Source of the DNA: a virus
DNA: 64,000 nt
Strand: one strand, 5' to 3'
Virus record (IMG/VR): IMGVR_UViG_3300042317_000390
Span: 1-64,000 of that record
In this document: positions 1 through 64,000 of the stretch, piece after piece
Layout of the letters: each line of letters begins with the position of its first letter
How positions within the stretch are numbered: position 1 is the first letter of the stretch
Position numbers and translations under genes: made by a program
The notes under the pieces: model-generated
Told to the model about the DNA's origin: nothing
Seen by the model: the letters and a program-made list of their open reading frames with translations, nothing else
The model's database searches: none

Positions 1-219
1 AATTGATCTTTGCCAAAGATATTGACGTGATGATTGAGTTCTTCATTGGATCCATAATAATCTAACCAGTCGGACTCGACCTTGAATTTCTTTTTCTTTC
101 CCTTTACTTGTTTAGTCTTAGAGAAATGAAAAAGCTTTTTACCGATATATCTTTTATTTGTGCGAAGATTGGTAATTATATAGACGAATCCAACATAATT
201 ACCAATATCTTCAAATATT

Positions 220-489
220 TCACCTCTGTATATCCACATCCCGAATCTCCTTCGGGATATTTATTCTACCAGCGGTTGTATTATTTTGCGCTCTTATATC
301 CTTATTATTCCAAGTCCAACATTCGCCAGTTTCGTCTTGAAAACAAACCCAATATAAATCTAGCTCAAATCCATAATCTATTAGAAAATGAGCCAACGCC
401 TTTCCTTTTGGAGTATACAAAGGCATGGGCGGATCTATACGAGTTATCACCAACCATCGCTCTCGTCTTGAGGATACATCTGAGACCAA
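220..489 (-). CDS. conserved phage hypothetical protein (true start probably downstream of 489)
   Basis: ORF track; TPKG..LAHFLIDYG.E.DL.WV.F.D.TGECWTW pattern typical of a small myovirus protein family. Confidence 0.6.
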   Translation of the reverse strand: MVSDVSSRRERWLVITRIDPPMPLYTPKGKALAHFLIDYGFELDLYWVCFQDETGECWTWNNKDIRAQNNTTAGRINIPKEIRDVDIQR

Positions 490-668
490 ACTTCATCAAA
501 CGCCTCATCTACCGATTCGTAAATATCAAATAGTTCTGCTCCATTATCCTCAAAGATAGGAATCAGTTCTCTATAGACATCACATCTTGATTCGTAATCA
601 GTAACGTTTGCTCTGATTACTGCAGCAATTTCCTCAAATATAGAAGTTCCGTTTGACCAACTTGCCAT
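447..668 (-). CDS. hypothetical acidic protein
   Basis: ORF with AAGGA RBS, in operon with neighbours. Confidence 0.6.
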   Translation of the reverse strand: MASWSNGTSIFEEIAAVIRANVTDYESRCDVYRELIPIFEDNGAELFDIYESVDEAFDEVWSQMYPQDESDGW

Positions 669-671
669 TTA

Positions 672-1067
672 TTATTCCTTTTTCTTATTTTGTTGATATA
701 CTACTGATCCATAAATCTCCTCATAAGATAGACCATCTGGAATAGCATTTACTGCTGAACTTGGTCTACCAGACATCCAAGATGACCATTGTGCATTAGC
801 AGCACTAGACGCTGTTAATGGAACGGTTGAACAATATGTTTTTGATGGGCAACGTGAATTGCCGCAGACATAACCATACGCCTTACCAACTTCAAAGAAC
901 ATACCGCAAACAATACAAGTAGTTCCTACGTTTTGTTGTCTTAACCAATCTTGATGTGGTTGTTGGTAAGGATTGGTGGGAAGCCTTTCAGACTTCCCTT
1001 TGTTATATCCAGCTTCCCAACCGTTTTGATAACCGGCATCGTAACCGTTTTTCCAGTCGTCACTCAT
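672..1067 (-). CDS. hypothetical protein with GY..GY..GW repeats and a putative Zn ribbon
   Basis: ATGA overlap with nrdJ stop; CIVC and CGNSRC motifs. Confidence 0.6.
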   Translation of the reverse strand: MSDDWKNGYDAGYQNGWEAGYNKGKSERLPTNPYQQPHQDWLRQQNVGTTCIVCGMFFEVGKAYGYVCGNSRCPSKTYCSTVPLTASSAANAQWSSWMSGRPSSAVNAIPDGLSYEEIYGSVVYQQNKKKE

Positions 1068-2965
1068 ATCTCACAGTTCCCTGCTGTACAAGCCAATGTC
1101 TGAACGCCCTCGACGTTATCATCCACTTCAACTAGAGCATCCCAATCAACTATTGTAGGAATATTTATAATAGTATTATCATATTCTTCCTTAGTGATTG
1201 TTTCATAAGGAGCTTGTCTATATGTACCACCATCATATGGAAGGAATGATACGCCAGACATTTCATCAAAATGATCATAGACCCAAGCACCGACTCGTGG
1301 CCACTCTGCCTCCGTTACGTTAATCGTAACAGAAGGTTTATGCTCACACCAATGACGCTGATACTTTAACCAAAGTTCTAGGTGATCGATAGCAGATACA
1401 CTCTCTCTAGTAATTGAAGACTCTGGTAGCTTCATAGGAAATGAAAATACAGTAGTAGAATGAGGCTTAGTAACGTCAGGCTCGTTAGGCACACCCGCAT
1501 CAATAAGATGTTTTGTAAGAGGATCTTTATTGTCACTTCTAACACGGCGAATGTAATAATGGTCGTGACCGGGATGAATACCAGAAGGACTAAGAACCAA
1601 TTGGCTGACGGTTCCAGAGGGCTTAACGCAGGTAATAGCAACTGACTGGTTAATTCCAAGCTTTTCGCTCCATTCCTTATTCGTGTCAATAGCAACCTGA
1701 CGAAGACGTTCTAGACGCTCAGGAAGTTCTGGATCTTTATAATCGTTCATTAGTGGGCAATCATAAATGCCTGTAAACGAAACACCTAGAAGCCTTTCTT
1801 CCTCTGTATTCTTCTGCCAAATCTTACGAAGATATGGGAAATGAGTCATAGTTGATTGAAACGTTCCCAATATTGTTGCGACTCTAATCTTTCTAGCAAG
1901 AGATTTCTCACTATCATCGCTTCGTATAACGACCTCTGTGAGGTTGCAAAACTGGTATGGTCGAAGGATAATCTCCGAACAGGGATTAGTTCCGAATTCA
2001 AACGATGGATCTCTTCTTCCACTTCTTTTAGCAACTTTTTGGCTTGCTTCTCTGGAAAAGATTCCACGTTCGCCCGACTTAGACTCATAGATGGAGAGCC
2101 ATTCTTGCATGAACTGTCCAACTTCTGGTTTTTCCGTATAGACTGCTGAATTATTTGATAAAGCTCTTTGTACATTTGCTTCCCACCATTGTCCTGCTTT
2201 AGCATGACGCATACGATCATCACTAAGATTAGATAGAGAAATCATAGCAGAACGGCGAACGCCACCAACTACAACAACTTCACCAATTTTACACATAATA
2301 TCATGGCACTCTAGTGAAGTTAGCTTACGACCATGAGCGTTCTTAAAGATACGAATAACAAACTTGAATAGATCGTTGAGTGGATCTGGTCCAGAAGAAC
2401 GACCACCAAATACCTTTAGTGGAGCACCAGCAGGGCGAAGCTGCGATAGATCCCACTTTGGAACTTCACCAGCGTAAAGCAAAGAGATAAGCATACGCAA
2501 TCCCTTTGACCAACCTTCCTTAGAATCACGAACTGTAATAAGAGTATCACAATCATAAAGATTCTCAGGTATCTCTGGTAGCTTATTAACATACTGACGC
2601 TCTACAGAGAAACCAACACCTGTGCCATTCATAAGAATACACATAGCCTCGTCGAATGCTTTAGGATCGTCAATCGGCAAATAAGAACAATTATAACCAG
2701 CAACGTTATCACGATCTAGCGCCTTACCAGCTGTCATAAGAGCACGCATAGAAGGCATTACTTCTAGATTATAAATTGCGTCAAATACTTCTTGCTTTAG
2801 CTTTTGATCAACCGTCCATCCCTGGCCTGTTGAAACTTTTGTGAACATATAATCCACATAACGCTGGACTGTTTCATTCCAGTGTTCACGACGATTCTTT
2901 TCTGGAAGGAATCTTGCGTAACGGGATTTATGAATATACTGCTGGTAAACTGTAAAGTCTGTCAT
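1064..2965 (-). CDS. nrdJ: class II (adenosylcobalamin-dependent) ribonucleotide reductase, monomeric type
   Basis: PSMRA, YNCSY, VVGGVRRSA, catalytic GTNPCSEI, TCVKPSGTVSQL, C-terminal redox pair ACTAGNCEI; no nrdB nearby. Confidence 0.95.
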   Translation of the reverse strand: MTDFTVYQQYIHKSRYARFLPEKNRREHWNETVQRYVDYMFTKVSTGQGWTVDQKLKQEVFDAIYNLEVMPSMRALMTAGKALDRDNVAGYNCSYLPIDDPKAFDEAMCILMNGTGVGFSVERQYVNKLPEIPENLYDCDTLITVRDSKEGWSKGLRMLISLLYAGEVPKWDLSQLRPAGAPLKVFGGRSSGPDPLNDLFKFVIRIFKNAHGRKLTSLECHDIMCKIGEVVVVGGVRRSAMISLSNLSDDRMRHAKAGQWWEANVQRALSNNSAVYTEKPEVGQFMQEWLSIYESKSGERGIFSREASQKVAKRSGRRDPSFEFGTNPCSEIILRPYQFCNLTEVVIRSDDSEKSLARKIRVATILGTFQSTMTHFPYLRKIWQKNTEEERLLGVSFTGIYDCPLMNDYKDPELPERLERLRQVAIDTNKEWSEKLGINQSVAITCVKPSGTVSQLVLSPSGIHPGHDHYYIRRVRSDNKDPLTKHLIDAGVPNEPDVTKPHSTTVFSFPMKLPESSITRESVSAIDHLELWLKYQRHWCEHKPSVTINVTEAEWPRVGAWVYDHFDEMSGVSFLPYDGGTYRQAPYETITKEEYDNTIINIPTIVDWDALVEVDDNVEGVQTLACTAGNCEI

Positions 2966-3089
2966 TTATTTTCCTCTTTGAACATAACGGTTTCTCTATA
3001 TATATTATAAATTTCTTTGAGTTTTTCATTGGGCGGAGGATATACTCGATACTTCATCATAACCCAAATTGGTATTTGCTTTCCCAGTT

Positions 3090-3425
3090 TCAGTCTTGCT
3101 TTCCATCTTCTTTTGGAATCTCGCTTTCGCATTGCTTAGCCTTGTATATATATCTCTTCTTTTGTTCAACTGTCCACATAGGAGCGGCATATGGATTATG
3201 TTGATCAAAAAGTTCTAAGTATTCTTCTTCAGTTACTACACGGTGTGATAATATGTTCTCACCAACATGTTCTTGTGCTACTTCATCAAATTCTGTTTCT
3301 CCACCAGTAGTAAAATACATAACATCTTCTACAGCATAATCTGCTGGTTGGTTATCTTCAAGTTCTACAGCGTATATATGCCGGAACATAGAGACGGTTT
3401 CAACTAATACGATTTTAGGCATCAA
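3090..3425 (-). CDS. conserved T4-like hypothetical protein
   Basis: LVETVSMFR..Y.VE and QEH.GE.I.SHR motifs. Confidence 0.6.
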   Translation of the reverse strand: MMPKIVLVETVSMFRHIYAVELEDNQPADYAVEDVMYFTTGGETEFDEVAQEHVGENILSHRVVTEEEYLELFDQHNPYAAPMWTVEQKKRYIYKAKQCESEIPKEDGKQD

Positions 3426-3703
3426 GAATCTCCGTGATTTTCAAATATAAAGGTAACTCTGGATATAGATAACCAGAATATAGCTGTCTAATCTCTCTAC
3501 CCTCGAACCTGTTATTCACTCTGTGAACGGCTCTGGCGAATTTCTTAAAGTCGTATCTATCAAACAGCATTATAATCCAAACTTCTTTCTTGACCACGGT
3601 GCGTTATGAAAGCAGTCATGATATATCCACCATGTGCCATCATCAAGCGCCTGTATAGTCCTGATTGTTTCTCCATGGATATTGATCATGGTTACGATCC
3701 TAT

Positions 3704-4474
3704 TCATGACCAGAACTTCCACCACCATGATTTAGGTTCTTGTTCTACAACAGAAGATCTATTCCTTGGAAGCCAGTGATCCTCAAATCTTGGCATGTTA
3801 GGATCTAGATCAGGATACCAATACTCTTTCAAAGATGGGAAGTGCATGAGGATTTCTTTCTGTGCTGCTAGAGCAACCTGACGGTGTTCTTTCTGTGTGC
3901 CTTCTTCTGCTCTAACATCAATATAGTGGATAAATGACCTCAACGATCCACTCATATACATTTTAGTCTCAATGAGTCCTTCTGGTAATACTGATCTAGC
4001 GACTTCTTTGGCAATGCCCATGTCAATAGCAAGTTTATATCCTTTTTCAGCGGCACTTCTGATAAGATTTTGCTGCATCTTCCATTGATAATGAACATCG
4101 TCATCATCAGTCTCAATACTATTCTGACGGTTTTTATGATCTTGAAGTCTTGCTTCCCTTGTAACAAAATTCATATCTTGCGTGGGGTCTGCATACCTTT
4201 GTGAGAACTCTTGAAAAGTGAATGAACGGTGTCGAAGAATCTGTCTACCGATATCTCTTGTGGTTGTAATCTCTAACGTAAGGAAGCAATGTTCCATAGG
4301 ACTCCAATGTTTATGCTCAATAAGATATTTCATAAGTTTTGGTGCAGTCATCATATTCAACTGATTTGATGGATTGCTTACACGGGCAACATAAACAATA
4401 TATTCCTCTGGCGTCATACCAGGATAATCTTCTACCATAGGTTTAGTGATTCCAACAATCTTCACATTACTCAT
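3704..4474 (-). CDS. thyX: FAD-dependent thymidylate synthase
   Basis: ARVSNP, HKHWSP.E, signature RHRSFTFQEFSQRY, KEVAR.VLP, TQKEHR. Confidence 0.96.
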   Translation of the reverse strand: MSNVKIVGITKPMVEDYPGMTPEEYIVYVARVSNPSNQLNMMTAPKLMKYLIEHKHWSPMEHCFLTLEITTTRDIGRQILRHRSFTFQEFSQRYADPTQDMNFVTREARLQDHKNRQNSIETDDDDVHYQWKMQQNLIRSAAEKGYKLAIDMGIAKEVARSVLPEGLIETKMYMSGSLRSFIHYIDVRAEEGTQKEHRQVALAAQKEILMHFPSLKEYWYPDLDPNMPRFEDHWLPRNRSSVVEQEPKSWWWKFWS

Positions 4475-5154
4475 TTTCTCTTCCTTCTAGTCATTCCTTT
4501 AGAGAACCCCTCTGGTATTTCGGCATCTATACTTAGAAAGATATTCTTATCTCCATCAGTATAGCATACTCTGCCTTTAGTATTACCATCGGAGTTTTCA
4601 AACTTCTGTTTCATCTTTTGTCTTATCTTGTCCTTACGTTCTTCGTTTTTTTCATCGGAAAGGTTGAACATAGGATTATATATCTTACATCTTTCGCTTC
4701 TATCCGATCGTTCCTCGTCGGTCAAGTTCAAAACTTTACCTTTACCTGCCGCACTTATTGAGTCTTTTATCTGTTGTGCTTTATCTTCACCATATAATTC
4801 TTCATAGGTTTTACCAGTCATAGACTTGTTTCGTTCAATAACTGCTATTCTGTTCTTTTCTCTGGATTTCTCTAACTGGAACGGATGCCTACCATCTTTT
4901 GAAAGTTCTAATTGAGTCTTACTAGAGATTTCCGATCTTTGTTCTGTTGTTAGAGAGATATGACCTGTAACAGACATGGCCCAACAGGCACCATAATCTC
5001 CTTGCGAGTAGTGAATATCATAGTGTTCTTTTGCCGAAACACATTGAAGATTGTCTATGTGATTATTGGAATGATTACCGTCAATATGATGTATATGATA
5101 ACCCTTCGGTATTGGACCGAAATGTTGCTCGTATAGACGGCGATAAATAGACAT
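4471..5154 (-). CDS. HNH homing endonuclease (start moved to ATG 5154)
   Basis: HIHHIDGNHSNNHIDNL..VS..EH motif, basic NUMOD-like tail (GKTYEELYG); AGGAG RBS and late promoter just upstream of ATG 5154. Confidence 0.88.
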   Translation of the reverse strand: MSIYRRLYEQHFGPIPKGYHIHHIDGNHSNNHIDNLQCVSAKEHYDIHYSQGDYGACWAMSVTGHISLTTEQRSEISSKTQLELSKDGRHPFQLEKSREKNRIAVIERNKSMTGKTYEELYGEDKAQQIKDSISAAGKGKVLNLTDEERSDRSERCKIYNPMFNLSDEKNEERKDKIRQKMKQKFENSDGNTKGRVCYTDGDKNIFLSIDAEIPEGFSKGMTRRKRK

Positions 5155-5221
5155 GCTGGCACTCCTAAACAGTGTTAGAGTAGGCGGGACTGGTACTCCG
5201 TGGCCTACAACTCTATTTAGT
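5155..5221 (-). promoter_or_regulatory. T4-type late promoter (ACTAAATA) plus structured leader of HNH gene 1
   Basis: TAAATA box followed by stems TAGA/TCTA, GTAGGC/GCCTAC, GGA/TCC and CACT/AGTG overlapping the RBS. Confidence 0.75.
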
Positions 5222-5427
5222 AAATCAGCACTTTCAGTCATCTTGTTTCCTTCCTTTCCAAAAAAGATATATCTCATCGGAAATTACGGTGTCCATACCC
5301 CAAACATCTACTTCTGCTTTTATAGATTTTGGTAGTTGAGAAGTGTAGATTTCCATAAGTTCTTCATCGGTTCTCAATTTACCATCACATTCATAAAGAA
5401 TGTCATGTAACCGTTCTACATCAATGC

Positions 5428-5706
5428 TCATTGATCCATCCACCATGTTATCTTAGGATTAGTCGTTTCGTATTCTTCTACGATTTCATCAAGAGTCCAT
5501 ATACGGTATGGAGTCGTGAAATTATCCAACCAAGCACTAAATCTATTCCAATCATCACCTTTCATCATAGGAAGGCCAATTTCGGTATATTCAGGAACAT
5601 CGCCTGAAACATCAATACGACCAGTAGACCAATCATTACCATTTTCTTCTATCCATTTAGTATTGATTGGACCCATCCAGTTTGTTGAGTAATGTATAGT
5701 CATCAC
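5428..5706 (-). CDS. hypothetical protein
   Basis: ORF track, overlapping-operon context. Confidence 0.55.
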   Translation of the reverse strand: MMTIHYSTNWMGPINTKWIEENGNDWSTGRIDVSGDVPEYTEIGLPMMKGDDWNRFSAWLDNFTTPYRIWTLDEIVEEYETTNPKITWWMDQ

Positions 5707-6237
5707 TTTTCCATCTTTTCATACATCTTCTTATAGATATCATATTCATCTACATGGACATACTCTTCCATACCATTATCTCTAACCTGTACCATTTTGT
5801 ATTCTGTAAGGTCGACAGACGATTTCTTTGTCATTTCGACATGAATTTTACCTCGATTATCTGTCATATGTCTTATTACAATAAAATCACTCATTATTCT
5901 TCCCTTCTATACACAATCTTTTTTGCTAGTATTTCATCACCGCATTTCACACAGATTTCACCGCTGCCAGGTCCACCCATACCATCAATCGTTTCACCAC
6001 AAAGAGAACACGACCATATAGCAGCAGTTACAAAGGTGTTAGGATTGTATGGAATAGTTCGTTTCACTAGTTCATAATAAACGGTATCGTTAGACATCAC
6101 CTATTCCTTCTCTTATACAAGATTTCCGCCACAACAAAGGAATCCATACCAGGAAAGTATCCTTTTTCCTGGAGATATTCAGCCTGTCTAATATACATCA
6201 TCTGTTCTCGGAAGTCAAGTTCTTTCCAGGATTTCAT

Positions 6238-6447
6238 CTATGGCGACCAGTGCTTATGATCGATTAGATACTTTAGGAGTTTTGGTGCAGTGAGGGTGTT
6301 GTATTGATTACCGGGATTAGAAACACGGGCAGTATAGGCAATGAACTCTTCGGCGTTCATTGGACGAGTGTTAACGTCACCATATTTTCCATCTGTCTCG
6401 ATTTTCATAATTGACTGTGTTACTGCAATAATCTTAGCGTTGTTCAT
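6238..6447 (-). pseudogene. thyX: truncated N-terminal fragment of a second thyX allele
   Basis: EEFIAYTARVSNPGNQ.N.LTAPKLLKYLIDHKHWSP-stop aligns with the N-terminus of the full thyX at 3704-4474. Confidence 0.88.
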
Positions 6448-8067
6448 TTGTTACTCTTTCCATTATTAAACGATTCTTTTTCAACAATCCATAACTTCTT
6501 CTGCTCATAGTTATGATAATATTCTAGGACATGATCTATAGCAGCCAGAAACTCGACATCAACCCATTTCTCTCCACCTTCGTCCGGAAGAGGATCAGCA
6601 TTGAGACGATACGCCTCCTTTAGAGAAGCAATGACAATAGCATCAGTTTGGTCATGGTCTAGTTCAATATTGTATTTCATTATCTTTCTCACCAGTTCTC
6701 TGTCACAAACTGTTTGTCCCAACAATGAGCATATCGATCATTGTGAAACACTAGAACTATCCCGTCATACATGAAGCAGTAGTTCATCACTCACCTTTTG
6801 GTTCTGGGAACATTTCTTTCGCTTGTTCGTAAGCCTTATCTACCAGATGATTTTTTTCTATAACATAGTTACTTGCTACATACCAAAGTTGTTTTTCAAC
6901 AATGATCTTACCGTTCTTTATTAGCTTCTCAGGAATAGCCGAAGAACTGCAACTATGTCTCCAAGCGCTTTCTGCTTGGATAAGAATATCATACCAGTTG
7001 TATGATGGTGGAACGTTCTCTGCTCTACCATTCGAAAGAATAATCACATATACATCGTCAGTCATTTCTATCTCCTCCACGTTGACCTCCTCTATATTTG
7101 TCTGGCCATCAGAAAATATCCTTTACGTCTTTGAGACCCTCAAGGTATTCATCAAATATCTTTACCATATCTTCCTTAACCAACTCTCGGCACTTCTTTA
7201 TGATAAGAAGATATTCATTTTGAACCTTATCATGCGAGAGTTCAACATAGTCCGTAGCAATGAAATTGACTAGTTGTTCATACTTACGAAGACGCTCGAT
7301 TTCATCAGCGGCTTCTATCTGTTTATCTTTCAGATATTGGCAGTCCTCAATCATGGCCGATATGACCTTTCGCTGACGGTCTATTTCGACGGCAGCTTCT
7401 TCCATCATAGGGAGCCAGCCATCCAAGATTGATAGGCTTCTTAGCCGCTCGACAATATCTTCACTCATTCCAAGAAACTCCCTATGTCTGGCGTTACCAA
7501 ATCTAAACAAGGAACATAGAACTTCGCATACGTCTTATCTACATATCCTATAACTTTAGGTTCTATACCTCTTCTCCACCCGATCCACTCGTCTGCGGAA
7601 GTATTATAGTATATCGCTTTGTAAAAACAATCATTCATTTCGTTATTGAAATAGTATGTGTAATAGTATCCAGATCGGTTAGGTTTGGCATCAGGATACT
7701 TACTCCACGTATAGGTCATCAGTCTTTCGCCTTCATCCTCAAGAAAGTGGTGACAGCCTTTTCTTCACACGGTTCACTTATATATGATAGTATCGCACCA
7801 TGCCTCATCATCAGACCATTGAATTTGCGATACTCTTCATAGAAATGCTCGTATTCATCTTTATGAACCCATTCCTCTGTGGTCTCTGAAAACATTCGGA
7901 TACACCTATAATCTGTCAGGTCAAGTTTTTCGTTATTCTTAGCGAATGTTAACTCTGCCATATCCGAATCTTCACACTTTCGCCTTATCATAACATACTC
8001 CGATTCTGCTTTATTCTTGGTCATGTGTAGGCTCCTTTCCACTAAAAATATACACAATGCTTCGTCA

Positions 8068-8733
8068 TTAGTCAAGAACCTCTAGAATACGCTGGCGCTT
8101 TTCTTCAAACTGTTGACAGGTCATCTGAAACAGTTTTTCAAGAGCATCTAGTTTAGATTGAGTTTCTGCTTGATTACGCAAGGCTTCGTCACGCTCTTTA
8201 GCCACATGCTTCAATGTAGCGTAATGGCCATTACGCTCTGAAATGGCGGCATCGAGGTCGGCTTCGGCTTTGTCAGCCCGCAAAGCATCGGGGCGACTAC
8301 GCCACTCTACGACTTCCTTTGTCAGCATCTCACATCGCTCATTGGCTACGGCAAGGTCGGTACGGAGGCGGGTGATTTCGTCGGCAACTTTCTCAGACAC
8401 GTAATGCCCCGTCTTGTCTATGTCTACGACGACTAGTCCATGTGGACCAAGGCGTTCCCGTAATTTTTCGACTTCCTCATTAGCGGCATCGAGGTCGGCA
8501 CGAAGTTTCTTTACAAGTTTCTCTATTTGAACTACTGAGTCTGTAATCGATCCGTCATTAGGTGCTCCCATTAGTTCAGCATTGACTGAAATCAAATCAG
8601 TGTAATGCTTCTTAAACTCATTGGCTGCGGCGAGTTCGGCACGAAGCCGCAGATTTTCCTCATATACGCTTTCTCTTACTTGCTTCAATTGCTGCTGATG
8701 AATGTCATTCATCACTGTTCCCCCATAATCCAA
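8068..8733 (-). CDS. coiled-coil modular protein with repeated LRA(D/E)L.AAN linkers
   Basis: four linker repeats; GC-richer than flanks. Confidence 0.6.
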   Translation of the reverse strand: MDYGGTVMNDIHQQQLKQVRESVYEENLRLRAELAAANEFKKHYTDLISVNAELMGAPNDGSITDSVVQIEKLVKKLRADLDAANEEVEKLRERLGPHGLVVVDIDKTGHYVSEKVADEITRLRTDLAVANERCEMLTKEVVEWRSRPDALRADKAEADLDAAISERNGHYATLKHVAKERDEALRNQAETQSKLDALEKLFQMTCQQFEEKRQRILEVLD

Positions 8734-9243
8734 ACATATCCATCACTATTAAGATCAGAAATACACAGCCAAAAACAACATAACATTTGACAAACTGTTC
8801 TTCGCTCATTAATTGTCTCACAATTTAACTTTTATTCCCAAAAGTTCTTTTGCATGTTCAATTGCTTCTTCAATTGCTTCTTCAATTGCTTCTGAGTATG
8901 CAAGCTTGCGTTCATCAGATTCTTTATTTTTAATAAGAGTTAAGACAAAAAGAATCTTCTTTAGCTTATTTGTTTCTTCATCGGTCATGTTTTTCTCCTC
9001 ATAATTTATGAAAATCTTTTTTAAAAAAAGAAATATCAGGACTAATCTCTATAATAAAATCTTCCTCGAAATACCAAGGACAGAACCGTTGTTTATTTTC
9101 CACCGACATGTCGTTGAAACACTCTTGAAAGCGTTCTTTCCATACGTTTCTATCTTTCAAATCTTGACCATAACTAATGGTAAACATACTTTGATTTTTA
9201 TATGTGTTAGTTGGAGTCAACACATTGAACCTGGTTGGTATGC

Positions 9244-9513
9244 TCATAGTTCAATTACCTCATAAGTCTTTTCAAAAATAGCAGGAGCGCATGGGTAGAA
9301 CTCGCCATGAACACCTTTAATAATATAATCATTAAGACGAGCAGTCATAATGCCCTCGAGGGTCATGATCTGGATAAATGGTTCTGTATTTCCACCACGT
9401 GGAATTAACAGAGCGTTACACCATTCTGCAATTTCTTTTGCTTTATTTTCTGTGAAGAGACGAGCTTCAACTTCAACTGGTTTCTTACGGACTTTCATTT
9501 GTTGCCTCTGCAA
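9244..9513 (-). CDS. PGDYG-like phage protein
   Basis: KKPVEVEA...TLEG.M.A...DYIIKGV.GEFYPC...FEKTYE. Confidence 0.75.
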   Translation of the reverse strand: MQRQQMKVRKKPVEVEARLFTENKAKEIAEWCNALLIPRGGNTEPFIQIMTLEGIMTARLNDYIIKGVHGEFYPCAPAIFEKTYEVIEL

Positions 9514-9706
9514 TTTTCTTAATAACTTCTTTAGCTGATTCTTCTACGACCCAACGTGTTCCACCACCAGGTCCGCCGAAAACGATGGTAGATAAAGAAC
9601 CATACTTCTCGCTGGATTCTTCAAAAACGCTTGTGATCCAGTCAATATTAATATAGATTGGATCGCCCCTGTACCTGCCAGTATTAGAAAGTTTTACAAA
9701 CTTCAT
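9485..9706 (-). CDS. FlbD-like small protein
   Basis: FVKL...IYIN.D.I..V...T.V...V.ES..EV..KI pattern. Confidence 0.5.
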   Translation of the reverse strand: MKFVKLSNTGRYRGDPIYINIDWITSVFEESSEKYGSLSTIVFGGPGGGTRWVVEESAKEVIKKIAEATNESP

Positions 9707-10728
9707 ACCTTACTCCATTTCTGTAACGCCAGTTTCGCTGACAAATCTCTATACGTATTCGTTTTAATAATATGTTCGATAAATTCAGGAGACAATCCAG
9801 CAAGGACCATATCGTTGATGTCTTTATGATCCATTGACTCTGGCCAAATACAGACATTATACCCGTTCATAATGGCTTTGTCAAGTTTCTTTTTAGTCTC
9901 TATAGACCGAGGCTCGTTGTCATATACGATCGTAAGTCCTGATTTGTCAAAATCTCTAACTGCGCTAACCAGATCACCTCCAGCAGTAGCAATAGCATTA
10001 GTAAGAAACATACTATCAATCGGGCCTTCAACGACATATATAGGCTTGTTAGTAACCATAGTGTCCAAGCCATACAACTTAGGTATGCTATCATCAAGCA
10101 CGATTGTAATGTATTTAACGGCACTCCCTGCTCTAAGGCTGCGACCTTGGTAGGCATGAACACTCTTATTACTATCCAGAAAAGGTATAAGAAGCCTCGT
10201 CTCATCTCTAGCCAGAGACTCAGTTGAAAACTTGTTGGGCACCAAATTATTAGTAAAATGCATAAAATTAGGACATGCGAATAACTTGGCATGATAAGGG
10301 GTAGGTATTCTTCTTTCATCAACAAATACTTTAATTGGATGGTTTGGTGCAAGTTGTGATACCTTCTTTAAGCCTTTAAGTGGTCCTTCTTTCATAAAGA
10401 CCGGCTTCTTCATTTTGTTTACGAACTTTTCAAATTCATCTTGCTGTGGAGATTTACGATCAGCAAGTCTCTCTAACTGATATTCGTTATATAGATTTTG
10501 ATCTAACATCTTAATAAAGTTAGGTATGCCCATAGTCGCACTGCAGTTATGGCAGTGAAACAACATCTTACCTTCTTTTTCGTAGATGTAACCTCTGGCT
10601 TTATTCTTATTTGATTCGGAATCACCACAGATAGGGCATCTGAAATTATATAGTTGTGGACCTTTACGCTTGAATTTATCTAAGCGGGATGATACCATAC
10701 CAATATACTTGTGTTCAAGCCAATCCAT
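9703..10728 (-). CDS. gp61: DNA primase (T4 gp61-like)
   Basis: NFRCPICGDS...KARG, CHNC Zn finger, TOPRIM VVEGPIDS, YDNEPR, KDINDM. Confidence 0.95.
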   Translation of the reverse strand: MDWLEHKYIGMVSSRLDKFKRKGPQLYNFRCPICGDSESNKNKARGYIYEKEGKMLFHCHNCSATMGIPNFIKMLDQNLYNEYQLERLADRKSPQQDEFEKFVNKMKKPVFMKEGPLKGLKKVSQLAPNHPIKVFVDERRIPTPYHAKLFACPNFMHFTNNLVPNKFSTESLARDETRLLIPFLDSNKSVHAYQGRSLRAGSAVKYITIVLDDSIPKLYGLDTMVTNKPIYVVEGPIDSMFLTNAIATAGGDLVSAVRDFDKSGLTIVYDNEPRSIETKKKLDKAIMNGYNVCIWPESMDHKDINDMVLAGLSPEFIEHIIKTNTYRDLSAKLALQKWSKV

Positions 10729-10757
10729 ATTATAACCACTTTGTTGAAAGGTGGGCT

Positions 10758-10785
10758 ATTATAGTAGTTTATCGGGGAAAGTAAA
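10758..10785 (-). promoter_or_regulatory. early-type promoter upstream of primase
   Basis: TTTACT-N16-TATAAT on minus strand. Confidence 0.6.
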
Positions 10786-10792
10786 TGAAATT

Positions 10793-11203
10793 CTAGCTTA
10801 AATTAAGAACTTTTACGATCTGTGGACCATAAGCTAGAATAAAAGCTATCACCGTAAACGCACCCATATACATATACATCGTCTTTTCCATACTATTAAT
10901 TTTAGTAGAAAGAGACTTGTATTGTTCTTCGCCTTCTTCTCTCAACTTATTAATTTCATCGATGACACGAATATCTTCGGCACGCATCGTTTCGTATACT
11001 GTTCTTAGCTTATTATCCGATTCTTCTCTACGTCTTTCAACTATATCCTCAAGAGAATCCATAAATTTTTCTTGTTGAGTTAGACGTAACTCATGAACGG
11101 CTATCATCTTATTAAGATCACCAGATATTTCTGTTAGTTTCGAAATAGCATCTTCTATCTTTGTTTGTCTATTTTCGAACATATCTAGTTGTCTTGTATC
11201 CAT
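10793..11203 (-). CDS. coiled-coil protein with C-terminal TM helix
   Basis: K.IAVHE.RL motif, hydrophobic C-terminus. Confidence 0.65.
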   Translation of the reverse strand: MDTRQLDMFENRQTKIEDAISKLTEISGDLNKMIAVHELRLTQQEKFMDSLEDIVERRREESDNKLRTVYETMRAEDIRVIDEINKLREEGEEQYKSLSTKINSMEKTMYMYMGAFTVIAFILAYGPQIVKVLNLS

Positions 11204-11694
11204 TATTTCTTCCCGATGGTTTGGAGTCTAGAAATAGGACCAATTATATCTACAATCTTTTTCTTTTTCGTTCTACCACCAGGTTCGCCTCTTGGACCAA
11301 CACCAATACCTTCAACTCCACCTGCACCGGCTGAATTAGCTGGAACTGTAGAAGCAACATCTTCTCTAATTGGTTTTAGCTTGAATGCGCTTGGAAAGGT
11401 AGTATCGAATTTTCTCATTACACGTCCTGCGATTGCGTTAGCTTGATCTTCTTTAAATCTTTCACTACCGCCTTTTTGTCTAAAATGAATAAGCTCATGA
11501 GTAATAGTTCTCATGACATCAATAGGGTGACGGTCTGTTATTCTTATCCAGATATCATTACCCATAGAATGACCGAAAGCTGCCTTTTTGTTCTCTGCGC
11601 TTCCAACGTAATGAATCGTTGGTAACTTAGTAAGACCAAGTTCTTTAGCTGCAAACTTTACGAACATTTCGATTTCTTTAGGCGCTTTCATCAA
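11203..11694 (-). CDS. HExxH zincin-like protein
   Basis: RHPIDVMRTITHELIHFRQ...ED.ANA.AG. Confidence 0.65.
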   Translation of the reverse strand: MMKAPKEIEMFVKFAAKELGLTKLPTIHYVGSAENKKAAFGHSMGNDIWIRITDRHPIDVMRTITHELIHFRQKGGSERFKEDQANAIAGRVMRKFDTTFPSAFKLKPIREDVASTVPANSAGAGGVEGIGVGPRGEPGGRTKKKKIVDIIGPISRLQTIGKK

Positions 11695-12080
11695 ACTTTC
11701 CTTAATTTGTCTACAATGTTCAGATCCATCTCAATCATATTCGTATCTATAACGGTTTCATCGTTTACGTTATAGATTTTATCAGGCATAATTTCCAGAA
11801 GAATCAGAAATGGCTTAATGTATTTCATCTGAGGTTTAAGTTTTAAATAAAGAACTCTATTCAAAACTTCAGGACCAAAACAATTATTAAGAATAATAAT
11901 GTGATTGAGAATTAATCTCTCTTTCAGTTCACCATATTCAATGTATCTTGTTATTAATTTTTTAATATATTTTATTCTATTCAGATCTTCTAAAAAGTCT
12001 TCAGTAGATGCATACTCTACGTTATCGTAATGTGAGGCACAATATAATAAAAAATTCTTATCAGTCAGTTTTTCATACAT
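11691..12080 (-). CDS. conserved T4-like myovirus protein
   Basis: NF.LY...HY.N...EDL.RIKYIK.L..RY...GELKERLILNHII.L.N.FG. Confidence 0.75.
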   Translation of the reverse strand: MYEKLTDKNFLLYCASHYDNVEYASTEDFLEDLNRIKYIKKLITRYIEYGELKERLILNHIIILNNCFGPEVLNRVLYLKLKPQMKYIKPFLILLEIMPDKIYNVNDETVIDTNMIEMDLNIVDKLRKV

Positions 12081-12093
12081 ATAACAACTATCT

Positions 12094-12711
12094 TTAACCT
12101 ATACGACGATAATAACCATTATCAAAAATCCAAGTAGCGAATGAACCAGAGTTTGCTAAGTCAACGCTAGTAGTGAATACTCCATTGGATAGATTCTCAA
12201 TTCTGTTTGGACTTAGTGTAGTAACTGTTGTCTTATATAGATCTCCGTTACTGGCACACTTAACTGTATAGATCTTACCATTAGATATAGAACCATCAAC
12301 TGGTAAAGTAACAGTAATAATAGAAGCTGAAACATCAGATCTACAAATAAAAACTTCCTGAGAACTATTAGCTGAATGATTGTTCCAAGAAATAGTTAAC
12401 ATACTTCTGCTTAAAGAAGTGCTAGTAAGATTAGCTTGTAGTTGTGTTTTAGTTGGATAGTTAACAAGATTTGATGTTAAGATTGAATTGGCGTAAGCCA
12501 CGGCATTAGAATACGCCGTGGCTGCTGATGTATTTACTAAGTTAGCTGCGGTTGTAGCGATAGATGCAGCGACGTTAGAAATAAAGTTGTTAACAGTAAT
12601 AGTTCTGACCGAAGGTGCCCCTGAAGGATCTCGGAGGACTAAAACCCTGTCAGTGGAAGCAACGTTAGTTGTGACCGGAAGTTCAGATACTCTTTTACTG
12701 TTATCAGCCAT
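12094..12711 (-). CDS. putative virion structural protein
   Basis: SKRVSELP N-terminus, S/T/N-rich, fibre-type TVTLP module. Confidence 0.6.
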   Translation of the reverse strand: MADNSKRVSELPVTTNVASTDRVLVLRDPSGAPSVRTITVNNFISNVAASIATTAANLVNTSAATAYSNAVAYANSILTSNLVNYPTKTQLQANLTSTSLSRSMLTISWNNHSANSSQEVFICRSDVSASIITVTLPVDGSISNGKIYTVKCASNGDLYKTTVTTLSPNRIENLSNGVFTTSVDLANSGSFATWIFDNGYYRRIG

Positions 12712-12721
12712 TTATCACCTA

Positions 12722-13348
12722 TTAAGCAGTAGCTGTGAATTTAGCGACTGCTGTATTAACAGAAGCAGCACCGGTAGCAGAAGCAACCGCCTTAACCCAA
12801 GTATTAACGCCTAGTGTAGCGATATTTGCGGTAAGGGTAGCTGATGTTTGACCGCTAAATGCAGTATTACCAACTGTAGTTGTATAGGTAACGTTATCTG
12901 TTGATTTATACCATAGATAGCTAATTGAAGCTCCTGATGGAACTGAAGTAGCTGCTGCAGTAAACGTTCTAGAAATATTACCAGAAACGCTACCAGAATT
13001 AGCGGCTGGATTAGTTGTAATAGTTAGTGTATAATCTGGGAATGAAGTGTCCTCAGCATCTCCAGTAATACCGCCAGCTACTAGAACTTCGTCAAAGATA
13101 CGTCCAGAGCGACCGCCTTGACCAGTTGTTCTTAGAACCCAACCAGTATGAGCTGTTCTACCGCTACCAGCAGCAATTTCGTTATCGTCAACGGCATATT
13201 GACCAACCGTTACGCCGTCAAAATATGCGTTAGATGTAGTATTACCAAATAGAAGATCTCTATTATTTGTATTAGGTGCTTTTTTCAACTGTGCAGGAGC
13301 ATAGATAGTTGAATTAGAAGCAGCGTCGTTTTTACCCCATAATGGCAT
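12722..13348 (-). CDS. putative virion structural protein with C-terminal Ig-like domain
   Basis: MPLWGK.D start, H.GWV...GR...EVLVA, SY.WY.STD Ig-like segment; GGAGG RBS. Confidence 0.7.
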   Translation of the reverse strand: MPLWGKNDAASNSTIYAPAQLKKAPNTNNRDLLFGNTTSNAYFDGVTVGQYAVDDNEIAAGSGRTAHTGWVLRTTGQGGRSGRIFDEVLVAGGITGDAEDTSFPDYTLTITTNPAANSGSVSGNISRTFTAAATSVPSGASISYLWYKSTDNVTYTTTVGNTAFSGQTSATLTANIATLGVNTWVKAVASATGAASVNTAVAKFTATA

Positions 13349-13652
13349 TTTTAGTCCTCCTAGATATTTTATTGTATTTATTAATCTTTTAATCCTAGCA
13401 TATCCGATAGATAATCAGATTTGCTGTTTATAAGTTTGTGTAATTCGCCTTCTTGAATCGTATGATAACCTTTATGGAACTTAACATTTTCATTTTTAAT
13501 ATTTTTAGTTCCCTTGGCGACAATTAATTCACTATCATCAGACTTTCTTTCTATAATAGAAAGATTTTCTACAGTATTTGGTTTTGGTGGAGGAGCCTGT
13601 CTCTTTGGCTCCTCCTTTTTACCTATAATAAGGTTATTGCAAATAATAGTCA

Positions 13653-15722
13653 TTACTTCTTTGAATCAGTTAGTGTTTTTCTTGGTAGCTTCTCAGAAGT
13701 TGTATTATCTACTGTTTCACCAGAGTCGGCTGGAGCAACAGAAGCTGTTTCGAAGATCGATTCGAAATGAGCTAGTTCATTCTCTGAGAACATAATCTCT
13801 TCAACTTCTTCAGAAACCGATGGACCCTTTGGATTCATATTTCTTAGCTTTGAAGCTGAAGAACCTTTTTCACCGGCTACGTTTGTCTGATACTGCTTGC
13901 CCTTCCATGTAAAGTCTCCACCCTTACCACCAGCAGCCTTTCTAGCAGCAGCGAAAGCTGCACCGAAAGAACCTGATTTAGCAGTTGAGCTACCACCGAG
14001 GCTTGATGGACGATGTGGTGGTAGTGGAGCAGTTGTTGCTGAGCTATAGTTTGAATGAGCAGTTGTTGATAACTGTGATGGGCTAGTAGCACCACCAACG
14101 TTAGCTTTGCTTCCCTGACCAGGCGCTCTATTTGCCTGATCTACCTTTGGTTTTGGGAGTGGAGCAGCTACGCCTGTACCACCACTTTGGGCAACATTAT
14201 CGCGTGGACGACCGCTTGATACTGGTAGAGTTTGAGTCTTAGCAGCATCTCTATTTTGAGCAGCGTTTACTCTATCTCTAATCATAGAATGACCAGCAAC
14301 CGTAGCACCACCAACGCCAGCAGCGACAGCGGCAGCACCGGGTTTATCAGCAATAACCTTGGCGCCTTTACCAGCTACATTAGCGGCTCTATCAGCTGTT
14401 GTTGCTGAAGTAAACTTACCAGCGGCTCTACCGGGAGAAACATTTAAACCACTAGCGCCTCTGCTAAAGTTTTTAGCTGCGCTACCCCAAACGCCTTCTT
14501 CGATCTCTTCAGCTTCTTCACGAACGCCCTTCTTATCAAGTGCGCCCTTTGCCTTTGAGATTACATCACCAGCAGCGTTACCGCCCTTATAGCCAGTGTA
14601 TGGTTTTGTTGGTGTTGATGGGTCAACATACTTCTTTGGATCTTTTGTTACAGCTGGACCAACATTCTCACTGCCTTTTGGACCAATAACGCCCTCTTCA
14701 ACGTTCTTTGAAACAACTGAACGGCGATGCTTTAGATAAGAGTCTGACTTATCAACCTTACCATCGTTGTTAACGTCATCGTCTTCCTTGCCAACTGGAT
14801 CTAGCTTCTTTAGCTTCTTAGCAGCTTCAAAGATATTTCCAGAATTTACTGATTGTAGCTTTAGAAAAGCTGAGATTAGATCCTTATTGTCTTCCATTTC
14901 TGTTGATTCCTGTGTTGGTTGTTTGCCTCTTCTGGCCATGTTTTTGACGGATTGATTTGCTACTGGAGCAGCTGGTGCTGGTGCCGTAGTGGTTGTTTGT
15001 TGTGGTGTAGCTGGTGCAGTTGCTGGTGGGGTAGTAGCTTGTGGCTTAGCTCCACCAATATTAATATCAGGTAATGTATGCTTAACTGGCGCAGGTTCGA
15101 TTGGTTTAACATCACCACCAACATTTACCTTTGTCTGCTTACCAGTAGATACATACTTCTCTACTGGTTTCTTAGCTGTACCTGTACCACGAATGTTTGT
15201 CTGATACTTCTTACCTTGATATTCAAACTGTCCTGTAGTCTTAGCGCCTTTTTCCGAAGCAGCCTTTCTAGCAGCAGAGAAAGCTTGACCAAAAGTCATT
15301 GGCTTAGAGGGTGTGGTAGTAGATGTAGCAGCTGGCTTAGCTGGAGTTGAACCACCAGAAGCTGGAGCAGAAGTAGCTGGAGTTGTAGGAGTTTCTTCTC
15401 CCTTTTTACCAGTTAAAGCAACAGCGGCAGCACCGGCACCGGCAACTCCTGATAATACCGATGAAACCTTATCAGCTTTAGTTGAAGTTACTGGTCTAGC
15501 TGGACCCTTTGGTTCAGCTTTTGCTTTTGGAGTTGTAGGAGTATATCTTGGTGATGGATATGATTCACCGCCCTTTGCTGTCTCTCCACCAACTACTTTA
15601 GCAGAAGAACCAGCGGTTGACTTTGGACCATGGATCTCACCTTCCAAAGGCTTAACCTTTGGTTTTCTTACCTTTGATACGTAAGAAAAAAACTTACCCA
15701 ATCCTTCGTTAATATCGTCCAT
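13653..15722 (-). CDS. large basic low-complexity protein, putative internal head protein
   Basis: A/K/T/P/G-rich; [24 protein letters not shown] motif; many (I/V)xE sites. Confidence 0.65.
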
Positions 15723-15757
15723 TTAAACTGTTCCTCTGAAAGTTTTTGTAATATTTA

Positions 15758-17614
15758 TTATTTCAGCTTTATTGGCTCACCTTGAGCTAAAGGCTTAACC
15801 TTTGCCTTGGGTTCTAATTTAATACCTTCACCGGGAGCTAATGGCTTTTCGCTCTTTAAAGGTTCTTTAGGTTCTCTAACGCCTAAAGTCTCGCCTGCTT
15901 TTCTCATATAGTCAGCAGCTGTGCTTGCTCCGGGTATTTTACCGATAGCTTTACCAACTTCTTGACCAACTTTAGTTTGTCTAGCTAGATACTCTGCGCC
16001 TTTAGAAAGTAATCCACCAACTTCAGCTGCGGCACCTGGAGGCGTAGCAGTAGTAGCAACATCCCATGCTGCTCCTTTATAATCACCTTTCTTAAACTTT
16101 TCATAGGGATCGGTGAAAACTGATTTAGCGGTATCTATAGCAGTTTGTTTAACGTCCTTAGCATCACCACCGTAATACTTAGCAGCGGCGGCACCAGCTG
16201 CACCACTTGCTGCGGTAGTAGCGGCAGTTGTACCGATGGCGCTCTTAGCTAATTTACCAATAACGCCTTCTGCTACGTTAAGATCAACAATCTTTTCTGG
16301 AGGATTAATGATAATTGGTGGGTTATCATAAACTCTTGTCTTACCATCTGTAAGATCATCTTTACCAGCGCCAGTTTCCTTAACAACTTTTTTGACAACT
16401 TTGGCTAAGTTTCTACCTTCATCTATTACGTTCTTAATAGAAGCGTTTCTTGCTAGTGTCTTTTGCTTAGTATTCTTTCTACCAACATATTCTAGTTCTT
16501 TACGATCACCAGCATCTTTTCTAGGAACATTCTCAATGCTTCTGCGTTCGTTTTCTTCTTTCATAGAAGCATATCTTGTTTCTTTTTTAGCAAAGTGAGT
16601 CTTAACTTTAACTGGAACGTAATCTAAAATATCAAAGTTAGCATCATGTGGAACACCAAGCTTTGGACCCTTGAAACTAAAAGCTTTTGGCTTAGCAGGG
16701 GTTGGTGGATTTGTACCGGCTGGTGGAATTGGTGGGATTGCTACCATTGGCTTAGTATTAGTTGGAGCAGCAACCTTTGGTTCTGTTGCAGGTGTAGTCG
16801 TAACCGTAGGAGCAACTACTGGTGTAGTAGTTGATGACTTAGTTGGTGTTTCGGTCTTAGTTGGAGTATCTGTCTTAACACCAGTTGTAGTTGTAGTTTT
16901 TGTTTCTGGTTTAACTTCAGTCTTTGTTTCTGGTGCTACTTTAGCTTTAGGGGCAACTGCTGTTTTAGTTGCAGGTGTAGTTGTAGTAGGTAACGTTGAC
17001 TTCTTCGTAACAGTAGCAACTTCTTTACTACCAGCAGCGGCTGGAAGACCAGACTTTGTAACTACAGCTGGAACGTTATGAGTTGGTGCTGTTCTTAAAT
17101 GACTTAGAAAATCAACAACTTTAGTTTTAACGCCCTCATTAACCTTACCTTGTAGAGTCATACTTGACTTCTCTTTAGCAAGCGATCTTTGTCTTGAGAC
17201 GTTCTCAGGCGCCTGTGATTCGCTTCCCTCTGTGCTTTTTCCAGGTGGTCTGATATGAGGAGTTGAAGTTCTTACAGACTTAAATTGATTACCTTGAAAC
17301 TTATCGGTTCCCATATGACCAACAGCTTCATCCATCTTATCTTCACTGCCAGGAAGTTTGCTATCCTCTTCATCTTCTTTTACTTTTTTCTTTGAGCTTT
17401 CGGCGTGTAGCTTACCTTCGCCACCAGTGCCGCTACCAACTAATCCGCCAACGTCCTCATCAATTGGCTTGCTATCTTTAGCACCAAAGGACGATTCCTT
17501 TCTGACTACTTTCTTGATAGCGTGCTCAAGAGTAATCTTAGGTTGATCCGATGGAGTAAAGTTGCCTGTAGCAATATTTCTGATGACGTGTTCTAAGCTT
17601 AGTTTATCGCTCAT
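15758..17614 (-). CDS. large basic low-complexity protein, putative internal head protein (probable start MSDKLSLEH)
   Basis: ORF track; K/T/P/A-rich modules separated by hydrophobic-x-E sites. Confidence 0.6.
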   Translation of the reverse strand: MSDKLSLEHVIRNIATGNFTPSDQPKITLEHAIKKVVRKESSFGAKDSKPIDEDVGGLVGSGTGGEGKLHAESSKKKVKEDEEDSKLPGSEDKMDEAVGHMGTDKFQGNQFKSVRTSTPHIRPPGKSTEGSESQAPENVSRQRSLAKEKSSMTLQGKVNEGVKTKVVDFLSHLRTAPTHNVPAVVTKSGLPAAAGSKEVATVTKKSTLPTTTTPATKTAVAPKAKVAPETKTEVKPETKTTTTTGVKTDTPTKTETPTKSSTTTPVVAPTVTTTPATEPKVAAPTNTKPMVAIPPIPPAGTNPPTPAKPKAFSFKGPKLGVPHDANFDILDYVPVKVKTHFAKKETRYASMKEENERRSIENVPRKDAGDRKELEYVGRKNTKQKTLARNASIKNVIDEGRNLAKVVKKVVKETGAGKDDLTDGKTRVYDNPPIIINPPEKIVDLNVAEGVIGKLAKSAIGTTAATTAASGAAGAAAAKYYGGDAKDVKQTAIDTAKSVFTDPYEKFKKGDYKGAAWDVATTATPPGAAAEVGGLLSKGAEYLARQTKVGQEVGKAIGKIPGASTAADYMRKAGETLGVREPKEPLKSEKPLAPGEGIKLEPKAKVKPLAQGEPIKLK

Positions 17615-17616
17615 TG

Positions 17617-18051
17617 TTATACCTTTATAAACGATCTTAACATCCAACCCCATTTTTCATGGGCAGTGATGCGATCTTGAATAAAATTTGAAATACCGAA
17701 TTTTCTATCTCTTTCGGCTAAAGCATATGCTCTATTCAAAGAAGCTAATACTCTCTCATTATCATTAGCTAATTTGGTTATCATCATTAGAGCTTCTGGA
17801 ACATTCTTTTCTTCTTGAATAGTTGTTAACTCAAGAAAACGAATCATTGAACCGGGAGCAAAAGCATCTAAAGTTCTAATACTTTCAGCAATACCATCTG
17901 CTGCGTCTGATACTTCGTTATATATCTCATCGAAGAACTTGTGATATTCAGAGAAACTGGTGCTTCTTACATTCCAATGAAAGTTCTGTGCCTTAATAGC
18001 AAAAACATAAGTGTCAGCTAAAGCAACCTTTAGAGCTTCAGTTAAATCCAT
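17617..18051 (-). CDS. dps: Dps / DNA protection during starvation protein (mini-ferritin)
   Basis: K.QNFHWNV....F...H..F.E.Y......D..AE.IR.L, C-terminal HEK..WMLRS. Confidence 0.92.
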   Translation of the reverse strand: MDLTEALKVALADTYVFAIKAQNFHWNVRSTSFSEYHKFFDEIYNEVSDAADGIAESIRTLDAFAPGSMIRFLELTTIQEEKNVPEALMMITKLANDNERVLASLNRAYALAERDRKFGISNFIQDRITAHEKWGWMLRSFIKV

Positions 18052-20201
18052 TATTCATCGCCTCCACCAGATGATCCACTCTTTCCGGGTGGATGCTTTT
18101 CAATTTTACCAGATGCCATACGAACAGCTACCATAGGCGTAGAAACGTTTGTTCTTTTACCTGTTGTTCCTTCTGGAACTGATAACTCTTCTTTAACGCT
18201 TGATGCCTTTAACTTTGTAGAAGGTAGATACTTCTCACCCTTTACGTTTGTCTGGAACTCTTTACCACCGTATGAGAACTTACCTTTACCACCAACTTCT
18301 GAACGAGCAGCCTTGAAAGCTTGTCCACGAGAGAAGTAATCAGGACGACTTGGAGGTGTTGGTGCGTTAACTACTGGATTAGAAGCCTTTGGTGCTTCTG
18401 GTGCCTTTGGAGCTTCATACTTCTTAGGCGTTAGAACTTGTTTCTCATAATCGGAAACAGAACGACCTTGTGCCTTATATGAAATACCTTTAGCTACATC
18501 AGATTGTCTCTGGAACTCTGATTTCTTTTCGCCAGCTGGTGTTGGTTCCATTACTGTGGCAGCAGCAGTGACAGCTGGACCTGTAGCAATACGAGCAACC
18601 TTACCTAGAAGACCAGCTGCCTTACCAGCAGCGGCTGGAATCTCAACTGGAGCAGTTGGTTTAACTTTAGCCTTACCTGCGTCGCTCATACCAGAAGATA
18701 GCTTAAATCCACCGCTCTTTTCTACGCCACCAGAAGTAGCACTAACAGTAGTTGGTCTTGAAGAAGAACCGAAACTAGCCGTTGGCTTTGGAGCAGACGT
18801 TGGAGCAGAAGCAGTCTTTGGTGCTGGCTGATTAGCAGAAACACGCTGTGGAGTTAACGTCTTTGCTGTAGCAGACGTTGAACCAGAAGTCATTGATCTC
18901 ATACCGCCTGGATTGCTTGGAGAAGAAGTGCTATATCTTGTTGGACCAGTTCTTCTTAGTCCTTCGCCACCGGGAGCAGAACGTCTTGAAAGCTCAATAC
19001 GAGCGGTTCTTGAAAGTTTTGATGGACCCATAGAAGAAGCGGTTGGAGCATGAGCCGCAGTAGCAGTAGCACCAACGTCTTCTGATACCTCTTTCTTCTT
19101 CTTAGCTGCTACCATTAGACGAGCAGCACGATGAATACCTTCTTCTCTCTTATGATGCTCACCAGGCTTCTTTTCTTTTTCTCTAGTAGCTTTCATAGCT
19201 TTATTTGTATAATCTAATCTTAGCTTCTCTGAAGTCTCGTTAATTTCTGTCTCTTCGCAATTCCATTTACGTAGTGAAAGAGCCTTACGAGTTGGTCTGC
19301 CTTTTTCGTCCTTCATTGGACCTGGCATACCACCCATTCTAGCACAGAAAGACTTACGACGCTTAGCTGCTTTACTGTCTGGATCTAATTTCGATGGAGG
19401 AGTTGTTACAGCTGTTTGTAGTTTTGAGCCTGGATTTTCTCTACGATAGGACTCAACGCCCTTTTTGTTAAGACCGCCTTCTGGGTTCTTACCTTCTTTA
19501 CGCTGCCAAGCTGCGCTTTCCTTAACAACTCTCTTGATGACTTGACCGGGAGTTGATCCCTTATAAATGGCAACTAATTCATCAGATCCATCGAATCTTG
19601 ATGCTGACTTATCTGGATCGTTTGAGTGTTTTTCCATTCTTTCTTTGCCTTCTTCAAGACCAGCTTTGTTTAACTTTGTATAATAATCTGGCTTCTCGCC
19701 TAAATGAGCAAGAGCAATTCTTTTAGCATCAGCGGCATGAGTTGTGTGTTCTTTCTCTACCTTGATGCCCTGTTTAACAGCTTTGTTGATTTCTGAAACA
19801 GGCTTATCGTATTTCTTAGCTAATTGTTCAGGAGACATTACAGACTTGTTTAGTTCCTCTTCTTTAACAGGAACACAATTAGGAACGGTTCTACCATTCT
19901 TCTTTTTCATACCAATGGCTTCATAGCCCTTCCAGCATGCCTTCTTAAGGTCTTCGTCCAATTCCACTGCAAATCCTCCTGCGATAAAAGAATTTACACG
20001 ATCAAAGGCGAACTGTTCTGGTGAGTTACCAAATTCTTCAACCCAAGTCGTGTAACCACGACGATATACTTCCTCAAGAATATCGGTGGAAATACCTGAT
20101 TTTTGTGATTTTTTGTATAGAGATAGCTTAGCTTCGTTAGTGAGAACTACGGCAGACTTTGCCTCTAGCTGAGAGTCATAATCGTTGAATTTCTTTACCA
20201 T
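18051..20201 (-). CDS. large multi-module putative internal head protein (probable start ATG 20201)
   Basis: modules CWKGY...GMKKK.G..VPNCVP, GIKVEKEHT...IAL.HL.E.PDYY.KL, AWQRKEGKNPEGGLN...RRKSFCARM...LRKWNC. Confidence 0.7.
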   Translation of the reverse strand: MVKKFNDYDSQLEAKSAVVLTNEAKLSLYKKSQKSGISTDILEEVYRRGYTTWVEEFGNSPEQFAFDRVNSFIAGGFAVELDEDLKKACWKGYEAIGMKKKNGRTVPNCVPVKEEELNKSVMSPEQLAKKYDKPVSEINKAVKQGIKVEKEHTTHAADAKRIALAHLGEKPDYYTKLNKAGLEEGKERMEKHSNDPDKSASRFDGSDELVAIYKGSTPGQVIKRVVKESAAWQRKEGKNPEGGLNKKGVESYRRENPGSKLQTAVTTPPSKLDPDSKAAKRRKSFCARMGGMPGPMKDEKGRPTRKALSLRKWNCEETEINETSEKLRLDYTNKAMKATREKEKKPGEHHKREEGIHRAARLMVAAKKKKEVSEDVGATATAAHAPTASSMGPSKLSRTARIELSRRSAPGGEGLRRTGPTRYSTSSPSNPGGMRSMTSGSTSATAKTLTPQRVSANQPAPKTASAPTSAPKPTASFGSSSRPTTVSATSGGVEKSGGFKLSSGMSDAGKAKVKPTAPVEIPAAAGKAAGLLGKVARIATGPAVTAAATVMEPTPAGEKKSEFQRQSDVAKGISYKAQGRSVSDYEKQVLTPKKYEAPKAPEAPKASNPVVNAPTPPSRPDYFSRGQAFKAARSEVGGKGKFSYGGKEFQTNVKGEKYLPSTKLKASSVKEELSVPEGTTGKRTNVSTPMVAVRMASGKIEKHPPGKSGSSGGGDE

Positions 20202-20269
20202 TTGGAGTTTCCCTTTAGGCTTATCCAATATTTAGCAGGTCTGCCGTAGCCTTACTGCACTAACAATCT

Positions 20270-20277
20270 TATTTATA
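20270..20277 (-). promoter_or_regulatory. T4-type late promoter
   Basis: exact TATAAATA in the intergenic gap. Confidence 0.7.
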
Positions 20278-20284
20278 AAAGATA

Positions 20285-21592
20285 TTATCTTGATACTTCT
20301 TCCCAGTCCATAGAAGCGTATATATCAGCAGCACCAGCATCAGATGCAGCAACTAATGTTAACTCATAAGGAGAGGAAGTAAGTCCATTTCTTTCCAGCT
20401 GAAACTTAAATAGTGCTTCTTTTAGAATATCAACAGGACTTGAACCCTGATTAGAACCACTGGTCCATCCGGACGCCAAAATTCTTCCACCAGCAAAACT
20501 TGTTCCTGTAAGATTATATTCAACAGCAGAATCATCTCCTGCAGTAGTCCATGTTCCGCCTGTAGTTGCACCAGAAGCTACTACTCTCCAATTATAATTA
20601 GCATTGTTGGTTATTCCTAGTATCGATAAAGCAGTAAGAATAACAATAGCATCAAGTCTATCAGGAGAAGCCTTCAATCTAATTGAGACAACTGGATAAT
20701 ATGTATTAACTGTTGTTAAATCTCTAGGAGCGCCAATAGCTGTTCCAATGGCTTGTTGTAATCCTCTTAGTTCATAACCGCCTTCTGAAATAACAGAGGT
20801 GCAAATTTGTTTTAAGATGCTTGAACCAGAAGTAGTTCCAGTATTTTTAATTTCATAACGGCATGGTAATGAAGCTGTTGTAATATAAGTTGTTGTTACC
20901 AAATTTGAATGATAGAATGTATGACAATGAATAAATTTACCATCAATAACAAACCCAAGTCTAACGCAACCAACACCAAGCCATTCAATATCCATCCATA
21001 GAATTTGAGCTTTTGTGATATCTAATGTTAGAAGAGAAGCACCAGCGCCGTCTAATTTGTCAATATTCCAATTTGCCTGAGAAACTCTTGTTTCTTGCAA
21101 ACCACCAGAGACAAAAGTTCTTTCAACAAAAGAAAGAGTTGTGCCATCTAATTCTAAATAAAAACCATTTTTGGCGCCGTAGTATCCAACACGTTGTCTT
21201 AAATTAGTTTTTGCTGTATTAAAAGCAAAAGTGTTCATAATCTGAAGGGATTTACCAGGCTGATAAGAAAATACTTTAGTTGTTTCACGAACAACTTCTG
21301 CGTTTGTTGCCGTAGATACGTTTAGATTAACAAGACCTTCATTAGTAGAAAAGGCATAAGTTCCACCAGCGGTATTAGAAGTGGACCATAGATTGTTATC
21401 ACGGTAACGATGAGAGGAATCAAAAAGAGTTAGTGGACTTGAAACTCTGGCTCTACCAAAAGCATCAACGGCTGTTCCTGTAGGATTTGCTGGTCCAACT
21501 TGATTACCAAACTGATCGGCAAGCATAACAACTTCGAAAATAGTTTTACCATCTGGTAAGTATTGATGCGTATCTTTACGAAACTGTGCCAT
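20285..21592 (-). CDS. putative virion structural protein
   Basis: DAFGR.RVS.P.TLFDS, YQPGKS, WLGVG.VR.GF motifs of a widespread phage structural family. Confidence 0.7.
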   Translation of the reverse strand: MAQFRKDTHQYLPDGKTIFEVVMLADQFGNQVGPANPTGTAVDAFGRARVSSPLTLFDSSHRYRDNNLWSTSNTAGGTYAFSTNEGLVNLNVSTATNAEVVRETTKVFSYQPGKSLQIMNTFAFNTAKTNLRQRVGYYGAKNGFYLELDGTTLSFVERTFVSGGLQETRVSQANWNIDKLDGAGASLLTLDITKAQILWMDIEWLGVGCVRLGFVIDGKFIHCHTFYHSNLVTTTYITTASLPCRYEIKNTGTTSGSSILKQICTSVISEGGYELRGLQQAIGTAIGAPRDLTTVNTYYPVVSIRLKASPDRLDAIVILTALSILGITNNANYNWRVVASGATTGGTWTTAGDDSAVEYNLTGTSFAGGRILASGWTSGSNQGSSPVDILKEALFKFQLERNGLTSSPYELTLVAASDAGAADIYASMDWEEVSR

Positions 21593-21852
21593 TATTTCTT
21601 ACCTTTGGTTTTCTTATTGTTCATATCAGTAGGATTGTGAGCTTTGATGCCAATATCGTCTCTATCATGATGATGGAAATCTTTCATCACCTTTAACATA
21701 GCGCCATTGACTTTATCGGAAGCAAGTTGATTGGTCGTGACATATTGACTTACACCATCAACTGGGGCAGAAGGATCTCCTGTAACATAACCAAGACCTC
21801 TTACATCACCGGAAATTGTTTCTTCTTTGAAAAAATCTTTAAAAGAAAGCAT
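21592..21852 (-). CDS. small protein with capsid-targeting-like N-terminus
   Basis: MLSFKDFFKE resembles the T4 internal-protein targeting peptide MKTYQEFIAE; CTAAATA late box upstream. Confidence 0.55.
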   Translation of the reverse strand: MLSFKDFFKEETISGDVRGLGYVTGDPSAPVDGVSQYVTTNQLASDKVNGAMLKVMKDFHHHDRDDIGIKAHNPTDMNNKKTKGKK

Positions 21853-21890
21853 ATTGATCCTCTGAAACTCTACAATTTGTATTATTTAGG

Positions 21891-21922
21891 AAAAGAAAAA
21901 GGGCAAGCCTTTCGACTTGCCC
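21891..21922 (-). terminator. intrinsic terminator
   Basis: GGGCAAGTC-GAAA-GGCTTGCCC followed by TTTTTCTTTT. Confidence 0.88.
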
Positions 21923-22043
21923 CGATGAATTTCTAACAAAAATACGGTCGGGTGGAACCCCACCATTTACTCCCGACTATTCCGTGGCCCTTTCTTTATT
22001 AGGCTCGTGCCGCTTCCACTACTGTGGACTACATATTTTTGCT
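21891..22043 (-). ncRNA. candidate late small structured RNA
   Basis: ACTAAATA at 22049-22056, GC-rich multi-stem body without a credible ORF, terminator at 3' end. Confidence 0.5.
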
Positions 22044-22209
22044 ACTCTTATTTAGTATAAAGGAAGGCGTGAATCCTGCAAAACCACCGCCTAAATTAAG
22101 AAATTTCATATATTTTTTAGCATCTTCTTGTTTTTTAAAGGTATTGATGTGATACCCTGTTGCCTTTTCTTCAACGCAATAAGCCTCACCGACCTTTACG
22201 ACTTTATAA

Positions 22210-22395
22210 TCAAGCGCCATCCATAACCTCCTTCATAACTCTACGGATCTCTTCAACCAACACCTTACTACACACAGCACAATCTGGTTGCCAATTCATC
22301 ATATTCAAAACCAGTCTTTCGTTTGGTTCATGAACAAATTGAATAGCATCCCTAATTTTTTCAGTGGTTATTTCGTTACAAGAACATACGATCAA
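22210..22395 (-). CDS. bfd: Bfd-like [2Fe-2S] ferredoxin
   Basis: MIVCSCN.IT...IR.AI...CAVC; 61 aa. Confidence 0.82.
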   Translation of the reverse strand: MIVCSCNEITTEKIRDAIQFVHEPNERLVLNMMNWQPDCAVCSKVLVEEIRRVMKEVMDGA

Positions 22396-22952
22396 CTTTG
22401 TTTCCTCTCTTTACATTTATCAAAATGATATCTATACATACTATTGCTTTTTCCAACCTTTCCGCAGTGAGGACATTTATGTATTTTTTGAGTATGATGA
22501 TTGCCTTCTTTTATTAATTTTAAATGAGCGTTTCTTTGCACATTCCCGCCAATTAAAGGATGTAATCCATTTTCTATCATTTTTCTGTTATGTTCAGAGC
22601 CTCTTTCTCCAGAAAAATGATGTTTTCCATTTTTAGATGCTATTTTCATAGGATTACTGTTTCCTATGAAATGATGCTTACCAGACTTTATCCTATCGGC
22701 TTGAACTTTTTTAGATAGTTCTGATAATTGTTCTGAAGACATTTTCATCTTTCTAGACAGCAACCAACAAGCACCCCAATCTCCTTGAGAATGATGTATA
22801 TTGTAATGTTCTTGAATAGAAAGAGCAATTAAATTTGAAGGGTCGTTGTTTTTATCATTTCCATCAATATGGTGAATATCATAAGTTCTACCGTCCTCAT
22901 CTTTAGGAATAGGACCATAATATTGTTCGTAAATACGACGATAAATACGCAT
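22392..22952 (-). CDS. HNH homing endonuclease
   Basis: YDIHHIDGN..NN.P.NL.AL...EH, G.HHF repeats, C-terminal CPHC...YH...C zinc finger. Confidence 0.88.
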   Translation of the reverse strand: MRIYRRIYEQYYGPIPKDEDGRTYDIHHIDGNDKNNDPSNLIALSIQEHYNIHHSQGDWGACWLLSRKMKMSSEQLSELSKKVQADRIKSGKHHFIGNSNPMKIASKNGKHHFSGERGSEHNRKMIENGLHPLIGGNVQRNAHLKLIKEGNHHTQKIHKCPHCGKVGKSNSMYRYHFDKCKERKQS

Positions 22953-23019
22953 AGCTGTGTCTCCCGTTAGAGCATAGAGTCCTTAGAGCGCCAACTCGTG
23001 AAGGACACATCTATTTATA
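22953..23019 (-). promoter_or_regulatory. T4-type late promoter (TATAAATA) plus structured leader of HNH gene 2
   Basis: TATAAATA at 23012-23019, stems TAGA/TCTA, GTCCTT/AAGGAC, GAG/CTC, then GGGAG RBS. Confidence 0.78.
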
Positions 23020-23221
23020 TAATTATGGGTTCCCCAAATATTGCATTAGAGTTTTAAGAAATACATATAGTGCGTTTGCGATTACTGCTGCTTTAAAAGC
23101 TGCCCAACCTAGTGGGTTTAATTTCATTGCACAAATAACGGAACGAAGTGCGCAAGGATAACCCGGAATAAACTAGCAAATAATATAGCAGGAACGATTA
23201 CTCTAGCCCATTCAGGCATAG

Positions 23222-24616
23222 TTACTTGAATCCTTCAAACTTAGGTTTAGGTTTGCGCCGCTCTGTTTCTTCTTCCATAAACTTACCTTTGTCCATTACT
23301 GGACGATCATCTGTAATACCATCTTGAGCTGATTGCTCAACGTCGTATAATCGCATCTTGCTGCGATCCACCCCAAGGACGAACCTGCGATTAGACCCAG
23401 GATCAGAGTAACGGTTCTTGAGCTGTTTAACCATGATCTGACCGAGACTTTCAAGTTCTTCGGAACTGATGAGTGCAAACATAAAATCAGCTGTGGCTGG
23501 GAGTCCAAAGGATTCCGATGTATCCTCCAGTCCCACGTCGCTGTTCGAATATCCGCTTCGAGTTGTTTGAGTTGCAGTGACGATAGGGACGTTGTACTCA
23601 ACTGCCAACCCTCGAAGCTCTTCTGCGATTGCTTTGACAAGGGTATAAGAATTGACGTTGGCTCCATTTTTAATCCTCGAAGATAGGCAGATGTTCAAAT
23701 AATCAATATAGATAATATCAGGTTCAAAGTTCTTCTTAATTCTTAGTTCATTAAGAAGATGACGAAAGTTAGCAGAACCAGCGCAAGCTGTTGGATATTC
23801 TTTAATAATCAGCTTACCAGTAATCTTTTCCTTTAACTTATTAATCTTAGTATCATAAGTTTGTTTAGGAATAGATTCTAACTGATCAACAGTAATATCT
23901 AACAAGTTAGAGTCAATACGTTCTGCTATCCTTTCCTCCGCCATTTCTAGCGTGATATACAGTACGTTAAGCCCTCTTGAGATATTTGCTGCTGCGCAGT
24001 GGCACATGAATAGGGATTTACCAACGCCTGTCCCTGCCAAGGCAACGTTGAGCGTTTTGTTCGGTAATCCACCATTTGTAATTGTGTTGAAGTAGTCAAG
24101 ATCGAAAGGAACTCTTTTCTCTTTACGATGGTAGAACTCGTATCTCTCATCACTGTCAACCAGAAAATCATGACCAATGTGGGTATCAAAAGAGACACCA
24201 AGAGCGTCAGTGAGGATTGTCGGTATATTTCCTTTGGAGATTGATCCATCTTTTTCATCCATTATTTTGATTGACTTCATGATCGCAAGATAAAGTGCTT
24301 TATCCTGACAGAACTTCTCTGTCTGATCCAAGAGCCAATCTAGTTGAGTGTTAGAATCAGCTTCAAGACCAGCAATAACTTCCTTGCTATCCTTAAAAGT
24401 CTGATCGTTTAGTCCTTCTTTATTAGACAGGTCTATTGCTAACGCTTCTATAGAAGGGAAAGAGTTATACTTTTTTACATAGTCATCAATAATATCAAAA
24501 ACTACACGTTCTGAATAATCCTGAAAGTAATCGTTCTTGATAAAAGGTATAACCTTTCTGTTGTATTTATCGTTGAATAATAAATTAGAAAGTATAACTC
24601 TCTCAATGTTCATCAA
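23222..24616 (-). CDS. gp41: replicative DNA helicase (T4 gp41-like)
   Basis: Walker A AGTGVGKS, YITLEMAEE, IDYLNIC, TSESFGLPATAD, KQLKNRY. Confidence 0.95.
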   Translation of the reverse strand: MMNIERVILSNLLFNDKYNRKVIPFIKNDYFQDYSERVVFDIIDDYVKKYNSFPSIEALAIDLSNKEGLNDQTFKDSKEVIAGLEADSNTQLDWLLDQTEKFCQDKALYLAIMKSIKIMDEKDGSISKGNIPTILTDALGVSFDTHIGHDFLVDSDERYEFYHRKEKRVPFDLDYFNTITNGGLPNKTLNVALAGTGVGKSLFMCHCAAANISRGLNVLYITLEMAEERIAERIDSNLLDITVDQLESIPKQTYDTKINKLKEKITGKLIIKEYPTACAGSANFRHLLNELRIKKNFEPDIIYIDYLNICLSSRIKNGANVNSYTLVKAIAEELRGLAVEYNVPIVTATQTTRSGYSNSDVGLEDTSESFGLPATADFMFALISSEELESLGQIMVKQLKNRYSDPGSNRRFVLGVDRSKMRLYDVEQSAQDGITDDRPVMDKGKFMEEETERRKPKPKFEGFK

Positions 24617-25680
24617 ACCTCCGTATTGTCTTCTTCGTCGTAAACCAAAGAGCCTTCAGTGTCAAGTGAGTATCTACGTTTAATATAGGAAGCAAAATCT
24701 GTTTCCTTGAAAATACTCATCCAAAATTCTTTAGAGTCCACGATATCACCCGCTCTGAAGTTCTTTCCATCCACTTCCCCAGTTGTTCTATCCACTTTGG
24801 CGTACCACCCAACTTTCGGCTTAGCCACATAACCACCTTCGAGGGCAATATCGAGCAGACCGCTCCAACGATTAATACCACCCTCATAACTAACGGTAAT
24901 CGGTATCTTAGATTTTTCACGAACGTAACGGGATTTCTCAACATTAATGACAAAATGGTAGCCTTGAATCTCAGTGCCATCTTTTTCCTGCTGCCGTCCT
25001 AGAATCCAAATGTTATCCGCACCGTAGTAAGCGCCAGTCCCGCCACCAACAATATCTTTAGGGAACATACCAATTTCTTTGTAAGTATGATTGACTGCCA
25101 CAAGGGGAATATCCTTTAACGTCAGATGTGGGGTAATCATTCTGAATAGCGATTTAAGCTGCTTAGCACGAGACATATCAGCAACTGACTTCTCGTTTAG
25201 AGCATCTTCAACCTCTTTCTTAGACGCTAAATTGCCGATAGAGTCAACTATAATCAGGACGTTTTCATCACGAGTTATCTCTTTTAGTTGCTTCATCAGA
25301 TCAAACTTAAGTTCTTCAACGTCTGTGATAGGCGTATGAACAACTGAATCAAGAGGGATCTTGAACTTCGTAAAATAACTCTGTGGTGTACCAAACTCCG
25401 AATCATAGAATAGAATTACACCATCTGGATACTTCTTAAGATAGGCAGATGCTAATAGTAAAGCAAATCCTGTCTTAAAGTGCTTTGATGGACCAGCCAA
25501 CATAGTTAGACCGGGAGTAATACCACCATCGATTGTTCCTGATAACGCTACATTAATCATAGGAACGGTAGTAGGAATCATATCCTTCTTCGTGTAAATC
25601 TTCGAATCAGTCAACGTTGACGTATAATCAATCGTTGAGTTTTTAATCAACTTATCCTTTAACGACATATACTTCTCCAC
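24613..25680 (-). CDS. uvsX: RecA-like recombinase
   Basis: AGPSKHFKT, FYDSEFG, DSIGNLASKKE, ADMSRAK, VGGGTG. Confidence 0.95.
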   Translation of the reverse strand: MEKYMSLKDKLIKNSTIDYTSTLTDSKIYTKKDMIPTTVPMINVALSGTIDGGITPGLTMLAGPSKHFKTGFALLLASAYLKKYPDGVILFYDSEFGTPQSYFTKFKIPLDSVVHTPITDVEELKFDLMKQLKEITRDENVLIIVDSIGNLASKKEVEDALNEKSVADMSRAKQLKSLFRMITPHLTLKDIPLVAVNHTYKEIGMFPKDIVGGGTGAYYGADNIWILGRQQEKDGTEIQGYHFVINVEKSRYVREKSKIPITVSYEGGINRWSGLLDIALEGGYVAKPKVGWYAKVDRTTGEVDGKNFRAGDIVDSKEFWMSIFKETDFASYIKRRYSLDTEGSLVYDEEDNTEV

Positions 25681-25947
25681 TTAGCTCTTAATGTAAGCAT
25701 CCATCTTCTTAATGAAAGCATCGATCTGTTTAGTTCTATCAGCACCAGCCCATTTAATAATATCCTTATCAGGATTCTTCTTTAGCTGTAGTAATAGAGG
25801 CATAATCATTTTACGTAGACCATCTAGCTTGACCTGAACAGATCCTAGCTGATCTTGTAACTCTAGTTCTCCCGACTTTAGTTCATCTTCCGATGTAAAA
25901 CCAAAATCAAAATCTATATTGAAATCATCTTCTGGCGTATCAGACAT
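25681..25947 (-). CDS. conserved T4-like hypothetical protein
   Basis: DFDFGF...I.PLL..LKKNP.K..I.W..R pattern, between pol and uvsX. Confidence 0.65.
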   Translation of the reverse strand: MSDTPEDDFNIDFDFGFTSEDELKSGELELQDQLGSVQVKLDGLRKMIMPLLLQLKKNPDKDIIKWAGADRTKQIDAFIKKMDAYIKS

Positions 25948-25956
25948 TTAATTCTC

Positions 25957-28437
25957 CTATGTGAAAAAACTTTCTAGCGTTGAAATATTCTCAGTTTGCC
26001 AACCTATAATTGAAGTAATAGCTTTCAGAGGGTCCATGAATGATTTCTCAAACTGTTGCTCTCTGTCGATATACTTTTCTAGGTTAAACTGTTTAGGAAG
26101 AACGTCATGGATTGCGATAACCGTTTCCTGAATAGGATTTGGTTCGATAAGATATGCGAACTTAATCTTATCACCATCCATGATAGGTTGGATTTCCTTA
26201 ACATCATGAAACTTTAGCATATTATTAAAGATTAAAGCGCCTTTAACATGAATAGGCGTTCCCTTCTTGTATATAGACGCTTTATCTGTATACTTTCCCA
26301 TATTCTTAACGCTACGAGGAAATGCAATATCCTCTAGCGGCAGATCCAAGAACTCTTGTTTGAATGTAGTTATAAACTTCTTGAGTTCATCCTCAGTCCC
26401 GTTCATAATAATCTTTAATGCTTTCTTGATGTTCTCACGACAAGCATGTGGAGTAGAAGAACGAACTGCTTCGATTCCCTGAATCTTTAACTTTGGCTCA
26501 CTATACTGTACACCTTCAACGTTCCATGCGTTGAGGATATACATCTTCTTAGCTTTCCAAATACCTTTATTAGCAATAGTTTCACGCTTCATCTTCATCT
26601 TCTGTTGATAAGCGTTCATATACTCTGCTAATTCAGCGTAACAATTATCGATGAATGGTTGAATTCTATCTTCACAGAACTTATCTAGCGACTCAACTAT
26701 GAGTAGTTGATCATCGCCGCCAATAACATCAACCACACCGGCCATACTAACATAAATCGAATCAGTATCTGAGGCGATAACATAATCAACACCCTTTGTC
26801 TTTAAAATCTTATTCATATAATCGTTAATCTTACGCTCAATCCATCTAATAGATAGCTGACCGGACATTGTAATAGATTCTGCTAGATCAAAATTAAACC
26901 AACGGAAATACTGATTACCTAGTGCGCCATAAGCTGAGTTAAGCTGAATCTTACGAGCCATCTGCATATTATGATAGCGTGAGATTAGCTTCTCGTCTTC
27001 TGAATTAGGATTATTTTCATAACGCTGTTTAGCTTCAAGCATTAACTTCTTATACTTTGTTCGGTCGTCATACATACGTTCCATCAAAGCTGGTAAAAAG
27101 CCTTGTTCGTCTTTGCGGTAAAAGCAACCGTTAGCAGCGTAAGTATAAGTGTTTTGACTTCTAAATGGAATCTTATCAAGAAGCTCTTCAATAGAAAGAG
27201 GCTCCGACGCTTTACCACAATAAGTCTCAGGACTGATATTATACTGCATAATAAGATGAGGATATAGACTGTTCAAGTCAAATGAGACTACCCAATCATT
27301 AAGTCCTAGCTTTGGTTCTTTAACGTAACCACCAACTAGGTTATCAAATCCATGATTACGCTTGGTTTGTGGTATAACGATATTTTTCTCAAGGAGATAG
27401 TTATGAATAATAATATCCCAAGGACGAATAGTTGTCATTGTATCGTTAAAGTTCACCTTGGCGTCATAGGCTAGAGCCATAATCTGCTCAATAAACTTCA
27501 ACTTATCATCAAGACGTTCTACTAGAACAACGTCATGGATGTTATATTCTAGGTAAAGCTGAAAGTTATCTCTGTAAAGATTATTAAGACTGCCATACTC
27601 AGAATAGTCAATCTTATTCTCACCAAGTTCAATACTTGCGATATAATCTAGTTTATATGATTCCTGATTACCGAATGTGAACTTACGATAGATCTGAAAG
27701 TAATCTAGAACAGAGATACCGTGAATATCGTAGCTCTTGCTCTCTTTTGATTTGAACTCTACGATCTTCTCATCTACCATCTTCCAAGGAGAAAGACGTT
27801 TAATTTCTTTTTCACCAAACAGATTTTTAATACGAGTAACAAGATAAGGAATATCGAAGAACTCAATATTCCATCCAGTGAGGATGTCCGGCATCCAGTC
27901 TTTACTCTCCCAAACCTGTAGAAACTTCTGTAGAAGATCTTCTTCATTCTTACACTTTAGATAATAGATATTTTCTGATTTAGGAGTAAAGTCCTTAACG
28001 CCAAAGCAAGCAATCTTGTTTCTTAGTTTAAGTGAGATAGCAGTGATGGGTTGATCGGCAAGTTCGATGTTAGGAAAGCCAACAACATCGTCGCCGCCGC
28101 ACTCAATGTCAAGAGTAACAATATTAATGAGGGACGGGTCATAATTGATTTCGCCTTTGAACTTATCAAAGATGTAAAGATATTGGAAAGTAGTTAGACC
28201 ATAGATCTCCATATTGGAGACATCTTTGTATCTTTCCATAAAGTCTCTAGCGTCTCTAATACCGTCAAAGTCCATGCGCTCGACGGGTTTGCCATCTAGA
28301 GTTTTATACTTACCATCTGGTTTAGGAAGAAATAGATATGGCTTATATTTGTCTACGTATTGAACTCTAGAACCTTTATCAAAACCACGAACGTAAACTT
28401 TATCACCACGAGAAAAAATATTTGTATAGAAATCCAA
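25957..28437 (-). CDS. gp43: family B DNA polymerase (T4 gp43-like); start moved to TTG 28437
   Basis: ExoI DIE, SFDLNSLYPH, KIQLNSAYG, ASDTDS, KKMY; GGAGG RBS 6 nt before TTG. Confidence 0.96.
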   Translation of the reverse strand: MDFYTNIFSRGDKVYVRGFDKGSRVQYVDKYKPYLFLPKPDGKYKTLDGKPVERMDFDGIRDARDFMERYKDVSNMEIYGLTTFQYLYIFDKFKGEINYDPSLINIVTLDIECGGDDVVGFPNIELADQPITAISLKLRNKIACFGVKDFTPKSENIYYLKCKNEEDLLQKFLQVWESKDWMPDILTGWNIEFFDIPYLVTRIKNLFGEKEIKRLSPWKMVDEKIVEFKSKESKSYDIHGISVLDYFQIYRKFTFGNQESYKLDYIASIELGENKIDYSEYGSLNNLYRDNFQLYLEYNIHDVVLVERLDDKLKFIEQIMALAYDAKVNFNDTMTTIRPWDIIIHNYLLEKNIVIPQTKRNHGFDNLVGGYVKEPKLGLNDWVVSFDLNSLYPHLIMQYNISPETYCGKASEPLSIEELLDKIPFRSQNTYTYAANGCFYRKDEQGFLPALMERMYDDRTKYKKLMLEAKQRYENNPNSEDEKLISRYHNMQMARKIQLNSAYGALGNQYFRWFNFDLAESITMSGQLSIRWIERKINDYMNKILKTKGVDYVIASDTDSIYVSMAGVVDVIGGDDQLLIVESLDKFCEDRIQPFIDNCYAELAEYMNAYQQKMKMKRETIANKGIWKAKKMYILNAWNVEGVQYSEPKLKIQGIEAVRSSTPHACRENIKKALKIIMNGTEDELKKFITTFKQEFLDLPLEDIAFPRSVKNMGKYTDKASIYKKGTPIHVKGALIFNNMLKFHDVKEIQPIMDGDKIKFAYLIEPNPIQETVIAIHDVLPKQFNLEKYIDREQQFEKSFMDPLKAITSIIGWQTENISTLESFFT

Positions 28438-28584
28438 AATTACCTCCAAAAACGGCGTCCGGTCTAAAAGACCCACAGACCCTATAATAAAAAGATGGCT
28501 CCATCTATATCTTAAAGCATGCACTCAGATATAGACACCTAGTTAATTCTAGCGCTCTCATGAATTTCAGAGGAGGGAGCCGAC

Positions 28585-29322
28585 CTATGAGTTAGATTTT
28601 TCTCCACCGATAATCTTTAGGGATTTATTCAATCTTTTAAGTTCCAAAAGATGACCAGAACCCACTATATATACCCCGGATTTACAATTAAGTAAATAGC
28701 CATTTCTTTCGTCTTCAGACTTTTTAGCTAATTTTCCTAATTTATTTGGATAGTCTTGCCAGTTCTTTGGCCATTCAAGCTTTTCGCCTGTTGTTAAAAA
28801 CTTCTTTACGTTTTCTTCTGTTGCTGGCATTCTAGACATTTTTAGGAAATCTATGTCTTCTTCGCTGCCTGCCTTTAGAAACTTAGTTAAATCATTTGCG
28901 TCATAATCTCTATCTTGGAAATACTTATTGCCTTTTTGATTCTTAATTAATGAATCAAATATAGATAGTTTTGGTGATACAAATTTACTAATCATATTAT
29001 TAGCTTTAACATTACTAAACATAGGAGCCATAAACTGTATTGGATAACCGTCTACGCTCTTAGCAAACTCATCGTCCCAAGAACCTTCATAACTTTTATT
29101 AGAACCAAAGAGTTTAACATTAGACTCTATGTCTCCACCATTACCTTCATACCAAATACCGTGTTTCTTACCTATGGATAAGACCTTTTCCTTTAGTTCG
29201 TCAGAAAGAACTATTGGAGAGCCATGACCGCTACCAACGTAAGCTTTAGTTGGACCATCAAAGATTACACCATATGGTGCTTGGCTTTTACTTTCTGATA
29301 TAAATTGTAAAAAAGATTTCAT
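28585..29322 (-). CDS. hypothetical protein with capsid-targeting-like N-terminus
   Basis: MKSFLQFISE start; terminal GSGHL motif. Confidence 0.6.
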   Translation of the reverse strand: MKSFLQFISESKSQAPYGVIFDGPTKAYVGSGHGSPIVLSDELKEKVLSIGKKHGIWYEGNGGDIESNVKLFGSNKSYEGSWDDEFAKSVDGYPIQFMAPMFSNVKANNMISKFVSPKLSIFDSLIKNQKGNKYFQDRDYDANDLTKFLKAGSEEDIDFLKMSRMPATEENVKKFLTTGEKLEWPKNWQDYPNKLGKLAKKSEDERNGYLLNCKSGVYIVGSGHLLELKRLNKSLKIIGGEKSNS

Positions 29323-29618
29323 TCGTCCTTTTTGTCCTTGATCAAGTCCATCTGTTTCATTTTTTCTTGACCTCTAGACCAAGAAGACACGCCCAAGATA
29401 GCGCCCATAGATAAGTGGAATACGCCAGCGTTTTGTAAAGTAAGTGGTTGCCATTCTCCAAAGTTACTACTCCCAGATTGCATCGCATACCAAACATAAA
29501 AGATTGGTCCGATAATAAAGTCAAATAAACATATAGCAACATAAGCCCAAGCGAGAGTGGCACGCCAATATCTGGTATACCAACTCTCTGCGTTATATGC
29601 TTCTTGTAGCTTATCCAT
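29319..29618 (-). CDS. putative holin (GTA-type holin family-like)
   Basis: WR...AW.Y..IC.FDF..GP, LGVS.W.R..EK; two TM segments; adjacent to endolysin. Confidence 0.7.
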   Translation of the reverse strand: MDKLQEAYNAESWYTRYWRATLAWAYVAICLFDFIIGPIFYVWYAMQSGSSNFGEWQPLTLQNAGVFHLSMGAILGVSSWSRGQEKMKQMDLIKDKKDE

Positions 29619-30106
29619 TAGCCTATTACAGCCGCTTGGAAGTGCATACCATCTGGGCGAGACTTCCAGTCACCACCCCAAACCCAACCTTCTTCTTTAA
29701 AGAACTTAACCATTGGGCTTTCATCAGTAAAACTTTCGGAATGATAACCTGGCTTCCATCCAAGCTGATTCTCTGGAGCGTTAATATCAATAGCTAAACC
29801 ATAAGCATGCATCGATAGGTTTCTTCCGCCACGCATAGGTCTTACCATATGTGCGCCAGAGAAAACATCTAGACCGTGATGTTTAATAGTAGCCTTATCT
29901 TTACCATAATATTCCCAAGTCTTGGTTAGAACTCTAAGTAAAGACTCAGCGCAAATCTTATTCATTGTACATCTTTTAATGACAATATCTCCCATATACA
30001 TTGTATAAGGAAGAGTTACTAGTGTTAGATTTTTGCTAAAAGAACGCTGTGTTGGATTTCCAAATTTAGCAAGACACTCAGATTGCTTTGGCCATTTATT
30101 ACTCAT
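29618..30106 (-). CDS. endolysin, peptidase M15 family
   Basis: R.MRGG..LSMHAYGLAIDIN and WGGDW...D.MHFQ zinc-peptidase motifs. Confidence 0.88.
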   Translation of the reverse strand: MSNKWPKQSECLAKFGNPTQRSFSKNLTLVTLPYTMYMGDIVIKRCTMNKICAESLLRVLTKTWEYYGKDKATIKHHGLDVFSGAHMVRPMRGGRNLSMHAYGLAIDINAPENQLGWKPGYHSESFTDESPMVKFFKEEGWVWGGDWKSRPDGMHFQAAVIG

Positions 30107-30890
30107 ATTAATACTCCATTATTTCTTTTTAGGTTTCTTATCCTTATCGGGCTTTGGAAACGTTTTCATATACATATCGTTGAAAATATGCTTTTCGTGA
30201 TTACGGATAACGCGATTGATTGCAGTATCATGGTCTGCGGTGTTCGCAGAAATCTTAGATTTATTATGTGTAGATCTATAGACCTTGCCACGTAAATCTT
30301 TAGGCATAATCACTTTGCCAACTTCTTTACCCTCATGGGAAACCATAGTGATCACACCATGTGGAGTTTTGCTAATCTCAGAAGTATACCCACGACCATG
30401 ATCGTGAGCTTCCTCATCTAGCTTATCTTTTATGGCTTCTTTGATTATATCTGTAATTTTTGACATAGGTTCCCCCAGTGGTTTTCCTTTATTTAGGTTT
30501 CCACTGGTGGCGCCTCTGTCTTTTCCAATTTTTGTGATTGAAATCAGATCTCATATAATCGTCCCAGCAAGTGGGCGTTCTGTTTCTTTTTGCTCTGTGT
30601 TTTACTTTCAGGAGCTTACATTCTTCATCATGATAAAAAGAGTCAATCTCACGAAGCTCCTGAAAGGTTCTTGGATAACGATACCATCCAAATCCACCAC
30701 GAAAACAACGAGTGCCACTGACGGGCATTCTACGAAATTTCTTGCCACCTATTGCATGATCTGGATTGTATCTTCTAATACGAATGATACCAAGTTCGTC
30801 TTCCCAACGAAACAAAGTAGTCATTTTGTCCTCCTAGTGTTTGAGTATTACACTAGAAAAACTCCCCTTCGCTATACATGATTGTTATCC

Positions 30891-31340
30891 TTAAACGATG
30901 TTAACTTTTTTAGGTTTCTTTTCCTCTGGAATCATATTTTCCAGATAGATCTTCAAAATACCATTGAGCATTTCTGCGTTTTTCACTTCAACGCTATCGG
31001 CAAGAGTAAATTTGCGTGTGAATACACGATCCGCAATACCCTTATAGATATATTGTAGTGGATTGATTGTAGCATCAGCCATATCGTTAACTGTCATACC
31101 ACCTTTAACGACTAATACGTTATTGGCGAGTTCAATGTCAATATTTTGTTTGCCGAAACCTGCAACAGCCATTTCAATAGTATAATTGTTGTCGTCAACT
31201 TTCACGATATTATATGGAGGCCAATTTTGGGCTGCTGCTTTTGCGTAGGTATCTTGTACAGAATTCAAGGTATCTAGAACCTTATCAAAGCCTACAAGAT
31301 ATTTGTTGAAGTTGTTAAATGCAAATGGATCGTTTGTCAT
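30891..31340 (-). CDS. hsp20: small heat-shock protein
   Basis: PPYNI, IEMAVAGF, YKGIA.R.F.R.F.LA, A...NG.L.I.L...IPEEKKP. Confidence 0.95.
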   Translation of the reverse strand: MTNDPFAFNNFNKYLVGFDKVLDTLNSVQDTYAKAAAQNWPPYNIVKVDDNNYTIEMAVAGFGKQNIDIELANNVLVVKGGMTVNDMADATINPLQYIYKGIADRVFTRKFTLADSVEVKNAEMLNGILKIYLENMIPEEKKPKKVNIV

Positions 31341-31395
31341 AGTTATCTCCTTTTAAGCGAGAAAAATAATCAGCGTTCCAATCAGGCAACGCTTC
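31341..31395 (-). promoter_or_regulatory. ROSE-like RNA thermometer in hsp20 leader
   Basis: TCTC(G)CTT pairs with AAGGAGA SD leaving a bulged G; upstream hairpin AGCGTT/AACGCT. Confidence 0.6.
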
Positions 31396-31397
31396 AT

Positions 31398-31450
31398 ATT
31401 ATATAGTAATTGTGAGGGGGAAGTCAATACCTCCCCCTCAACTTTTTTTT
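31398..31450. terminator. hairpin between pmoC and hsp20 overlapping a sigma70-type promoter
   Basis: TGAGGGGGA/TCCCCCTCA stem with T-tract on the plus side; TTGACT-N18-TATAAT on minus strand. Confidence 0.6.
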
Positions 31451-32214
31451 TATTCTGTTAGAAGTGCTACGCCTTCACGCCCTAGCAAAGCATGAACACG
31501 TCCTAGAATTTGGAGAACAACGCCGAACACACCAAGTGCCATCCAGCCAAAGAACACGAAGCCCCAATGCAATGGTGCTACGAATAGTTCTTCCATGAAC
31601 CAGAAAGTATGACCCCATTCGTTGAGACCAACGTTTGGAATGATCATAAATGGTCCAATAGCTACAATCAAGAATGCAAGGCTGTATCCATGTGAGAAGT
31701 ATGGAATACGGGTTCTTGCATAGAAGAAAGCACCTACTGCAATTACGCTATAGATTGGATATGACATGTAGAATTCAATGATGTGACTTGGAGTAAAGTC
31801 AGTATCACGAATAACAGTCATATGCCATGTACCATCCTGTTCAGTAAAGAAGGATGCGCCCCAATAAATGGCAGCAGCATACACAACAAGCCACTGAACA
31901 AGAACTACTAGACGACGCATTTCCTCACGAGGAGCTACGGCGTCAATGTCACGATCTCTCGTCTTCCAAAGATAACCAGCAAGTGCTAGTCCTGAGACTA
32001 ACTCAAGCGGAATCTCCGTCCAGAGAATAGACATCCAATATGTCTGAAACTCGGGTGCAAATGAGTCAAGACCAGCCCTCCAGCCGAATACCTGCTCATA
32101 GATTCTGACGATTAGATAGAATGTGTTTAGAAGCGCAAGGCCAATCCACATTCCACGGAGATCAACGACATCTGACTTTGCTGCGACTGCAGCGGTTGTA
32201 GTTACTGTACTCAT
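31450..32214 (-). CDS. pmoC: particulate methane monooxygenase subunit C (auxiliary metabolic gene)
   Basis: GLDSFAPEFQTYW, ASFFTEQDGTWHMTVIRDTDFTPSHIIEFY, PNVGLNEWGHTFWFMEELFVAPLHWGFV; alphaproteobacterial-type wording; GGAG RBS. Confidence 0.98.
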   Translation of the reverse strand: MSTVTTTAAVAAKSDVVDLRGMWIGLALLNTFYLIVRIYEQVFGWRAGLDSFAPEFQTYWMSILWTEIPLELVSGLALAGYLWKTRDRDIDAVAPREEMRRLVVLVQWLVVYAAAIYWGASFFTEQDGTWHMTVIRDTDFTPSHIIEFYMSYPIYSVIAVGAFFYARTRIPYFSHGYSLAFLIVAIGPFMIIPNVGLNEWGHTFWFMEELFVAPLHWGFVFFGWMALGVFGVVLQILGRVHALLGREGVALLTE

Positions 32215-32289
32215 ATATTATTCTCCATAGAGAAAAAAATCAAGTGGTCAGTTTCGCCTTTGGTGACGGTGAACCGCCACTCTTGGTGT

Positions 32290-32320
32290 TATTTATACTA
32301 TACCTCTATTGAAAAGTCAA
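32290..32320 (-). promoter_or_regulatory. pmoC promoter: sigma70-type with the -10 coinciding with a T4 late box
   Basis: TTGACT-N17-TATAAATA. Confidence 0.75.
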
Positions 32321-33321
32321 CTGGCTTAGTTAAGTTTTTTTCCGAAAGTTTCTTTGGCTGTGCAAAGAATATCCATATTTCTTCTGTCAAGAATGAATAT
32401 TGGAGTCATATTCGCTGCTCTATATTCTTCTGCAACTTTAAGAACAGTTCTAAGACCGCTCTCTTCGTCTTCTGGAATAAAAGAAGCTGCTGCTATAACA
32501 ACGTTTTCTGGAACTTCGACTAAATCTTGTAGGTTTAATTTTTTCATTTATCTTTCTTATAAAAAGCTGAAAGGTAAGTCTGCATTGCATCAGAGAATAC
32601 CTTATATCCAAACATAGTAACCATCATAGTATTCTTATACATAGTATACACTGGATTCTTATCCAGAACATCTTCTTCTTTTTTAACCTTTGGTGGTTTG
32701 CTATCTAATAAAGTCTTATCTTCTATCATATCCTCAAAGAATTGTAATTTCATCTTTGATTGATATTCAACGTCATCAACCTTGGGATCATTCTTTAATA
32801 GTTTTTTAATCCTTTTGATCAATTTAAGTTGCCTTTTTGTAGCGTGATACTGACATAACAATATATGATCTAGATCGTCCATTTTACATTTCAAAGGTTC
32901 CAGGGACTAACCACCATGACACAGCAGCCCAATAAGGCTTATCCAATAATGGATCAATCTCAAAACAGGCAGTAACCATTTCAAAGGACTGCTGTTCGAT
33001 ATAATATTCTACTATCATTTGTCTTTGTCCGTCACATATAATTCATCAAGATTTTCGTATAAAACCTTTTCAAATTCTTCACCTAATCTTTCTTGTTTTT
33101 TAAGAAATTCATTCATTTCATATTCTATATGATCACCATTATGAAATCTAATTCCTAATAAGTGATCGTGCATGGCCATCATAGCATTAGCAAACCAACC
33201 AATCATATATTCTTCATCACGGAAAGCATCACGATCCATATCTTTTGTAGTTTCAATAAAAAACTTGGCCCATGCTTGTGCATCTGGATTTTGATGTATG
33301 CTCATATCATAATCGGTCATA

Positions 33322-33687
33322 TTAAATAATATCCATAGTAAAGATTGCACGAATATAGTGTTGAGGATCAAATGGAATACGGTTACGAGCAAATACAACG
33401 AAACCTAAATCATTGCCTTCCATAACGTCTTTCATTGACTTGCCTGTAGTATATACGTCATCAACGACTAATCGTAATGGGTGTCCGGGCGTAATATACT
33501 TCTCTAACGATTGAGCCAACTTAACGCCACCACGAGGAATACCGTAAACACTACCAAATCTAGTACGCTCATGTATAATCCTTGATAAACAATTCCAGTC
33601 TTCATCTGTTAATGCGTCACACTCAATTTTCCAATTTAACTCATGTCCAGCGTGGGAAATAAACTTTCCCCTATTGAATAGATTCAT
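33322..33687 (-). CDS. minimal type I phosphoribosyltransferase (PyrE-like)
   Basis: GIPRGG and PRPP-binding loop LVVDDVYTTGKS. Confidence 0.75.
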   Translation of the reverse strand: MNLFNRGKFISHAGHELNWKIECDALTDEDWNCLSRIIHERTRFGSVYGIPRGGVKLAQSLEKYITPGHPLRLVVDDVYTTGKSMKDVMEGNDLGFVVFARNRIPFDPQHYIRAIFTMDII

Positions 33688-34822
33688 GACTTTTTCCGTT
33701 TTTTATTAAACAAATACCATTGGAGTCTTATGAAACCAATGACTCTGTTTATATAGTCTGTCAGATAAACGTCACGCTTGTTATTGAGTAACCATAGTCT
33801 ATCATAGTCAGCTTGTAGGGCAGAGATTAGATAAGCAGCCTTGCGAGGAACAGACATACATTTAACATGATTGTTCTTCTCAATCCAATCTGCTAACTCA
33901 TGCAGTTGTTTGATTATTTCGTCGTGGTCATTCATCATGCACCCCAGTAAATTACTTCTTCTATTTTACGACCCCACAAAAATGCGCCATCATTATATGC
34001 TCGTATTCTGAGAAGAACTTTCAAGTCAGAAGAAAACATGGCGTAGTCAAGAATACCACACTCTTCCATAAGCAGATCAAATGTAGGATTGGCCCATTCT
34101 TCGTCAGTCATCTATTCTCTCACCAACTTCATTGACGTGGAAACCAGCACGGACTTCTAATTCATCCTGTGTTTGTTTATAGAACTTGAACACATGATTA
34201 CAATACCATCTGTCCCAGTCTCCACCGTCAAACTTTTGTTCTTTCAAATATTCATCAAACAGTTTGTTATACTCTGCTTGAGTTATTGATTTCATTTTAG
34301 GATTTCTCTAATCCTTGTATATTGCACATTTGCTGGTTTAAGTGTTCCAAAGTCAATAATCGCCTCAGGTGCAAATGTGCTTGGATCTTCTGTAAATCCA
34401 ACAACAAATCCTTCAACCAAAATCATATCACCAACTTCAAGTTTATCAGGATCAATTTGTAACTGTGCCATTATAATTCTGCCTTCATCATTTATCTTTA
34501 TGACACTTAATGCCCATTCTACCTTCTACCCAATTACCTAACATATTAATCTCAGCATGGGTAGTACCAACAGTGCAAAGTTTGGGTTCAACTTTGGCTT
34601 CTTGGTTTTGACAAACGCTACCCACACACATGAATACAGTTGCTAATACTAAAGTTTTCATCAGAAACCAAACTGTGCCTTGACGATCTTAACGGCGATA
34701 TCAAAAGCTTCGCCTAGAACGACTTCATCAACTTCCACTCCACGCTCACGGAAAACTTCTCCCATAGCGTCAACTGCTTGTGTCTTTGTCTCAGATGTAA
34801 TATCAAACATTATGTTCTCCTT

Positions 34823-34830
34823 TATAAATA
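34823..34830 (+). promoter_or_regulatory. T4-type late promoter for spanins
   Basis: TATAAATA followed by GGAGG and ATG 34849. Confidence 0.75.
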
Positions 34831-34848
34831 TCCTAAACGGAGGATGAC

Positions 34849-35229
34849 ATGGAAATACTATTATCTCTCATAACTTCAGGATCATTACGTTATATAGTAA
34901 TCCTATTACTCGTAGCCATTGGCGGAACTTATTTCTATGTGTCCTACAAGAACTACGGTGAGTTGCAAAGAGAATTAGCTCAATACCAGTATAATATAAA
35001 ACAGCTTGAGCAATTAGTAAAGGACAGAGAAAATCAGATTCAGAACCTTAATCAGATTAATAAGGATAAGGATGAAGCTGTGGTTCTACTTGAGCAAGAA
35101 AGACGAGATCTTGAAGATAAACTAAAATCTATTGAGAGTGATATTGATATAGAGGTAGGTAAAGGTAACGATAGACCTTCTTCTAACATTCTTAAGGATA
35201 CATTTAGAAAATTAGGAGTTATGAAATGA
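34849..35229 (+). CDS. putative inner-membrane spanin
   Basis: single N-terminal TM followed by long coiled coil. Confidence 0.7.
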   Translation: MEILLSLITSGSLRYIVILLLVAIGGTYFYVSYKNYGELQRELAQYQYNIKQLEQLVKDRENQIQNLNQINKDKDEAVVLLEQERRDLEDKLKSIESDIDIEVGKGNDRPSSNILKDTFRKLGVMK

Positions 35230-35516
35230 AGCTGACCTACTTGCTAACCATATGTGCGACCATCTTGCTGACCAGCTGTAATGACCAAAGTCAAGTTATT
35301 ACAAGCTACAGATATATGGTAGTTCATCCGTCAGAAGCAATGTATTATTGCCCTGTTCTTAAAGAATTTCCTAATTGGAAGACTTTAACTGATGCACAAG
35401 TTGCAAAGACAGTAATACAGCTACAGAAGAACAATTTGAACTGCAAGAGTTCAATGCAATCTATTAAATCATTTTTGGATAAGGAAGAAAAAAGGCTCCA
35501 AAGTCAGGAGCCTTAA
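35226..35516 (+). CDS. putative outer-membrane spanin lipoprotein
   Basis: signal peptide with lipobox LLTSC, two further Cys, ATGA overlap with i-spanin. Confidence 0.7.
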   Translation: MKLTYLLTICATILLTSCNDQSQVITSYRYMVVHPSEAMYYCPVLKEFPNWKTLTDAQVAKTVIQLQKNNLNCKSSMQSIKSFLDKEEKRLQSQEP

Positions 35517-35519
35517 TCT

Positions 35520-35738
35520 TTAGTTGCCTGCGGCGTCTTTAACTGTTGTAATCTGCGTTAGGAAACGCATAACAGCCATTACTAGACCAGCGGCTAGACC
35601 AGCGGCTGGTACAACTAGATTCTCTGGAACACCCCATCCAGCTAACACTGATGTCCAATCAATACCACCAACCTTTTCGCTGACGATTGGTAGAACTGCC
35701 ATTAGGAAAGCTACGAGATAAGTCTTATAACCGTTCAT
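35520..35738 (-). CDS. small two-TM membrane protein (holin-like)
   Basis: M.GYKTY start, two hydrophobic helices, MRF.T end; AAGGAG RBS. Confidence 0.55.
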   Translation of the reverse strand: MNGYKTYLVAFLMAVLPIVSEKVGGIDWTSVLAGWGVPENLVVPAAGLAAGLVMAVMRFLTQITTVKDAAGN

Positions 35739-36037
35739 GATAATCTCCTTTCAATGAATTGCCTGTTAGGCTGTATTATTTAGGAGTATCTTCGGTCTGC
35801 TTTGTCATACACTGTGTTTTGAGATTATAACCTATCCAGAACGACCTTTGTCTACGGTCGCACCAGTTTTTACTCTTTAGGAACTTTTCGGGATCAACAC
35901 CATTACGCGCAACGCCTTTACCGATAACAAGTATTCTGGATAGTTCTTCTTTTGGTATTTTATGTCGGCGCTTGGACACGTGGATTCTCCGTTATTAGTA
36001 TACACTTATAATATACTAAAAAGTCTGAGAAGTAAAA

Positions 36038-36352
36038 TTATTCATTTCTCCAAACGAGCGCCTTTTTCTTTTCATCATCAGTTAAGATGTGAGCGATATG
36101 ATGCGCTTCGGTCTTCAGTGTACCCTTCGGTGCTACAGCTTTTATTCTATCAGAAAGATCATTATAGTTTCTTTCCAACAGAGTAACTGTATAATCAAAA
36201 GCACCATCTGATAACTTCGGATCATCTAGTTCATAGTATAAGTAGCAGGAGTATAGAAACATTGTCTCCTGCCACTCTAACATCTTCTGCCAACTAACAG
36301 CTTGACATGTATCGGAATAACCACTATTTTCTGTCTTTACCCAAGTCATCAC
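36038..36352 (-). CDS. stand-alone domain resembling subdomain Ia of NAD+-dependent DNA ligase
   Basis: YLYYELDDPKLSDGAFD matches the YY..D.P..SD..(Y/F)D motif. Confidence 0.6.
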   Translation of the reverse strand: MMTWVKTENSGYSDTCQAVSWQKMLEWQETMFLYSCYLYYELDDPKLSDGAFDYTVTLLERNYNDLSDRIKAVAPKGTLKTEAHHIAHILTDDEKKKALVWRNE

Positions 36353-36592
36353 GACCTCTCTATGATGTCCAGTAAACCCTTCAGGAATTCAACCTCAGAT
36401 AAAGCGCCTTTCTGTAATCCCTTATAATAAGGGTCTTTCAGTGGATCTTGCGCTGCATAATTGGTTCTGTTCCGAAGCCTGTCATAAAGAAACTCTTTTA
36501 TTTCCACTAGTGCTGTGTCTGCATTCTTAGTTAAGAACTTATTAGTCATTGTCTCTATCCTCATAATTAGTTATTTCATCGTCCACAGAGTA

Positions 36593-36683
36593 ATTATACT
36601 ATTATAATTTTAACAAGTAAAGTGAATTATCTTCTGGGTTACATTATTTTTTAATTTACTTGTTAGGCGCTTTCCTTTAATAT
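36593..36683. promoter_or_regulatory. divergent pair of early promoters at the strand switch
   Basis: minus TTTACT-N17-TATAAT (36621 to 36593) and plus TTTACT-N17-TAATAT (36655-36683); both start TTTACTTGTTA. Confidence 0.75.
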
Positions 36684-36713
36684 AAGAAAATAAGAAAACG
36701 GTGGAGATCACTA

Positions 36714-37373
36714 ATGGTTAAGCTGTCCCGTCCCTCCAAGATGCCTTGCGCTACTTGGTCACTGGAAGCAAGAAAAACTTGCCCAGGTTCGGTTGATCCT
36801 GTAACCAAGGAATCAGTCCCGGTCTGCGAAGGTTGTTACGCCTCTTATGGTTTCTATAAGATGCCTGCCTCCAAGAAAATTCGTATTAACAATCGTAAAG
36901 ATTGGCAGCGCAAAGAATGGGTTAGTGAGATGATCGAAGCGATCAATACTCAGAAACCCGATAAGCAAGGTAAACGATATTTTCGTTGGTTTGACTCCGG
37001 CGACATCTATCATCCTAATCTTGCCGTTAAGATTTTAGAGGTTATGAAAGGAACTCCAAAGGTTAAGCATTGGCTTCCTACTCGTTCCTACAAGATACCT
37101 AAGATCAGAGAAACATTAGAGGAAATGAAACTTCTTCCTAATGTTATGGTTCGTTATTCGTCTGATTCGATAACGGGAGAACACGGTGAGATTCACGGAT
37201 CGGTGGTTATCCCTGATCATGACTTTAAGATCAAGGCAAAGAAGTGCGATGCTTATGAACGAGACGGTAAGTGCGGTGACTGTAGAGCTTGCTGGAGTAA
37301 GAGCGTTAAGTTAATTGCTTACAGCGCTCACGGCGTTAAGATGAAGACAGTCGTTAAAAAACACGCTGCTTAG
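36714..37373 (+). CDS. GP88-family protein
   Basis: LS..SKMP...WSL.A..TCPG...C..CYA, FRWFDSGD, HWLPTR, C..CRACW. Confidence 0.8.
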   Translation: MVKLSRPSKMPCATWSLEARKTCPGSVDPVTKESVPVCEGCYASYGFYKMPASKKIRINNRKDWQRKEWVSEMIEAINTQKPDKQGKRYFRWFDSGDIYHPNLAVKILEVMKGTPKVKHWLPTRSYKIPKIRETLEEMKLLPNVMVRYSSDSITGEHGEIHGSVVIPDHDFKIKAKKCDAYERDGKCGDCRACWSKSVKLIAYSAHGVKMKTVVKKHAA

Positions 37374-37382
37374 GAGTATATA

Positions 37383-37958
37383 ATGAAACCGACATACGAA
37401 GAAGCACTCAAAGGAACTATGCAGTGGCGTGATAACTATAAGGATATTGGCATTCTATTGTCATTCCATGGTTATCGTAATGGTCCTGAGTATCAGAGCG
37501 AAGGAACATGGTGCTATTATCTATTACTAGATGAACGCATGTTCAATCCCAAAGACTGGAAAAAGATGTGGTTTAAACCTCAAGTTACAGATTGGGGGTT
37601 GGACTATAACTATTATGCGTTTCCTGATGTTGACTTTCACGGCGGCATCACGTTCTATGAACAGGGTGAGCAATATGAACGCAAGACAGGTAAGAAGTTT
37701 AAGACGCTCAAGGTAGGATGTGACTACGCTCATCTTTGGGATAGCGAACGTGGTTATCCTGATTATTATGATAGCGTCTTGTTTGATGCTAAACACTCTG
37801 TTACGTGTTTACTTTCTCACTTTCCTAACGTAAAGTGGAAGTGCGGTTATTCTGGTATTTGGGACGACCCAAAGAATTTCTATATTGCTAAGAATGGAAA
37901 ACGAATCCATATTAGCATGGAAGAAAAGATCGAATGGGCAGAATGGAAACGAGCATGA
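37383..37958 (+). CDS. hypothetical protein
   Basis: HGGITF and G.DYAHL.D motifs; AGGAG RBS. Confidence 0.65.
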   Translation: MKPTYEEALKGTMQWRDNYKDIGILLSFHGYRNGPEYQSEGTWCYYLLLDERMFNPKDWKKMWFKPQVTDWGLDYNYYAFPDVDFHGGITFYEQGEQYERKTGKKFKTLKVGCDYAHLWDSERGYPDYYDSVLFDAKHSVTCLLSHFPNVKWKCGYSGIWDDPKNFYIAKNGKRIHISMEEKIEWAEWKRA

Positions 37959-39058
37959 GAAAGTATCATCCCGGCGATAAGGTAACAGTCAGAGCAATTG
38001 TGCGGTATAACTGTATGTCTGGTAGATTGTTAGGGGTTGAGATTATCGGTGAAGGTAATATTGATCATGTGACAGTAGTAATACCTGTCGATCAAATAGT
38101 ATCACACGAGAAGGTGCCGCCAGGACAGCCTTTGGAAAGGGATGCTGCAAGTGCGTCTCGAAGACGAAGCCGACGACACCGCTGCGCTGGCGCTTCTCGC
38201 ACCCGCCGCGCACAATCCAGGAGGAACGCCATGAGCAGCATGCGCAAGCTCGAACGCGATTTCGCTCATGCCGACGCCGCTGCCGTCAACGGCTTGCTCG
38301 CGCAGCTCGGCGACGAAGACGTTATGGCACGGTTCGGCCTTGAGGCGCGGCTCGCCGACCTGCAGGCCGAGATCGCTCGGCTCGACGCCGCCGGCGACGA
38401 GCCTGTCGCGTCGGCCGCCCTGTTCTTCGGCGGTCGTCCTGTACTCGGCCAGCGGGGGATCGAGAGCGAATTCGCCGGCACCGTTATCACCAAATTTCAA
38501 GATATCGTCGCGAAGGTTCTGGCGCGCTGGGTGACACCTCGACCCTCGCCGACCCCGGCGTGGTCGATGCGCTCATCAAGGATCACGCCTCCAGCTGACG
38601 TTTGTCGACGCGCCACCTGCGTCGGCCTTGGCCTTGACAGCCAATATGTTTACCATAATGTTAGTAGGTTTGTAAAAGTATATAAGATGCACACAGCTAA
38701 AATCAAACCGCTATTCAAACCCGGTGATCGTGTTATATGGGATGATACGGCATATAACAAGAAAAGAAAAGCAACTGTTATTGCTTGCTGTGATGATGAG
38801 TATTATACTATTGAAGTGGATAGTAAGTATTCAAAATATAATACATTCAACGTCCATGTAGACAATCTTGATCCCATGCCCAAAGAAGTTAAGATAGCAG
38901 ATAAAGAATATGCTGTCAAGTGTGCTAAATGGTTTAAATCTGCTTACGCAGCGATAACAAAAGCTGGTGGTGTTCCTGAATATGTTATCGACAGTATTCC
39001 GGCTGATGTGTTAGATAATCTTATACGGAACGATCTCCACTTGGAGTATAAGAAGTGA
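37955..39058 (+). CDS. chimeric ORF spanning phage DNA and a GC-rich bacterial insert
   Basis: frame open across abrupt AT-to-GC transitions at ~38116 and ~38640; internal starts at 38231 (AGGAGG) and 38687. Confidence 0.5.
   Translation: MRKYHPGDKVTVRAIVRYNCMSGRLLGVEIIGEGNIDHVTVVIPVDQIVSHEKVPPGQPLERDAASASRRRSRRHRCAGASRTRRAQSRRNAMSSMRKLERDFAHADAAAVNGLLAQLGDEDVMARFGLEARLADLQAEIARLDAAGDEPVASAALFFGGRPVLGQRGIESEFAGTVITKFQDIVAKVLARWVTPRPSPTPAWSMRSSRITPPADVCRRATCVGLGLDSQYVYHNVSRFVKVYKMHTAKIKPLFKPGDRVIWDDTAYNKKRKATVIACCDDEYYTIEVDSKYSKYNTFNVHVDNLDPMPKEVKIADKEYAVKCAKWFKSAYAAITKAGGVPEYVIDSIPADVLDNLIRNDLHLEYKK
38116..38525 (+). other. captured bacterial fragment A: junction of a two-gene operon
   Basis: GC-rich; ..RQDSLWKGMLQVRL..GGTP-stop (TGA 38232-38234) overlapping ATG 38231 of MSSMRKLERD..ALFFGGRPVLG.RGIE.EF. 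Confidence 0.7.
38521..38598 (+). pseudogene. acs: captured 3' end of bacterial acetyl-CoA synthetase gene
   Basis: frame from 38521 reads GALGDTSTLADPGVVDALIKDHASS-stop, the conserved Acs C-terminal LGDTSTLADP motif. Confidence 0.85.
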
Positions 39059-39809
39059 CCCTATACTATTATTCTACAGAATATCCTAATGAAAAACAGG
39101 ATATGGATGAGTTCTTTGAGTATATTGCATATGAGTATGAAGACATCAATAGATTGAAATGTGATATAAATTGGTTGACAGAAGATATAGCAAAAGTAAT
39201 GTATTATGGTCATGATGGTTGGGAATGGTGGAAGTATGGTCAAACTCAAACCATCCATTTGTGGGATAGTGATAGAAACTATCTTGGTCATTTTGATGCT
39301 GAATATGAAGTCGAACCTTCTTTCATTACTAGGGATATAGTGAAGCCATGAACTCACAGGAACTCTTGAAGGCGGGATATAAACAGTGTGTTGATCATAT
39401 GGCACCTGAATATGTCAAGGAAACACGCTATTTTTATCAAAAGAAAATATACCGTATAACTGACGGTATATTGTTATATTTTATCAACGTATATGAGTAT
39501 GATTGGCGTCATTTTAATCATAGGAACAAAGACTTTGCTTATGAAGCAAAACTACATTTATATGTTGATGATAAAGCAGACTGTCTACATGTGCATTTTA
39601 ATTGTGATAAGTTTGAGGTAAGAGAACTAGAAGAATATGTCAGTGATCTATATCTACAAATAGGCTGCGTTCCAGACAAACATAATGATTGAGGTGTATT
39701 ATGCCAGATGATATCATATGACAAATATGATGTCTATGGTTTTTATAAGAGTAGCAAGGTCACTGTGGAATTGGACGATAAATAAGAAAAACATTCCCAA
39801 AGAGCGATT

Positions 39810-40017
39810 GATGTCAAGTTTATCAGAATCATTACAAAGACGCAAAGAAGTAGCAAAAGAGCGTCTTGCTATATGCATGGATTGCGATAAATACAACCAT
39901 ACTACAACTCAATGTAATGAGTGTGGTTGTATTATGTTGTTAAAAACAATTCTTGCTAGTTCGTCATGTCCTTTGAAAAAGTGGGGAGTTGATAACGAAG
40001 AAAATCATAAGGAATAA
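39810..40017 (+). CDS. Cys-rich small protein (DUF6171-like); probable start ATG 39810
   Basis: RL.IC..C...C..CGC....K.......CP..KW. Confidence 0.65.
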
Positions 40018-40022
40018 CATTT

Positions 40023-40712
40023 ATGGCTACACCAGCTTCCGGTCAAATATCATTTTCGCAGATAGCACAAATTGTTTATAATAATGCCAGCGCTACAGTT
40101 TCTTTTAATGATACTGACGTTAGAAAGTTATTGAATACAACTACTGATCTTAGTACAATATCATTCAGCGTTGCTTATAGCAAACCAGTAGCTAATTCTT
40201 ATTCATATACATCTGCCGGAGATTACACTCTTTTAATTCTACCATATCAGAACATAGACGTTGATGCTCGTGGCGGAGGTCAGGGTGGTAATGGTGGAAC
40301 GGGTTCAGATACTTGTACTGGATGGTGTGGACAATTATGCTTCTTTAACTATTGCTGTAACGGCAGAGGCGGTGCTGCAGGTGATTCAGGTGGTGATAGT
40401 TATTTCAGAGGCGACGGTAAAGATATAACAGCATATGCTGGAACTTCAAGTGGTGCAGGTGGTGGTTATGGTGGATCTGTAACTACAGGCGGCGGTGGAG
40501 CCGGTGGCACTTTGGGTTACGGTTTCGGATGTACTGGTAGCAACGGTAGTGCTGGTAATCCTGGTGGTAGAGTTACAAAGACTTATACAAAAGGTTCCGA
40601 TGGACCAGGATACACTACTTCTATAGCCATAAGAGTTGGTGGTGGTGGAGCCGGTGGATATAACGCCGGTGGAACTGGTGGTTCTGGCGCTGTATATGTA
40701 TCAATAAGATAA
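40023..40712 (+). CDS. glycine-rich fibre-tip/adhesin-like protein
   Basis: MATPASGQIS..I N-terminus, polyglycine runs, GG.G.V.(V/I) end as in gp38-like adhesins. Confidence 0.65.
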   Translation: MATPASGQISFSQIAQIVYNNASATVSFNDTDVRKLLNTTTDLSTISFSVAYSKPVANSYSYTSAGDYTLLILPYQNIDVDARGGGQGGNGGTGSDTCTGWCGQLCFFNYCCNGRGGAAGDSGGDSYFRGDGKDITAYAGTSSGAGGGYGGSVTTGGGGAGGTLGYGFGCTGSNGSAGNPGGRVTKTYTKGSDGPGYTTSIAIRVGGGGAGGYNAGGTGGSGAVYVSIR

Positions 40713-40725
40713 TCGGAGAAATAAT

Positions 40726-41310
40726 ATGTCAGAACAACCATTATATCTTATGATTGATGAAGATGGTAAGCCAGCGTCTCATCCAATTATAGAACAAAAC
40801 CTAAGAGATATATTTGAAAATTTCTATGATAGAGATCCACCTAAAGGGTTTGTTAAGTTCGTAAAGACTCCCATGCCTCAGTTAGGGCCATACGAGAAAT
40901 ATGATTACTTGGAGTATGCTTATAGCCCAGAACTGTCAGAACAGTATAAACAACCAACTTGGCACGAAGTTCATCATATAGCTACAATAGAGAACGATGA
41001 ACGTAAGGATATTATCAAATCGTTTAAGAAACTAAATCCAGATCTTCAAGATTGGGTTTATGATGAAAACCTTAAATCACTAGTTCCACCAATTCCAAAG
41101 CCAGATGATGGTAAAGAATATCTATGGAACACAGACCATAAGGAGTGGATGGAAGCTAAGCCAGAAATGCACTTTGATAAAATGATAGAGGTTGCTAAAG
41201 AATTAGGTTATGATCTAGCAGCAGGTCTACATGGTAAGCCAAAAGGCGTAACTGAAGAAATGGTAAATGAGATCATTGCTCAGATACGAAAAGAAAATGT
41301 AAATGAGTGA
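40726..41310 (+). CDS. putative tail-fibre-associated protein
   Basis: W..DE....VPP.PKP.DGK.Y.W......W motif. Confidence 0.5.
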   Translation: MSEQPLYLMIDEDGKPASHPIIEQNLRDIFENFYDRDPPKGFVKFVKTPMPQLGPYEKYDYLEYAYSPELSEQYKQPTWHEVHHIATIENDERKDIIKSFKKLNPDLQDWVYDENLKSLVPPIPKPDDGKEYLWNTDHKEWMEAKPEMHFDKMIEVAKELGYDLAAGLHGKPKGVTEEMVNEIIAQIRKENVNE

Positions 41311-41866
41311 AGCGTTCAAGTTATTAGGAACGATTGAGGTTGACTCTTTAGTTGGTAAAGTTAATAAAATCATAGAGAAGGGTTGGGAGAGTTATTGCTA
41401 CGATCCTGGCCCTCCTTGGAATGAAATGAACAAGATACAATCTCTGGATATGATTTTTTTATTCACTTATCCAGAGATAGATAATATAATAATGCAGAAT
41501 ATGATAGTTAATGAAGAGTTACTTGAATTATTCGATGAAGATATAAAGTTAATCAATACAATATACAATAATCACTATCCCAATCAAGAGCCTAAGAGAA
41601 TCACTCTCAGTAACATGAGAGCGCATTCGGTTATTCCCGCTCATATAGATTACAAATATCATTATGAGAACACAACGAGGGTTCATATCCCTATCATTAC
41701 AAACAAAAATGTAGTATTCACTTTTCCTTCCGTTGACAAAACTTTACATATGAAAGCTGGAGAAGTTACTTTGTTTAATAATAATATTTTACATTCAGGC
41801 GTTAACGATTCAGATGAGAATAGAATTCATCTGATAATCGACTATGCCGGGGATGAATACATCTAA
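41303..41866 (+). CDS. 2OG-Fe(II) oxygenase, aspartyl/asparaginyl beta-hydroxylase family
   Basis: HxD (HID), RVHIPIITN, distal H in HSGVN, RIHLIID. Confidence 0.85.
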   Translation: MSEAFKLLGTIEVDSLVGKVNKIIEKGWESYCYDPGPPWNEMNKIQSLDMIFLFTYPEIDNIIMQNMIVNEELLELFDEDIKLINTIYNNHYPNQEPKRITLSNMRAHSVIPAHIDYKYHYENTTRVHIPIITNKNVVFTFPSVDKTLHMKAGEVTLFNNNILHSGVNDSDENRIHLIIDYAGDEYI

Positions 41867-42198
41867 AAACATCTAGCTTTGTTATTCGCTTTCCTTTATT
41901 ATAAAATTATAAAGGAGCATCCTATGCGTAATCTCACTATAACCAAGAAGATAAAATGCGAGTTTACTCCTAATCAATGGGAGTTACTCACTAATAAGTT
42001 TGACGATTCTGAACTTCGTCATGTTGTTAATGATCTAAACGAAGGTTTGGAGGTTTTGTTTAACAGCGGCGAGAGTAAAGCATTCACTCTAGGCGTTATG
42101 ATGGGCGAATTAAAAAAGTTTAAGCAGTATGGCGCTTATGACTCAGAGCCTATGTATTTTCTTGAGCGTGTCGTAAACGAAATCTATGGAGAATAACT

Positions 42199-42747
42199 AT
42201 GCCTAATTGGTGCTGGAATAGCGTAACCTTTACGCATAAAGATCCTGCTATGCTTCAACGCTTCGTTAAAGCGTCAGAGACAGGTATTCTTCAGGAGTTT
42301 GTTCCTTGCCCAGATGAACTCATAGAAGCAAAGGCAGACTTTACACCTAAACCAGATCTTATGGAGAAGTATGGTTATAACGACTGGTATGATTGGCGAT
42401 TAGCCAACTGGGGAACGAAGTGGGACTTTACTTGCGACGCAGAACTTAATGGAGATACTATCTCTACTGGGTTTGATACTGCTTGGGCACCGCCCATCGC
42501 AGCATATCGCACGTTAGAAGAAATGGGTTTCGAGATCGAAGCATACTACCACGAACCAGGTATGGGTTTCGCAGGTAAGTATGAGTTTGGCGAAGAAGAA
42601 TATTGTGAGTATGATTTCTCCGATGATAATTGGAGAGATACGATGTCCGATGATGTTGCAGATATGTTAGAGTCAGAGTATGACTTTTATCTGCAAATGA
42701 AGGCGGAAGAAGAAGCTGAAGAAGCTGAAGCGAAGAAGGAAGATTGA
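42199..42747 (+). CDS. DUF1281/YubB-like protein
   Basis: MPNWC.N, WYDWR..NWGTKWD, FDTAWAPP, Y.EPGM.F.G. Confidence 0.8.
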   Translation: MPNWCWNSVTFTHKDPAMLQRFVKASETGILQEFVPCPDELIEAKADFTPKPDLMEKYGYNDWYDWRLANWGTKWDFTCDAELNGDTISTGFDTAWAPPIAAYRTLEEMGFEIEAYYHEPGMGFAGKYEFGEEEYCEYDFSDDNWRDTMSDDVADMLESEYDFYLQMKAEEEAEEAEAKKED

Positions 42748-43111
42748 TATGGATATAGATGAAAAGACAGAAGCTATGCACGTTCTCATGGACAAAGCTT
42801 TTGAAGAGATTAGTAACACGTATCTTAAATTTGGCGAGTCAATGAAACCCTTTTACGAGGATGATCCGTTTCTTCATATCTATGCCACTTACAAGGGCAT
42901 GCAGACTATCTTTGCTAGAACAGAATCTGAAATGAAGAACGCAGTGAAAGAGAAGGTTGGTATTGACTATATCTCTATGTTCGATAAGCAATACGAAGAA
43001 GCCAAAGATGTGGATGGATTGACTCCTCAGTAACAAGATAGGTTAAGGTGGATAGTATTTACTTCCATCTGCCTTAACCTTATTATAAAATCGTCTAATA
43101 GGAGATTGACT

Positions 43112-43537
43112 ATGTCTACACGTTCAGCCATAGGTATTCTTAGTGACGATGGTAGAGTGCTTGCTATCTACTGTCACTGGGATGGTTATCTTTCCCATAA
43201 TGGAAAGATGCTACAGCATCACTATAACTCACTATCCAGAGCCAAGAAGTTATTGAGTTATGGTAATGCTAGTTTTATTGCTCCCGAATTAGGTCGTAAA
43301 CATAACTTCGACAAGGCATCTACGCATCATCCTGACTGGTGCTGTTTCTATGCTCGTGATCGAAACGAGACAGATCAGCAAGCCAAGTCGTTTGATACGA
43401 CTAAAGAGTTTGAAGATCATTACGACTGGTCTGAGTATTATTATCTGTTTACTAACGGTAAATGGGTATACAAACGATCAAGAGACGAGATATATCACGA
43501 TCTAGCAACTGCACTAAATCAAGTAGAAGCAGCTTAG
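43112..43537 (+). CDS. conserved phage early protein
   Basis: MSTRS.IG...IYCHWDGY....G..L...Y; EYYYLF. Confidence 0.7.
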   Translation: MSTRSAIGILSDDGRVLAIYCHWDGYLSHNGKMLQHHYNSLSRAKKLLSYGNASFIAPELGRKHNFDKASTHHPDWCCFYARDRNETDQQAKSFDTTKEFEDHYDWSEYYYLFTNGKWVYKRSRDEIYHDLATALNQVEAA

Positions 43538-43550
43538 ATCGGAGAATATC

Positions 43551-44312
43551 ATGACGCATGAAACGGATGAGGCGATTGAACGTCGCCTCAAAGAACGATT
43601 TGACGTTCTAGATCATATGACGGAAGCATCTATATTAGGTAGCGTCCGTTCATTCATAGTATCTGGTGCTCCAGGCTTGGGTAAAAGCTATAGCATCGAA
43701 AAAAAGCTAATGAAATATGATCCTGATAGACTAGCTCATACCATAGTCAAGGGACACGCTAAAGCTGGCGGTATATTTCCTATTCTATATGACTATCGTC
43801 ATGAGGGTCAAGTGGTTGTATTTGACGATGCTGACGGTATATTCGAGGATTCCGTATCTTTGAATATTCTAAAGACAGCTACCGATACAACTTCAACTAG
43901 ACACATTAGTTGGGCATCAAAGACAAAGTTCCTTGATAGCAACGATGAGGTTATACCACGTTCGTTCATCTACGAAGGAACTATTATTTTTCTAACCAAT
44001 CTAGACTTCAACGCCATAATAAGCTATGGTCATAAACTAGCACCACATCTTGAAGCTTTGATGTCTCGTAGTTATTATATTGATATGACTATGCGGACTC
44101 AGCAAGAGTGTTTGGTTAGAATAAGACAGGTAATCAAGGAAGGTTTGCTAGACGATCTGTCCGGTAATGAGATGATTGATGTGGTGACCTTCATTGAGAC
44201 CAACTATGCGACCATGCGCGAGTTATCATTACGTAGTGTAGTCAAGCTTGTTAACTTGCGTAAGAGTTCGCCAGATTGGTATTCAATCGCTAAGATTAGC
44301 TTATGCAAATAG
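43551..44312 (+). CDS. AAA+ family ATPase
   Basis: Walker A GAPGLGKS, Walker B VVVFDDAD, IIFLTN, AL.SR. Confidence 0.8.
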   Translation: MTHETDEAIERRLKERFDVLDHMTEASILGSVRSFIVSGAPGLGKSYSIEKKLMKYDPDRLAHTIVKGHAKAGGIFPILYDYRHEGQVVVFDDADGIFEDSVSLNILKTATDTTSTRHISWASKTKFLDSNDEVIPRSFIYEGTIIFLTNLDFNAIISYGHKLAPHLEALMSRSYYIDMTMRTQQECLVRIRQVIKEGLLDDLSGNEMIDVVTFIETNYATMRELSLRSVVKLVNLRKSSPDWYSIAKISLCK

Positions 44313-44321
44313 GAGATTGGT

Positions 44322-44759
44322 ATGGATTGTTATATTGTAGATATAGATGGGACGATAGCTAATACCGAGCATCGCATCCATTACATTACTAACGGTCATA
44401 AAGACTGGAAGTCATGGCATGCTAACGCTCATAAAGATGAGCCTATTGATGAAGTAGTTCAGATTCTTGACTTAGCTTCTGCTGCTGGTATTAAGATTGT
44501 TCTATGCACTGCTAGAGACGAAAAGTGTAGAGAAGATACGCTTAAATGGTTAGATGACAATGATATTCCATTCGACGCACTGTATATGCGTAAACAGTGG
44601 GATCGTCGTGACGATGACATCGTTAAGTTTGAATTACTAGAGCAGATCTATGAAGCAGGTTACAATCCTATCTTGGTATTGGAAGATCGTAACCGTGTAG
44701 TTAAGATGTGGCGGTCAGCGGGTCTGCGTTGCCTACAGGTGGCTGACGGCGACTTTTAG
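44322..44759 (+). CDS. HAD-family phosphatase (PNK 3'-phosphatase domain-like)
   Basis: DIDGT, TAR, LYMR...D.R.D..VK, EDR..VV.MWR..G..C.QVA.GDF. Confidence 0.85.
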   Translation: MDCYIVDIDGTIANTEHRIHYITNGHKDWKSWHANAHKDEPIDEVVQILDLASAAGIKIVLCTARDEKCREDTLKWLDDNDIPFDALYMRKQWDRRDDDIVKFELLEQIYEAGYNPILVLEDRNRVVKMWRSAGLRCLQVADGDF

Positions 44760-46269
44760 CTTTTAATGTTACGGTGTATTAGTTATAATTAAAATATAAC
44801 TAAAGGAGAGTCGTCATGTTCAACTGGCTTTTTGGTAAGAACTACGAAGTTGAAATCGCTGATCTTAACCGTGTGATTACTAGCTTACAGAAGCAGGTTA
44901 ATAACATGGAGAAGCTGCTCAATGACATTGATGTTCCGAGTGAGGTTGAGACAGCTATCTCCAACGCCGATATTGATAGCTTGGCTGAGAACGCTCTCGA
45001 AGAAGCTATGAATCGTGCTACCATTCGGTTCCGTTACTAATAGGAGCCTAACATGATCTACGATGAGGTTATGACTCAATTAGATAGGTCAACCAGAGAG
45101 ATAGTAGACGGCCAGAGTAAACCATATGCTTATGCTCTTGGTTATACTCAGTCTATGCTTGCTCGTATTATATCCGTGCATGTTCCTAAGTCTAAACATA
45201 AGAAGATTATAGAACAACTGAAAGAAGAAGTGGAAACTATACAACGTGCTACGAGAACTTAAGTATGCGTGGTGGTTATTACTCCCTATAGCCTCACTCT
45301 ATCTAGCAATCAACTATACTGGAGACTACAATGCTGACGAAAGAGATCATCTTCGAAGATTTCAGAAAACTGAAGACTTCTGAGGAGAAAGTGAACTATC
45401 TTCGCTGGCTTCAGGATCAGAAGACAGGACTACAGATCAACTATGATAAGTTGATTGAGTATTGGTCTAACCAGAAGTAACAGTTAGTATGTTACTCTTG
45501 ATTACGTTATTATAATAATATAACGTAAGGAGAACATTATGCAACGAGCAATGATTCACGAACGAGACTACGACCAAGCATCATCTGTTGTCGGTTATGA
45601 TATCGACATCAAGTGGCGTGAGGGTCATTTCGTTCTGATTAACTTAACTGACGCTGAGATCGAAGCCATTGCTCGTGCCAGCATCTGGGTGGAGGAATAA
45701 TATGTATCAGTATTATGCTATTCTTCGTGATAACGAGTATATCCTTTCCACTGTTAAGCGTTACGATAAGGACGCAGAGCAGCATATCAATCGTCAGTTG
45801 ATGCTATGGGGTCATCATTATCCTAATAGCAATCTTCGTGTTATTAAACTCAGGAAGCGTGCTGACGCTACCGATAACACTGCTTGGGTGGAGGCTTAAG
45901 ATGGGCTCTAGTAACTTCTATCACGTTTCGTCTGCTAACGACGCCAAACAGGCGTTCACTAAAGCACGTGACGAAGCACTATACGATCACGGACACTCTG
46001 GCTATTCAGGAACGATAGCAGAGAAAGGTAAATTTGTTATCATCCCAGTCCCACAAGGAACTAATCCATACGACTATGCTAATAAACTAATGGAAGAAGA
46101 TGACCCACGTATCTCTGATAAATGGGGTCCAGCTGGTTGTATTGAGGTAGAGAAGGGTAAGTATCTGTTTTTCGGTTGGGCTTCCAGCTAAAAAACAATT
46201 TTACTTTTCTTCTGCTTTAGAGTAGAGTCGTTGGGTAGCTACGAAGGCCATAACAATAGGAGTTCTCCA

Positions 46270-46563
46270 ATGGCTTTGAAGACTAAGGTAAAGTTTGTCG
46301 CTGAAATGGTTCGGGACAATCCTGAGAGCAGCCGTGAGACGATCATCAATAAGATCGCTCGTCATCCGATTGCTTACCGTGGTAAGAAGTTCACGAAGCG
46401 CACTGCGGCTCGTTATTATTGGTATGTTACGACCAAGATGGATCAGACGACCAATAAGAACTCACGCCTGGTTTCGTTGTATTTCCGTAAGAACACTGAC
46501 AAGTATGAGCGTCTTGCTTATGCTATCAATGTCCTCACGAAGGCTGGCATCCTGAACGACTAA
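46270..46563 (+). CDS. basic putative DNA-binding early protein
   Basis: own TTTACT-N17-TAGAGT promoter (46200-46228), AGGAG RBS and terminator. Confidence 0.55.
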   Translation: MALKTKVKFVAEMVRDNPESSRETIINKIARHPIAYRGKKFTKRTAARYYWYVTTKMDQTTNKNSRLVSLYFRKNTDKYERLAYAINVLTKAGILND

Positions 46564-46596
46564 TACAAGGCGTTCATTGTTTCTCCCTGAGACTTG

Positions 46597-46630
46597 ACGG
46601 CTCGACTTAACGGTTGAGCCGTTCTTTTTT
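46597..46630 (+). terminator. intrinsic terminator
   Basis: ACGGCTCGAC/GTTGAGCCGT stem followed by TCTTTTTT. Confidence 0.85.
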
Positions 46631-46686
46631 CTCTTTAATGTTACTCTTGATTCCTTTATTATTATAATATAGAAAAGGAGAGTGTC

Positions 46687-47094
46687 ATGGGACTAGATAT
46701 GTCGCTTTATGGTGAGATCCATAACTACGGTATTGGTGATGATAAGCCTATGCTTGACGGTTATCCTCTAACAAAGCAAACAGTTGAGCTTTCGTATTGG
46801 CGTAAGCATCCCAACCTTCACGGTTATATCGTAAACACCTTCGCTGGTGGCGAAGATGAGTGTCAGCGTATTGAACTAGTTGATAGTGACCTAGAAAATA
46901 TCATCGAAGCTATCAAAAATGATAAGCTACCGTTCACTGAAGGTTTCTTCTTCGGTCGTTCACCTCAGAAGGGCGAATCAGAATACGAAGAAATGAAAGA
47001 GTATGATCTTGAAGTATTCAGGAAAGCACGTAAGTGGCTTGCTACGCATAACGACAAACAGTTTCGGAGTGTAGTATATCAATCTTCTTGGTAA
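46687..47094 (+). CDS. conserved phage early protein
   Basis: MGLDM, YWRKH..LHG, LP.T.GFFFG, Y..SW motifs. Confidence 0.7.
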   Translation: MGLDMSLYGEIHNYGIGDDKPMLDGYPLTKQTVELSYWRKHPNLHGYIVNTFAGGEDECQRIELVDSDLENIIEAIKNDKLPFTEGFFFGRSPQKGESEYEEMKEYDLEVFRKARKWLATHNDKQFRSVVYQSSW

Positions 47095-47808
47095 TAGGAG
47101 AGCGACATGGCTTGTCAGGGTGGAACTGTTAGAATGGTTAAGCCCTACCAAATTATTCATCGCGCAGCATTCGTGCGTGGGTTTAAGGAGGTATTGAATG
47201 GCATCCCGATGGACTACGATGTTTATTGTGACGAACGTAGAGATCGTGAGAGCTATGAGCGTGGTCGTCTATTTGGTATGGTATACCGAGGACCATTGAA
47301 AGATGGTAAGATAGTAACATACCAAGCTCAAGTAGCATTGAATGATGCTTTCAATATGGGAGCAGTGATATGACTTTCGATGAAGTTCTCAAGGTCTTGC
47401 GTAATAGTGAGATTGATGATAGAGTGAAATTCACTCATGGCGACATGGCTGGATACTTTGTCAAGAGTTTATATGGTGAGTTTATCTATCATTTTGATGG
47501 TCGGTCATCAGAATATGTAAACTTCTTCCTATCTGACTTTGATCGTGACGATTGGGAGATATTACCCTGATCGAATGTTTCCCTTATAATAAAGAATAAG
47601 GAGAATTATGATGGCTATCAAACGTATCATCGTTGAAGTTGAAGGTGGCGTAGTCCAGACCGTATATGGCGATAAGCTGCCGGACAACATTGAACTCGAC
47701 GTTGTCGTTAGAGACTGGGATAACATCAAAGCTGGTGACCCAGATCCTCTCGCCGAGGAAGAGCAGAAAGAATCTGACTCAATGATTACCTATTGGTAGG
47801 AGACTATT

Positions 47809-48327
47809 ATGAATAAGGACACTATCATCGCCGCTCTCAAGCTTAGTCCTCATACTATTATCTTTAAGAAGATGGATGGGACTATTCGTAAAATGCGTTG
47901 CACTCTTGATCCTTTTAGCGTTAAGGATCAGCCAGAGCAGCGTGTTCCCGAGAATGTTATCGCTTGGGACTTAGACGCCGATGACTGGCGACAGTTCCGT
48001 GCTTCTAACGTCCAGACGATGATCGGAGACTGTAATAGCGTTGATGCGATCAAGAAGGATATACAGTCTCGTGTATACAAGACTTGGATAATGCTTGTTA
48101 ATAAAGAAGCAGATCGGCTATCCAAGGCATACGATGACTTCAATCGTGTTATGACTAGTATGGACGATGATGTTCTCAACTATATCATCTTCTGGAACAA
48201 CGGATTTAGCGGAGCAAGTGAGTGCGACGTAGCGCATATGGCTCGTCGTGAACTAGCGGCTCGTGGTAAACCATATAACGACGAACTATCCAGCGCTCTC
48301 AATGAGCTTCTTGAGGATTATCATTAA
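47809..48327 (+). CDS. WYL_2/SH3-like beta-barrel protein
   Basis: F.K.DG..R.M.CTL...WD.....WR.FR. Confidence 0.7.
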   Translation: MNKDTIIAALKLSPHTIIFKKMDGTIRKMRCTLDPFSVKDQPEQRVPENVIAWDLDADDWRQFRASNVQTMIGDCNSVDAIKKDIQSRVYKTWIMLVNKEADRLSKAYDDFNRVMTSMDDDVLNYIIFWNNGFSGASECDVAHMARRELAARGKPYNDELSSALNELLEDYH

Positions 48328-48959
48328 TAAAATATTTACTTTTCACTCTGTATTAGATATAATATAAGAGTAAAAGTAAATGCTTCACTCCAATCGGAGG
48401 TTATCATGCGTTACGTTATCATGTCTACTTCAGAGATCATCCTGTGGCTTATGTTCTTCTTTGTTATGGGTAGAACATTAGCTGTTTGGGTATCATAGGA
48501 GGTTTAATGCTAGAAGGTGTTATGTATTATATGGCTGTGATTGAATTAATCACCCTAGCGTTAGTCTTTTGGCTCATATACATGTCGAACTTTGGGGTAT
48601 AATATGGGCTATTATCGTAACGCTACAGCTGAGAGAAGCAAGCGTATGGCTGAGTTATATGATAAGGGTTATACCACCACTGAGATCGCAGAGCGATTTG
48701 GTATAACCAGTGGTCATATAAAGAGGACTATTAACAATTACAAAAGGAAGCTTGAGAATGAAAAAGCTAAAGGATGTGTTCTTCAAGGTCAATGATAACG
48801 TCTCCATTTACCGTTATGATAACGGGTTTATGGTAGAGATTGGTGGTCGTGACCTATCGGATGAGTGGATCAACAAGAAGTTCGTGGCTAACACTCTGGA
48901 TGAGGTTATTGAGGTCATCAAGGACTATAATACTCTCCCTCTGGCCGAATAACAACCAT

Positions 48960-48983
48960 GGTGGCTTCGGTCACCCTTTTTTT
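48960..48983 (+). terminator. intrinsic terminator with cUUCGg loop
   Basis: GGTGGC-TTCG-GTCACC-CTTTTTTT. Confidence 0.85.
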
Positions 48984-49526
48984 ATCTTTACTGTTAGCTA
49001 TGTTTTCTTTATAATAAGAAAATAGAGAAAGGAGATCGTCATGACTAACTGGAGATATACACTTCATATCAAGGATGCGTTCGTTGATAACGCCGATGAG
49101 CTTAACGAAGAGCAGGTCATTGCGTTAGCACAGACGCTAACAGGTCGCCTTAAAGCATTCGTATCTAAACTCAGTGCTAACGCTGACTTGCGTTATGAGA
49201 TAGAGGACGTAGCTTGGGAAATGTCTAACTGCACTACAGTTGAAGAGATTGACGAGGCTCTATATCTCATGTATGATGTATGCGACGCTAATCGTGTCTG
49301 GGTTAAGTAGGAGACGGTCATGATTAAGACTACCAGAGAGCAGCGACTAGCTATTCATCGTCTATGGTTACGTGCTCGTGATCCTAGCCAGAACTTACCG
49401 ACATCAGCTACATACCGTCAATTTCGTCGTCGCATTCATGCTGGTTACGACTGTATTATGATTAATATATGGGGTATGTGGATCGGTATTGAGAAAGACG
49501 GATACACTCATTCTTAGGAGACTGCT

Positions 49527-49931
49527 ATGACTATGCCTGCCGGTGAATATTATATTGGCGACCTATGTTACGTTATGCATGACGAGTGGGACGAGGTTTG
49601 TGGTTTTATTTGTGATCATGAACGTGGTTCTGCTATCGAAGGCGAGTTCACTCTTAAGGATGGTCGTCGCTTCGCTGTATATAACACTGCCTACGGTGAC
49701 GGTGTATATTATGATCAACACGATAACGATTATGGCGTCGATGCCGGTGTTATCGGTTGTATTCGCACGGCAGATATATCCGAATCAGATAAGGAAAATA
49801 TTCCTGACGGTCACGTTCATCTGTTCGAGAAAGAGTTTCCCACCTATACCGATGGCGGCAAATTGTATTTCGGTGATGTAGTTATTGATACCGACCCTGA
49901 CTATGAGGAGGAATACGATGACGAAGCCTAA
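49527..49931 (+). CDS. conserved phage protein
   Basis: G.YYIGDLCYV, TAYGDG.Y, VDAG.IG motifs. Confidence 0.65.
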   Translation: MTMPAGEYYIGDLCYVMHDEWDEVCGFICDHERGSAIEGEFTLKDGRRFAVYNTAYGDGVYYDQHDNDYGVDAGVIGCIRTADISESDKENIPDGHVHLFEKEFPTYTDGGKLYFGDVVIDTDPDYEEEYDDEA

Positions 49932-50186
49932 GACATATGAGAACCTCTCATCTATCACCAAGATCAAGCGTCGTAATGCGGCTTTAGCTGATCCTAAAGA
50001 AACAACTAGTCGTATCAACAACATCGTCGCTCGTGCTACGTTTAACAATCCTGTTAGTGTATTAGCACTAGGTAAATGCTCTGAGTTTGCTCGTCATTGC
50101 CTCATGCTAGGCGCTTCCGATGACGATGCTATTCAAGCAACTCACAAGTATATTCAACAACTCAACGGCGTTCAGGTAGGCTAATC

Positions 50187-50906
50187 ATGTTTAAGAACCA
50201 GAAACTGACAGAATCTCAAGTCATAGAGATTATGAAGAATGAAACCGATAGCGTCTCTGAGATAGCAAACCAATATGGCGTTCACCGAGAGACTATTCGC
50301 AAGATATTCAACGGATCGTGTTGGGGTCATCTTAAATATCATATGGCGGGACATGATCGTAATAAAGCGAAACATAGAAAACTAAAAGAACACGAAGTCA
50401 TTGAGATATTACAGAACGTAGATATGAGTTGCGCTCAATTAGCCGCTCGTTATCATGTTCACGAAGATACCATTCGTTGCATTATAAAAGGCACTCGTTG
50501 GAATCGTTTACATCACCTCAAGAATCCAAACAGACCCAATGATTGGACTCGCCGTAAACTAACTGAAGATGTAGTTAGAGCTATCAAGAACTTTGAGGTT
50601 GATGACTTCGATGCTCTTGCTAAGGAATACGGAGTGTCTGTTAGATACCTAAAACAGTTTCGCAATCCAAACTTCCTTTGTGGTTGGAAATACATTCCAG
50701 TCAAGGGATATGAGGATGTGAACAACCTTCCACCCAAAAAGACAAATAAACTAAGCAAGAGCGATGTTATTGCTATCTATACAAACAGAACAACTAAACC
50801 AACTATTCTTGCTAGGAAATATAATGTATGCCCATCAACTATCTATGATATTCTTTCCGGCAAGAAAAGAACAGACATCACGTCTAATATACAACTAGAA
50901 TGTTAG
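50187..50906 (+). CDS. protein of four tandem helix-turn-helix repeats
   Basis: four KL(T/K/S)...V..I...(I/L)A..Y.V....(I/L) repeats; no nuclease motif. Confidence 0.75.
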   Translation: MFKNQKLTESQVIEIMKNETDSVSEIANQYGVHRETIRKIFNGSCWGHLKYHMAGHDRNKAKHRKLKEHEVIEILQNVDMSCAQLAARYHVHEDTIRCIIKGTRWNRLHHLKNPNRPNDWTRRKLTEDVVRAIKNFEVDDFDALAKEYGVSVRYLKQFRNPNFLCGWKYIPVKGYEDVNNLPPKKTNKLSKSDVIAIYTNRTTKPTILARKYNVCPSTIYDILSGKKRTDITSNIQLEC

Positions 50907-53900
50907 ACCTGTATTCTTTATTATAATAAAATCGAAACGGTAGGAGTTTGAGATGATAGACACATTCACGCTCTGGGTAATGTGGTCTGATGACGGCGTC
51001 AATCACAGTGATCACTTTAGTAGTTTATCTCGTGTAGCGTTGAAGCGTTATCTCGATCATTTCCTATCCACTCGTAAAGTCAAGTCTTATGAAGTCTATG
51101 AGTGGTCTGCTAAGACTGGTAATAGGTTGGGCGGACATGGCATGTCGGAGTATACACGATGAAGAACTATACTGCTATGACTGACGAAGAACTAACAGCT
51201 GAATTCTATCGTCTATGGCGTCAAGTCATGTATTATATGGCCGCTGAAGGCAACTGGTCGTCTGAGGCCAAAGAGCGTGGTGAAGCTAAAAAAGAGTATG
51301 CGGACGTTGAAGAAGAAATGCGCAAGCGTGGTCTTTCTGCTGAGACTACATTTTAGGAGAGTAACATGTATGATGACGACACTCAGGACTTCGCTTTCGC
51401 AGCGACTATGATCTTCCTTGCCATCGGAGTGTTACTCTGTGGGCAACTTAACTGAGGGTAGTAACATGTATATCGTATCTTATTATATGGTTGACCGTGC
51501 TTATGGTGGCCCTGAAGAGGGCGGTTGGTGGTTTGACTACGGTATTCCTGAGCCGCAGCTTGATCGGTTCGCTCGTGGTTTCTCAACGGAGGGTGAAGCA
51601 TATGAATACGCTCGTCGTCTCAATCGTCATGTCTCTCCTATTCTCAACGAAGATCGCAGAGAGGTATCGTCAGTCCTTAGTGATGGTATCTATCAGGCGG
51701 AAGTGAGCGAGGGTTATCCTCGTGCATACCCGGAACGCACTCCGCACTACTGCTAAGGAGAGTAACATGGACGACCGTGTTAAAGAGATCGTCTGGGCGG
51801 AAGGTCACTACGCCTACAAGGATTTAGTCAACCTAATTGATAATCCATATGACGGCGTCAACGAAACATTAAAGCGTATATGGTATGACGCTTGGTGGGA
51901 CGCCTTCTATGAGGATCAATAATAACATCTAGAATGTTACTCCTGTATTCTATATTATTAGATTATAGAGAAGGAGACGATCATGTGGAATGTCTACTCT
52001 GAACGAGAAAACGGGCAAATTGTATTAGAAGCTGAAGATTGCGGCTCTGAGGAACTTGCGTGGGATGTCGTGGAGTATATGAATCACACTGAGAATTGTC
52101 CCTATCCTCTATGGGTAGAATTCAAGGGAGTCGTCAATGTGGTATCTTGAAGAGACTCGTGGGCCAATCGTCCTATTATTCAAGACTCACGCTGAAGTAT
52201 TAGCTGCCTATGCTAAGTGCACGCCTGACTTCGATGGCGTCATTCCGTGGGTTATCAAGTTCAGCCCTAATGGAGAACTGCCATGAAAGGTCGTCGCATG
52301 CGTGGCTCTGTAGGTTCCGCTACAGTCTGCACTAACCTATTAGGTATGGATGTAGTTATTGAGTTCGACTATGAGATCACCTGCGAGGCGATCCCTCAGT
52401 CATATGACGAACCATCCTCTCCTATGGAATACGAAACATTCTTTACGGGATTATATGAAGATAAACCTGGCGTCGATTATAAGCCCAAGGATTATCTTGA
52501 GACTCCCGCTTGGCTTGTAACTCTGCTAGATGAATACTTAAGCGAGAGTGACCGAGTTTATGATGAGATCGTGAAAGATTTATCGGAGTATTAATCATGA
52601 CTATTAACATTAGAGGTTCTATCAAATGCGTAAGTGTCGCCTATTTAGAGCGTGATATAGCTGTAGGCGGATTAACATGGGCGGTATATAATAGAATAAC
52701 AGGTCATATCGTGGCTCTCCTTCATTCAGAAGGCATAGCTAGGCGCTTAGCAGTATCAATGAATAGTGCTGATAGCTGCTATACTGACGGCTATGATTGC
52801 TGTGAATTATGGAGAGATAAATGAACGAAGAAGAAAAGAAAGCAGCCAAGATAGCAGCTATGGAATTGCTATTACAGCAGGGCTATATCTCACTGGCTAA
52901 GTTCATCGAACTAATCAGGAACTTGAAGAAATGATCGTATATGTCTGCTACTCCGATGAAGGCGTTCTGCGCGTGTTCTCTGATAAGATTAAAACTGAGG
53001 ACTATGCTGTTCATATGTATGAATTGGGCGGCTATGTTCAGGTGAGAAGAGCAGAGGTGGAGGAATAGTCATGGGAACTAATATCAATGACTATCTCGTA
53101 TATGGTCGTAAGGTCTTATGGGATAACGAGTTCATGGACGCCTATGAGAAAAACTGGGACGATCATATTATAAATGTTATAGCTGACGGTATGAGCGGTG
53201 AGTATATCGTTATTGGCCCTATTATTTGGGAGTCATATAATCATCGTTGGGATGGAGACTCTAATACTTCATTCTCAGATATTGATGTGTTTAATCTGCC
53301 TAAATTAGAAGCTGAATATAAACAAATGTTTCGTGAGGAATATCCTGAGTATAGTCACTGGGTAGATCAACCATTCACTCTTTTTGCCTTTACTCACTAT
53401 TCATAGGAGATATCCATGGAAAGGTTCGACACGGAAAAATTCTATTGTTTAGCCTATAATGGCGATCTAGTTGATATCGGTTATCATGATAGCTGGGAAG
53501 AAGCTAATCGCTATGCGGAAGATGATCTAGCACTACAGCCAATATGGGTATTCGGTGAGGAGTCAGCTAATCAGTGGCGCTCCGTATTAAACCAGTAGAC
53601 TGACGCTCGTGTTTTCTTTATAATAATAAAATCAAATAAGGGGGAGAACAATCATGACCCGCAAGATTTTAATTGAAAAGAACGGTGATTATTACAGAGT
53701 CATCGGCGCTGTATATAATAATGAAGAACTCATCCGTGCTGAGGAAATCGTTGAGTCTCTTGTTCTATGGGATGCTAAGCGAGTATTCTTCCTGCTACTT
53801 CCTCATTGGAAACACGTAGAGACTATTAAGACATATCACTAATTCCTACAATGAGCTTCGTGCAGTCACAGTAGGCGCATAACAGACTATAGGTCGATGG

Positions 53901-53922
53901 CTCGAATATATCTGTTAGATTA

Positions 53923-53959
53923 AAGAAAGTGGATCACCAACGGTTCACTTTCTTTTTTT
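53923..53959 (+). terminator. terminator closing the early-gene array
   Basis: AAGAAAGTGGATC/GGTTCACTTTCTT stem followed by T-run. Confidence 0.8.
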
Positions 53960-53969
53960 ATTTTATCCC

Positions 53970-54057
53970 TACCAACCTCAAGACCAACTCCATGACCAAC
54001 ATCATGACCTACGCGTGGACCAACATCATGACCAACATCATGACCAACATTGCGACC
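53970..54057 (+). repeat. 12-bp tandem repeat, 7 units plus partial, consensus GACCAACATCAT
   Basis: read directly from sequence. Confidence 0.9.
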
Positions 54058-54360
54058 TAATATGTATACTTAATAGCCCATAATATACTACATGAGGGAA
54101 TAGTATAGATGTATATGGGGAATAACATACATGCTTCGTAGCGTAGTGTATATGCATAGGCGCGTGGATAGGAATAGTGTAGGAATAGTGGATAGCTTCG
54201 CAAGAGTATACAGTGAGATAATTAATGATATTTTAGTGATATTCACGGTGATTTTTAGTGGAATAAAAAATGGCGAAATCTAAATGACTCCGTGGTTGTC
54301 TTTGCGTGGTTCACTGATATTTTCACGAAGACATCCAGAGTTTCACTATGCAATACACGA

Positions 54361-54494
54361 TGCATTTCACTATTAGTTTCAGTGAATTAATCATGTTTGC
54401 ATTCATGGAGAAATCTCATGATTCAATCCATATGTAATGCTCATGAATACAAGCCATGGCGCACAGTGCATTTCACTATTATTCTCAGTGAATT
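54361..54494 (+). repeat. two 28-bp direct repeats with internal dyad (TGCATTTCACTATTA.T.TCAGTGAATT)
   Basis: copies at 54361-54388 and 54467-54494. Confidence 0.85.
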
Positions 54495-54672
54495 CATAGT
54501 GTGTTATGGTGCAGTCTCAGCTCTCTCTTATATAATAGATTATGCATGGCTCAGTTGAAGCTAGTTTAAAAAGATTCCGAACAACGAAAAAAAGAGTTTA
54601 CTTGGGGCGATGTTAGGACTAATCTCTAACTATCGGCGAAACGGTTCGCTGGTCTTAACTGGAGTAGGTAAT

Positions 54673-55185
54673 ATGGAAAATATCGCTTTTGCCCCCGTGT
54701 CGTTTGCTGACTTCTCTGCGGCTGTTGTTGCGGCTGGTTATACGCCGGTTCAGTATAGCGGCACTGGTTATTATGTTAAGGCGAAAAACGGCATTCGTGT
54801 CGAATTTCAGAACACTAAGGGCGGCCAGTTTGGCGTTGGTTACACTAACCCGGTCAATAAGGTTGCGGCTGTGTTCGATGCGCTCCAGGCTAATCCTGTG
54901 GACGGTCTGGTGTATATAAACCGCATTACCCGTTCTTTTAACTATCGCGCCACGGATGTCGCTGGCTTCTTGAAACTGGTGGACGCTGTCGGTGCCGTAA
55001 AACTGCCCGCTAGTGCCCGTGAAGTCAACGCTGCTACCCCTGTGGCGGCTAAGCCCCAGAAACCCGTCTATAAGGTTGCTGATGCCCGCCGCGTTGATCC
55101 GGCGTCGGATGCAGGCAAGGCCATCGCCAGTGACGCACTCGCTTCCATCGCGCTCATCGAATCCAAGACGAAGAAGCGGGCATAA
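54673..55185 (+). CDS. isolated GC-richer hypothetical protein (start ATG 54673)
   Basis: GGAG RBS, own GTTTAC promoter and strong terminator. Confidence 0.7.
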   Translation: MENIAFAPVSFADFSAAVVAAGYTPVQYSGTGYYVKAKNGIRVEFQNTKGGQFGVGYTNPVNKVAAVFDALQANPVDGLVYINRITRSFNYRATDVAGFLKLVDAVGAVKLPASAREVNAATPVAAKPQKPVYKVADARRVDPASDAGKAIASDALASIALIESKTKKRA

Positions 55186-55200
55186 CATAGGCTTAACCAT

Positions 55201-55229
55201 AAGGGCGGGGTTCATCCCCGCCTTTTTTT
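55201..55229 (+). terminator. intrinsic terminator
   Basis: AAGGGCGGGG-TTCAT-CCCCGCCTTT-TTTT. Confidence 0.9.
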
Positions 55230-56630
55230 GGCCTTAATGCGTTCTCGTTTCGTTCTTATGCTTAAGCTGAGCCATTGGTGACCCACCCCCACACATTTAA
55301 GGATTCATGGTGAAGCTCACGGTTCCATCGCCCTTTAGCCACCATGGTTCACAGAGAGTCACTAATTCTCACAGAAACCCATACCCCCTCCCCCCACTTT
55401 TATATACGGAAACGCACTATTTAAATTTTTTTGCGCTAAAATTTTACTCCTTATAAACATCACTGTTCGGAGTGCTTTCACCACTGGATTTATTGTTTTG
55501 CGTTTCATCTTTCTTTATTATCTCCAAATTGTGTAAATCTATAATGAGTTGGATCATTTGTAGTTTTTGACGATCTGCACCAAGACCACGCCAGGTCTCA
55601 CTCTTTTCTTTTGCATAAATAAGGCGAATAAGGATTTCTTTTTCCTTATTGATATACTCAATTTGTTTTGATGACAGTTTCATTACCGAGCCTCCACGTT
55701 GAACTTCTTCTTGAGTCTTTCAAACTCTTCACGATCACGCTTTTCTGTCATCTCCCTATAGTATTCTTCTTGTACTATTCTCTTATTATATTCATCATCA
55801 GTTTCTAGACGTTCTGCTTTCAATACGATATGTCTGCCAAAACCATCGAAATCATCTTGAAATTCAAACATAGCATTAGAGCCATATTCTTTTTTCCAAG
55901 AGTCAATTTGATTACTAAAACTCTCAAGAGTTGCATAATCCATATCAACGTAAGTCTCAACAATATCCCATACTTTATTCTTAGACATCTTAGCTCTCCT
56001 ATAGCTTAATATACTCTATATAATTCTCTCTCATAAATACTCTATCTTCTGAGAGCATATGAATAATTGTGCCCATTATATCATATTCACGTTTATATTC
56101 TTTTAACTGACGCAGTTCATAGAGCTTCATATAGAGCTTACCAACAGTTTCCTCTATTTCTATCTCTAGCTGTTCAGCGGATTTCATAGTTCATTCCCAT
56201 AGGTCATAACTCTAATCAGGCGATATCTCTCTGTCTTAGCCTTTTCTTCGGTATCAAATTCCATATTAAGATTAGCCTCCATATTGGATAATACTACAGT
56301 AAAATAGTATTTCTCATTTGTATTATTATAGCAGATTTTCCCTACTAATACAATATAGTCTGTGTTAAGAGCTACACCGCTTTCGGTTTCAAATACGCTC
56401 ATAATGCAAACTCCACAAGCTTTACTATCTTCACAGCTAGTTCATTAAAATTCTTCACATACAGATCTTCACCATACTCATTATGAATAATAGCGTCCTT
56501 GTATATAATATCTTCTATTTTCTCTATGAGATCTTTTCTTTGATTGTTTTTATAATTATCAACATATTCCATACCTTTACGAACGCCTTCCTGTATAGCT
56601 ATCATTCTTAATGCTATACATACATCTGGT

Positions 56631-57254
56631 CTAATATTGACTATCATCTTTACCCTCCAATAGATTCTTACAGAGTTTCTTCCACCAGTCTCTTTGATTA
56701 TACGCCTTATCATGAGATAGTTCATGATAGTCATTAGCGATATATCGGACTAGCTTCATGTATTTGTTAGCCTCAGTGACTATAGTGTTAGCCATGCCTA
56801 TAGGATTACCGATATCAATCTCCATATCGGGACATAGTGTTGTTAATAGACCTATAGCCTGATAAAGCTCAGAAATTTCTTGTTCCTGAGATTTCATAAT
56901 ATCACTGTTTTGTTTAAACAGTTCCTTACTAGAAGCTACCATAGTCTGTAGTTCTTCGGTGAGAAACTGATATTCTCTTAGATCTTCCTCAAACTTACAA
57001 AGCTTATCACGAAAGTCCTCACGCTCTGCTATACACTCAGCATAATATGTATTGATCTTACTGAGTAGTTCCTCTAGTTCAGCGATACGAGTATCTTTTC
57101 GTTCCTCACGAGCGGACATTGCTGAGATTTCTAGAGCATGAACAAATCGAAGCTCATTAATCTCTATGCGTTGATTCTCATTATATTCCTCTAGTTCCTT
57201 CACTCTATTCTCTAGGAATATAATCTGTGAAGATGCGGGTGTGCCTCTAGTCAT
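56631..57254 (-). CDS. coiled-coil hypothetical protein
   Basis: ORF track; shares the DY.ELSHDK module with 7109-7510. Confidence 0.6.
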   Translation of the reverse strand: MTRGTPASSQIIFLENRVKELEEYNENQRIEINELRFVHALEISAMSAREERKDTRIAELEELLSKINTYYAECIAEREDFRDKLCKFEEDLREYQFLTEELQTMVASSKELFKQNSDIMKSQEQEISELYQAIGLLTTLCPDMEIDIGNPIGMANTIVTEANKYMKLVRYIANDYHELSHDKAYNQRDWWKKLCKNLLEGKDDSQY

Positions 57255-58776
57255 TCTTCTTCTCCAAGGCGGCGCGGAACGCTTGCGCTATTTCAGAACG
57301 AGGCATACCGTTTAATCGAAATGCTATCTCGCTGCCTTCGACCAATGCTTTGTCCCGTGCATCTTTCAGCGCCGCTTCAAGCTCCTCAATGCGGGCGGCT
57401 TGCTTCTCTAGCGGCGCTATAACATTTGGCCACGGGCGGTCACCGTAAAGCAGTGCTGCTGTCTCTTGAGCGCAGACATACATGTCAGACATAGCCCAGC
57501 GAGAACCTGTGTATTGATGACGTATTAAAGCGTCCCAGTTCTTTAGCGCTGCTTCCAACGCCGCATTACGGGCGCGTAAAAGAACCCTCGCCCGAATGCG
57601 GCTCTTTGAGTCGCGTTTTTTCATTTCTTCTCTCGCAAGTCGAGGTCTTCTTTAATAAGTGTGCTATAAGACTCTAGAATAGCACACCGCCATCTAAGAT
57701 TCTCATTCTCTTTCATTAGAGACTCATTCCCCTTATTAAGAAGATCCTTGAGTTTCTCAATCTCAGCGTTTAGCTCATTAATATGATTACGGCTGGCTAT
57801 AATGAGATCTCTCACTGCAGTGTGATTAGCTAGTTCTGGGTTGAATAAACCACCCATTACGAGATATTCACTGATTCTCTCAAGTACAGTCATTAGTTAA
57901 TATCCTTCAGAACACTAGGATCAATACAGGTATAGAGATGTTTTGTATGCTTACCTACTCTATAGGTTCTGTCTAGAAGTTCACCACCTGCTTGTTGACA
58001 CTTTAAAGTGCGTTCTTCTAGTGCCTTATCAGCACAATTTACTACATATACCATGAAACCAATAAAAACTAGTGTAAGAACAAGAATTGTCCCCATAAAC
58101 CATTTATCTTCATCATACATTATATTATCTCCTTTAGTCTACCAATTCACTAGACTTACCATAGAACACATTCTTCATTATATGAGCTGCATTTTCACCA
58201 ATAATCATTCTTTTTTCTTCAGGTAAGCTCACTACTTCTTTCTGTAGACTATCAAACCAATCATAGAAACCCACAGTCCAATACTTGTTATAAGGAAGTC
58301 TATATCTGGCGCATTGATGTTTTCGTGGGTAACGCCTTACCTTATGGTGCCACGTTGGGCGGCGACGTGCCTTCTTGCTCATGGATTCTTGCCTTTTCCT
58401 GATTCCATATTCTACGTTCATCAAAGTTAAGATAATATTCCAACACATGATCTACAGATCTAAGAAACTCATAGTCTGGATCTATTTTCTCTTCTGAGTT
58501 GTCAATCTTGTTGACTCCAGCGTTAAGTCTATAGGCTTCTTTGAGGGAATAGACTACCATAGTGTCTATCTGGTATTCCTCTAGGTTAACAACTACCTTC
58601 ATAGTGAGTCTCCGTGGTTCTCTTATGAAAAATTCCCGCTATTAGACTTGAGGATCTTGATGATCTTCCTGCAGTTATCTGCATTATAAACTGAAGCCCA
58701 ATACTCTTTGTCTTCATATGTGTTAGATGCTTTGTTAATAAAATGGTTTGCCATATCTTCTAGGAACTTGATGGCT

Positions 58777-59259
58777 TCATCCTTTGTCATCTACCACCTC
58801 TAGTTTATCTTTAATAACTTGCAATTTTACTACTGCTGTTTCCTTAAGATTAACATCAGTAGTTCCCCATTTCATATAATCTCTACCACCATCAACATAA
58901 GCTTCACCATATTCACGAAAGTCATGACGATAACGGGAGTATATAATATCTTCGCCAACTTGTAAAGCATCGAAAGGTTCAGTTGCTGAGATACCATTGG
59001 TGATCATAAAACGAGAACCATCATGATATAAAGCAAAGTAGTTTGAACCTTTCGGATGTGCTTCTTCTGTATAAAAGATAGCAGCTGGGAAGTTAGCCCA
59101 ACCATGCTTACCTTTAATACAAGACTCCATAACGAATGTAGCCTTATACATATTCTCAATTTTAGCGATACCATCAGGCTTTAGAAAGGTACACTCGTTA
59201 TGGATCTTCATTCGTCTATTTCTCCGTAATACCACGCATCCCAGGTGGCACCAATACAT
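58777..59259 (-). CDS. conserved phage protein
   Basis: YSRYRHDF...VDGGRDY motif; probable start at MKIHNEC. Confidence 0.65.
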   Translation of the reverse strand: MYWCHLGCVVLRRNRRMKIHNECTFLKPDGIAKIENMYKATFVMESCIKGKHGWANFPAAIFYTEEAHPKGSNYFALYHDGSRFMITNGISATEPFDALQVGEDIIYSRYRHDFREYGEAYVDGGRDYMKWGTTDVNLKETAVVKLQVIKDKLEVVDDKG

Positions 59260-60157
59260 CTAATAAACCAATCAGGTCCAAATATGAGAACACCGATGGT
59301 TAGGATCACTCCCAGAAATGCTAATATCAACCGTGCTAGGATATTATATACGATCGTCATGTTAACCTTTCAGATACAAGTCACTAACTAGTTGGATTTT
59401 CATTTCTTCTTCCTTAATGGAGTCCTGTTCCAGAAAAGTTCAGAAGCTGGAATAAGAATATAACTGTAACCTCTCATACCCTTGGTTCTATGAAAACTCC
59501 TAATGAATTTCATATGCACCCATCGTCTTTCAAAGTGTGGTCTGTGCCAATATGTATTAGTTTCCCAATACATTTCATCAGCTAACTTGTTTGGGATTAG
59601 TAAATCCCGCATCATTTCGAAACCTTTCTGCAATCCATTTCACTAAAGTTAGGTAAATGTATCCACTCATAACCAGCGGAGATACAATCCTTCTGTCTCA
59701 TTGTAAACAGATAATTAGAGTATGATATTCCTGCCGTGATTGCACATGTAATTGTTACGGCACAAACACATAGAAACATAAAGAACTTATCGTCAACACT
59801 CATCTTAACTTCTCCGACAATCCTTGAATGATCTTATCACCATAGTCTATTTTGTTACGAATCCTCTCAAGATCACTAGTGCATCCACCGTAGTGTTCCA
59901 ACAGAAGATAAAAGGCATCTAGGGTCTGTGAATTCTTAGCAAACTCTTCTTCCCAGTGGTCTGGTATCTCTTTACCAACAAATTTCTTCTGATCGTTTCT
60001 ATAAGACCAGTAACATAGCTCATAACCCTCAAGAATCAGAGAAATCATAAGCGCATCAACAGCTTCGTATGTCAGATCTAACTTAACGCTCATTTGTGTC
60101 TCCTATTCTTCTCTTATTATATACGAAAAAATAATTAAAGAAAGTGAAAAATAGTTC

Positions 60158-60186
60158 TTTACTTCATCGAATTGTAGTAGTATAAT
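60158..60186 (+). promoter_or_regulatory. early promoter at strand switch
   Basis: TTTACT-N17-TATAAT. Confidence 0.75.
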
Positions 60187-60422
60187 ACTCCTGTGGTTCA
60201 TGAACATAGTGAAAACATCAATGACACATCACCAACTCACTAGTAAACAAGTATTGAGTCTTCTCACCAATGGTTCGTTCAAGGACAATGAGGCTCATGT
60301 AGATGGATACAAGATAGTTATAGACAACTCACGAATAAAAGTCTATAGTAATCTTAAAGGTAAACAGACCTTCAACGAGTTTTATATCAGTGAAATCATC
60401 TACTTTGATGGAGACGATCTAG

Positions 60423-60695
60423 ATGTCTAAGATAATCTACAAATATAAGATCACAGAATCCGAAGATGTTCAAGTTGAAATGCCGAAAGGCGCACAAATC
60501 CTACATGCGGATATCATGAGTAATGGTATGCATGTATGGGCTTTGGTAAATCCAAAGCATAAACTAAAGAAAAGAACATTTAGAGTAGTTGCCACCGGTC
60601 AAGAAATCTCCGATTATGATAAAAAACACTATCACTATATAAAGACAATGATTGACGGTATCTTCGTCTGGCATCTTTACGAACTAATAGAATAA
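60423..60695 (+). CDS. conserved phage protein
   Basis: IYKY, MP.GA.IL, WALV.P, TG, FVWHLYE motifs. Confidence 0.7.
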   Translation: MSKIIYKYKITESEDVQVEMPKGAQILHADIMSNGMHVWALVNPKHKLKKRTFRVVATGQEISDYDKKHYHYIKTMIDGIFVWHLYELIE

Positions 60696-61403
60696 AGGAG
60701 AAGGGAATATGGAGTCATTTCCATATTTTTTCATTTTGTTAGCACAAGTAGTGGGCATATTTGTGCTAATACTGATGCTTTTCAGCATCTTTTTCGGTGA
60801 AAAGTGAAAAATCCTCCAAAAAACACTAAGTAGGAGAGGAAATCATGGAAAAAACCACAGAAAATGACGAAAAAGAGCGAAAAGATCGTGAATTTATACT
60901 CATGATGGCTGAAGAAGTGTGGTTAAAGGTCAAAGGTTATCCTATACCTGACTGTTATTCTGAAAAAGACAGAATAGAAATATTCGCAAGGTATTGGCAC
61001 AGGGCATTAGAAAAGGAACAATAAATGGCAAAGTTCAGATTTAGAAGTTTTGAGATTGAAGCTTGGTTGTTTGAAGGCACTTTAGACGGTGCACCTACAT
61101 GGGTTTTGGATAAGGGCGTTACAGCAGAGAATAATAATCTCTATATTCCAAGAACTAGCACAAATCAAGAGATTCCTGCTGGTTGGTGGGTATTCCTTGC
61201 TAGTGATACTCTATATGGTATGGATCCAGAAGACTTCGATAGACAGTATGAAGCTGTAGAATCATCTGCAGTTGTATCAGATACTGCTCCAAAGCCTAAG
61301 ACAAAGAAGACTAAAGCGTAATTCTACTAACATCCCTGGGTGAGTTAAAAATACAACTTTATTTTCTAATTGACTTTTAGTATCTTAGATTCGTTCGGCT
61401 TGT

Positions 61404-61477
61404 TCAGGGATAGTTCAGCGGTAGAACATCGGACTTTGACTCCGATAACCTTGGTTCGAATCCAAGTCCCTGATCCA
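61404..61477 (+). tRNA. tRNA-Gln(UUG)
   Basis: acceptor TCAGGGA/TCCCTGA, D stem GTTC/GAAC, anticodon arm TCGGA-CTTTGAC-TCCGA, T arm CTTGG-TTCGAAT-CCAAG, encoded CCA. Confidence 0.95.
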
Positions 61478-63058
61478 ACTAAGGTGCGGCAATGACTGTG
61501 GATTTATTCTACTTCCTAAGTAATCTTATGTTTTCGGTTCTCAATCTCTGGTTTGCGGTTAGAGGACCATATCACCGTTTCTCTGCTCTTTGTTTCGGCA
61601 TCTGCAGTGGAGCAACTATCGTTACTCTTTACACCATGGTGACGAAATGAAGACCGCTAAGAAACAACAGATTTCTCAGGCTAATTTATACGAATTCAAG
61701 CCAAGCGATGATATTTCGGTAGAAGATATCAAAGAACTATCTGATGTAGTTCGTGTTGGCGTTACAGGTAGAGTCCTAGAACTTCTATCACCGAATCTAC
61801 GAAAACATTTTATGGAAGTTAAAGATGGACAAATGGGAAAAGCTGAAAACACTGATTGATGCTGATTTATCGTATACCGTTCATTATTCTAGCGATAAGA
61901 ATTATGAACACTCTCAGCTTATCAGAGTAAAAGAGTGGATGGGACAATTAGAGAAAGGAGAACCCCAAAAGGGTTTTCTTTTCACTGATATACCAGAGTT
62001 CGATAAGTCTACTTGGAATCGTATGCTAACAGAACTACAGGGGTTATCATGATCGATGTTGAAATGTATAGAAATGCAATCTTAGCAGTATTATTCGTAG
62101 GAGCGTTCAATCCTAGAATTGCTTTTGCCATTTTAGCCTTCTTGTTTGCTGCGCATCACTGGCCTTTATTTTGATACAATATTTACCATTAATCCTCGTT
62201 TGTAATTCTTTATCTTCTCCTGCTTCTTGTAATGAGAATAATAAAGATATTACAGTCACCAGAGGCAAACCTCAACTTACTCCTATGGGCTGTTTGATCG
62301 ATGGACAAACCACCGCTGCTCAATTAGCTTTTTCTCCGAAAATAGGCGATACTTATTACGTAAAGATTCGTTGCCTAGCAAAGGAAATCAAGGAGTTAAA
62401 TAGATGACGGCACAGATTATATCTTTCCCAATCAGGCATACTATTGAGGTATCTAATAACAACTTGGCCGTTGCCAATAGTAGCGTTAGATATACTAGAT
62501 TGAGAGGGGTAAACGTAAAGGAACCAGAGACTAGAGAGGAATATCTAGAGATTTGTAAGTCATTTCTAGATCCTCACGACTATCAAGATATTCTCTGTGG
62601 TATTCTAGATAAAGAACATTATGATTGTCTAGAAGCTCAGTATAAAAGGGTCGTAGACTCATATTATGAATTTCCGAGATAATAAAGAGTTCTATCTTGG
62701 GTGGTTGTTCATTATCGCCGTTATCTGTATAGAGACGGCTGATAATGTTTATATTGTTCCCAAGATGAAGGCATCAACGTTACAGTCCAGCGTTGATTGC
62801 CATGATGATCAAAATAAATGTTGGATTATGAGGCGGCATAAGTAATAAAATGAAAAACACCAGAAGGAAGTTTTATGATGCTGGACGCAAGCATTTTTCA
62901 GGCATTCGAAAAGATGCCGCTGCCTCAGTTAGAGTTTCTAGATGACTCTAATCTTTTATTAAACTGTGTATTCGCTGGTCTTCTTGGAGGATCAGTTGGT
63001 GTGTTGTTATATGTTATCATAACTGAAATTGTAAGATATTTAAACGATTGAAGGTATC

Positions 63059-63457
63059 ATGAAACCTCAAGAAATATTCAACACCGTAGCCAAGCATCTA
63101 TTTAAGCAAGGCAAGAGATCTGTAGACGAACGTTTCTGCAGATATCACAACAATGATGGTTTGAAGTGTGCCGTTGGTATTCTAGTTTCTGAGGAAGAAT
63201 ATTTCCCAGAAATGGATATGGGTAATAAGACTATCAAGACTTTACTTCAACACCACGAAGATAAGTTTCCAACTTGGATGAAAGAGAATCTTGGACTGGT
63301 TCAAGCACTACAATCAGTTCATGACAAGCAGAATAACTGGGAATCGTCTGATAACATGTATAATGCTCTAGTAGAAGTTGCTAGTGCATATGATGTTTCG
63401 CCAGATATTCTAGAAGAAATTGACTTTGAAGAGGAAGAGGTCAACTATGGGAAATGA
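63059..63457 (+). CDS. conserved phage protein
   Basis: QE.F..V..HL..QG..S...C.Y....G.KCAVG, LQ..HD motifs. Confidence 0.65.
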   Translation: MKPQEIFNTVAKHLFKQGKRSVDERFCRYHNNDGLKCAVGILVSEEEYFPEMDMGNKTIKTLLQHHEDKFPTWMKENLGLVQALQSVHDKQNNWESSDNMYNALVEVASAYDVSPDILEEIDFEEEEVNYGK

Positions 63458-63742
63458 TTGGCAATACACTAATCAATTTTTCGAAGAAGGTAAGAATCAT
63501 TATTATGAGGGAGGACAAATAAAAGATTGTCCTTATAATTATCTACACGTTGATCAAAACGATGATAAGTTAGTACAAGTTGAACATTACAGACAAGCTG
63601 AATGGCTTTCTGGTTTCAGATGTGCTCATAACTTACATACATCTTCTTTAAACGTCAAGGCTGTTTGATTTAAAAAAATACTTTACTTTTATAAAAAAGA
63701 AAGTATAATCTCCCTATCGTTAACTTAACGTAGGTGAAAGTT

Positions 63743-64000
63743 ATGGCGCACTTGATTGAAGAGATTAACGGCAAAGCCCAAATGGCTTACGCCGGTGACG
63801 TTCCTTGGCACGGTCTTGGTGTTAAGGTTCCCGCAGATTTAACTCCAGAACAGATGCTCGAAGCAGCTGGATTAAACTGGGGTGTCTATAAGGTTCCAGC
63901 TTTCGCAAAGGTTAACGGCGTAAACGTTGACGTTAATCGTTCTGCGCTCGTTCGTGATCTGGACGATAAGGTTCTAGACGTTGTATCCAATGACTGGAAT
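63743..64000 (+). CDS. DUF932-family protein (partial, runs off the window)
   Basis: MAH.IE......MAY.G.VPWHGLG..V...LT...ML.AAGL.W.V; TTTACT-N16-TATAAT promoter at 63682-63709. Confidence 0.8.
   Translation, partial: MAHLIEEINGKAQMAYAGDVPWHGLGVKVPADLTPEQMLEAAGLNWGVYKVPAFAKVNGVNVDVNRSALVRDLDDKVLDVVSNDWN

Follow-up and report, generated by a model that had tools for sequence, protein, structure and literature searches.

A portable cassette with two facing late-promoter boxes and a fold conserved on the antisense strand heads nuclease genes of uncultured T4-like phages

Introduction

Homing endonuclease genes are the main selfish elements in T4-like phages. To our knowledge, the way they are controlled has been described for just a few of them, all from coliphages and each relying on a hairpin of its own. 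The paradigm, which covers I-TevI, I-TevII, I-TevIII, segB and mobE of Aeh1, is a late promoter combined with sequestering of the ribosome-binding site (RBS), and seg43(25) carries an odd hairpin upstream of its RBS (PMC2988022). In the insertion sequence IS10, a 69-nt antisense RNA called RNA-OUT blocks ribosome binding to the transposase mRNA (PMC5006887). T4-like phages also contain PeSLs, each made of an early sigma-70-type promoter and a terminator stem-loop, which flank ordinary ORFs (PMC2839356, PMC4122927).

Here, we analyzed the first 64 kb (the window) of a complete 168,653-bp IMG/VR record from a T4-like phage, in which two homing endonuclease genes carry the same leader. Each leader appears to be a copy of a portable, two-faced late-promoter cassette of ~90 bp that forms the 5′ end of the gene. 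As in the T-even nuclease genes, a predicted late promoter lies directly upstream and a structured 5′ region adjoins it, and copy 1 also has complementarity between promoter and start site. Unlike the T-even hairpins, the fold of the cassette is on the opposite strand, and one homologous module, not an idiosyncratic structure, is found in many genes. The arrangement resembles that of IS10/Tn10, in that the nuclease or transposase gene of a selfish element is read from a promoter of its own, with a second promoter, here a candidate, pointing back at it from within the 5′ end of the gene, and in that a small, stably folded antisense RNA, here predicted from sequence, is complementary to the translation start region, as RNA-OUT is. 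It differs from IS10/Tn10 in that the promoters there are of the sigma-70 type whereas the boxes of the cassette are of the T4 late type, and in that the cassette RNA would have two hairpins and would act on homing endonuclease genes of lytic phages. Like the PeSLs, the cassettes are short, conserved, portable regulatory units, repeated through T4-like genomes and tied to modular shuffling; unlike the PeSLs, they have two facing late-promoter boxes and head nuclease genes.

A further case is the antisense RNA CfrI, described by Millard et al. in 2010. CfrI is reported to be an RNA of ~225 nt that lies antisense over a homing endonuclease gene of the T4-like cyanophage S-PM2 and connects that gene to psbA (PMC2984593). 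The RNA predicted from the cassette would likewise be antisense to a homing endonuclease gene, and the window phage is closest to cyanomyoviruses: by its gp41 helicase, its nearest cultured relatives are Synechococcus cyanomyoviruses, with 62–64% amino-acid identity.

Two homing endonuclease genes of the window share a leader

Both genes encode I-TevIII-like HNH_3 homing endonucleases on the minus strand. HNH gene 1 (4471–5154) encodes a protein of 227 aa and lies directly upstream of thymidylate synthase, and HNH gene 2 (22392–22952) encodes a protein of 186 aa and lies downstream of a gp41-like helicase and of a UvsX-like recombinase. The two proteins are 53% identical across their first 97 residues, and the start of HNH gene 1 at 5154 is backed by alignment with copy 2 and with relatives. 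The ORF of HNH gene 1 is open upstream, in frame, to an ATG at 5277 (window 5155–5277, minus strand), where it overlaps a 70-aa upstream gene, so that automatic annotation could call a 268-aa protein that translates the cassette. HNH gene 1 and the thymidylate synthase gene overlap by 4 nt (window 3704–5154). Homing endonucleases may repeatedly target the thymidylate synthase gene (td), in which T4 carries its I-TevI intron.

On the minus strand, each leader carries an inward late-promoter box. For HNH gene 1 this is CTAAATA at 5220–5214, followed by the spacer GAGTT and a predicted late-mRNA start at the G at 5208; for HNH gene 2 it is TATAAATA at 23019–23012, followed by the spacer GATGT and a predicted start at the G at 23006. 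Hairpin P1 comes next; its 6-bp stem and its 3-bp inner stem, which carries the loop, are set apart by a CAC bulge of 3 nt on the 5′ side and a bulge of 1 nt on the 3′ side. It reads GTAGGC-CAC-GGA-loop-TCC-C-GCCTAC in copy 1 (5208–5180) and GTCCTT-CAC-GAG-loop-CTC-T-AAGGAC in copy 2 (23006–22979) on the minus strand, and we call its plus-strand counterpart P1′. The original prediction, that both HNH genes share a minus-strand hairpin leader, describes these sequences correctly: all 9 pairs of P1 are kept between the copies, and 6 of the 9 are changed on both sides.

The 3′ part of the leader is TCTAA..AGGAG..CCAGC, followed by the ATG at 5154–5152, in copy 1, and TCTAT..GGGAG..CACAGCT, followed by the ATG at 22952–22950, in copy 2, again on the minus strand. 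With its Shine–Dalgarno sequence (SD), AGGAG at 5166–5162, the start region of HNH gene 1 covers 5152–5166, and that of HNH gene 2, with the SD GGGAG at 22965–22961, covers 22950–22965. On the plus strand lies a second hairpin, P2′. In copy 1 (5156–5178) its arms are CUGGCACU and AGUGUUAG, and its loop contains CCU, the complement of the gene's SD; in copy 2 (22955–22977) the arms are CUGUG-U-CUC and GAG-CAUAG. A plus-strand box, ATAAATA, faces outward from within each gene. In copy 1 it occupies 5143–5149, which are codons 2–4 (TCT ATT TAT), and the predicted antisense start is the G at 5155; in copy 2 it occupies 22941–22947, codons 2–4 being CGT ATT TAT, and the predicted start is 22953 or 22954.

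Folded as single sequences, the two copies are only moderately unusual. Copy 1 (58 nt) folds at −20.6 kcal/mol (z −3.8), which none of 200 shuffles equals, and copy 2 at −13.9 kcal/mol (z −1.2), with 24 of 200 shuffles as good.

The cassette heads unrelated nuclease genes

We collected HNH-domain relatives in IMG/VR (347 loci) and took the closest 80 of the 347, most of which have the same leader. A covariance model fitted to the sense strand (R1), built from 15 leaders, matches 68 leaders (49 distinct) at HNH-gene relatives, plus extra copies heading other genes. In the window it matches copy 1 over its full extent of 5140–5231 on the minus strand with 81.9 bits and copy 2 over 22938–23029 with 73.9 bits. 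In the R1 alignment, both partners vary in 13 of 14 pairs, and the cells are 92.6% paired, compared with 68.4% in shuffles, 0 of 500 of which reach 92.6%, and with 30–47% in slid controls. A second sample was obtained with a DNA pattern from the 3′ half of the leader, which fixes part of P2 and finds at least 120 further stretches; 80 loci among the pattern matches listed gave 101 more cassette matches. Together, the HNH-seeded and pattern-seeded samples hold at least 140 distinct cassettes in IMG/VR contigs, which bears out the proposal of a conserved, covarying element. The proposed basal stem, TAGA/TCTA, fared differently: it is 67% paired, the same as shuffles (290 of 500), has a G-C pair in just 7 of 49 leaders and lacks family-wide covariation.

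A third copy lies in the same genome, outside the window (G000:133549–133640; L084:1501–1592, minus strand). It heads a different gene, of the classical HNH type and 103 aa long, which sits between the major capsid gene and the tail-tube gene but on the other strand; the copy is back-to-back with the tail-tube gene. In T4, segD has a similar position, between genes 23 and 24. The inward TATAAATA of copy 3 is part of the palindrome TATTTATAAATA, which also supplies a plus-strand late promoter 24 nt before the tail-tube gene. The idea that copies within one genome have orthogonal stems found no support, as within-locus pairs differ at 2.97 of 9 arm bases and random pairs at 3.35.

Using a Pfam scan of 121 complete ORFs downstream of cassettes, we found HNH_3 in 50, NUMOD3 in 25, classical HNH in 11, GIY-YIG in 7 (plus 1 SegE-type), HNH_5 in 3 and TnsA-like domains in 2. 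The cassette heads unrelated nuclease families in uncultured T4-like phages and is not HNH-specific. Of the earlier proposal that the motif travels with the HNH family, the part that holds is that it travels with nuclease genes; the tie to HNH does not hold, with GIY-YIG, TnsA-like and other genes headed by it as well. Because the cassette is common to unrelated nucleases, it is unlikely to be a nuclease-specific RNA partner or a site of autoregulatory binding, two roles that had been suggested for it. The cassette is also absent from 12 of the 80 closest HNH_3 relatives.

The Rfam check that the original prediction had called for gave no match. A scan of the whole window against Rfam 15 returned only a tRNA gene and no cassette match at gathering score, and permissive Rfam scans of copies 1 and 2 gave chance hits only, with E above 5. 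The tRNA gene is at 61404–61474 on the plus strand (RF00005, 71.4 bits). Neither megablast of both loci against cultured phages nor blastn of a typical cassette against the cultured-phage collection gave a match. The cassette was not found at the I-TevIII-like genes of cultured T-even phages, S16 and X20, and R1 was null at the I-TevIII of Bp7. A search of S-PM2 (NC_006820) at E up to 1 with R2, the antisense-strand model described below, also gave no match, and the cassette is not homologous to CfrI. The cassette is new to the databases and literature searched here. A group I intron context was rejected, since the neighboring genes leave no space for an intron and Rfam gave no intron match, and so were ribozyme classes, of which only Pistol came up, at chance level (E 5.9).

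The conserved fold lies on the strand opposite the nuclease gene

The outer stem of P1, read on the sense strand, comprises 840 cells, of which 822 are Watson–Crick, 0 are G·U, 18 are A·C or C·A and 0 are of any other kind. Since a sense-strand A·C becomes a G·U when the opposite strand is read, the antisense strand pairs 100% of the outer stem; the sense strand forms P1 in about 98% of cells. The same pattern is seen in P2, where one pair is C·A in 74 of 140 cassettes and Watson–Crick in the remaining 66, so that it is 100% paired on the antisense strand only. When the core was folded on both strands, the antisense strand gave the better fold in 137 of 139 cases, with a mean of −18.4 versus −13.5 kcal/mol. 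The antisense core is more stable because an 8-bp helix, CUGAUGCU/AGCAUUAG in its common form, closes there via G·U pairs, the sense equivalents of which are A·C mismatches. This helix joins the conserved CAGC to the conserved CUCUAA. TCTA and CAGC, which had been taken to be conserved unpaired motifs, are thus its two arms, and the G·U pairs close it on the antisense strand only.

We also built a covariance model of the antisense strand (R2), with 8 pairs in P2′ and 10 pairs in P1′, which gave 115 distinct rows. R2 matches copy 1 on the plus strand with 82.4 bits and copy 2 with 70.0 bits. The R2 alignment was made to fit the antisense fold, but the asymmetry of P1 was seen in the R1 alignments, which follow the sense strand. 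In the R2 alignment, 98.5% of the 2070 cells of the 18-pair fold are paired on the antisense strand, 239 of them as G·U; for the same 18 pairs, the sense strand reaches 87.5%, and 13 cells are G·U. The 8 pairs of P2′ are 99.3% paired on the antisense strand. Sequences free of mismatches number 88 of 115 on the antisense strand and 0 of 115 on the sense strand. Across the R2 rows, both partners vary in 15 of 18 pairs, and a single G·U, in P2′, is kept in 115 of 115. In the protein-seeded sample, CTCTAT variants go with ACAGC in 8 of 8 cases, and CTCTAA variants have T or C at that position. The CRC bulge, CUCUAA and CAGC are conserved beyond the needs of pairing.

These counts and computed folds place selection for the conserved fold on the strand that lies opposite the nuclease gene, so that it is not primarily a structure of the mRNA leader, as had originally been thought. 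Counting G·U against A·C can, in the same manner, reassign a "leader" to the other strand. An anti-SD role, in which the conserved CUCU pairs with GGAG, was considered and dropped, as GGAA variants, read by eye, are without a compensating change.

Two late-promoter boxes face each other across the fold

In T4, the late box is at −13 to −6 (PMC2988020), so transcription should start six bases after the last A of the box. In the genome studied here, 26 of 56 ATAAATA sites precede a gene by at most 90 nt, most of them in the structural region on the plus strand, and ATAAATA appears to behave as the late promoter of this phage. The inward box of the cassette contains TAAATA in 46 of 49 leaders, in keeping with the late promoter that the first description had included in the element, and it is separated from the first G of P1 by a 5-nt spacer in 29 of 49 leaders (the modal spacing).

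At the other end of the cassette, TATTTA follows the ATG in 115 of 140 cases, and the other strand there reads ATAAATA, facing the gene's own promoter. TATTTA occurs at three offsets from the ATG, giving the protein sequences x-I-Y, I-F-I or Y-L, and its presence in three reading frames indicates that it is conserved at the nucleotide level. The outward box and GCUG, the sense-strand CAGC, are separated by 5 nt in 75 of 114 cassettes, which equals the modal spacing of the inward box and agrees with the T4 rule, and the base before P2′ is G in 114 of 115. Where TAAATA is absent from the outward box (24 of 115, with ATAAGTA, ATATATA or similar), the fold is kept, and 19 of the 24 are free of mismatches. 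The cassette family, its covariation, the strand asymmetry and both boxes with their spacing are direct observations.

The RNA predicted from the outward box begins one base before P2′ and runs through P1′, followed by A and then ~53% U; this tail is largely dictated by the complement of the inward promoter. A simple scan for intrinsic terminators does not call P1′. On the plus strand, which is that of the predicted antisense RNA, a hairpin resembling a terminator and ending in a T-rich tail lies at 23102–23117, ~100 nt beyond P1′ of copy 2 and inside a small minus-strand ORF, but it may be due to chance, as 0.4 such hairpins are expected in 800 nt. Neither copy has a sigma-70-like site within it or beside it; both boxes are late-type. 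Alternatively, the inverted repeat ATAAATA...TATTTAT, made of A and U only, could form an RNA helix and not include a second promoter.

A candidate antisense restraint on the nuclease and its alternatives

We give an even chance to the explanation that a late cis-antisense RNA of the IS10 RNA-OUT type restrains the nuclease. In this mechanism, the inward (N)ATAAATA would drive the nuclease gene, a core of 62–66 nt would follow, and the ATAAATA facing outward from codons 2–4 would give rise to a late RNA whose first base is the conserved G, at 5155 for copy 1 and at 22953 or 22954 for copy 2. The RNA would fold into the 8-bp P2′ with its SD-complementary loop and then into the bulged P1′. By position, the antisense fold spans the SD and ends no more than one base from the AUG. 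The predicted RNA would be perfectly complementary to the 5′ UTR and SD of the nuclease mRNA, starting beside the AUG, and could pair with this mRNA and limit its translation or stability, as RNA-OUT does for the transposase. We infer three steps: firing of the outward box, formation of a discrete RNA and repression by this RNA. Contigs from four candidate RNA data sets matched only in short pieces, at conserved parts of relatives. In copy 1 there is likely a second, classical layer, in which the inward promoter would pair with codons 2–4 in read-through transcripts and hide the start site. Both copies in the window are co-oriented with their neighbors, so that an antisense role is the only one available to them.

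One homologous cassette is common to well over a hundred nuclease genes of unrelated families. If the antisense RNA is made, this would amount to a general, transposon-like restraint of the IS10 type on phage selfish genes, and to a large new family of phage small RNAs. Since T4 has the same late-promoter box, E. coli infected with T4 offers a setting in which plasmid-borne cassettes can be studied.

It is conceivable, if rather unlikely, that the cassette is a self-contained, bidirectional module for late expression with a dual-role antisense-strand RNA, a new class of small RNA in phages, which throttles the nuclease at the SD and AUG and at the same time is the hairpin-capped leader of a back-to-back gene. 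Loss of the nuclease gene would then cost the phage useful expression, a form of addiction-like retention. A further explanation, which we regard as unlikely, is that the outward promoter and the antisense fold serve mainly the back-to-back phage gene, as a late promoter and a stabilizing 5′ hairpin leader that "pay for" the insertion, the antisense effect being incidental. A longer divergent ORF stands clearly back-to-back with the cassette in 55 of 123 usable cases; a further 37 cassettes are co-oriented and the arrangement of 31 is ambiguous, and a cruder count of orientations gives 80 versus 46. The divergent neighbors are real phage genes (SbcD-like, DNA ligase, baseplate, tail tube). In most resolved loci the outward transcript would enter such a gene, and its main role may thus be that of the gene's leader. 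Moreover, another outward ATAAATA is present within 80 nt beyond the cassette in just 17 of 139 cases, so the outward RNA would, in many loci, lead the neighboring gene. The ompA-type 5′ stem-loop is an example of a 5′ stabilizer, and an RNA start predicted one base before an 8-bp hairpin has the geometry of one. That T4 endonuclease genes can carry promoters for neighboring genes also counts in favor of a service to the neighbor (PMC2988022). However, both window copies are co-oriented, and their outward RNA, antisense to the upstream ORF, would have no gene to serve; copy 3 has its own TATAAATA for the tail-tube gene; and the constant place of the cassette over the nuclease SD and AUG would be left unexplained.

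Classical control on the sense strand, as in the T-even phages, seems improbable to us. Here the read-through mRNA would occlude the SD, AUG and first codons by means of the promoter sequence, the late mRNA would be translatable, and P1 and P2 would bring the arms together. The T-even paradigm of late promoter and sequestered RBS is a precedent, and copy 1 fits it: TAAATAGA (5219–5212) is perfectly complementary to TCTATTTA (5151–5144) over 8 bp, and opening the start region costs 12.0 kcal/mol in the read-through transcript versus 4.4 kcal/mol in the late transcript. The original prediction had set simple occlusion aside, which was wrong for copy 1; the effect is absent in copy 2 and many relatives, the costs being 8.0 versus 8.6 kcal/mol in copy 2 and about 6 versus 6 kcal/mol in the common GTAGTT subfamily. 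Across the family, mean opening costs are 9.2 kcal/mol for the long transcript, 6.4 kcal/mol for the late transcript and 7.5 kcal/mol for the long transcript with a shuffled 5′ extension; long and late transcripts differ by at least 2 kcal/mol in 24 of 46. Copy 2 and the cassette of locus L081 can, in addition, pair AUAG.UGUGUC with GACACA.CUAU. Occlusion on the sense strand nevertheless leaves unexplained the asymmetry between A·C and G·U and the extended helix that forms on the antisense strand only.

It is very improbable that the antisense fold acts as a single-stranded DNA hairpin in replication, recombination or homing, with G·T pairs tolerated. Such pairs are tolerated in the bottom strands of integron attC sites, strand asymmetry alone cannot separate RNA from DNA, and the hairpins keep conserved extrahelical bases. 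Yet the fold overlies the SD and AUG, promoter boxes flank it on both sides at promoter-like spacing, and we know of no enzyme encoded by these genes that acts on DNA hairpins. Least credible of all is a sense-strand motif specific to the HNH family, whether a nuclease binding site, a processing signal or an RNA partner: although the loop and bulge sequences (CRC, CUCUAA, CAGC) are conserved beyond pairing and the sense strand can form P1 as well, the cassette is found ahead of catalytically unrelated families, is missing from the 12 of 80 closest HNH_3 relatives and from the T-even, S16 and X20 homologues, and the strand test favors the antisense strand.

Unusual cassettes

Some cassettes stand before ORFs of 4–56 codons or have a degenerate 3′ half. 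They are located at L104:3253–3347, L119:4538–4628, L142:7889–7982, L146:4395–4488, L065:1397–1489, L117:1043–1133 and L078:866–963, the last having a degenerate 3′ half, and they are probably remnants of decayed nuclease genes. Two other cassettes (L106:1211–1302 and L160:3332–3425) have TTG in place of ATG.

Follow-up and report, generated by a model that had tools for sequence, protein, structure and literature searches.

A stand-alone pmoC in a T4-like phage occupies an optional insertion site between orf73 and hsp20 and has long been held under purifying selection

pMMO is the main biological methane sink, and phages carrying its metal-binding subunit could therefore alter methane consumption by infected methanotrophs. 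The window analysed here, a stretch of 64,000 nucleotides which makes up the first 64 kb of an IMG/VR virus genome (IMGVR_UViG_3300042317_000390), contains a gene for this subunit, pmoC, among the genes of a T4-like phage. The locus raises the question of where the gene came from, whether it is kept as a working part of the enzyme and how its synthesis might be controlled in the infected cell. The idea of a phage effect on methane uptake has been present in the literature since 2020, and our window is a complete example of it rather than a new principle.

Phages of this class are known. Chen et al. (2020, Nat Microbiol 5:1504; PMC7674155) described 22 pmoC-phages of 159–527 kb from freshwater lakes, some of which were predicted to infect Methylocystis, including an alpha-type, T4-like group of ~160–175 kb (LR_1, LR_2, LM_1-3, LM_5, CB_4 and CB_5). 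In that study hsp20 adjoins pmoC in six phages, relatives with a partial pmoC or none are present, and the CuC ligands are conserved (PMC7674155). pmoC has also been counted among the most abundant viral auxiliary genes in a 20-year lake time series (bioRxiv 10.1101/2024.02.06.579183). Phage or virus amoC is a further auxiliary metabolic gene of a comparable kind. Our phage resembles the alpha-type group in being a T4-like myovirus of ~168 kb and ~39% GC with a stand-alone pmoC, in the >90% relationship of its PmoC to Methylocystis, in the CuC ligands, in the adjacency of hsp20 and in having relatives with partial or absent pmoC, and the verdict of the sequence-only reading, that the locus is not new in kind, is borne out by this earlier work. 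However, the combination of 168,653 bp, 38.5% GC, 7 tRNAs and a tmRNA-like gene (CheckV 100%) matches none of the genomes tabulated by Chen et al.; the nearest of them, LR_1, has 168,581 bp, 40% GC and 4 tRNAs. As the polB of the window is also at most 73% identical to that of other IMG/VR loci, we regard the phage as a new member of the pmoC-phage class. A tblastn search of the INPHARED phage collection with the window PmoC gave no match and is uninformative here, and 114 IMG/VR stretches were found to encode a PmoC relative.

The gene lies in a replication region, as had been proposed from the letters of the sequence: genes for a family-B DNA polymerase, UvsX, a helicase, a primase and ribonucleotide reductase are all present in the window (Table 1), and hsp20 is located directly downstream of pmoC, followed by an M15 peptidase and a holin-like ORF. 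Genes for a major head protein, scaffold, tail tube, tail fibre and a gp32-like protein are located elsewhere in the source genome, so that replication, head and tail genes together identify a genuine large T4-like phage. orf73, on the other side of pmoC, is without any Pfam family match. An assembly or binning artefact, in which a bacterial pmoC has been joined to a phage contig, would be a trivial explanation of the locus. The composition of the gene speaks against it, as the window pmoC has 45% GC and a GC3 of 38%, close to the median of the phage ORFs (32%, IQR 27–37%), whereas GC3 is 0.70–0.90 in bacterial pmoC and 0.21–0.47 in all 80 viral copies; the AT-shifted, phage-like codon usage that had been noted earlier is thus evident. 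Moreover, pmoC is flanked by phage genes on both sides of one contig, and the arrangement orf73-pmoC-hsp20 recurs in dozens of independent IMG/VR contigs. Composition and repeated synteny together refute the artefact for practical purposes.

Table 1. Positions of the features discussed in the text (window numbering, except for the remnants, which are numbered within their own loci)
Feature	Position	Strand	Basis or description
Ribonucleotide reductase	1064-2965		
Primase	9703-10728		
Virion protein	20285-21592		
gp41-like (DnaB-like) helicase	23222-24616		
UvsX	24613-25680		T4-type replication gene
Family-B DNA polymerase (polB)	25957..28524	(-)	T4-type; PHROG 262, 1066 bits; Pfam DNA_pol_B; marker for backbone comparison
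hsp20	30891..31340	(-)	Small heat-shock protein; Pfam HSP20 58.8 bits; PHROG 432; backbone gene downstream of insertion site
hsp20 promoter (sigma70-type)	31398..31427	(-)	TTGACT, 18-nt spacer, TATAAT; 11/12 consensus; promoter scan
G+C-rich hairpin	31413..31440	(-)	9-bp stem, 10-nt loop; nine bases past pmoC stop; 3' cassette edge
pmoC CDS	31450..32214	(-)	ATG-to-stop ORF, 254 aa + stop; Pfam AmoC
Conserved 75-nt pmoC leader	32215..32289	(-)	17-leader alignment; nhmmer
Composite pmoC promoter	32290..32320	(-)	-35-like TTGACT (32320-32315), 17-nt spacer, TATAAATA (32297-32290)
orf73 (73 codons)	32326..32547	(-)	ORF; next to pmoC or hsp20 in related loci; backbone gene upstream of insertion site
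pmoC internal-deletion remnants	L229:807-1100; L261:421-665; L262:2454-2700		Small ORF left

The pmoC ORF contains no stop or frameshift, and its product matches PF04896 (AmoC) with 358.5 bits against a cut-off of 26.7, covering positions 6–244 of the 245 in the profile. In a phmmer search of the PDB, the protein matches PmoC of Methylocystis sp. M (3rfr_C) with an E-value of 1.5e-158, and the Methylocystis pMMO chains 3rfr_C, 4phz_K and 7s4m_G lie between 1e-153 and 1e-158; PmoC of M. capsulatus Bath (1e-102) and AmoC chains (1e-63 to 1e-65) are weaker matches. About 20 residues differ from 3rfr_C in the printed alignment, which by eye is clearly >90% identity. The metal ligands were mapped through a gap-free alignment to M. 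capsulatus Bath PmoC (1yew_C, 7ev9_C; offset +29, 289-residue numbering). All of them are kept: the CuC ligands Asp156/His160/His173 correspond to D127/H131/H144 of the window PmoC, and the CuD ligands Asn227/His231/His245 to N198/H202/H216. The full-length protein with D..WH, SH, N...H and LH residues seen in the sequence-only reading is exact to the letter (DGTWH, SH, NEWGH and LH), and the correspondence with CuC and CuD claimed there holds for six of six positions. Compared with PmoC of the Methylocystis pMMO structures 3RFR, 4PHZ and 7S4M, the phage protein belongs to an equal length class with >90% identity in the printed alignments, its CuC and CuD positions are identical and its core (residues 115–237) is nearly unchanged. 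In contrast, the termini have diverged in the N-terminal 15 and the C-terminal ~17 residues, and the gene is located outside any pmoCAB operon and has a phage-type codon composition.

Neither pmoA nor pmoB accompanies the gene. A Pfam search of the whole 168,653-bp genome found neither of them, but the controls of this search were silent too, and the absence was therefore assessed by tblastn with PmoA and PmoB of one Methylocystis locus, both Pfam-confirmed, a search that recovers the two genes downstream of pmoC at most bacterial loci. The best E-value in the 168,653-bp genome was 0.42, and none was found in the 80 viral pmoC loci, so that the absence stated earlier for the window extends to the complete genome. 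Since operon-type pmoC is found directly upstream of pmoA and pmoB, the phage gene is a stand-alone copy of that family.

The relationships of the phage protein were analysed in a quick IQ-TREE phylogeny (LG+C20) of 141 PmoC/AmoC rows, comprising the window, 53 distinct phage copies, 72 bacterial copies and 15 named references; tblastn searches with PmoA and PmoB served to divide the bacterial copies into operonic and orphan ones. The window PmoC falls inside the operon-type clade of Methylocystis and Methylosinus (SH-aLRT 99) and is sister to operonic PmoCs from Methylocystis MAGs (L082, L083 and L084), the last two of which come from ME-series lake metagenomes. It is distant from Nitrosococcus/Nitrosoglobus AmoC and from the Methylocella/Methylocapsa branch, and gamma-type phage and bacterial PmoCs form a separate clade (SH-aLRT 97). 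Two divergent paralogue branches of Methylocystis/Methylosinus (58–72% identity) are also apart from it, and a divergent clade of bacterial orphans (L107, L117 and others), 77–87% identical to the window PmoC, forms a branch of its own (SH-aLRT 99). The sequence-only reading had assigned the gene to an alphaproteobacterial methanotroph and had named grouping with AmoC/PxmC or gammaproteobacterial PmoC as the result that would count against this. The tree gives no clustering with AmoC, with the divergent Methylocystis paralogues or with gamma-type PmoC, and the position inside the operon-type clade therefore agrees with that assignment. All alpha-type phage PmoCs fall in one clade with moderate support (SH-aLRT 84), which could be inflated by an AT-driven amino-acid bias pulling the phage proteins together. 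Bacterial stand-alone ('orphan') pmoC genes, which have been proposed as functional analogues of phage pmoC (Chen et al. 2020, PMC7674155), are similar to the phage gene in lacking pmoA and pmoB; the phage gene, however, groups with the operonic copies and their identical duplicates.

Resting mainly on this PmoC similarity, the host is most likely a freshwater Methylocystis. The window PmoC has 95% identity to proteins of Methylocystis MAGs, including one from an ME-series lake metagenome, and is thus within the >90% range of the pmoC-phage class. The phage might infect a different methanotroph from the family of Methylocystis (Methylosinus or an unnamed Beijerinckiaceae lineage), or the PmoC tree might reflect the donor and not the present host. 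One of the sister MAGs is labelled Beijerinckiaceae only, and the exchange of pmoC between phages with polB just 65% identical (see below) uncouples, in principle, the ancestry of pmoC from the host range of the backbone; yet such phage-phage recombination itself requires co-infection of one cell. Moreover, Methylocystis MAGs supply the closest bacterial PmoCs (95%), whereas operon copies of Methylosinus are 80–89% identical, and the phage locus L039 and the Methylocystis MAG L083 bear one metagenome number, 3300042861. We consider a different host or donor quite unlikely and retain Methylocystis as the predicted host. Window positions 38116–38640 match three of five Methylocystis-type genomes over only 47–67 nt (84–94%), and no match to this segment was found in PLSDB.

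The residence of the gene in phages is reflected in its divergence. Relative to the closest bacterial genes, identity is 95% in protein (residues 16–254) and 75% in DNA, third positions are 38–41% identical and dN is 0.05, while dS by NG86 is not computable because synonymous sites are saturated. Against 17 other phage copies, dN is 0.013–0.09 and dS 0.23–1.96, giving a dN/dS of ~0.03–0.07. Neither the six ligands nor R136 and E199 vary among the distinct phage PmoCs, of which 33 are alpha-type and 20 gamma-type. The alpha-type proteins agree throughout at 195 of the 254 positions, among them almost every residue from 115 to 237, and departures from the host consensus are concentrated at residues 3–15 and 238–254. 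The saturated synonymous divergence, taken with the 95% protein identity, the phage-like GC3 and the low dN/dS, supports a gene which has been long held under strong purifying selection. Of the two attributes given to it earlier, 'long-resident' is thus upheld, whereas 'functional' receives indirect support from the dN/dS of 0.03–0.07 and from the ligands invariant in 53 phage PmoCs.

We consider it likely that the gene is an AMG of the known pmoC-phage class, carried by a 168.6-kb T4-like myovirus with a likely freshwater Methylocystis host, that its PmoC derives from a canonical pmoCAB copy, and that it supplements the host pMMO during infection. In the infected cell, the host RNA polymerase with sigma70 would transcribe the pmoC cassette, and the late machinery of the phage would probably do so a second time. 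The phage PmoC would then enter the intracytoplasmic membranes of the host and join host PmoA and PmoB, replacing or supplementing the host subunit which bears the CuC and CuD sites, and pMMO would keep oxidising methane and thereby provide energy and reductant during the shut-off of host genes. This logic would be analogous to that of cyanophage psbA. As with psbA and phage amoC, one membrane core subunit of a host energy enzyme is carried on T4-like phages under purifying selection, although the enzyme is different. psbA, which encodes the photosystem II D1 protein, recombines among phages and hosts.

The phage PmoC might instead have been selected for a non-catalytic role, such as poisoning or re-tuning pMMO, stabilising or remodelling membranes for assembly, binding copper or blocking superinfection. 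It would be in line with such a role that subunit C alone is ever carried (as seen by tblastn and in Chen et al. 2020), that the termini are unlike those of the host protein, and that pmoC is located beside hsp20 and lysis genes (M15 peptidase, holin-like and spanin-like) and not beside metabolic genes. However, the constraint on the protein peaks in the nearly invariant metal-site core, and the six ligands have been retained by 53 phage copies that go back to two separate origins, where a decoy or scaffold would not obviously need them. The dN/dS is also like that of an enzyme subunit. A non-catalytic role therefore appears unlikely, and supplementation of the host pMMO is the reading that we prefer.

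Comparison of related loci reveals a fixed insertion site, bounded by orf73 and hsp20, that pmoC occupies in some phages and not in others. The backbone order in the relatives of the window is orf84, orf116, orf73, (pmoC), hsp20, M15 and polB. A scan of viral contigs with hsp20 yielded mostly distant phages. The site was surveyed in 80 loci retrieved with polB, and among those which span it 28 are empty, with orf73 adjoining hsp20, 12 have a full pmoC and 3 have remnants. In the remnants (L229 and L261/L262) the promoter, the leader and the first 37–39 codons are fused to the last 15–21 codons. Because the junctions in L229 are unlike those in L261/L262, the deletions are independent, and pmoC has been lost more than once in the same way; the gene is thus dispensable in some lineages. 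These remnants and the many empty sites would suit an unused passenger, either a neutral hitch-hiker or a gene heading for loss, as would the few RNA reads of three small (159–168 kb) pmoC-phages of Lake Rotsee (Chen et al. 2020, PMC7674155). Such a passenger is difficult to reconcile with the uninterrupted ORF, with a dN of ~0.05 versus the host at saturated synonymous sites, and with a promoter and leader that are more strongly conserved than synonymous sites. We regard it as very improbable for the window and continue with pmoC as a selected gene.

The insert has also moved between phages. Window and loci L006/L259 share ~95% nucleotide identity only from 32320 to ~31450, which includes the promoter, the leader and the CDS, and 60–75% on both sides. 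The dS of pmoC between them is 0.24 whereas that of hsp20, orf73 and M15 is >2, and the polB proteins are 65% identical, which indicates that the cassette moved between divergent phage lineages well after their split. Conversely L215, the nearest backbone by polB (71%), has a PmoC which is just 89% identical to that of the window. A recent exchange of the promoter-leader-pmoC block between divergent phages is well supported by these sequence comparisons. Promoter, conserved leader, CDS and a G+C-rich hairpin at the 3' edge together form a self-contained cassette at the site; the loop of this hairpin contains the hsp20 promoter's -35 hexamer. Comparable hairpins are found after the remnants of pmoC in L261 and L229; L213 and L241, in which the site is empty, lack them. 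A separate observation concerns four loci without pmoC (L222-L224 and L230), in which the orf84 homologue is 94–96% identical to window 33684–33938 while the neighbouring genes are 39–70% identical, a further sign of fine-scale mosaicism in the region. By keyword search of Chen et al. 2020, the words 'promoter', 'purifying' and 'selection' are absent, and so are the optional-insert site, the exchange of a pmoC block and the composite promoter with its leader; the sole mention of recombination found there concerns a 2-kb region of LM_1, LM_7 and LM_8 and not pmoC exchange (PMC7674155).

The signals upstream of pmoC provide some indication of when it might be expressed. The octamer TATAAATA in the composite promoter can be read both as a sigma70-type -10 element (TATAAA) and as the T4 late-promoter consensus. 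Its 27 sites in the genome are no excess over the expectation from composition. Thirteen of the 27 are located in the 7% of the DNA which is non-coding and 15 within 60 nt of a same-strand start, and the octamer is present ahead of the major head, scaffold, tail tube, tail fibre and gp32-like genes. A TTGAC at the matching 17-nt spacing is found at the pmoC site alone among the 27; at one other site it is 3 nt closer. Counting distinct phage loci, TATAAATA lies ≤200 nt upstream of pmoC in 20 of the 31 that are alpha-type and in 13 of the 18 that are gamma-type; the composite form is found in 13 of the 31 and 2 of the 18, respectively. None of 70 bacterial loci has the octamer in this interval. 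We infer from this arrangement that pmoC is transcribed early by the unmodified host polymerase and later by the late machinery, the use of a late promoter being read from the motif. A scan of ten ORFs of 160–210 aa with PHROGs found no gp55-like late sigma factor among them. Early and late transcription would fit the co-expression reported for three larger pmoC-phages, in which pmoC is in the top-20 transcripts alongside structural genes (Chen et al. 2020, PMC7674155).

Between promoter and start codon lies the conserved leader. In its RNA, GAGUGGCGG (32282–32274) has two alternative partners, CCGUCAC (32269–32263) and CUGACCACUU (32251–32242), the second of which is followed by a U-run, and a further hairpin (32234–32221) spans GGAGA, the ribosome-binding site. 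Seventeen aligned phage leaders have in common the invariant blocks AAGAGTGG, CCACTTGAT and GGAGAAT. The leader has a minimum free energy of -20.2 kcal/mol (z = -2.4). Covariation is weak: the proximal hairpin has 2 pairs with two-sided changes, a score reached by 21 of 500 shuffles, and the long-range stem has no two-sided change. No Rfam family was found for the leader. Two mutually exclusive folds, one of them terminator-like, might act as a regulatory RNA, which we put forward as a hypothesis from the predicted pairings. When an nhmmer profile was built from the 17 leaders, it located the element immediately ahead of pmoC at 33 viral loci (E 1e-19 to 7e-8); bacterial loci yielded no match at E up to 10. 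The idea that it is a remnant of the bacterial pmoCAB 5' leader, with which it has in common by eye the short strings GGCGG, ACCGGTCAC and GCACTT, was consequently rejected as unsupported. In a second alpha-type phage subclade (L021, L035-L038, L043, L050 and L051) pmoC has an unrelated leader which is conserved within the subclade and forms hairpins of its own (e.g. GACCGGG...CCCGGTC), without TATAAATA and without linkage to hsp20.

These elements could be viewed together. It is possible, although we advance this only tentatively, that pmoC is a self-contained cassette, consisting of a composite early (sigma70)/late (TATAAATA) promoter, a two-fold leader, the CDS and a closing hairpin, which is swapped among divergent T4-like phages at one orf73|hsp20 hot-spot and repeatedly lost by internal deletion, and whose leader might be a new cis-regulatory RNA timing or gating PmoC synthesis. 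The value of the locus lies in the quantified selection (dN/dS ~0.05 with saturated synonymous divergence from the host), in an insertion site seen in empty, filled and decayed states, and in a promoter-leader cassette mobile between phage backbones. Together these supply concrete constructs with which to ask if and at what stage phage PmoC is produced, and by what route it is incorporated into host pMMO.

Some smaller features of the region and genome are also worth recording. The 5' leader of hsp20 (window 31335–31395, minus strand) gives a sub-threshold match to the whole Rfam model ROSE_3, an RNA thermometer (25.7 bits against a cut-off of 43, E 0.013); in the hsp20 leaders of six related loci, with a larger search space, no ROSE_3 match was found at E ≤0.1. 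In this leader CUCGCUU..AGGAG comes after a hairpin, an arrangement that could hide the ribosome-binding site, and ahead of hsp20 CTCGCTTAATAGGAG recurs in related phages whether or not they carry pmoC (L213, L222, L229 and L261). A lysis-like module is located near pmoC, at 29319–30106 (minus strand) and 34849–35229 (plus strand). It comprises the M15 peptidase (Pfam, 72.6 bits), a 99-aa holin-like membrane ORF overlapping it (PHROG 3427, weak) and a candidate Rz-like spanin with TATAAATA ahead of it. Outside the window, at genome positions 67840–68221, ARAGORN calls a permuted tmRNA-like gene with the tag ANDNDASFGVYALVA, and a copy of TATAAATA is present at genome position 67853, ~13 nt inside the start of this call.

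Follow-up and report, generated by a model that had tools for sequence, protein, structure and literature searches.

The window analysed here is the whole stretch of 64,000 nucleotides, and it belongs to a T4-like, pmoC-bearing phage from a lake metagenome. Its proteins include T4 Gp23 and a recombinase similar to RecA/UvsX, but a PF01068 ligase was not found. Its PmoC belongs to the alpha type, like that of the Methylocystis pmoC phages in the literature (PMC7674155). Nowhere in the 168.6-kb phage genome does the GC content deviate as strongly as at positions 38118-38643 (0.66 versus 0.385), and the abrupt GC-rich island that an earlier note on this sequence had described is real. In 200-nt windows the GC content is 0.63-0.69 in the island and 0.35-0.42 in the flanks, with a top value of 0.727 (150 nt) within the island, a genome mean of 0.385 and a standard deviation of 0.052. 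The island is a patch of two bacterial pieces, here called part A and part B, between the remnants of two phage genes:

37955..39058, + strand: chimeric ORF without a stop at any of the three junctions; 367 aa, or 374 aa if read from the ATG at 37934
37955..38117, + strand: first 54 codons, the remnant of a small phage gene with an SH3-like repeat (the 105-aa gene); 74% nucleotide identity and clear amino acid homology to L035:4346-4498 (MTKYHPGDKVTV...VSHE)
38118..38527, + strand: part A, 410 nt, copy of a segment of a Methylocystis-type conjugative plasmid; 410/410 identity to contigs L045-L048 and L050-L054
38118..38234, + strand: last 38 codons and TGA stop of the DUF6932 gene of the plasmid (PF22014; PADLOC PDC-M63A)
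38220..38225, + strand: captured Shine-Dalgarno sequence GGAGGA, 5 nt 5' of the captured ATG (38231); read directly and identical in the donor contigs
38231..38527, + strand: first 99 codons of the 319-aa plasmid gene, partner of DUF6932, known from the donor contigs; its native frame is that of the phage ORF
38521..38527, + strand: A/B joint GGCGCGC, 7 nt, common to the donor of A and to relatives of acs; the phage contigs read ...CTGGCGCGCTGGGTGAC...
38521..38598, + strand: coding portion of part B, last 25 codons and stop of acetate-CoA ligase (acs), from matches to acs 3' ends
38599..38643, + strand: non-coding portion of part B, 45 nt with a hairpin, presumed to be the sequence downstream of acs
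38644..39058, + strand: C-terminal 138 codons and stop of the 192-aa phage gene; 92% nucleotide identity to L035:5165-5579, aligned to P0124-P0129

The replaced phage genes and the reading frame

The related phages L035 and L038 carry genes of 190, 76, 105, 110 and 192 aa in this order. In the window, the match to the 105-aa gene breaks off at about codon 54 and that to the 192-aa gene sets in at about codon 56, and L035:4499-5164 (about 0.66 kb) is missing. Compared with L035, the patch has taken the place of half the 105-aa gene, all of the 110-aa gene and 55 codons of the 192-aa gene. The start of the 105-aa remnant and the stop of the 191-aa gene that precedes it share the sequence ATGA, and the retained part of the 192-aa gene includes an invariant C-terminal block. 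The bacterial DNA had been thought to be fused into one phage gene, which does not hold, as two phage genes are bridged and a third is lost. Judged from the aligned genomes, the event is a deletion with two filler fragments rather than the mere insertion of DNA into a single gene. The closest relative with an "empty" locus is 74-92% identical locally, and the size of the deletion is accordingly approximate, as is the microhomology at the left junction.

The frame that enters from the phage side stays open across all three junctions (37934/37955..39058), as had been claimed. It is the only stop-free forward frame of the island, the other two having 3 and 2 stops. It reads both the DUF6932 tail and the acs tail out of frame, and the internal start at 38231 would give a product of 275 aa. 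An open frame would be obtained by chance in about 1/9 of the cases given this filler and with a probability of about 0.015 a priori, which is only moderately improbable and so does not prove selection for it. The same DNA has been called as 374, 275 or 123 aa by different pipelines.

The INPHARED collection gave no match to the locus and PHROGs nothing for the interrupted phage genes, and relatives of the neighbouring gene in IMG/VR are only 30-40% identical. IMG/VR gave neither a relative of the 123-aa piece nor a copy of the junction or acs-tail patterns, in scans that may leave out the window's own and near-identical records.

Sources of the two fragments

Part A was described earlier as a bacterial operon junction, and so it is: the DUF6932 gene and its 319-aa partner overlap by ATGA within it. 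Nine independent contigs of a conjugative element match it without a single difference, which set its boundaries to 38118-38527, and in all nine it is flanked on both sides by continuing, intact plasmid genes. The T4SS region of this plasmid is 90.5% identical to plasmids of Methylocystis iwaonis, and the patch thus serves as the host barcode that it was proposed to be, pointing to Methylocystis. The donor plasmid occurs in several metagenomes of the same series as the phage. DUF6932 matches the PADLOC candidate PDC-M63A at 1.4e-10, and the gene pair adjoins a Bub-type E1/E2/JAB operon; the source of part A is an accessory, defence-like region of a conjugative plasmid and not a chromosome. The 319-aa protein has no Pfam or PADLOC family and no significant fold match in the PDB, and in its AF2 model residues 1-101 form an N-terminal module followed by a disordered linker. 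A literature search gave no papers mentioning DUF6932, and none that cites the sample identifiers. Protein searches return only representatives of 90%-identity clusters, and the exact donor protein was hidden in them for this reason; before the exact donor, the nearest bacterial DNA was L032, only 91% identical. An earlier analysis of synonymous and non-synonymous changes had shown that, of 19 changes specific to the lineage, 16 lay at third codon positions in the bacterial frames. It correctly predicted a donor that had not been sampled, and is superseded now that the exact donor is at hand.

Part B (38521-38643) translates to GALGDTSTLADPGVVDALIKDHASS followed by a stop. It matches the 3' ends of genes annotated as "acs: acetate--CoA ligase" in plasmid records and of NF001208 genes in L023 and L015, which bears out its reading as the last 25 codons of acetyl-CoA synthetase, although at family level only. 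The GC content of 38526-38643 is 0.669. The hairpin that was said to follow the acs tail is present at 38604-38626 with 9 pairs and an energy that is not unusual (z -1.28); as terminator-like structures, this one and another at 38628-38644 are no stronger than shuffled sequence. Part B was not found in full in 401 genomes of the family, 401 genomes of the order and 78 Methylocystis species genomes, nor was it found on PLSDB plasmids. Two scans of JGI metagenome contigs gave no intact acs with part B, with patterns that excluded the phage by forbidding a T before GGCGCGC and would thereby miss a donor reading TTT or TAT. As the exact donor was not found, the freshness of part B and its right-hand boundary are presumptive, and the microhomology on its acs side is inferred from relatives. 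The capture had been called fresh, and for part A, with 0 differences in 410 nt, it is; for part B this is unproven.

The joints

Parts A and B had been suggested to overlap by the 5 nt GGCGC. The overlap stands, but it is longer, 7 nt of GGCGCGC. On the two sides of the joint the donor of A reads ...CTGGCGCGC and GAGAACGG, and relatives of acs read ...TTC and GGCGCGCTGGG. The seven letters are certain on the A side and presumed on the acs side, where two of the four relatives shown carry all 7 nt. An overlap of at least 5 nt would arise by chance with p ~0.007, and one of 7 nt with p <0.001 by the same formula. At the left joint, between the plasmid piece and the phage, comparison with L035 points to a possible 3-nt CGC, which is approximate.

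The insertion of a mobile element (IS, MITE, homing endonuclease or intron) was considered and rejected. Neither a TIR nor a TSD was found to bound the island, no mobility gene was found, and the content consists of gene fragments; the only direct repeat just inside both ends matches at 10 of 12 positions, consistent with chance.

The two fragments are not neighbours in their sources. All nine donor contigs continue from part A into the intact 319-aa gene and not into acs, and in a Methylocystis MAG the part-A locus and the acs locus lie on different contigs. One could still think of a single capture of a mosaic, in which A and B had already been joined in a bacterial, plasmid or other phage genome, since the donor of B was not found and the A/B joint is seen only in phage contigs. 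The gene of part A, however, runs on to a length of about 310-319 aa in 9/9 donor contigs and in each of the 246 homologs that are 171 aa or longer, the protein collection yielded no sequence from outside phages that has the A/B joint, and an extra rearrangement without support would be needed. We regard a ready-made mosaic as very unlikely.

Recurrence of the patch in other assemblies

The record is a metagenome assembly, and a possible objection is that assembly or binning falsely joined the GC-rich block into the phage contig. Two contigs give some ground for such a doubt: L014 stops at 38527, the exact point where phage and plasmid diverge and thus the A/B joint, and L049 passes from plasmid to phage by way of the 410 nt that both have, being 100% plasmid up to the divergence point and phage from 38118 on. 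Against this, L010-L014, L042 and L044, contigs from assemblies of JGI, NCBI, ENA and Logan, agree at 100% in the island and at its three junctions, so that the junctions recur base for base in at least seven datasets, two strains and four sources with different assemblers, including a Logan contig. This support for the junctions is that of assemblies. Samples with the phage are JGI 3300042539, 3300034111, 3300034063, 3300042476, 3300059473 and 3300042540 and the runs SRR27430813 and SRR27421325. The contig break in L014 and the mis-join in L049 are themselves consistent with a real patch, as both fall precisely at the point where phage and plasmid part. The joints share only 3-7 nt, which is far too short for a k-mer mis-join, and comparison with related phages shows the phage genes on either side cut off precisely at the joints, which a false insertion would not bring about. 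Taken together this makes the assembly chimera, named beforehand as the finding that would undo the claim, a nearly untenable explanation.

The patch is present in every sampled copy of the phage. In the 16 contigs examined for the upstream neighbour protein the island is present wherever the contig extends that far, and the downstream neighbour protein is accompanied by island sequence in 24 of the 24 contigs examined for it. In a second strain (L013) there are 32 SNPs upstream of 37079 and none from 37080 to 40958, with an identical island. The island is without sequence variation among the phage copies.

Discussion

We consider it very probable that the patch is a genuine and evolutionarily very recent scar of repair or recombination in a T4-like pmoC phage of Methylocystis. 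The setting would be the infection of a cell that carried the conjugative plasmid, in which a break or a stalled end was mended within an array of small, tandem, paralogous genes. The phage would have lost about 0.66 kb of its DNA, and two unrelated pieces of bacterial DNA resident in the cell would have been patched in, first 410 nt of the plasmid across the junction of the DUF6932 and 319-aa genes, and then about 120 nt of the acs 3' end. The pieces would have joined to each other at GGCGCGC, and the plasmid piece possibly to the phage at CGC. The likeliest chemistry is template switching primed by microhomology, carried out by an invading 3' end during recombination-dependent replication, but the same scar is expected from microhomology-mediated end joining of host DNA fragments. 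The earlier note had spoken of illegitimate end-joining of host scraps; host scraps are there, with probable microhomology, and end joining is indistinguishable from template switching. In the surviving variant, which is in frame, ribosomes would still get to the conserved C-terminal domain of the 192-aa protein and to the gene that is coupled to it downstream. The filler as such is most probably a passenger that the phage tolerates.

A more adaptive origin is that the patch is a newborn anti-defence gene, kept as a decoy and swept through the phage population. The captured 99-residue fragment, made from its captured Shine-Dalgarno sequence and ATG or within the long ORF, would bind the plasmid DUF6932 protein and poison, as a dominant negative, the candidate two-gene defence or toxin-antitoxin-like module of DUF6932 and the 319-aa protein, to the benefit of the phage. 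The fragment has kept its native frame, together with its GGAGGA and ATG, and stops at residue 99, near the end of the predicted module 1-101 and before the disordered linker. A complex of DUF6932 with residues 1-99 is predicted with an ipSAE of 0.71 (median of 3 runs; 0.01 for the best of 3 controls), a mark reached by 58/80 solved complexes and 2/110 mismatched pairs, a calibration that holds only roughly, as the prediction was made with alignments of our own. The runs agree in at least 67% of the contacts, the pLDDT of the partner is at least 63, and the predicted interface is formed by fragment residues 11-43. The match of DUF6932 to the PADLOC candidate and the Bub-type operon beside the gene pair would fit with defence, and the presence of the patch in every sampled phage copy, together with the SNP-free stretch of the upstream-diverged strain, is compatible with a sweep. 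On the other hand, translationally coupled neighbour genes are expected to bind each other whether or not a phage exploits it, and both the piece of acs and the DUF6932 tail, which is read out of frame, are plainly filler without a function, as a random patch predicts. The 319-aa protein lacks a significant fold match and DUF6932 is absent from the literature searched, and with an island that does not vary, selection is not measurable. A selected decoy seems unlikely to us, and its recent sweep through the population equally doubtful, but the fragment is a concrete candidate for a newborn decoy protein, and one that lends itself to testing. It would resemble known anti-defence proteins of phages that mimic components of host defence or are truncated forms of them (decoys and dominant negatives), in that the N-terminal module it captured is predicted to bind the partner from its operon and has kept its own translation signals, and differ from them in that the source is only a candidate defence system and the fragment forms part of a longer chimeric ORF.

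Returning to the repair scar, its closest counterparts are the filler-DNA or templated-insertion scars (NHEJ, alt-EJ, MMBIR/FoSTeS), which are known mainly from plants, yeast and mammals. The patch is like them in that original sequence was deleted at the site (about 0.66 kb compared with L035), two short segments from unlinked loci were put in its place, copying identifiable sequences (exactly for A, at family level only for B), and the joints probably share a few nucleotides. It differs in being a phage scar in a natural, uncultivated T4-like population, with a co-resident host plasmid as one of the donors at 100% identity, and in a phage with a UvsX-like recombinase and no PF01068 ligase found.

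Morons and auxiliary metabolic genes, such as phage pmoC, share with the patch the host-derived DNA, the compositional contrast, the position between small genes of early type and the lytic type of the phage. The patch, in contrast, is without any complete gene and has only two gene ends and one gene start (38 codons from DUF6932, 99 of 319 from its partner and 25 from acs). Part A shows zero divergence from its donor, whereas the pmoC of the phage already has a GC content of 0.455, which implies that pmoC is a much older guest. The patch would be the raw and mostly useless product that precedes any auxiliary metabolic gene.

Phages are thought to acquire host genes through rare illegitimate recombination. 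To our knowledge nearly all such acquisitions are old and ameliorated, and the initial product has never been seen. Here the first step of a capture of host DNA seems to be preserved, with zero divergence from an identified donor for part A, a known deletion, the fillers and their joints, and with donor and recipient both in the same lake metagenome series. This gives a natural test case for dating a capture event and tracking it through a metagenome time series. It also links a pmoC phage at the nucleotide level to a Methylocystis-type conjugative plasmid and hence to a host, independently of CRISPR spacers and abundance correlation.

A partial bacterial acyl-CoA dehydrogenase fragment is shared by the Lake Mendota pmoC phages LM_1, LM_7 and LM_8 (Chen et al. 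2020, PMC7674155). These are likewise pmoC phages of the alpha type, of about 160-174 kb, and their Methylocystis-like gene fragment is also a clue to the host (PMC7674155). Other genes and another locus are involved, and the patch differs from that fragment in having a donor at the nucleotide level, resolved junctions, deleted DNA and a structure of two fragments. A minor consequence for public assemblies is that the 410 nt common to phage and plasmid lead to contig breaks and to phage-plasmid mis-joins, as in L014 and L049.

Results

Judged by its sequence, the phage is T4-like. Its 168,653-bp IMG/VR record, whose first 64 kb make up the window, is rated complete by CheckV, and the genome encodes a Gp23 major capsid protein (505 bits) and a RecA/UvsX-like recombinase. 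The GC content rises from 0.35-0.42 to 0.63-0.69 across about 38100-38640, and when the whole phage genome is compared this is the top GC outlier, so that the abrupt GC-rich island described in the earlier note is confirmed. An ORF that starts at 37934 or 37955 and ends at 39058 stays open through the island and, as had also been claimed, over all three junctions; within the island, the two remaining forward frames hold 3 and 2 stops.

Segments of the chimeric ORF, in order
1: 54 codons of the phage 105-aa gene
2: 38 codons of the DUF6932 tail, out of frame
3: 99 codons of the 319-aa gene, native frame
4: about 39 codons of acs and downstream sequence, out of frame
5: 138 codons of the phage 192-aa gene

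Every homolog of the downstream 123-aa piece is longer, at about 176-196 aa, and differs from it at the N-terminus. A related phage, L035, lacks the patch, has the gene order 190, 76, 105, 110, 192 aa, and is thus the kind of relative that had been sought, with intact 105, 110 and 192-aa genes. Positions 37955-38110 are homologous to codons 1-52 of its 105-aa gene (74% nt), 38644-39058 corresponds at 92% nt to codon 56 onward of its 192-aa gene, and L035:4499-5164 is without counterpart in the window. The window matches the start of one gene and the end of the other and nothing of the stretch between, so the patch is a replacement and not an insertion: the phage has lost about 0.66 kb of its own DNA and gained filler of about 0.53 kb. 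The fusion proposed earlier is in frame, but it bridges two phage genes instead of entering one. The window has no copy of the 76-aa gene either, and its 105-aa homolog begins right at the ATGA overlap; in this the two phages may already have differed before.

The three genes hit by the patch are paralogs in tandem, and SH3-like 'GD(K/R/E)V' units recur in them. In L035 (4346-5579) and in L038 (4373-5558), another relative without the patch, they encode 103-105, 105-110 and 185-192 aa, with units of the form 'GD(K/R/E)V ... V', and the longest ends in an invariant block, KAGGVPE.VIDSIP.DVLDNLIRNDLHLEYKK. Searches of PHROG and Pfam with the three paralogs gave no family.

Part A of the patch (38118-38527) is 79% identical in nucleotides to Mesorhizobium and 73% to a Methylocystis MAG in a species-genome search, and relatives found via the protein collection reach 91% (L032, a bacterial contig). 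In the DUF6932 frame, not the one read by the phage ORF, the differences from L032 number 0, 1 and 11 at the first, second and third codon positions, and 16 of the 19 polarised changes on the window lineage fall at third positions of the bacterial frames. This bias predicted an unsampled donor, and not an old capture. A contig found via the downstream phage gene (L043) has the full DUF6932 gene with other bacterial genes upstream, and when its exact DUF6932 protein was looked up, bacterial contigs in nine datasets were retrieved. Every one of them is identical to 38118-38527 at 410/410 positions, and the bacterial operon junction first claimed here is the boundary between the DUF6932 and 319-aa genes.

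Gene order on the donor plasmid
Type IV secretion genes: VirB8, VirB9/CagX, VirB10/TrbI, VirB11, coupling protein
After the coupling protein: DUF5615-DUF433 pair, HTH gene, MmeI_N fragment
Next: DUF6932 (193 aa), then the 319-aa gene
Next: BubE, E1-JAB protein (466 aa), E2/Multi_ubiq protein (369 aa)
Last: HTH and M78 peptidase pair, relaxase

The compact accessory block that separates coupling protein and relaxase lies at L045:7239-13823, and its order is kept in the other donor contigs (L046-L048, L050-L054). The DUF6932 and 319-aa genes are ATGA-coupled on the plasmid, and the pair adjoins a Bub operon in unrelated Alphaproteobacteria too (L002, L029, L032, L033). Over 5.2 kb, the T4SS part shares 90.5% identity with three Methylocystis iwaonis plasmids; the next genus, Bosea, reaches 73%. 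Part A is thus an unchanged copy from a Methylocystis-type conjugative plasmid of the same metagenome series as the phage. The direction of transfer is from plasmid to phage, since the segment has plasmid composition and in the plasmid belongs to two intact genes, both conserved across Alphaproteobacteria.

Part B (38521-38643) is translated as GALGDTSTLADPGVVDALIKDHASS followed by a stop. Over the first 47-62 nt it matches the 3' ends of acs genes at 80-98% (family, order, genus), the ORFs matched are acetate-CoA ligases (NF001208, over 930 bits), and PLSDB records label the matching stretch as acs. With the CGACGC/GCGTCG hairpin at 38604-38626, the acs end and hairpin read from the sequence at the outset are both recovered. 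High identity to bacterial DNA, expected for both parts, was thus found in full for part A, but for part B only over this short stretch.

At the A/B joint, the plasmid has AAGGTTCTGGCGCGC followed by GAGAACGG, the phage AAGGTTCTGGCGCGC followed by TGGGTGAC, and acs relatives GAATTC followed by GGCGCGCTGGG and (C/T)GAC. Judged by these relatives the overlap is GGCGCGC, 38521-38527; the microhomology of about 5 nt (GGCGC) noticed before is probably 7 nt long. An overlap of at least 5 nt is expected by chance with p about 0.007, and one of 7 nt with p <0.001 by the same formula. At the left joint, CGCCAGG is preceded by CACATCGG in the plasmid and by CACGAGAAGGTGC in the phage; L035 has CATGAGGCTCCGCTACG here, in a variable linker (SHE-AP versus SHEKVP). 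The phage part probably ends at 38117-38120, and CGC may be an overlap here. At the right joint, homology to the 192-aa phage gene begins at 38644 with ATATGT. Just within the patch ends there is a 10/12 direct repeat (38119-38130 GCCAGGACAGCC, 38631-38642 GCCTTGACAGCC), which is probably a coincidence, as a region this size should hold about 20 matching pairs of 7-mers by chance.

Public assemblies were queried with the exact protein products of the genes neighbouring the island. There are 55 indexed blocks for the upstream 191-aa protein and 34 for the downstream 98-aa one; with the former, 16/16 contigs read carry the same arrangement wherever they extend that far, and with the latter the island sequence is present in 24/24. 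Over the island and its three joints, the window is matched without a difference by six loci (JGI, NCBI and Logan assemblies) and in two further datasets (L042, L044). A second strain, L013, has the identical island and, over 34383-40958, differs from the window at 32 sites, all at 34448-37079 and none at 37080-40958, a mosaic that could stem from recombination or from a sweep of the patch-bearing segment. The assembly chimera that the earlier note raised against its own reading is not borne out and is rejected at the assembly level: the same joints recur identically across datasets and in L013, and no assembler k-mer could make them because only 3-7 nt are shared. The 410 nt that phage and plasmid have in common account for two odd contigs. 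L014, a 17.9-kb phage contig (JGI 3300034063), stops at 38527, the final base common to both, as is expected for an assembly-graph branch if the sample holds both molecules. The plasmid-phage hybrid L043, also listed as L049 (JGI 3300042540 Ga0453068_0005254, NCBI JBFDLS010002122.1), is plasmid at 100% over 1-4241 and phage at 99.6% over 3832-10287, with the overlap within the 410 nt common to both; this contig is a mis-join or else a genuine homologous phage-plasmid recombinant.

Discussion

Illegitimate recombination is an established source of phage mosaicism and host-gene gain, and in eukaryotes filler DNA of several fragments is a classic finding at repaired breaks. The novelty of the present case lies in its resolution, with a base-identical donor, the lost recipient DNA defined and both filler pieces defined. 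Donor and recipient occur in the same lake metagenome series, and at least one assembly contains both. The patch is a host-linking marker, records a capture event that is datable and is a candidate case of a decoy born de novo. In related phages, part of a Methylocystis-like acyl-CoA dehydrogenase gene has been reported (Chen et al., PMC7674155).

T4-type phages have recombination-primed replication with many invading 3' ends. A broken end at the locus could have primed on the plasmid via tiny homology and copied 410 nt, switched to an acs template at GGCGCGC and copied about 120 nt, and then re-annealed to phage DNA about 0.66 kb further downstream. Alternatively, degraded host fragments may have been joined at microhomologies, which would give an identical product; a choice between copying and joining is a matter of inference. 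A PF01068 ligase was sought in the phage and not found.

Both joints would land in the sole open frame with a probability of about 1/9 given the present filler and of about 0.015 a priori, which suggests, but does not prove, that survival was limited to a read-through product. Read-through was possibly needed if the C-terminal block of the 192-aa protein, invariant among homologs, and the downstream gene start, which overlaps the end of the chimeric ORF (GTGA at 39055), rely on upstream translation. In L041, a 1,056-bp contig (JGI 3300042476; L041:1040-1048 = 38651-38653), TAC is changed to TAG at 38653, which would shorten the fused ORF to 140 aa counted from the captured ATG. This TAG is weak evidence, only 9 nt from the contig end, and may be an error.

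It is conceivable, but we think quite improbable, that the captured fragment is a decoy acting on the DUF6932/319-aa pair. The idea draws on predicted binding, on the match of DUF6932 to the PADLOC candidate PDC-M63A and on the many defence-like plasmid genes around the pair. The captured piece keeps the GGAGGA and ATG of the plasmid gene and stops at residue 99, close to where a predicted N-terminal module (helices 3-25, 31-52, 79-101) gives way to a disordered linker. Complex prediction of DUF6932 with residues 1-99 gave an ipSAE of 0.71 (median of 3 runs; best of 3 controls 0.01), a mark reached by 58/80 solved complexes and 2/110 mismatched pairs, counts that are approximate (own alignments). 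The runs agreed in at least 67% of contacts with partner pLDDT of at least 63, and the modelled interface joins fragment residues 11-43 to DUF6932 residues 93-156. Operon partners are however expected to bind in any case, and the island is without sequence variation.

The phage also carries a pmoC gene of its own:

31477-32193, minus strand, pmoC (358 bits to AmoC)

Against PDB chains 3rfr, 4phz and 3chx, which are Methylocystis/Methylosinus enzymes, its product reaches about 500 bits, and against 1yew and 6cxh, which are gammaproteobacterial, about 335 bits. The gene has a GC content of 0.455, intermediate between phage (0.385) and patch (0.66), consistent with a far older, ameliorated gain from an alpha-type methanotroph. 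By size, GC and pmoC type the phage is like the 160-174-kb 'Alpha-' pmoC phages of Chen et al. 2020 (PMC7674155), whose predicted host is Methylocystis.

The two GC-rich peaks that rank next after the patch in the genome, at 54901-55250 (ORF 54610-55185, plus strand, up to 0.63) and 8176-8425 (ORF 8068-8733, minus strand, up to 0.59), could be older acquisitions; Pfam gives no match for either ORF. After the former, near 55198-55225, there is a clear hairpin with a T-run.
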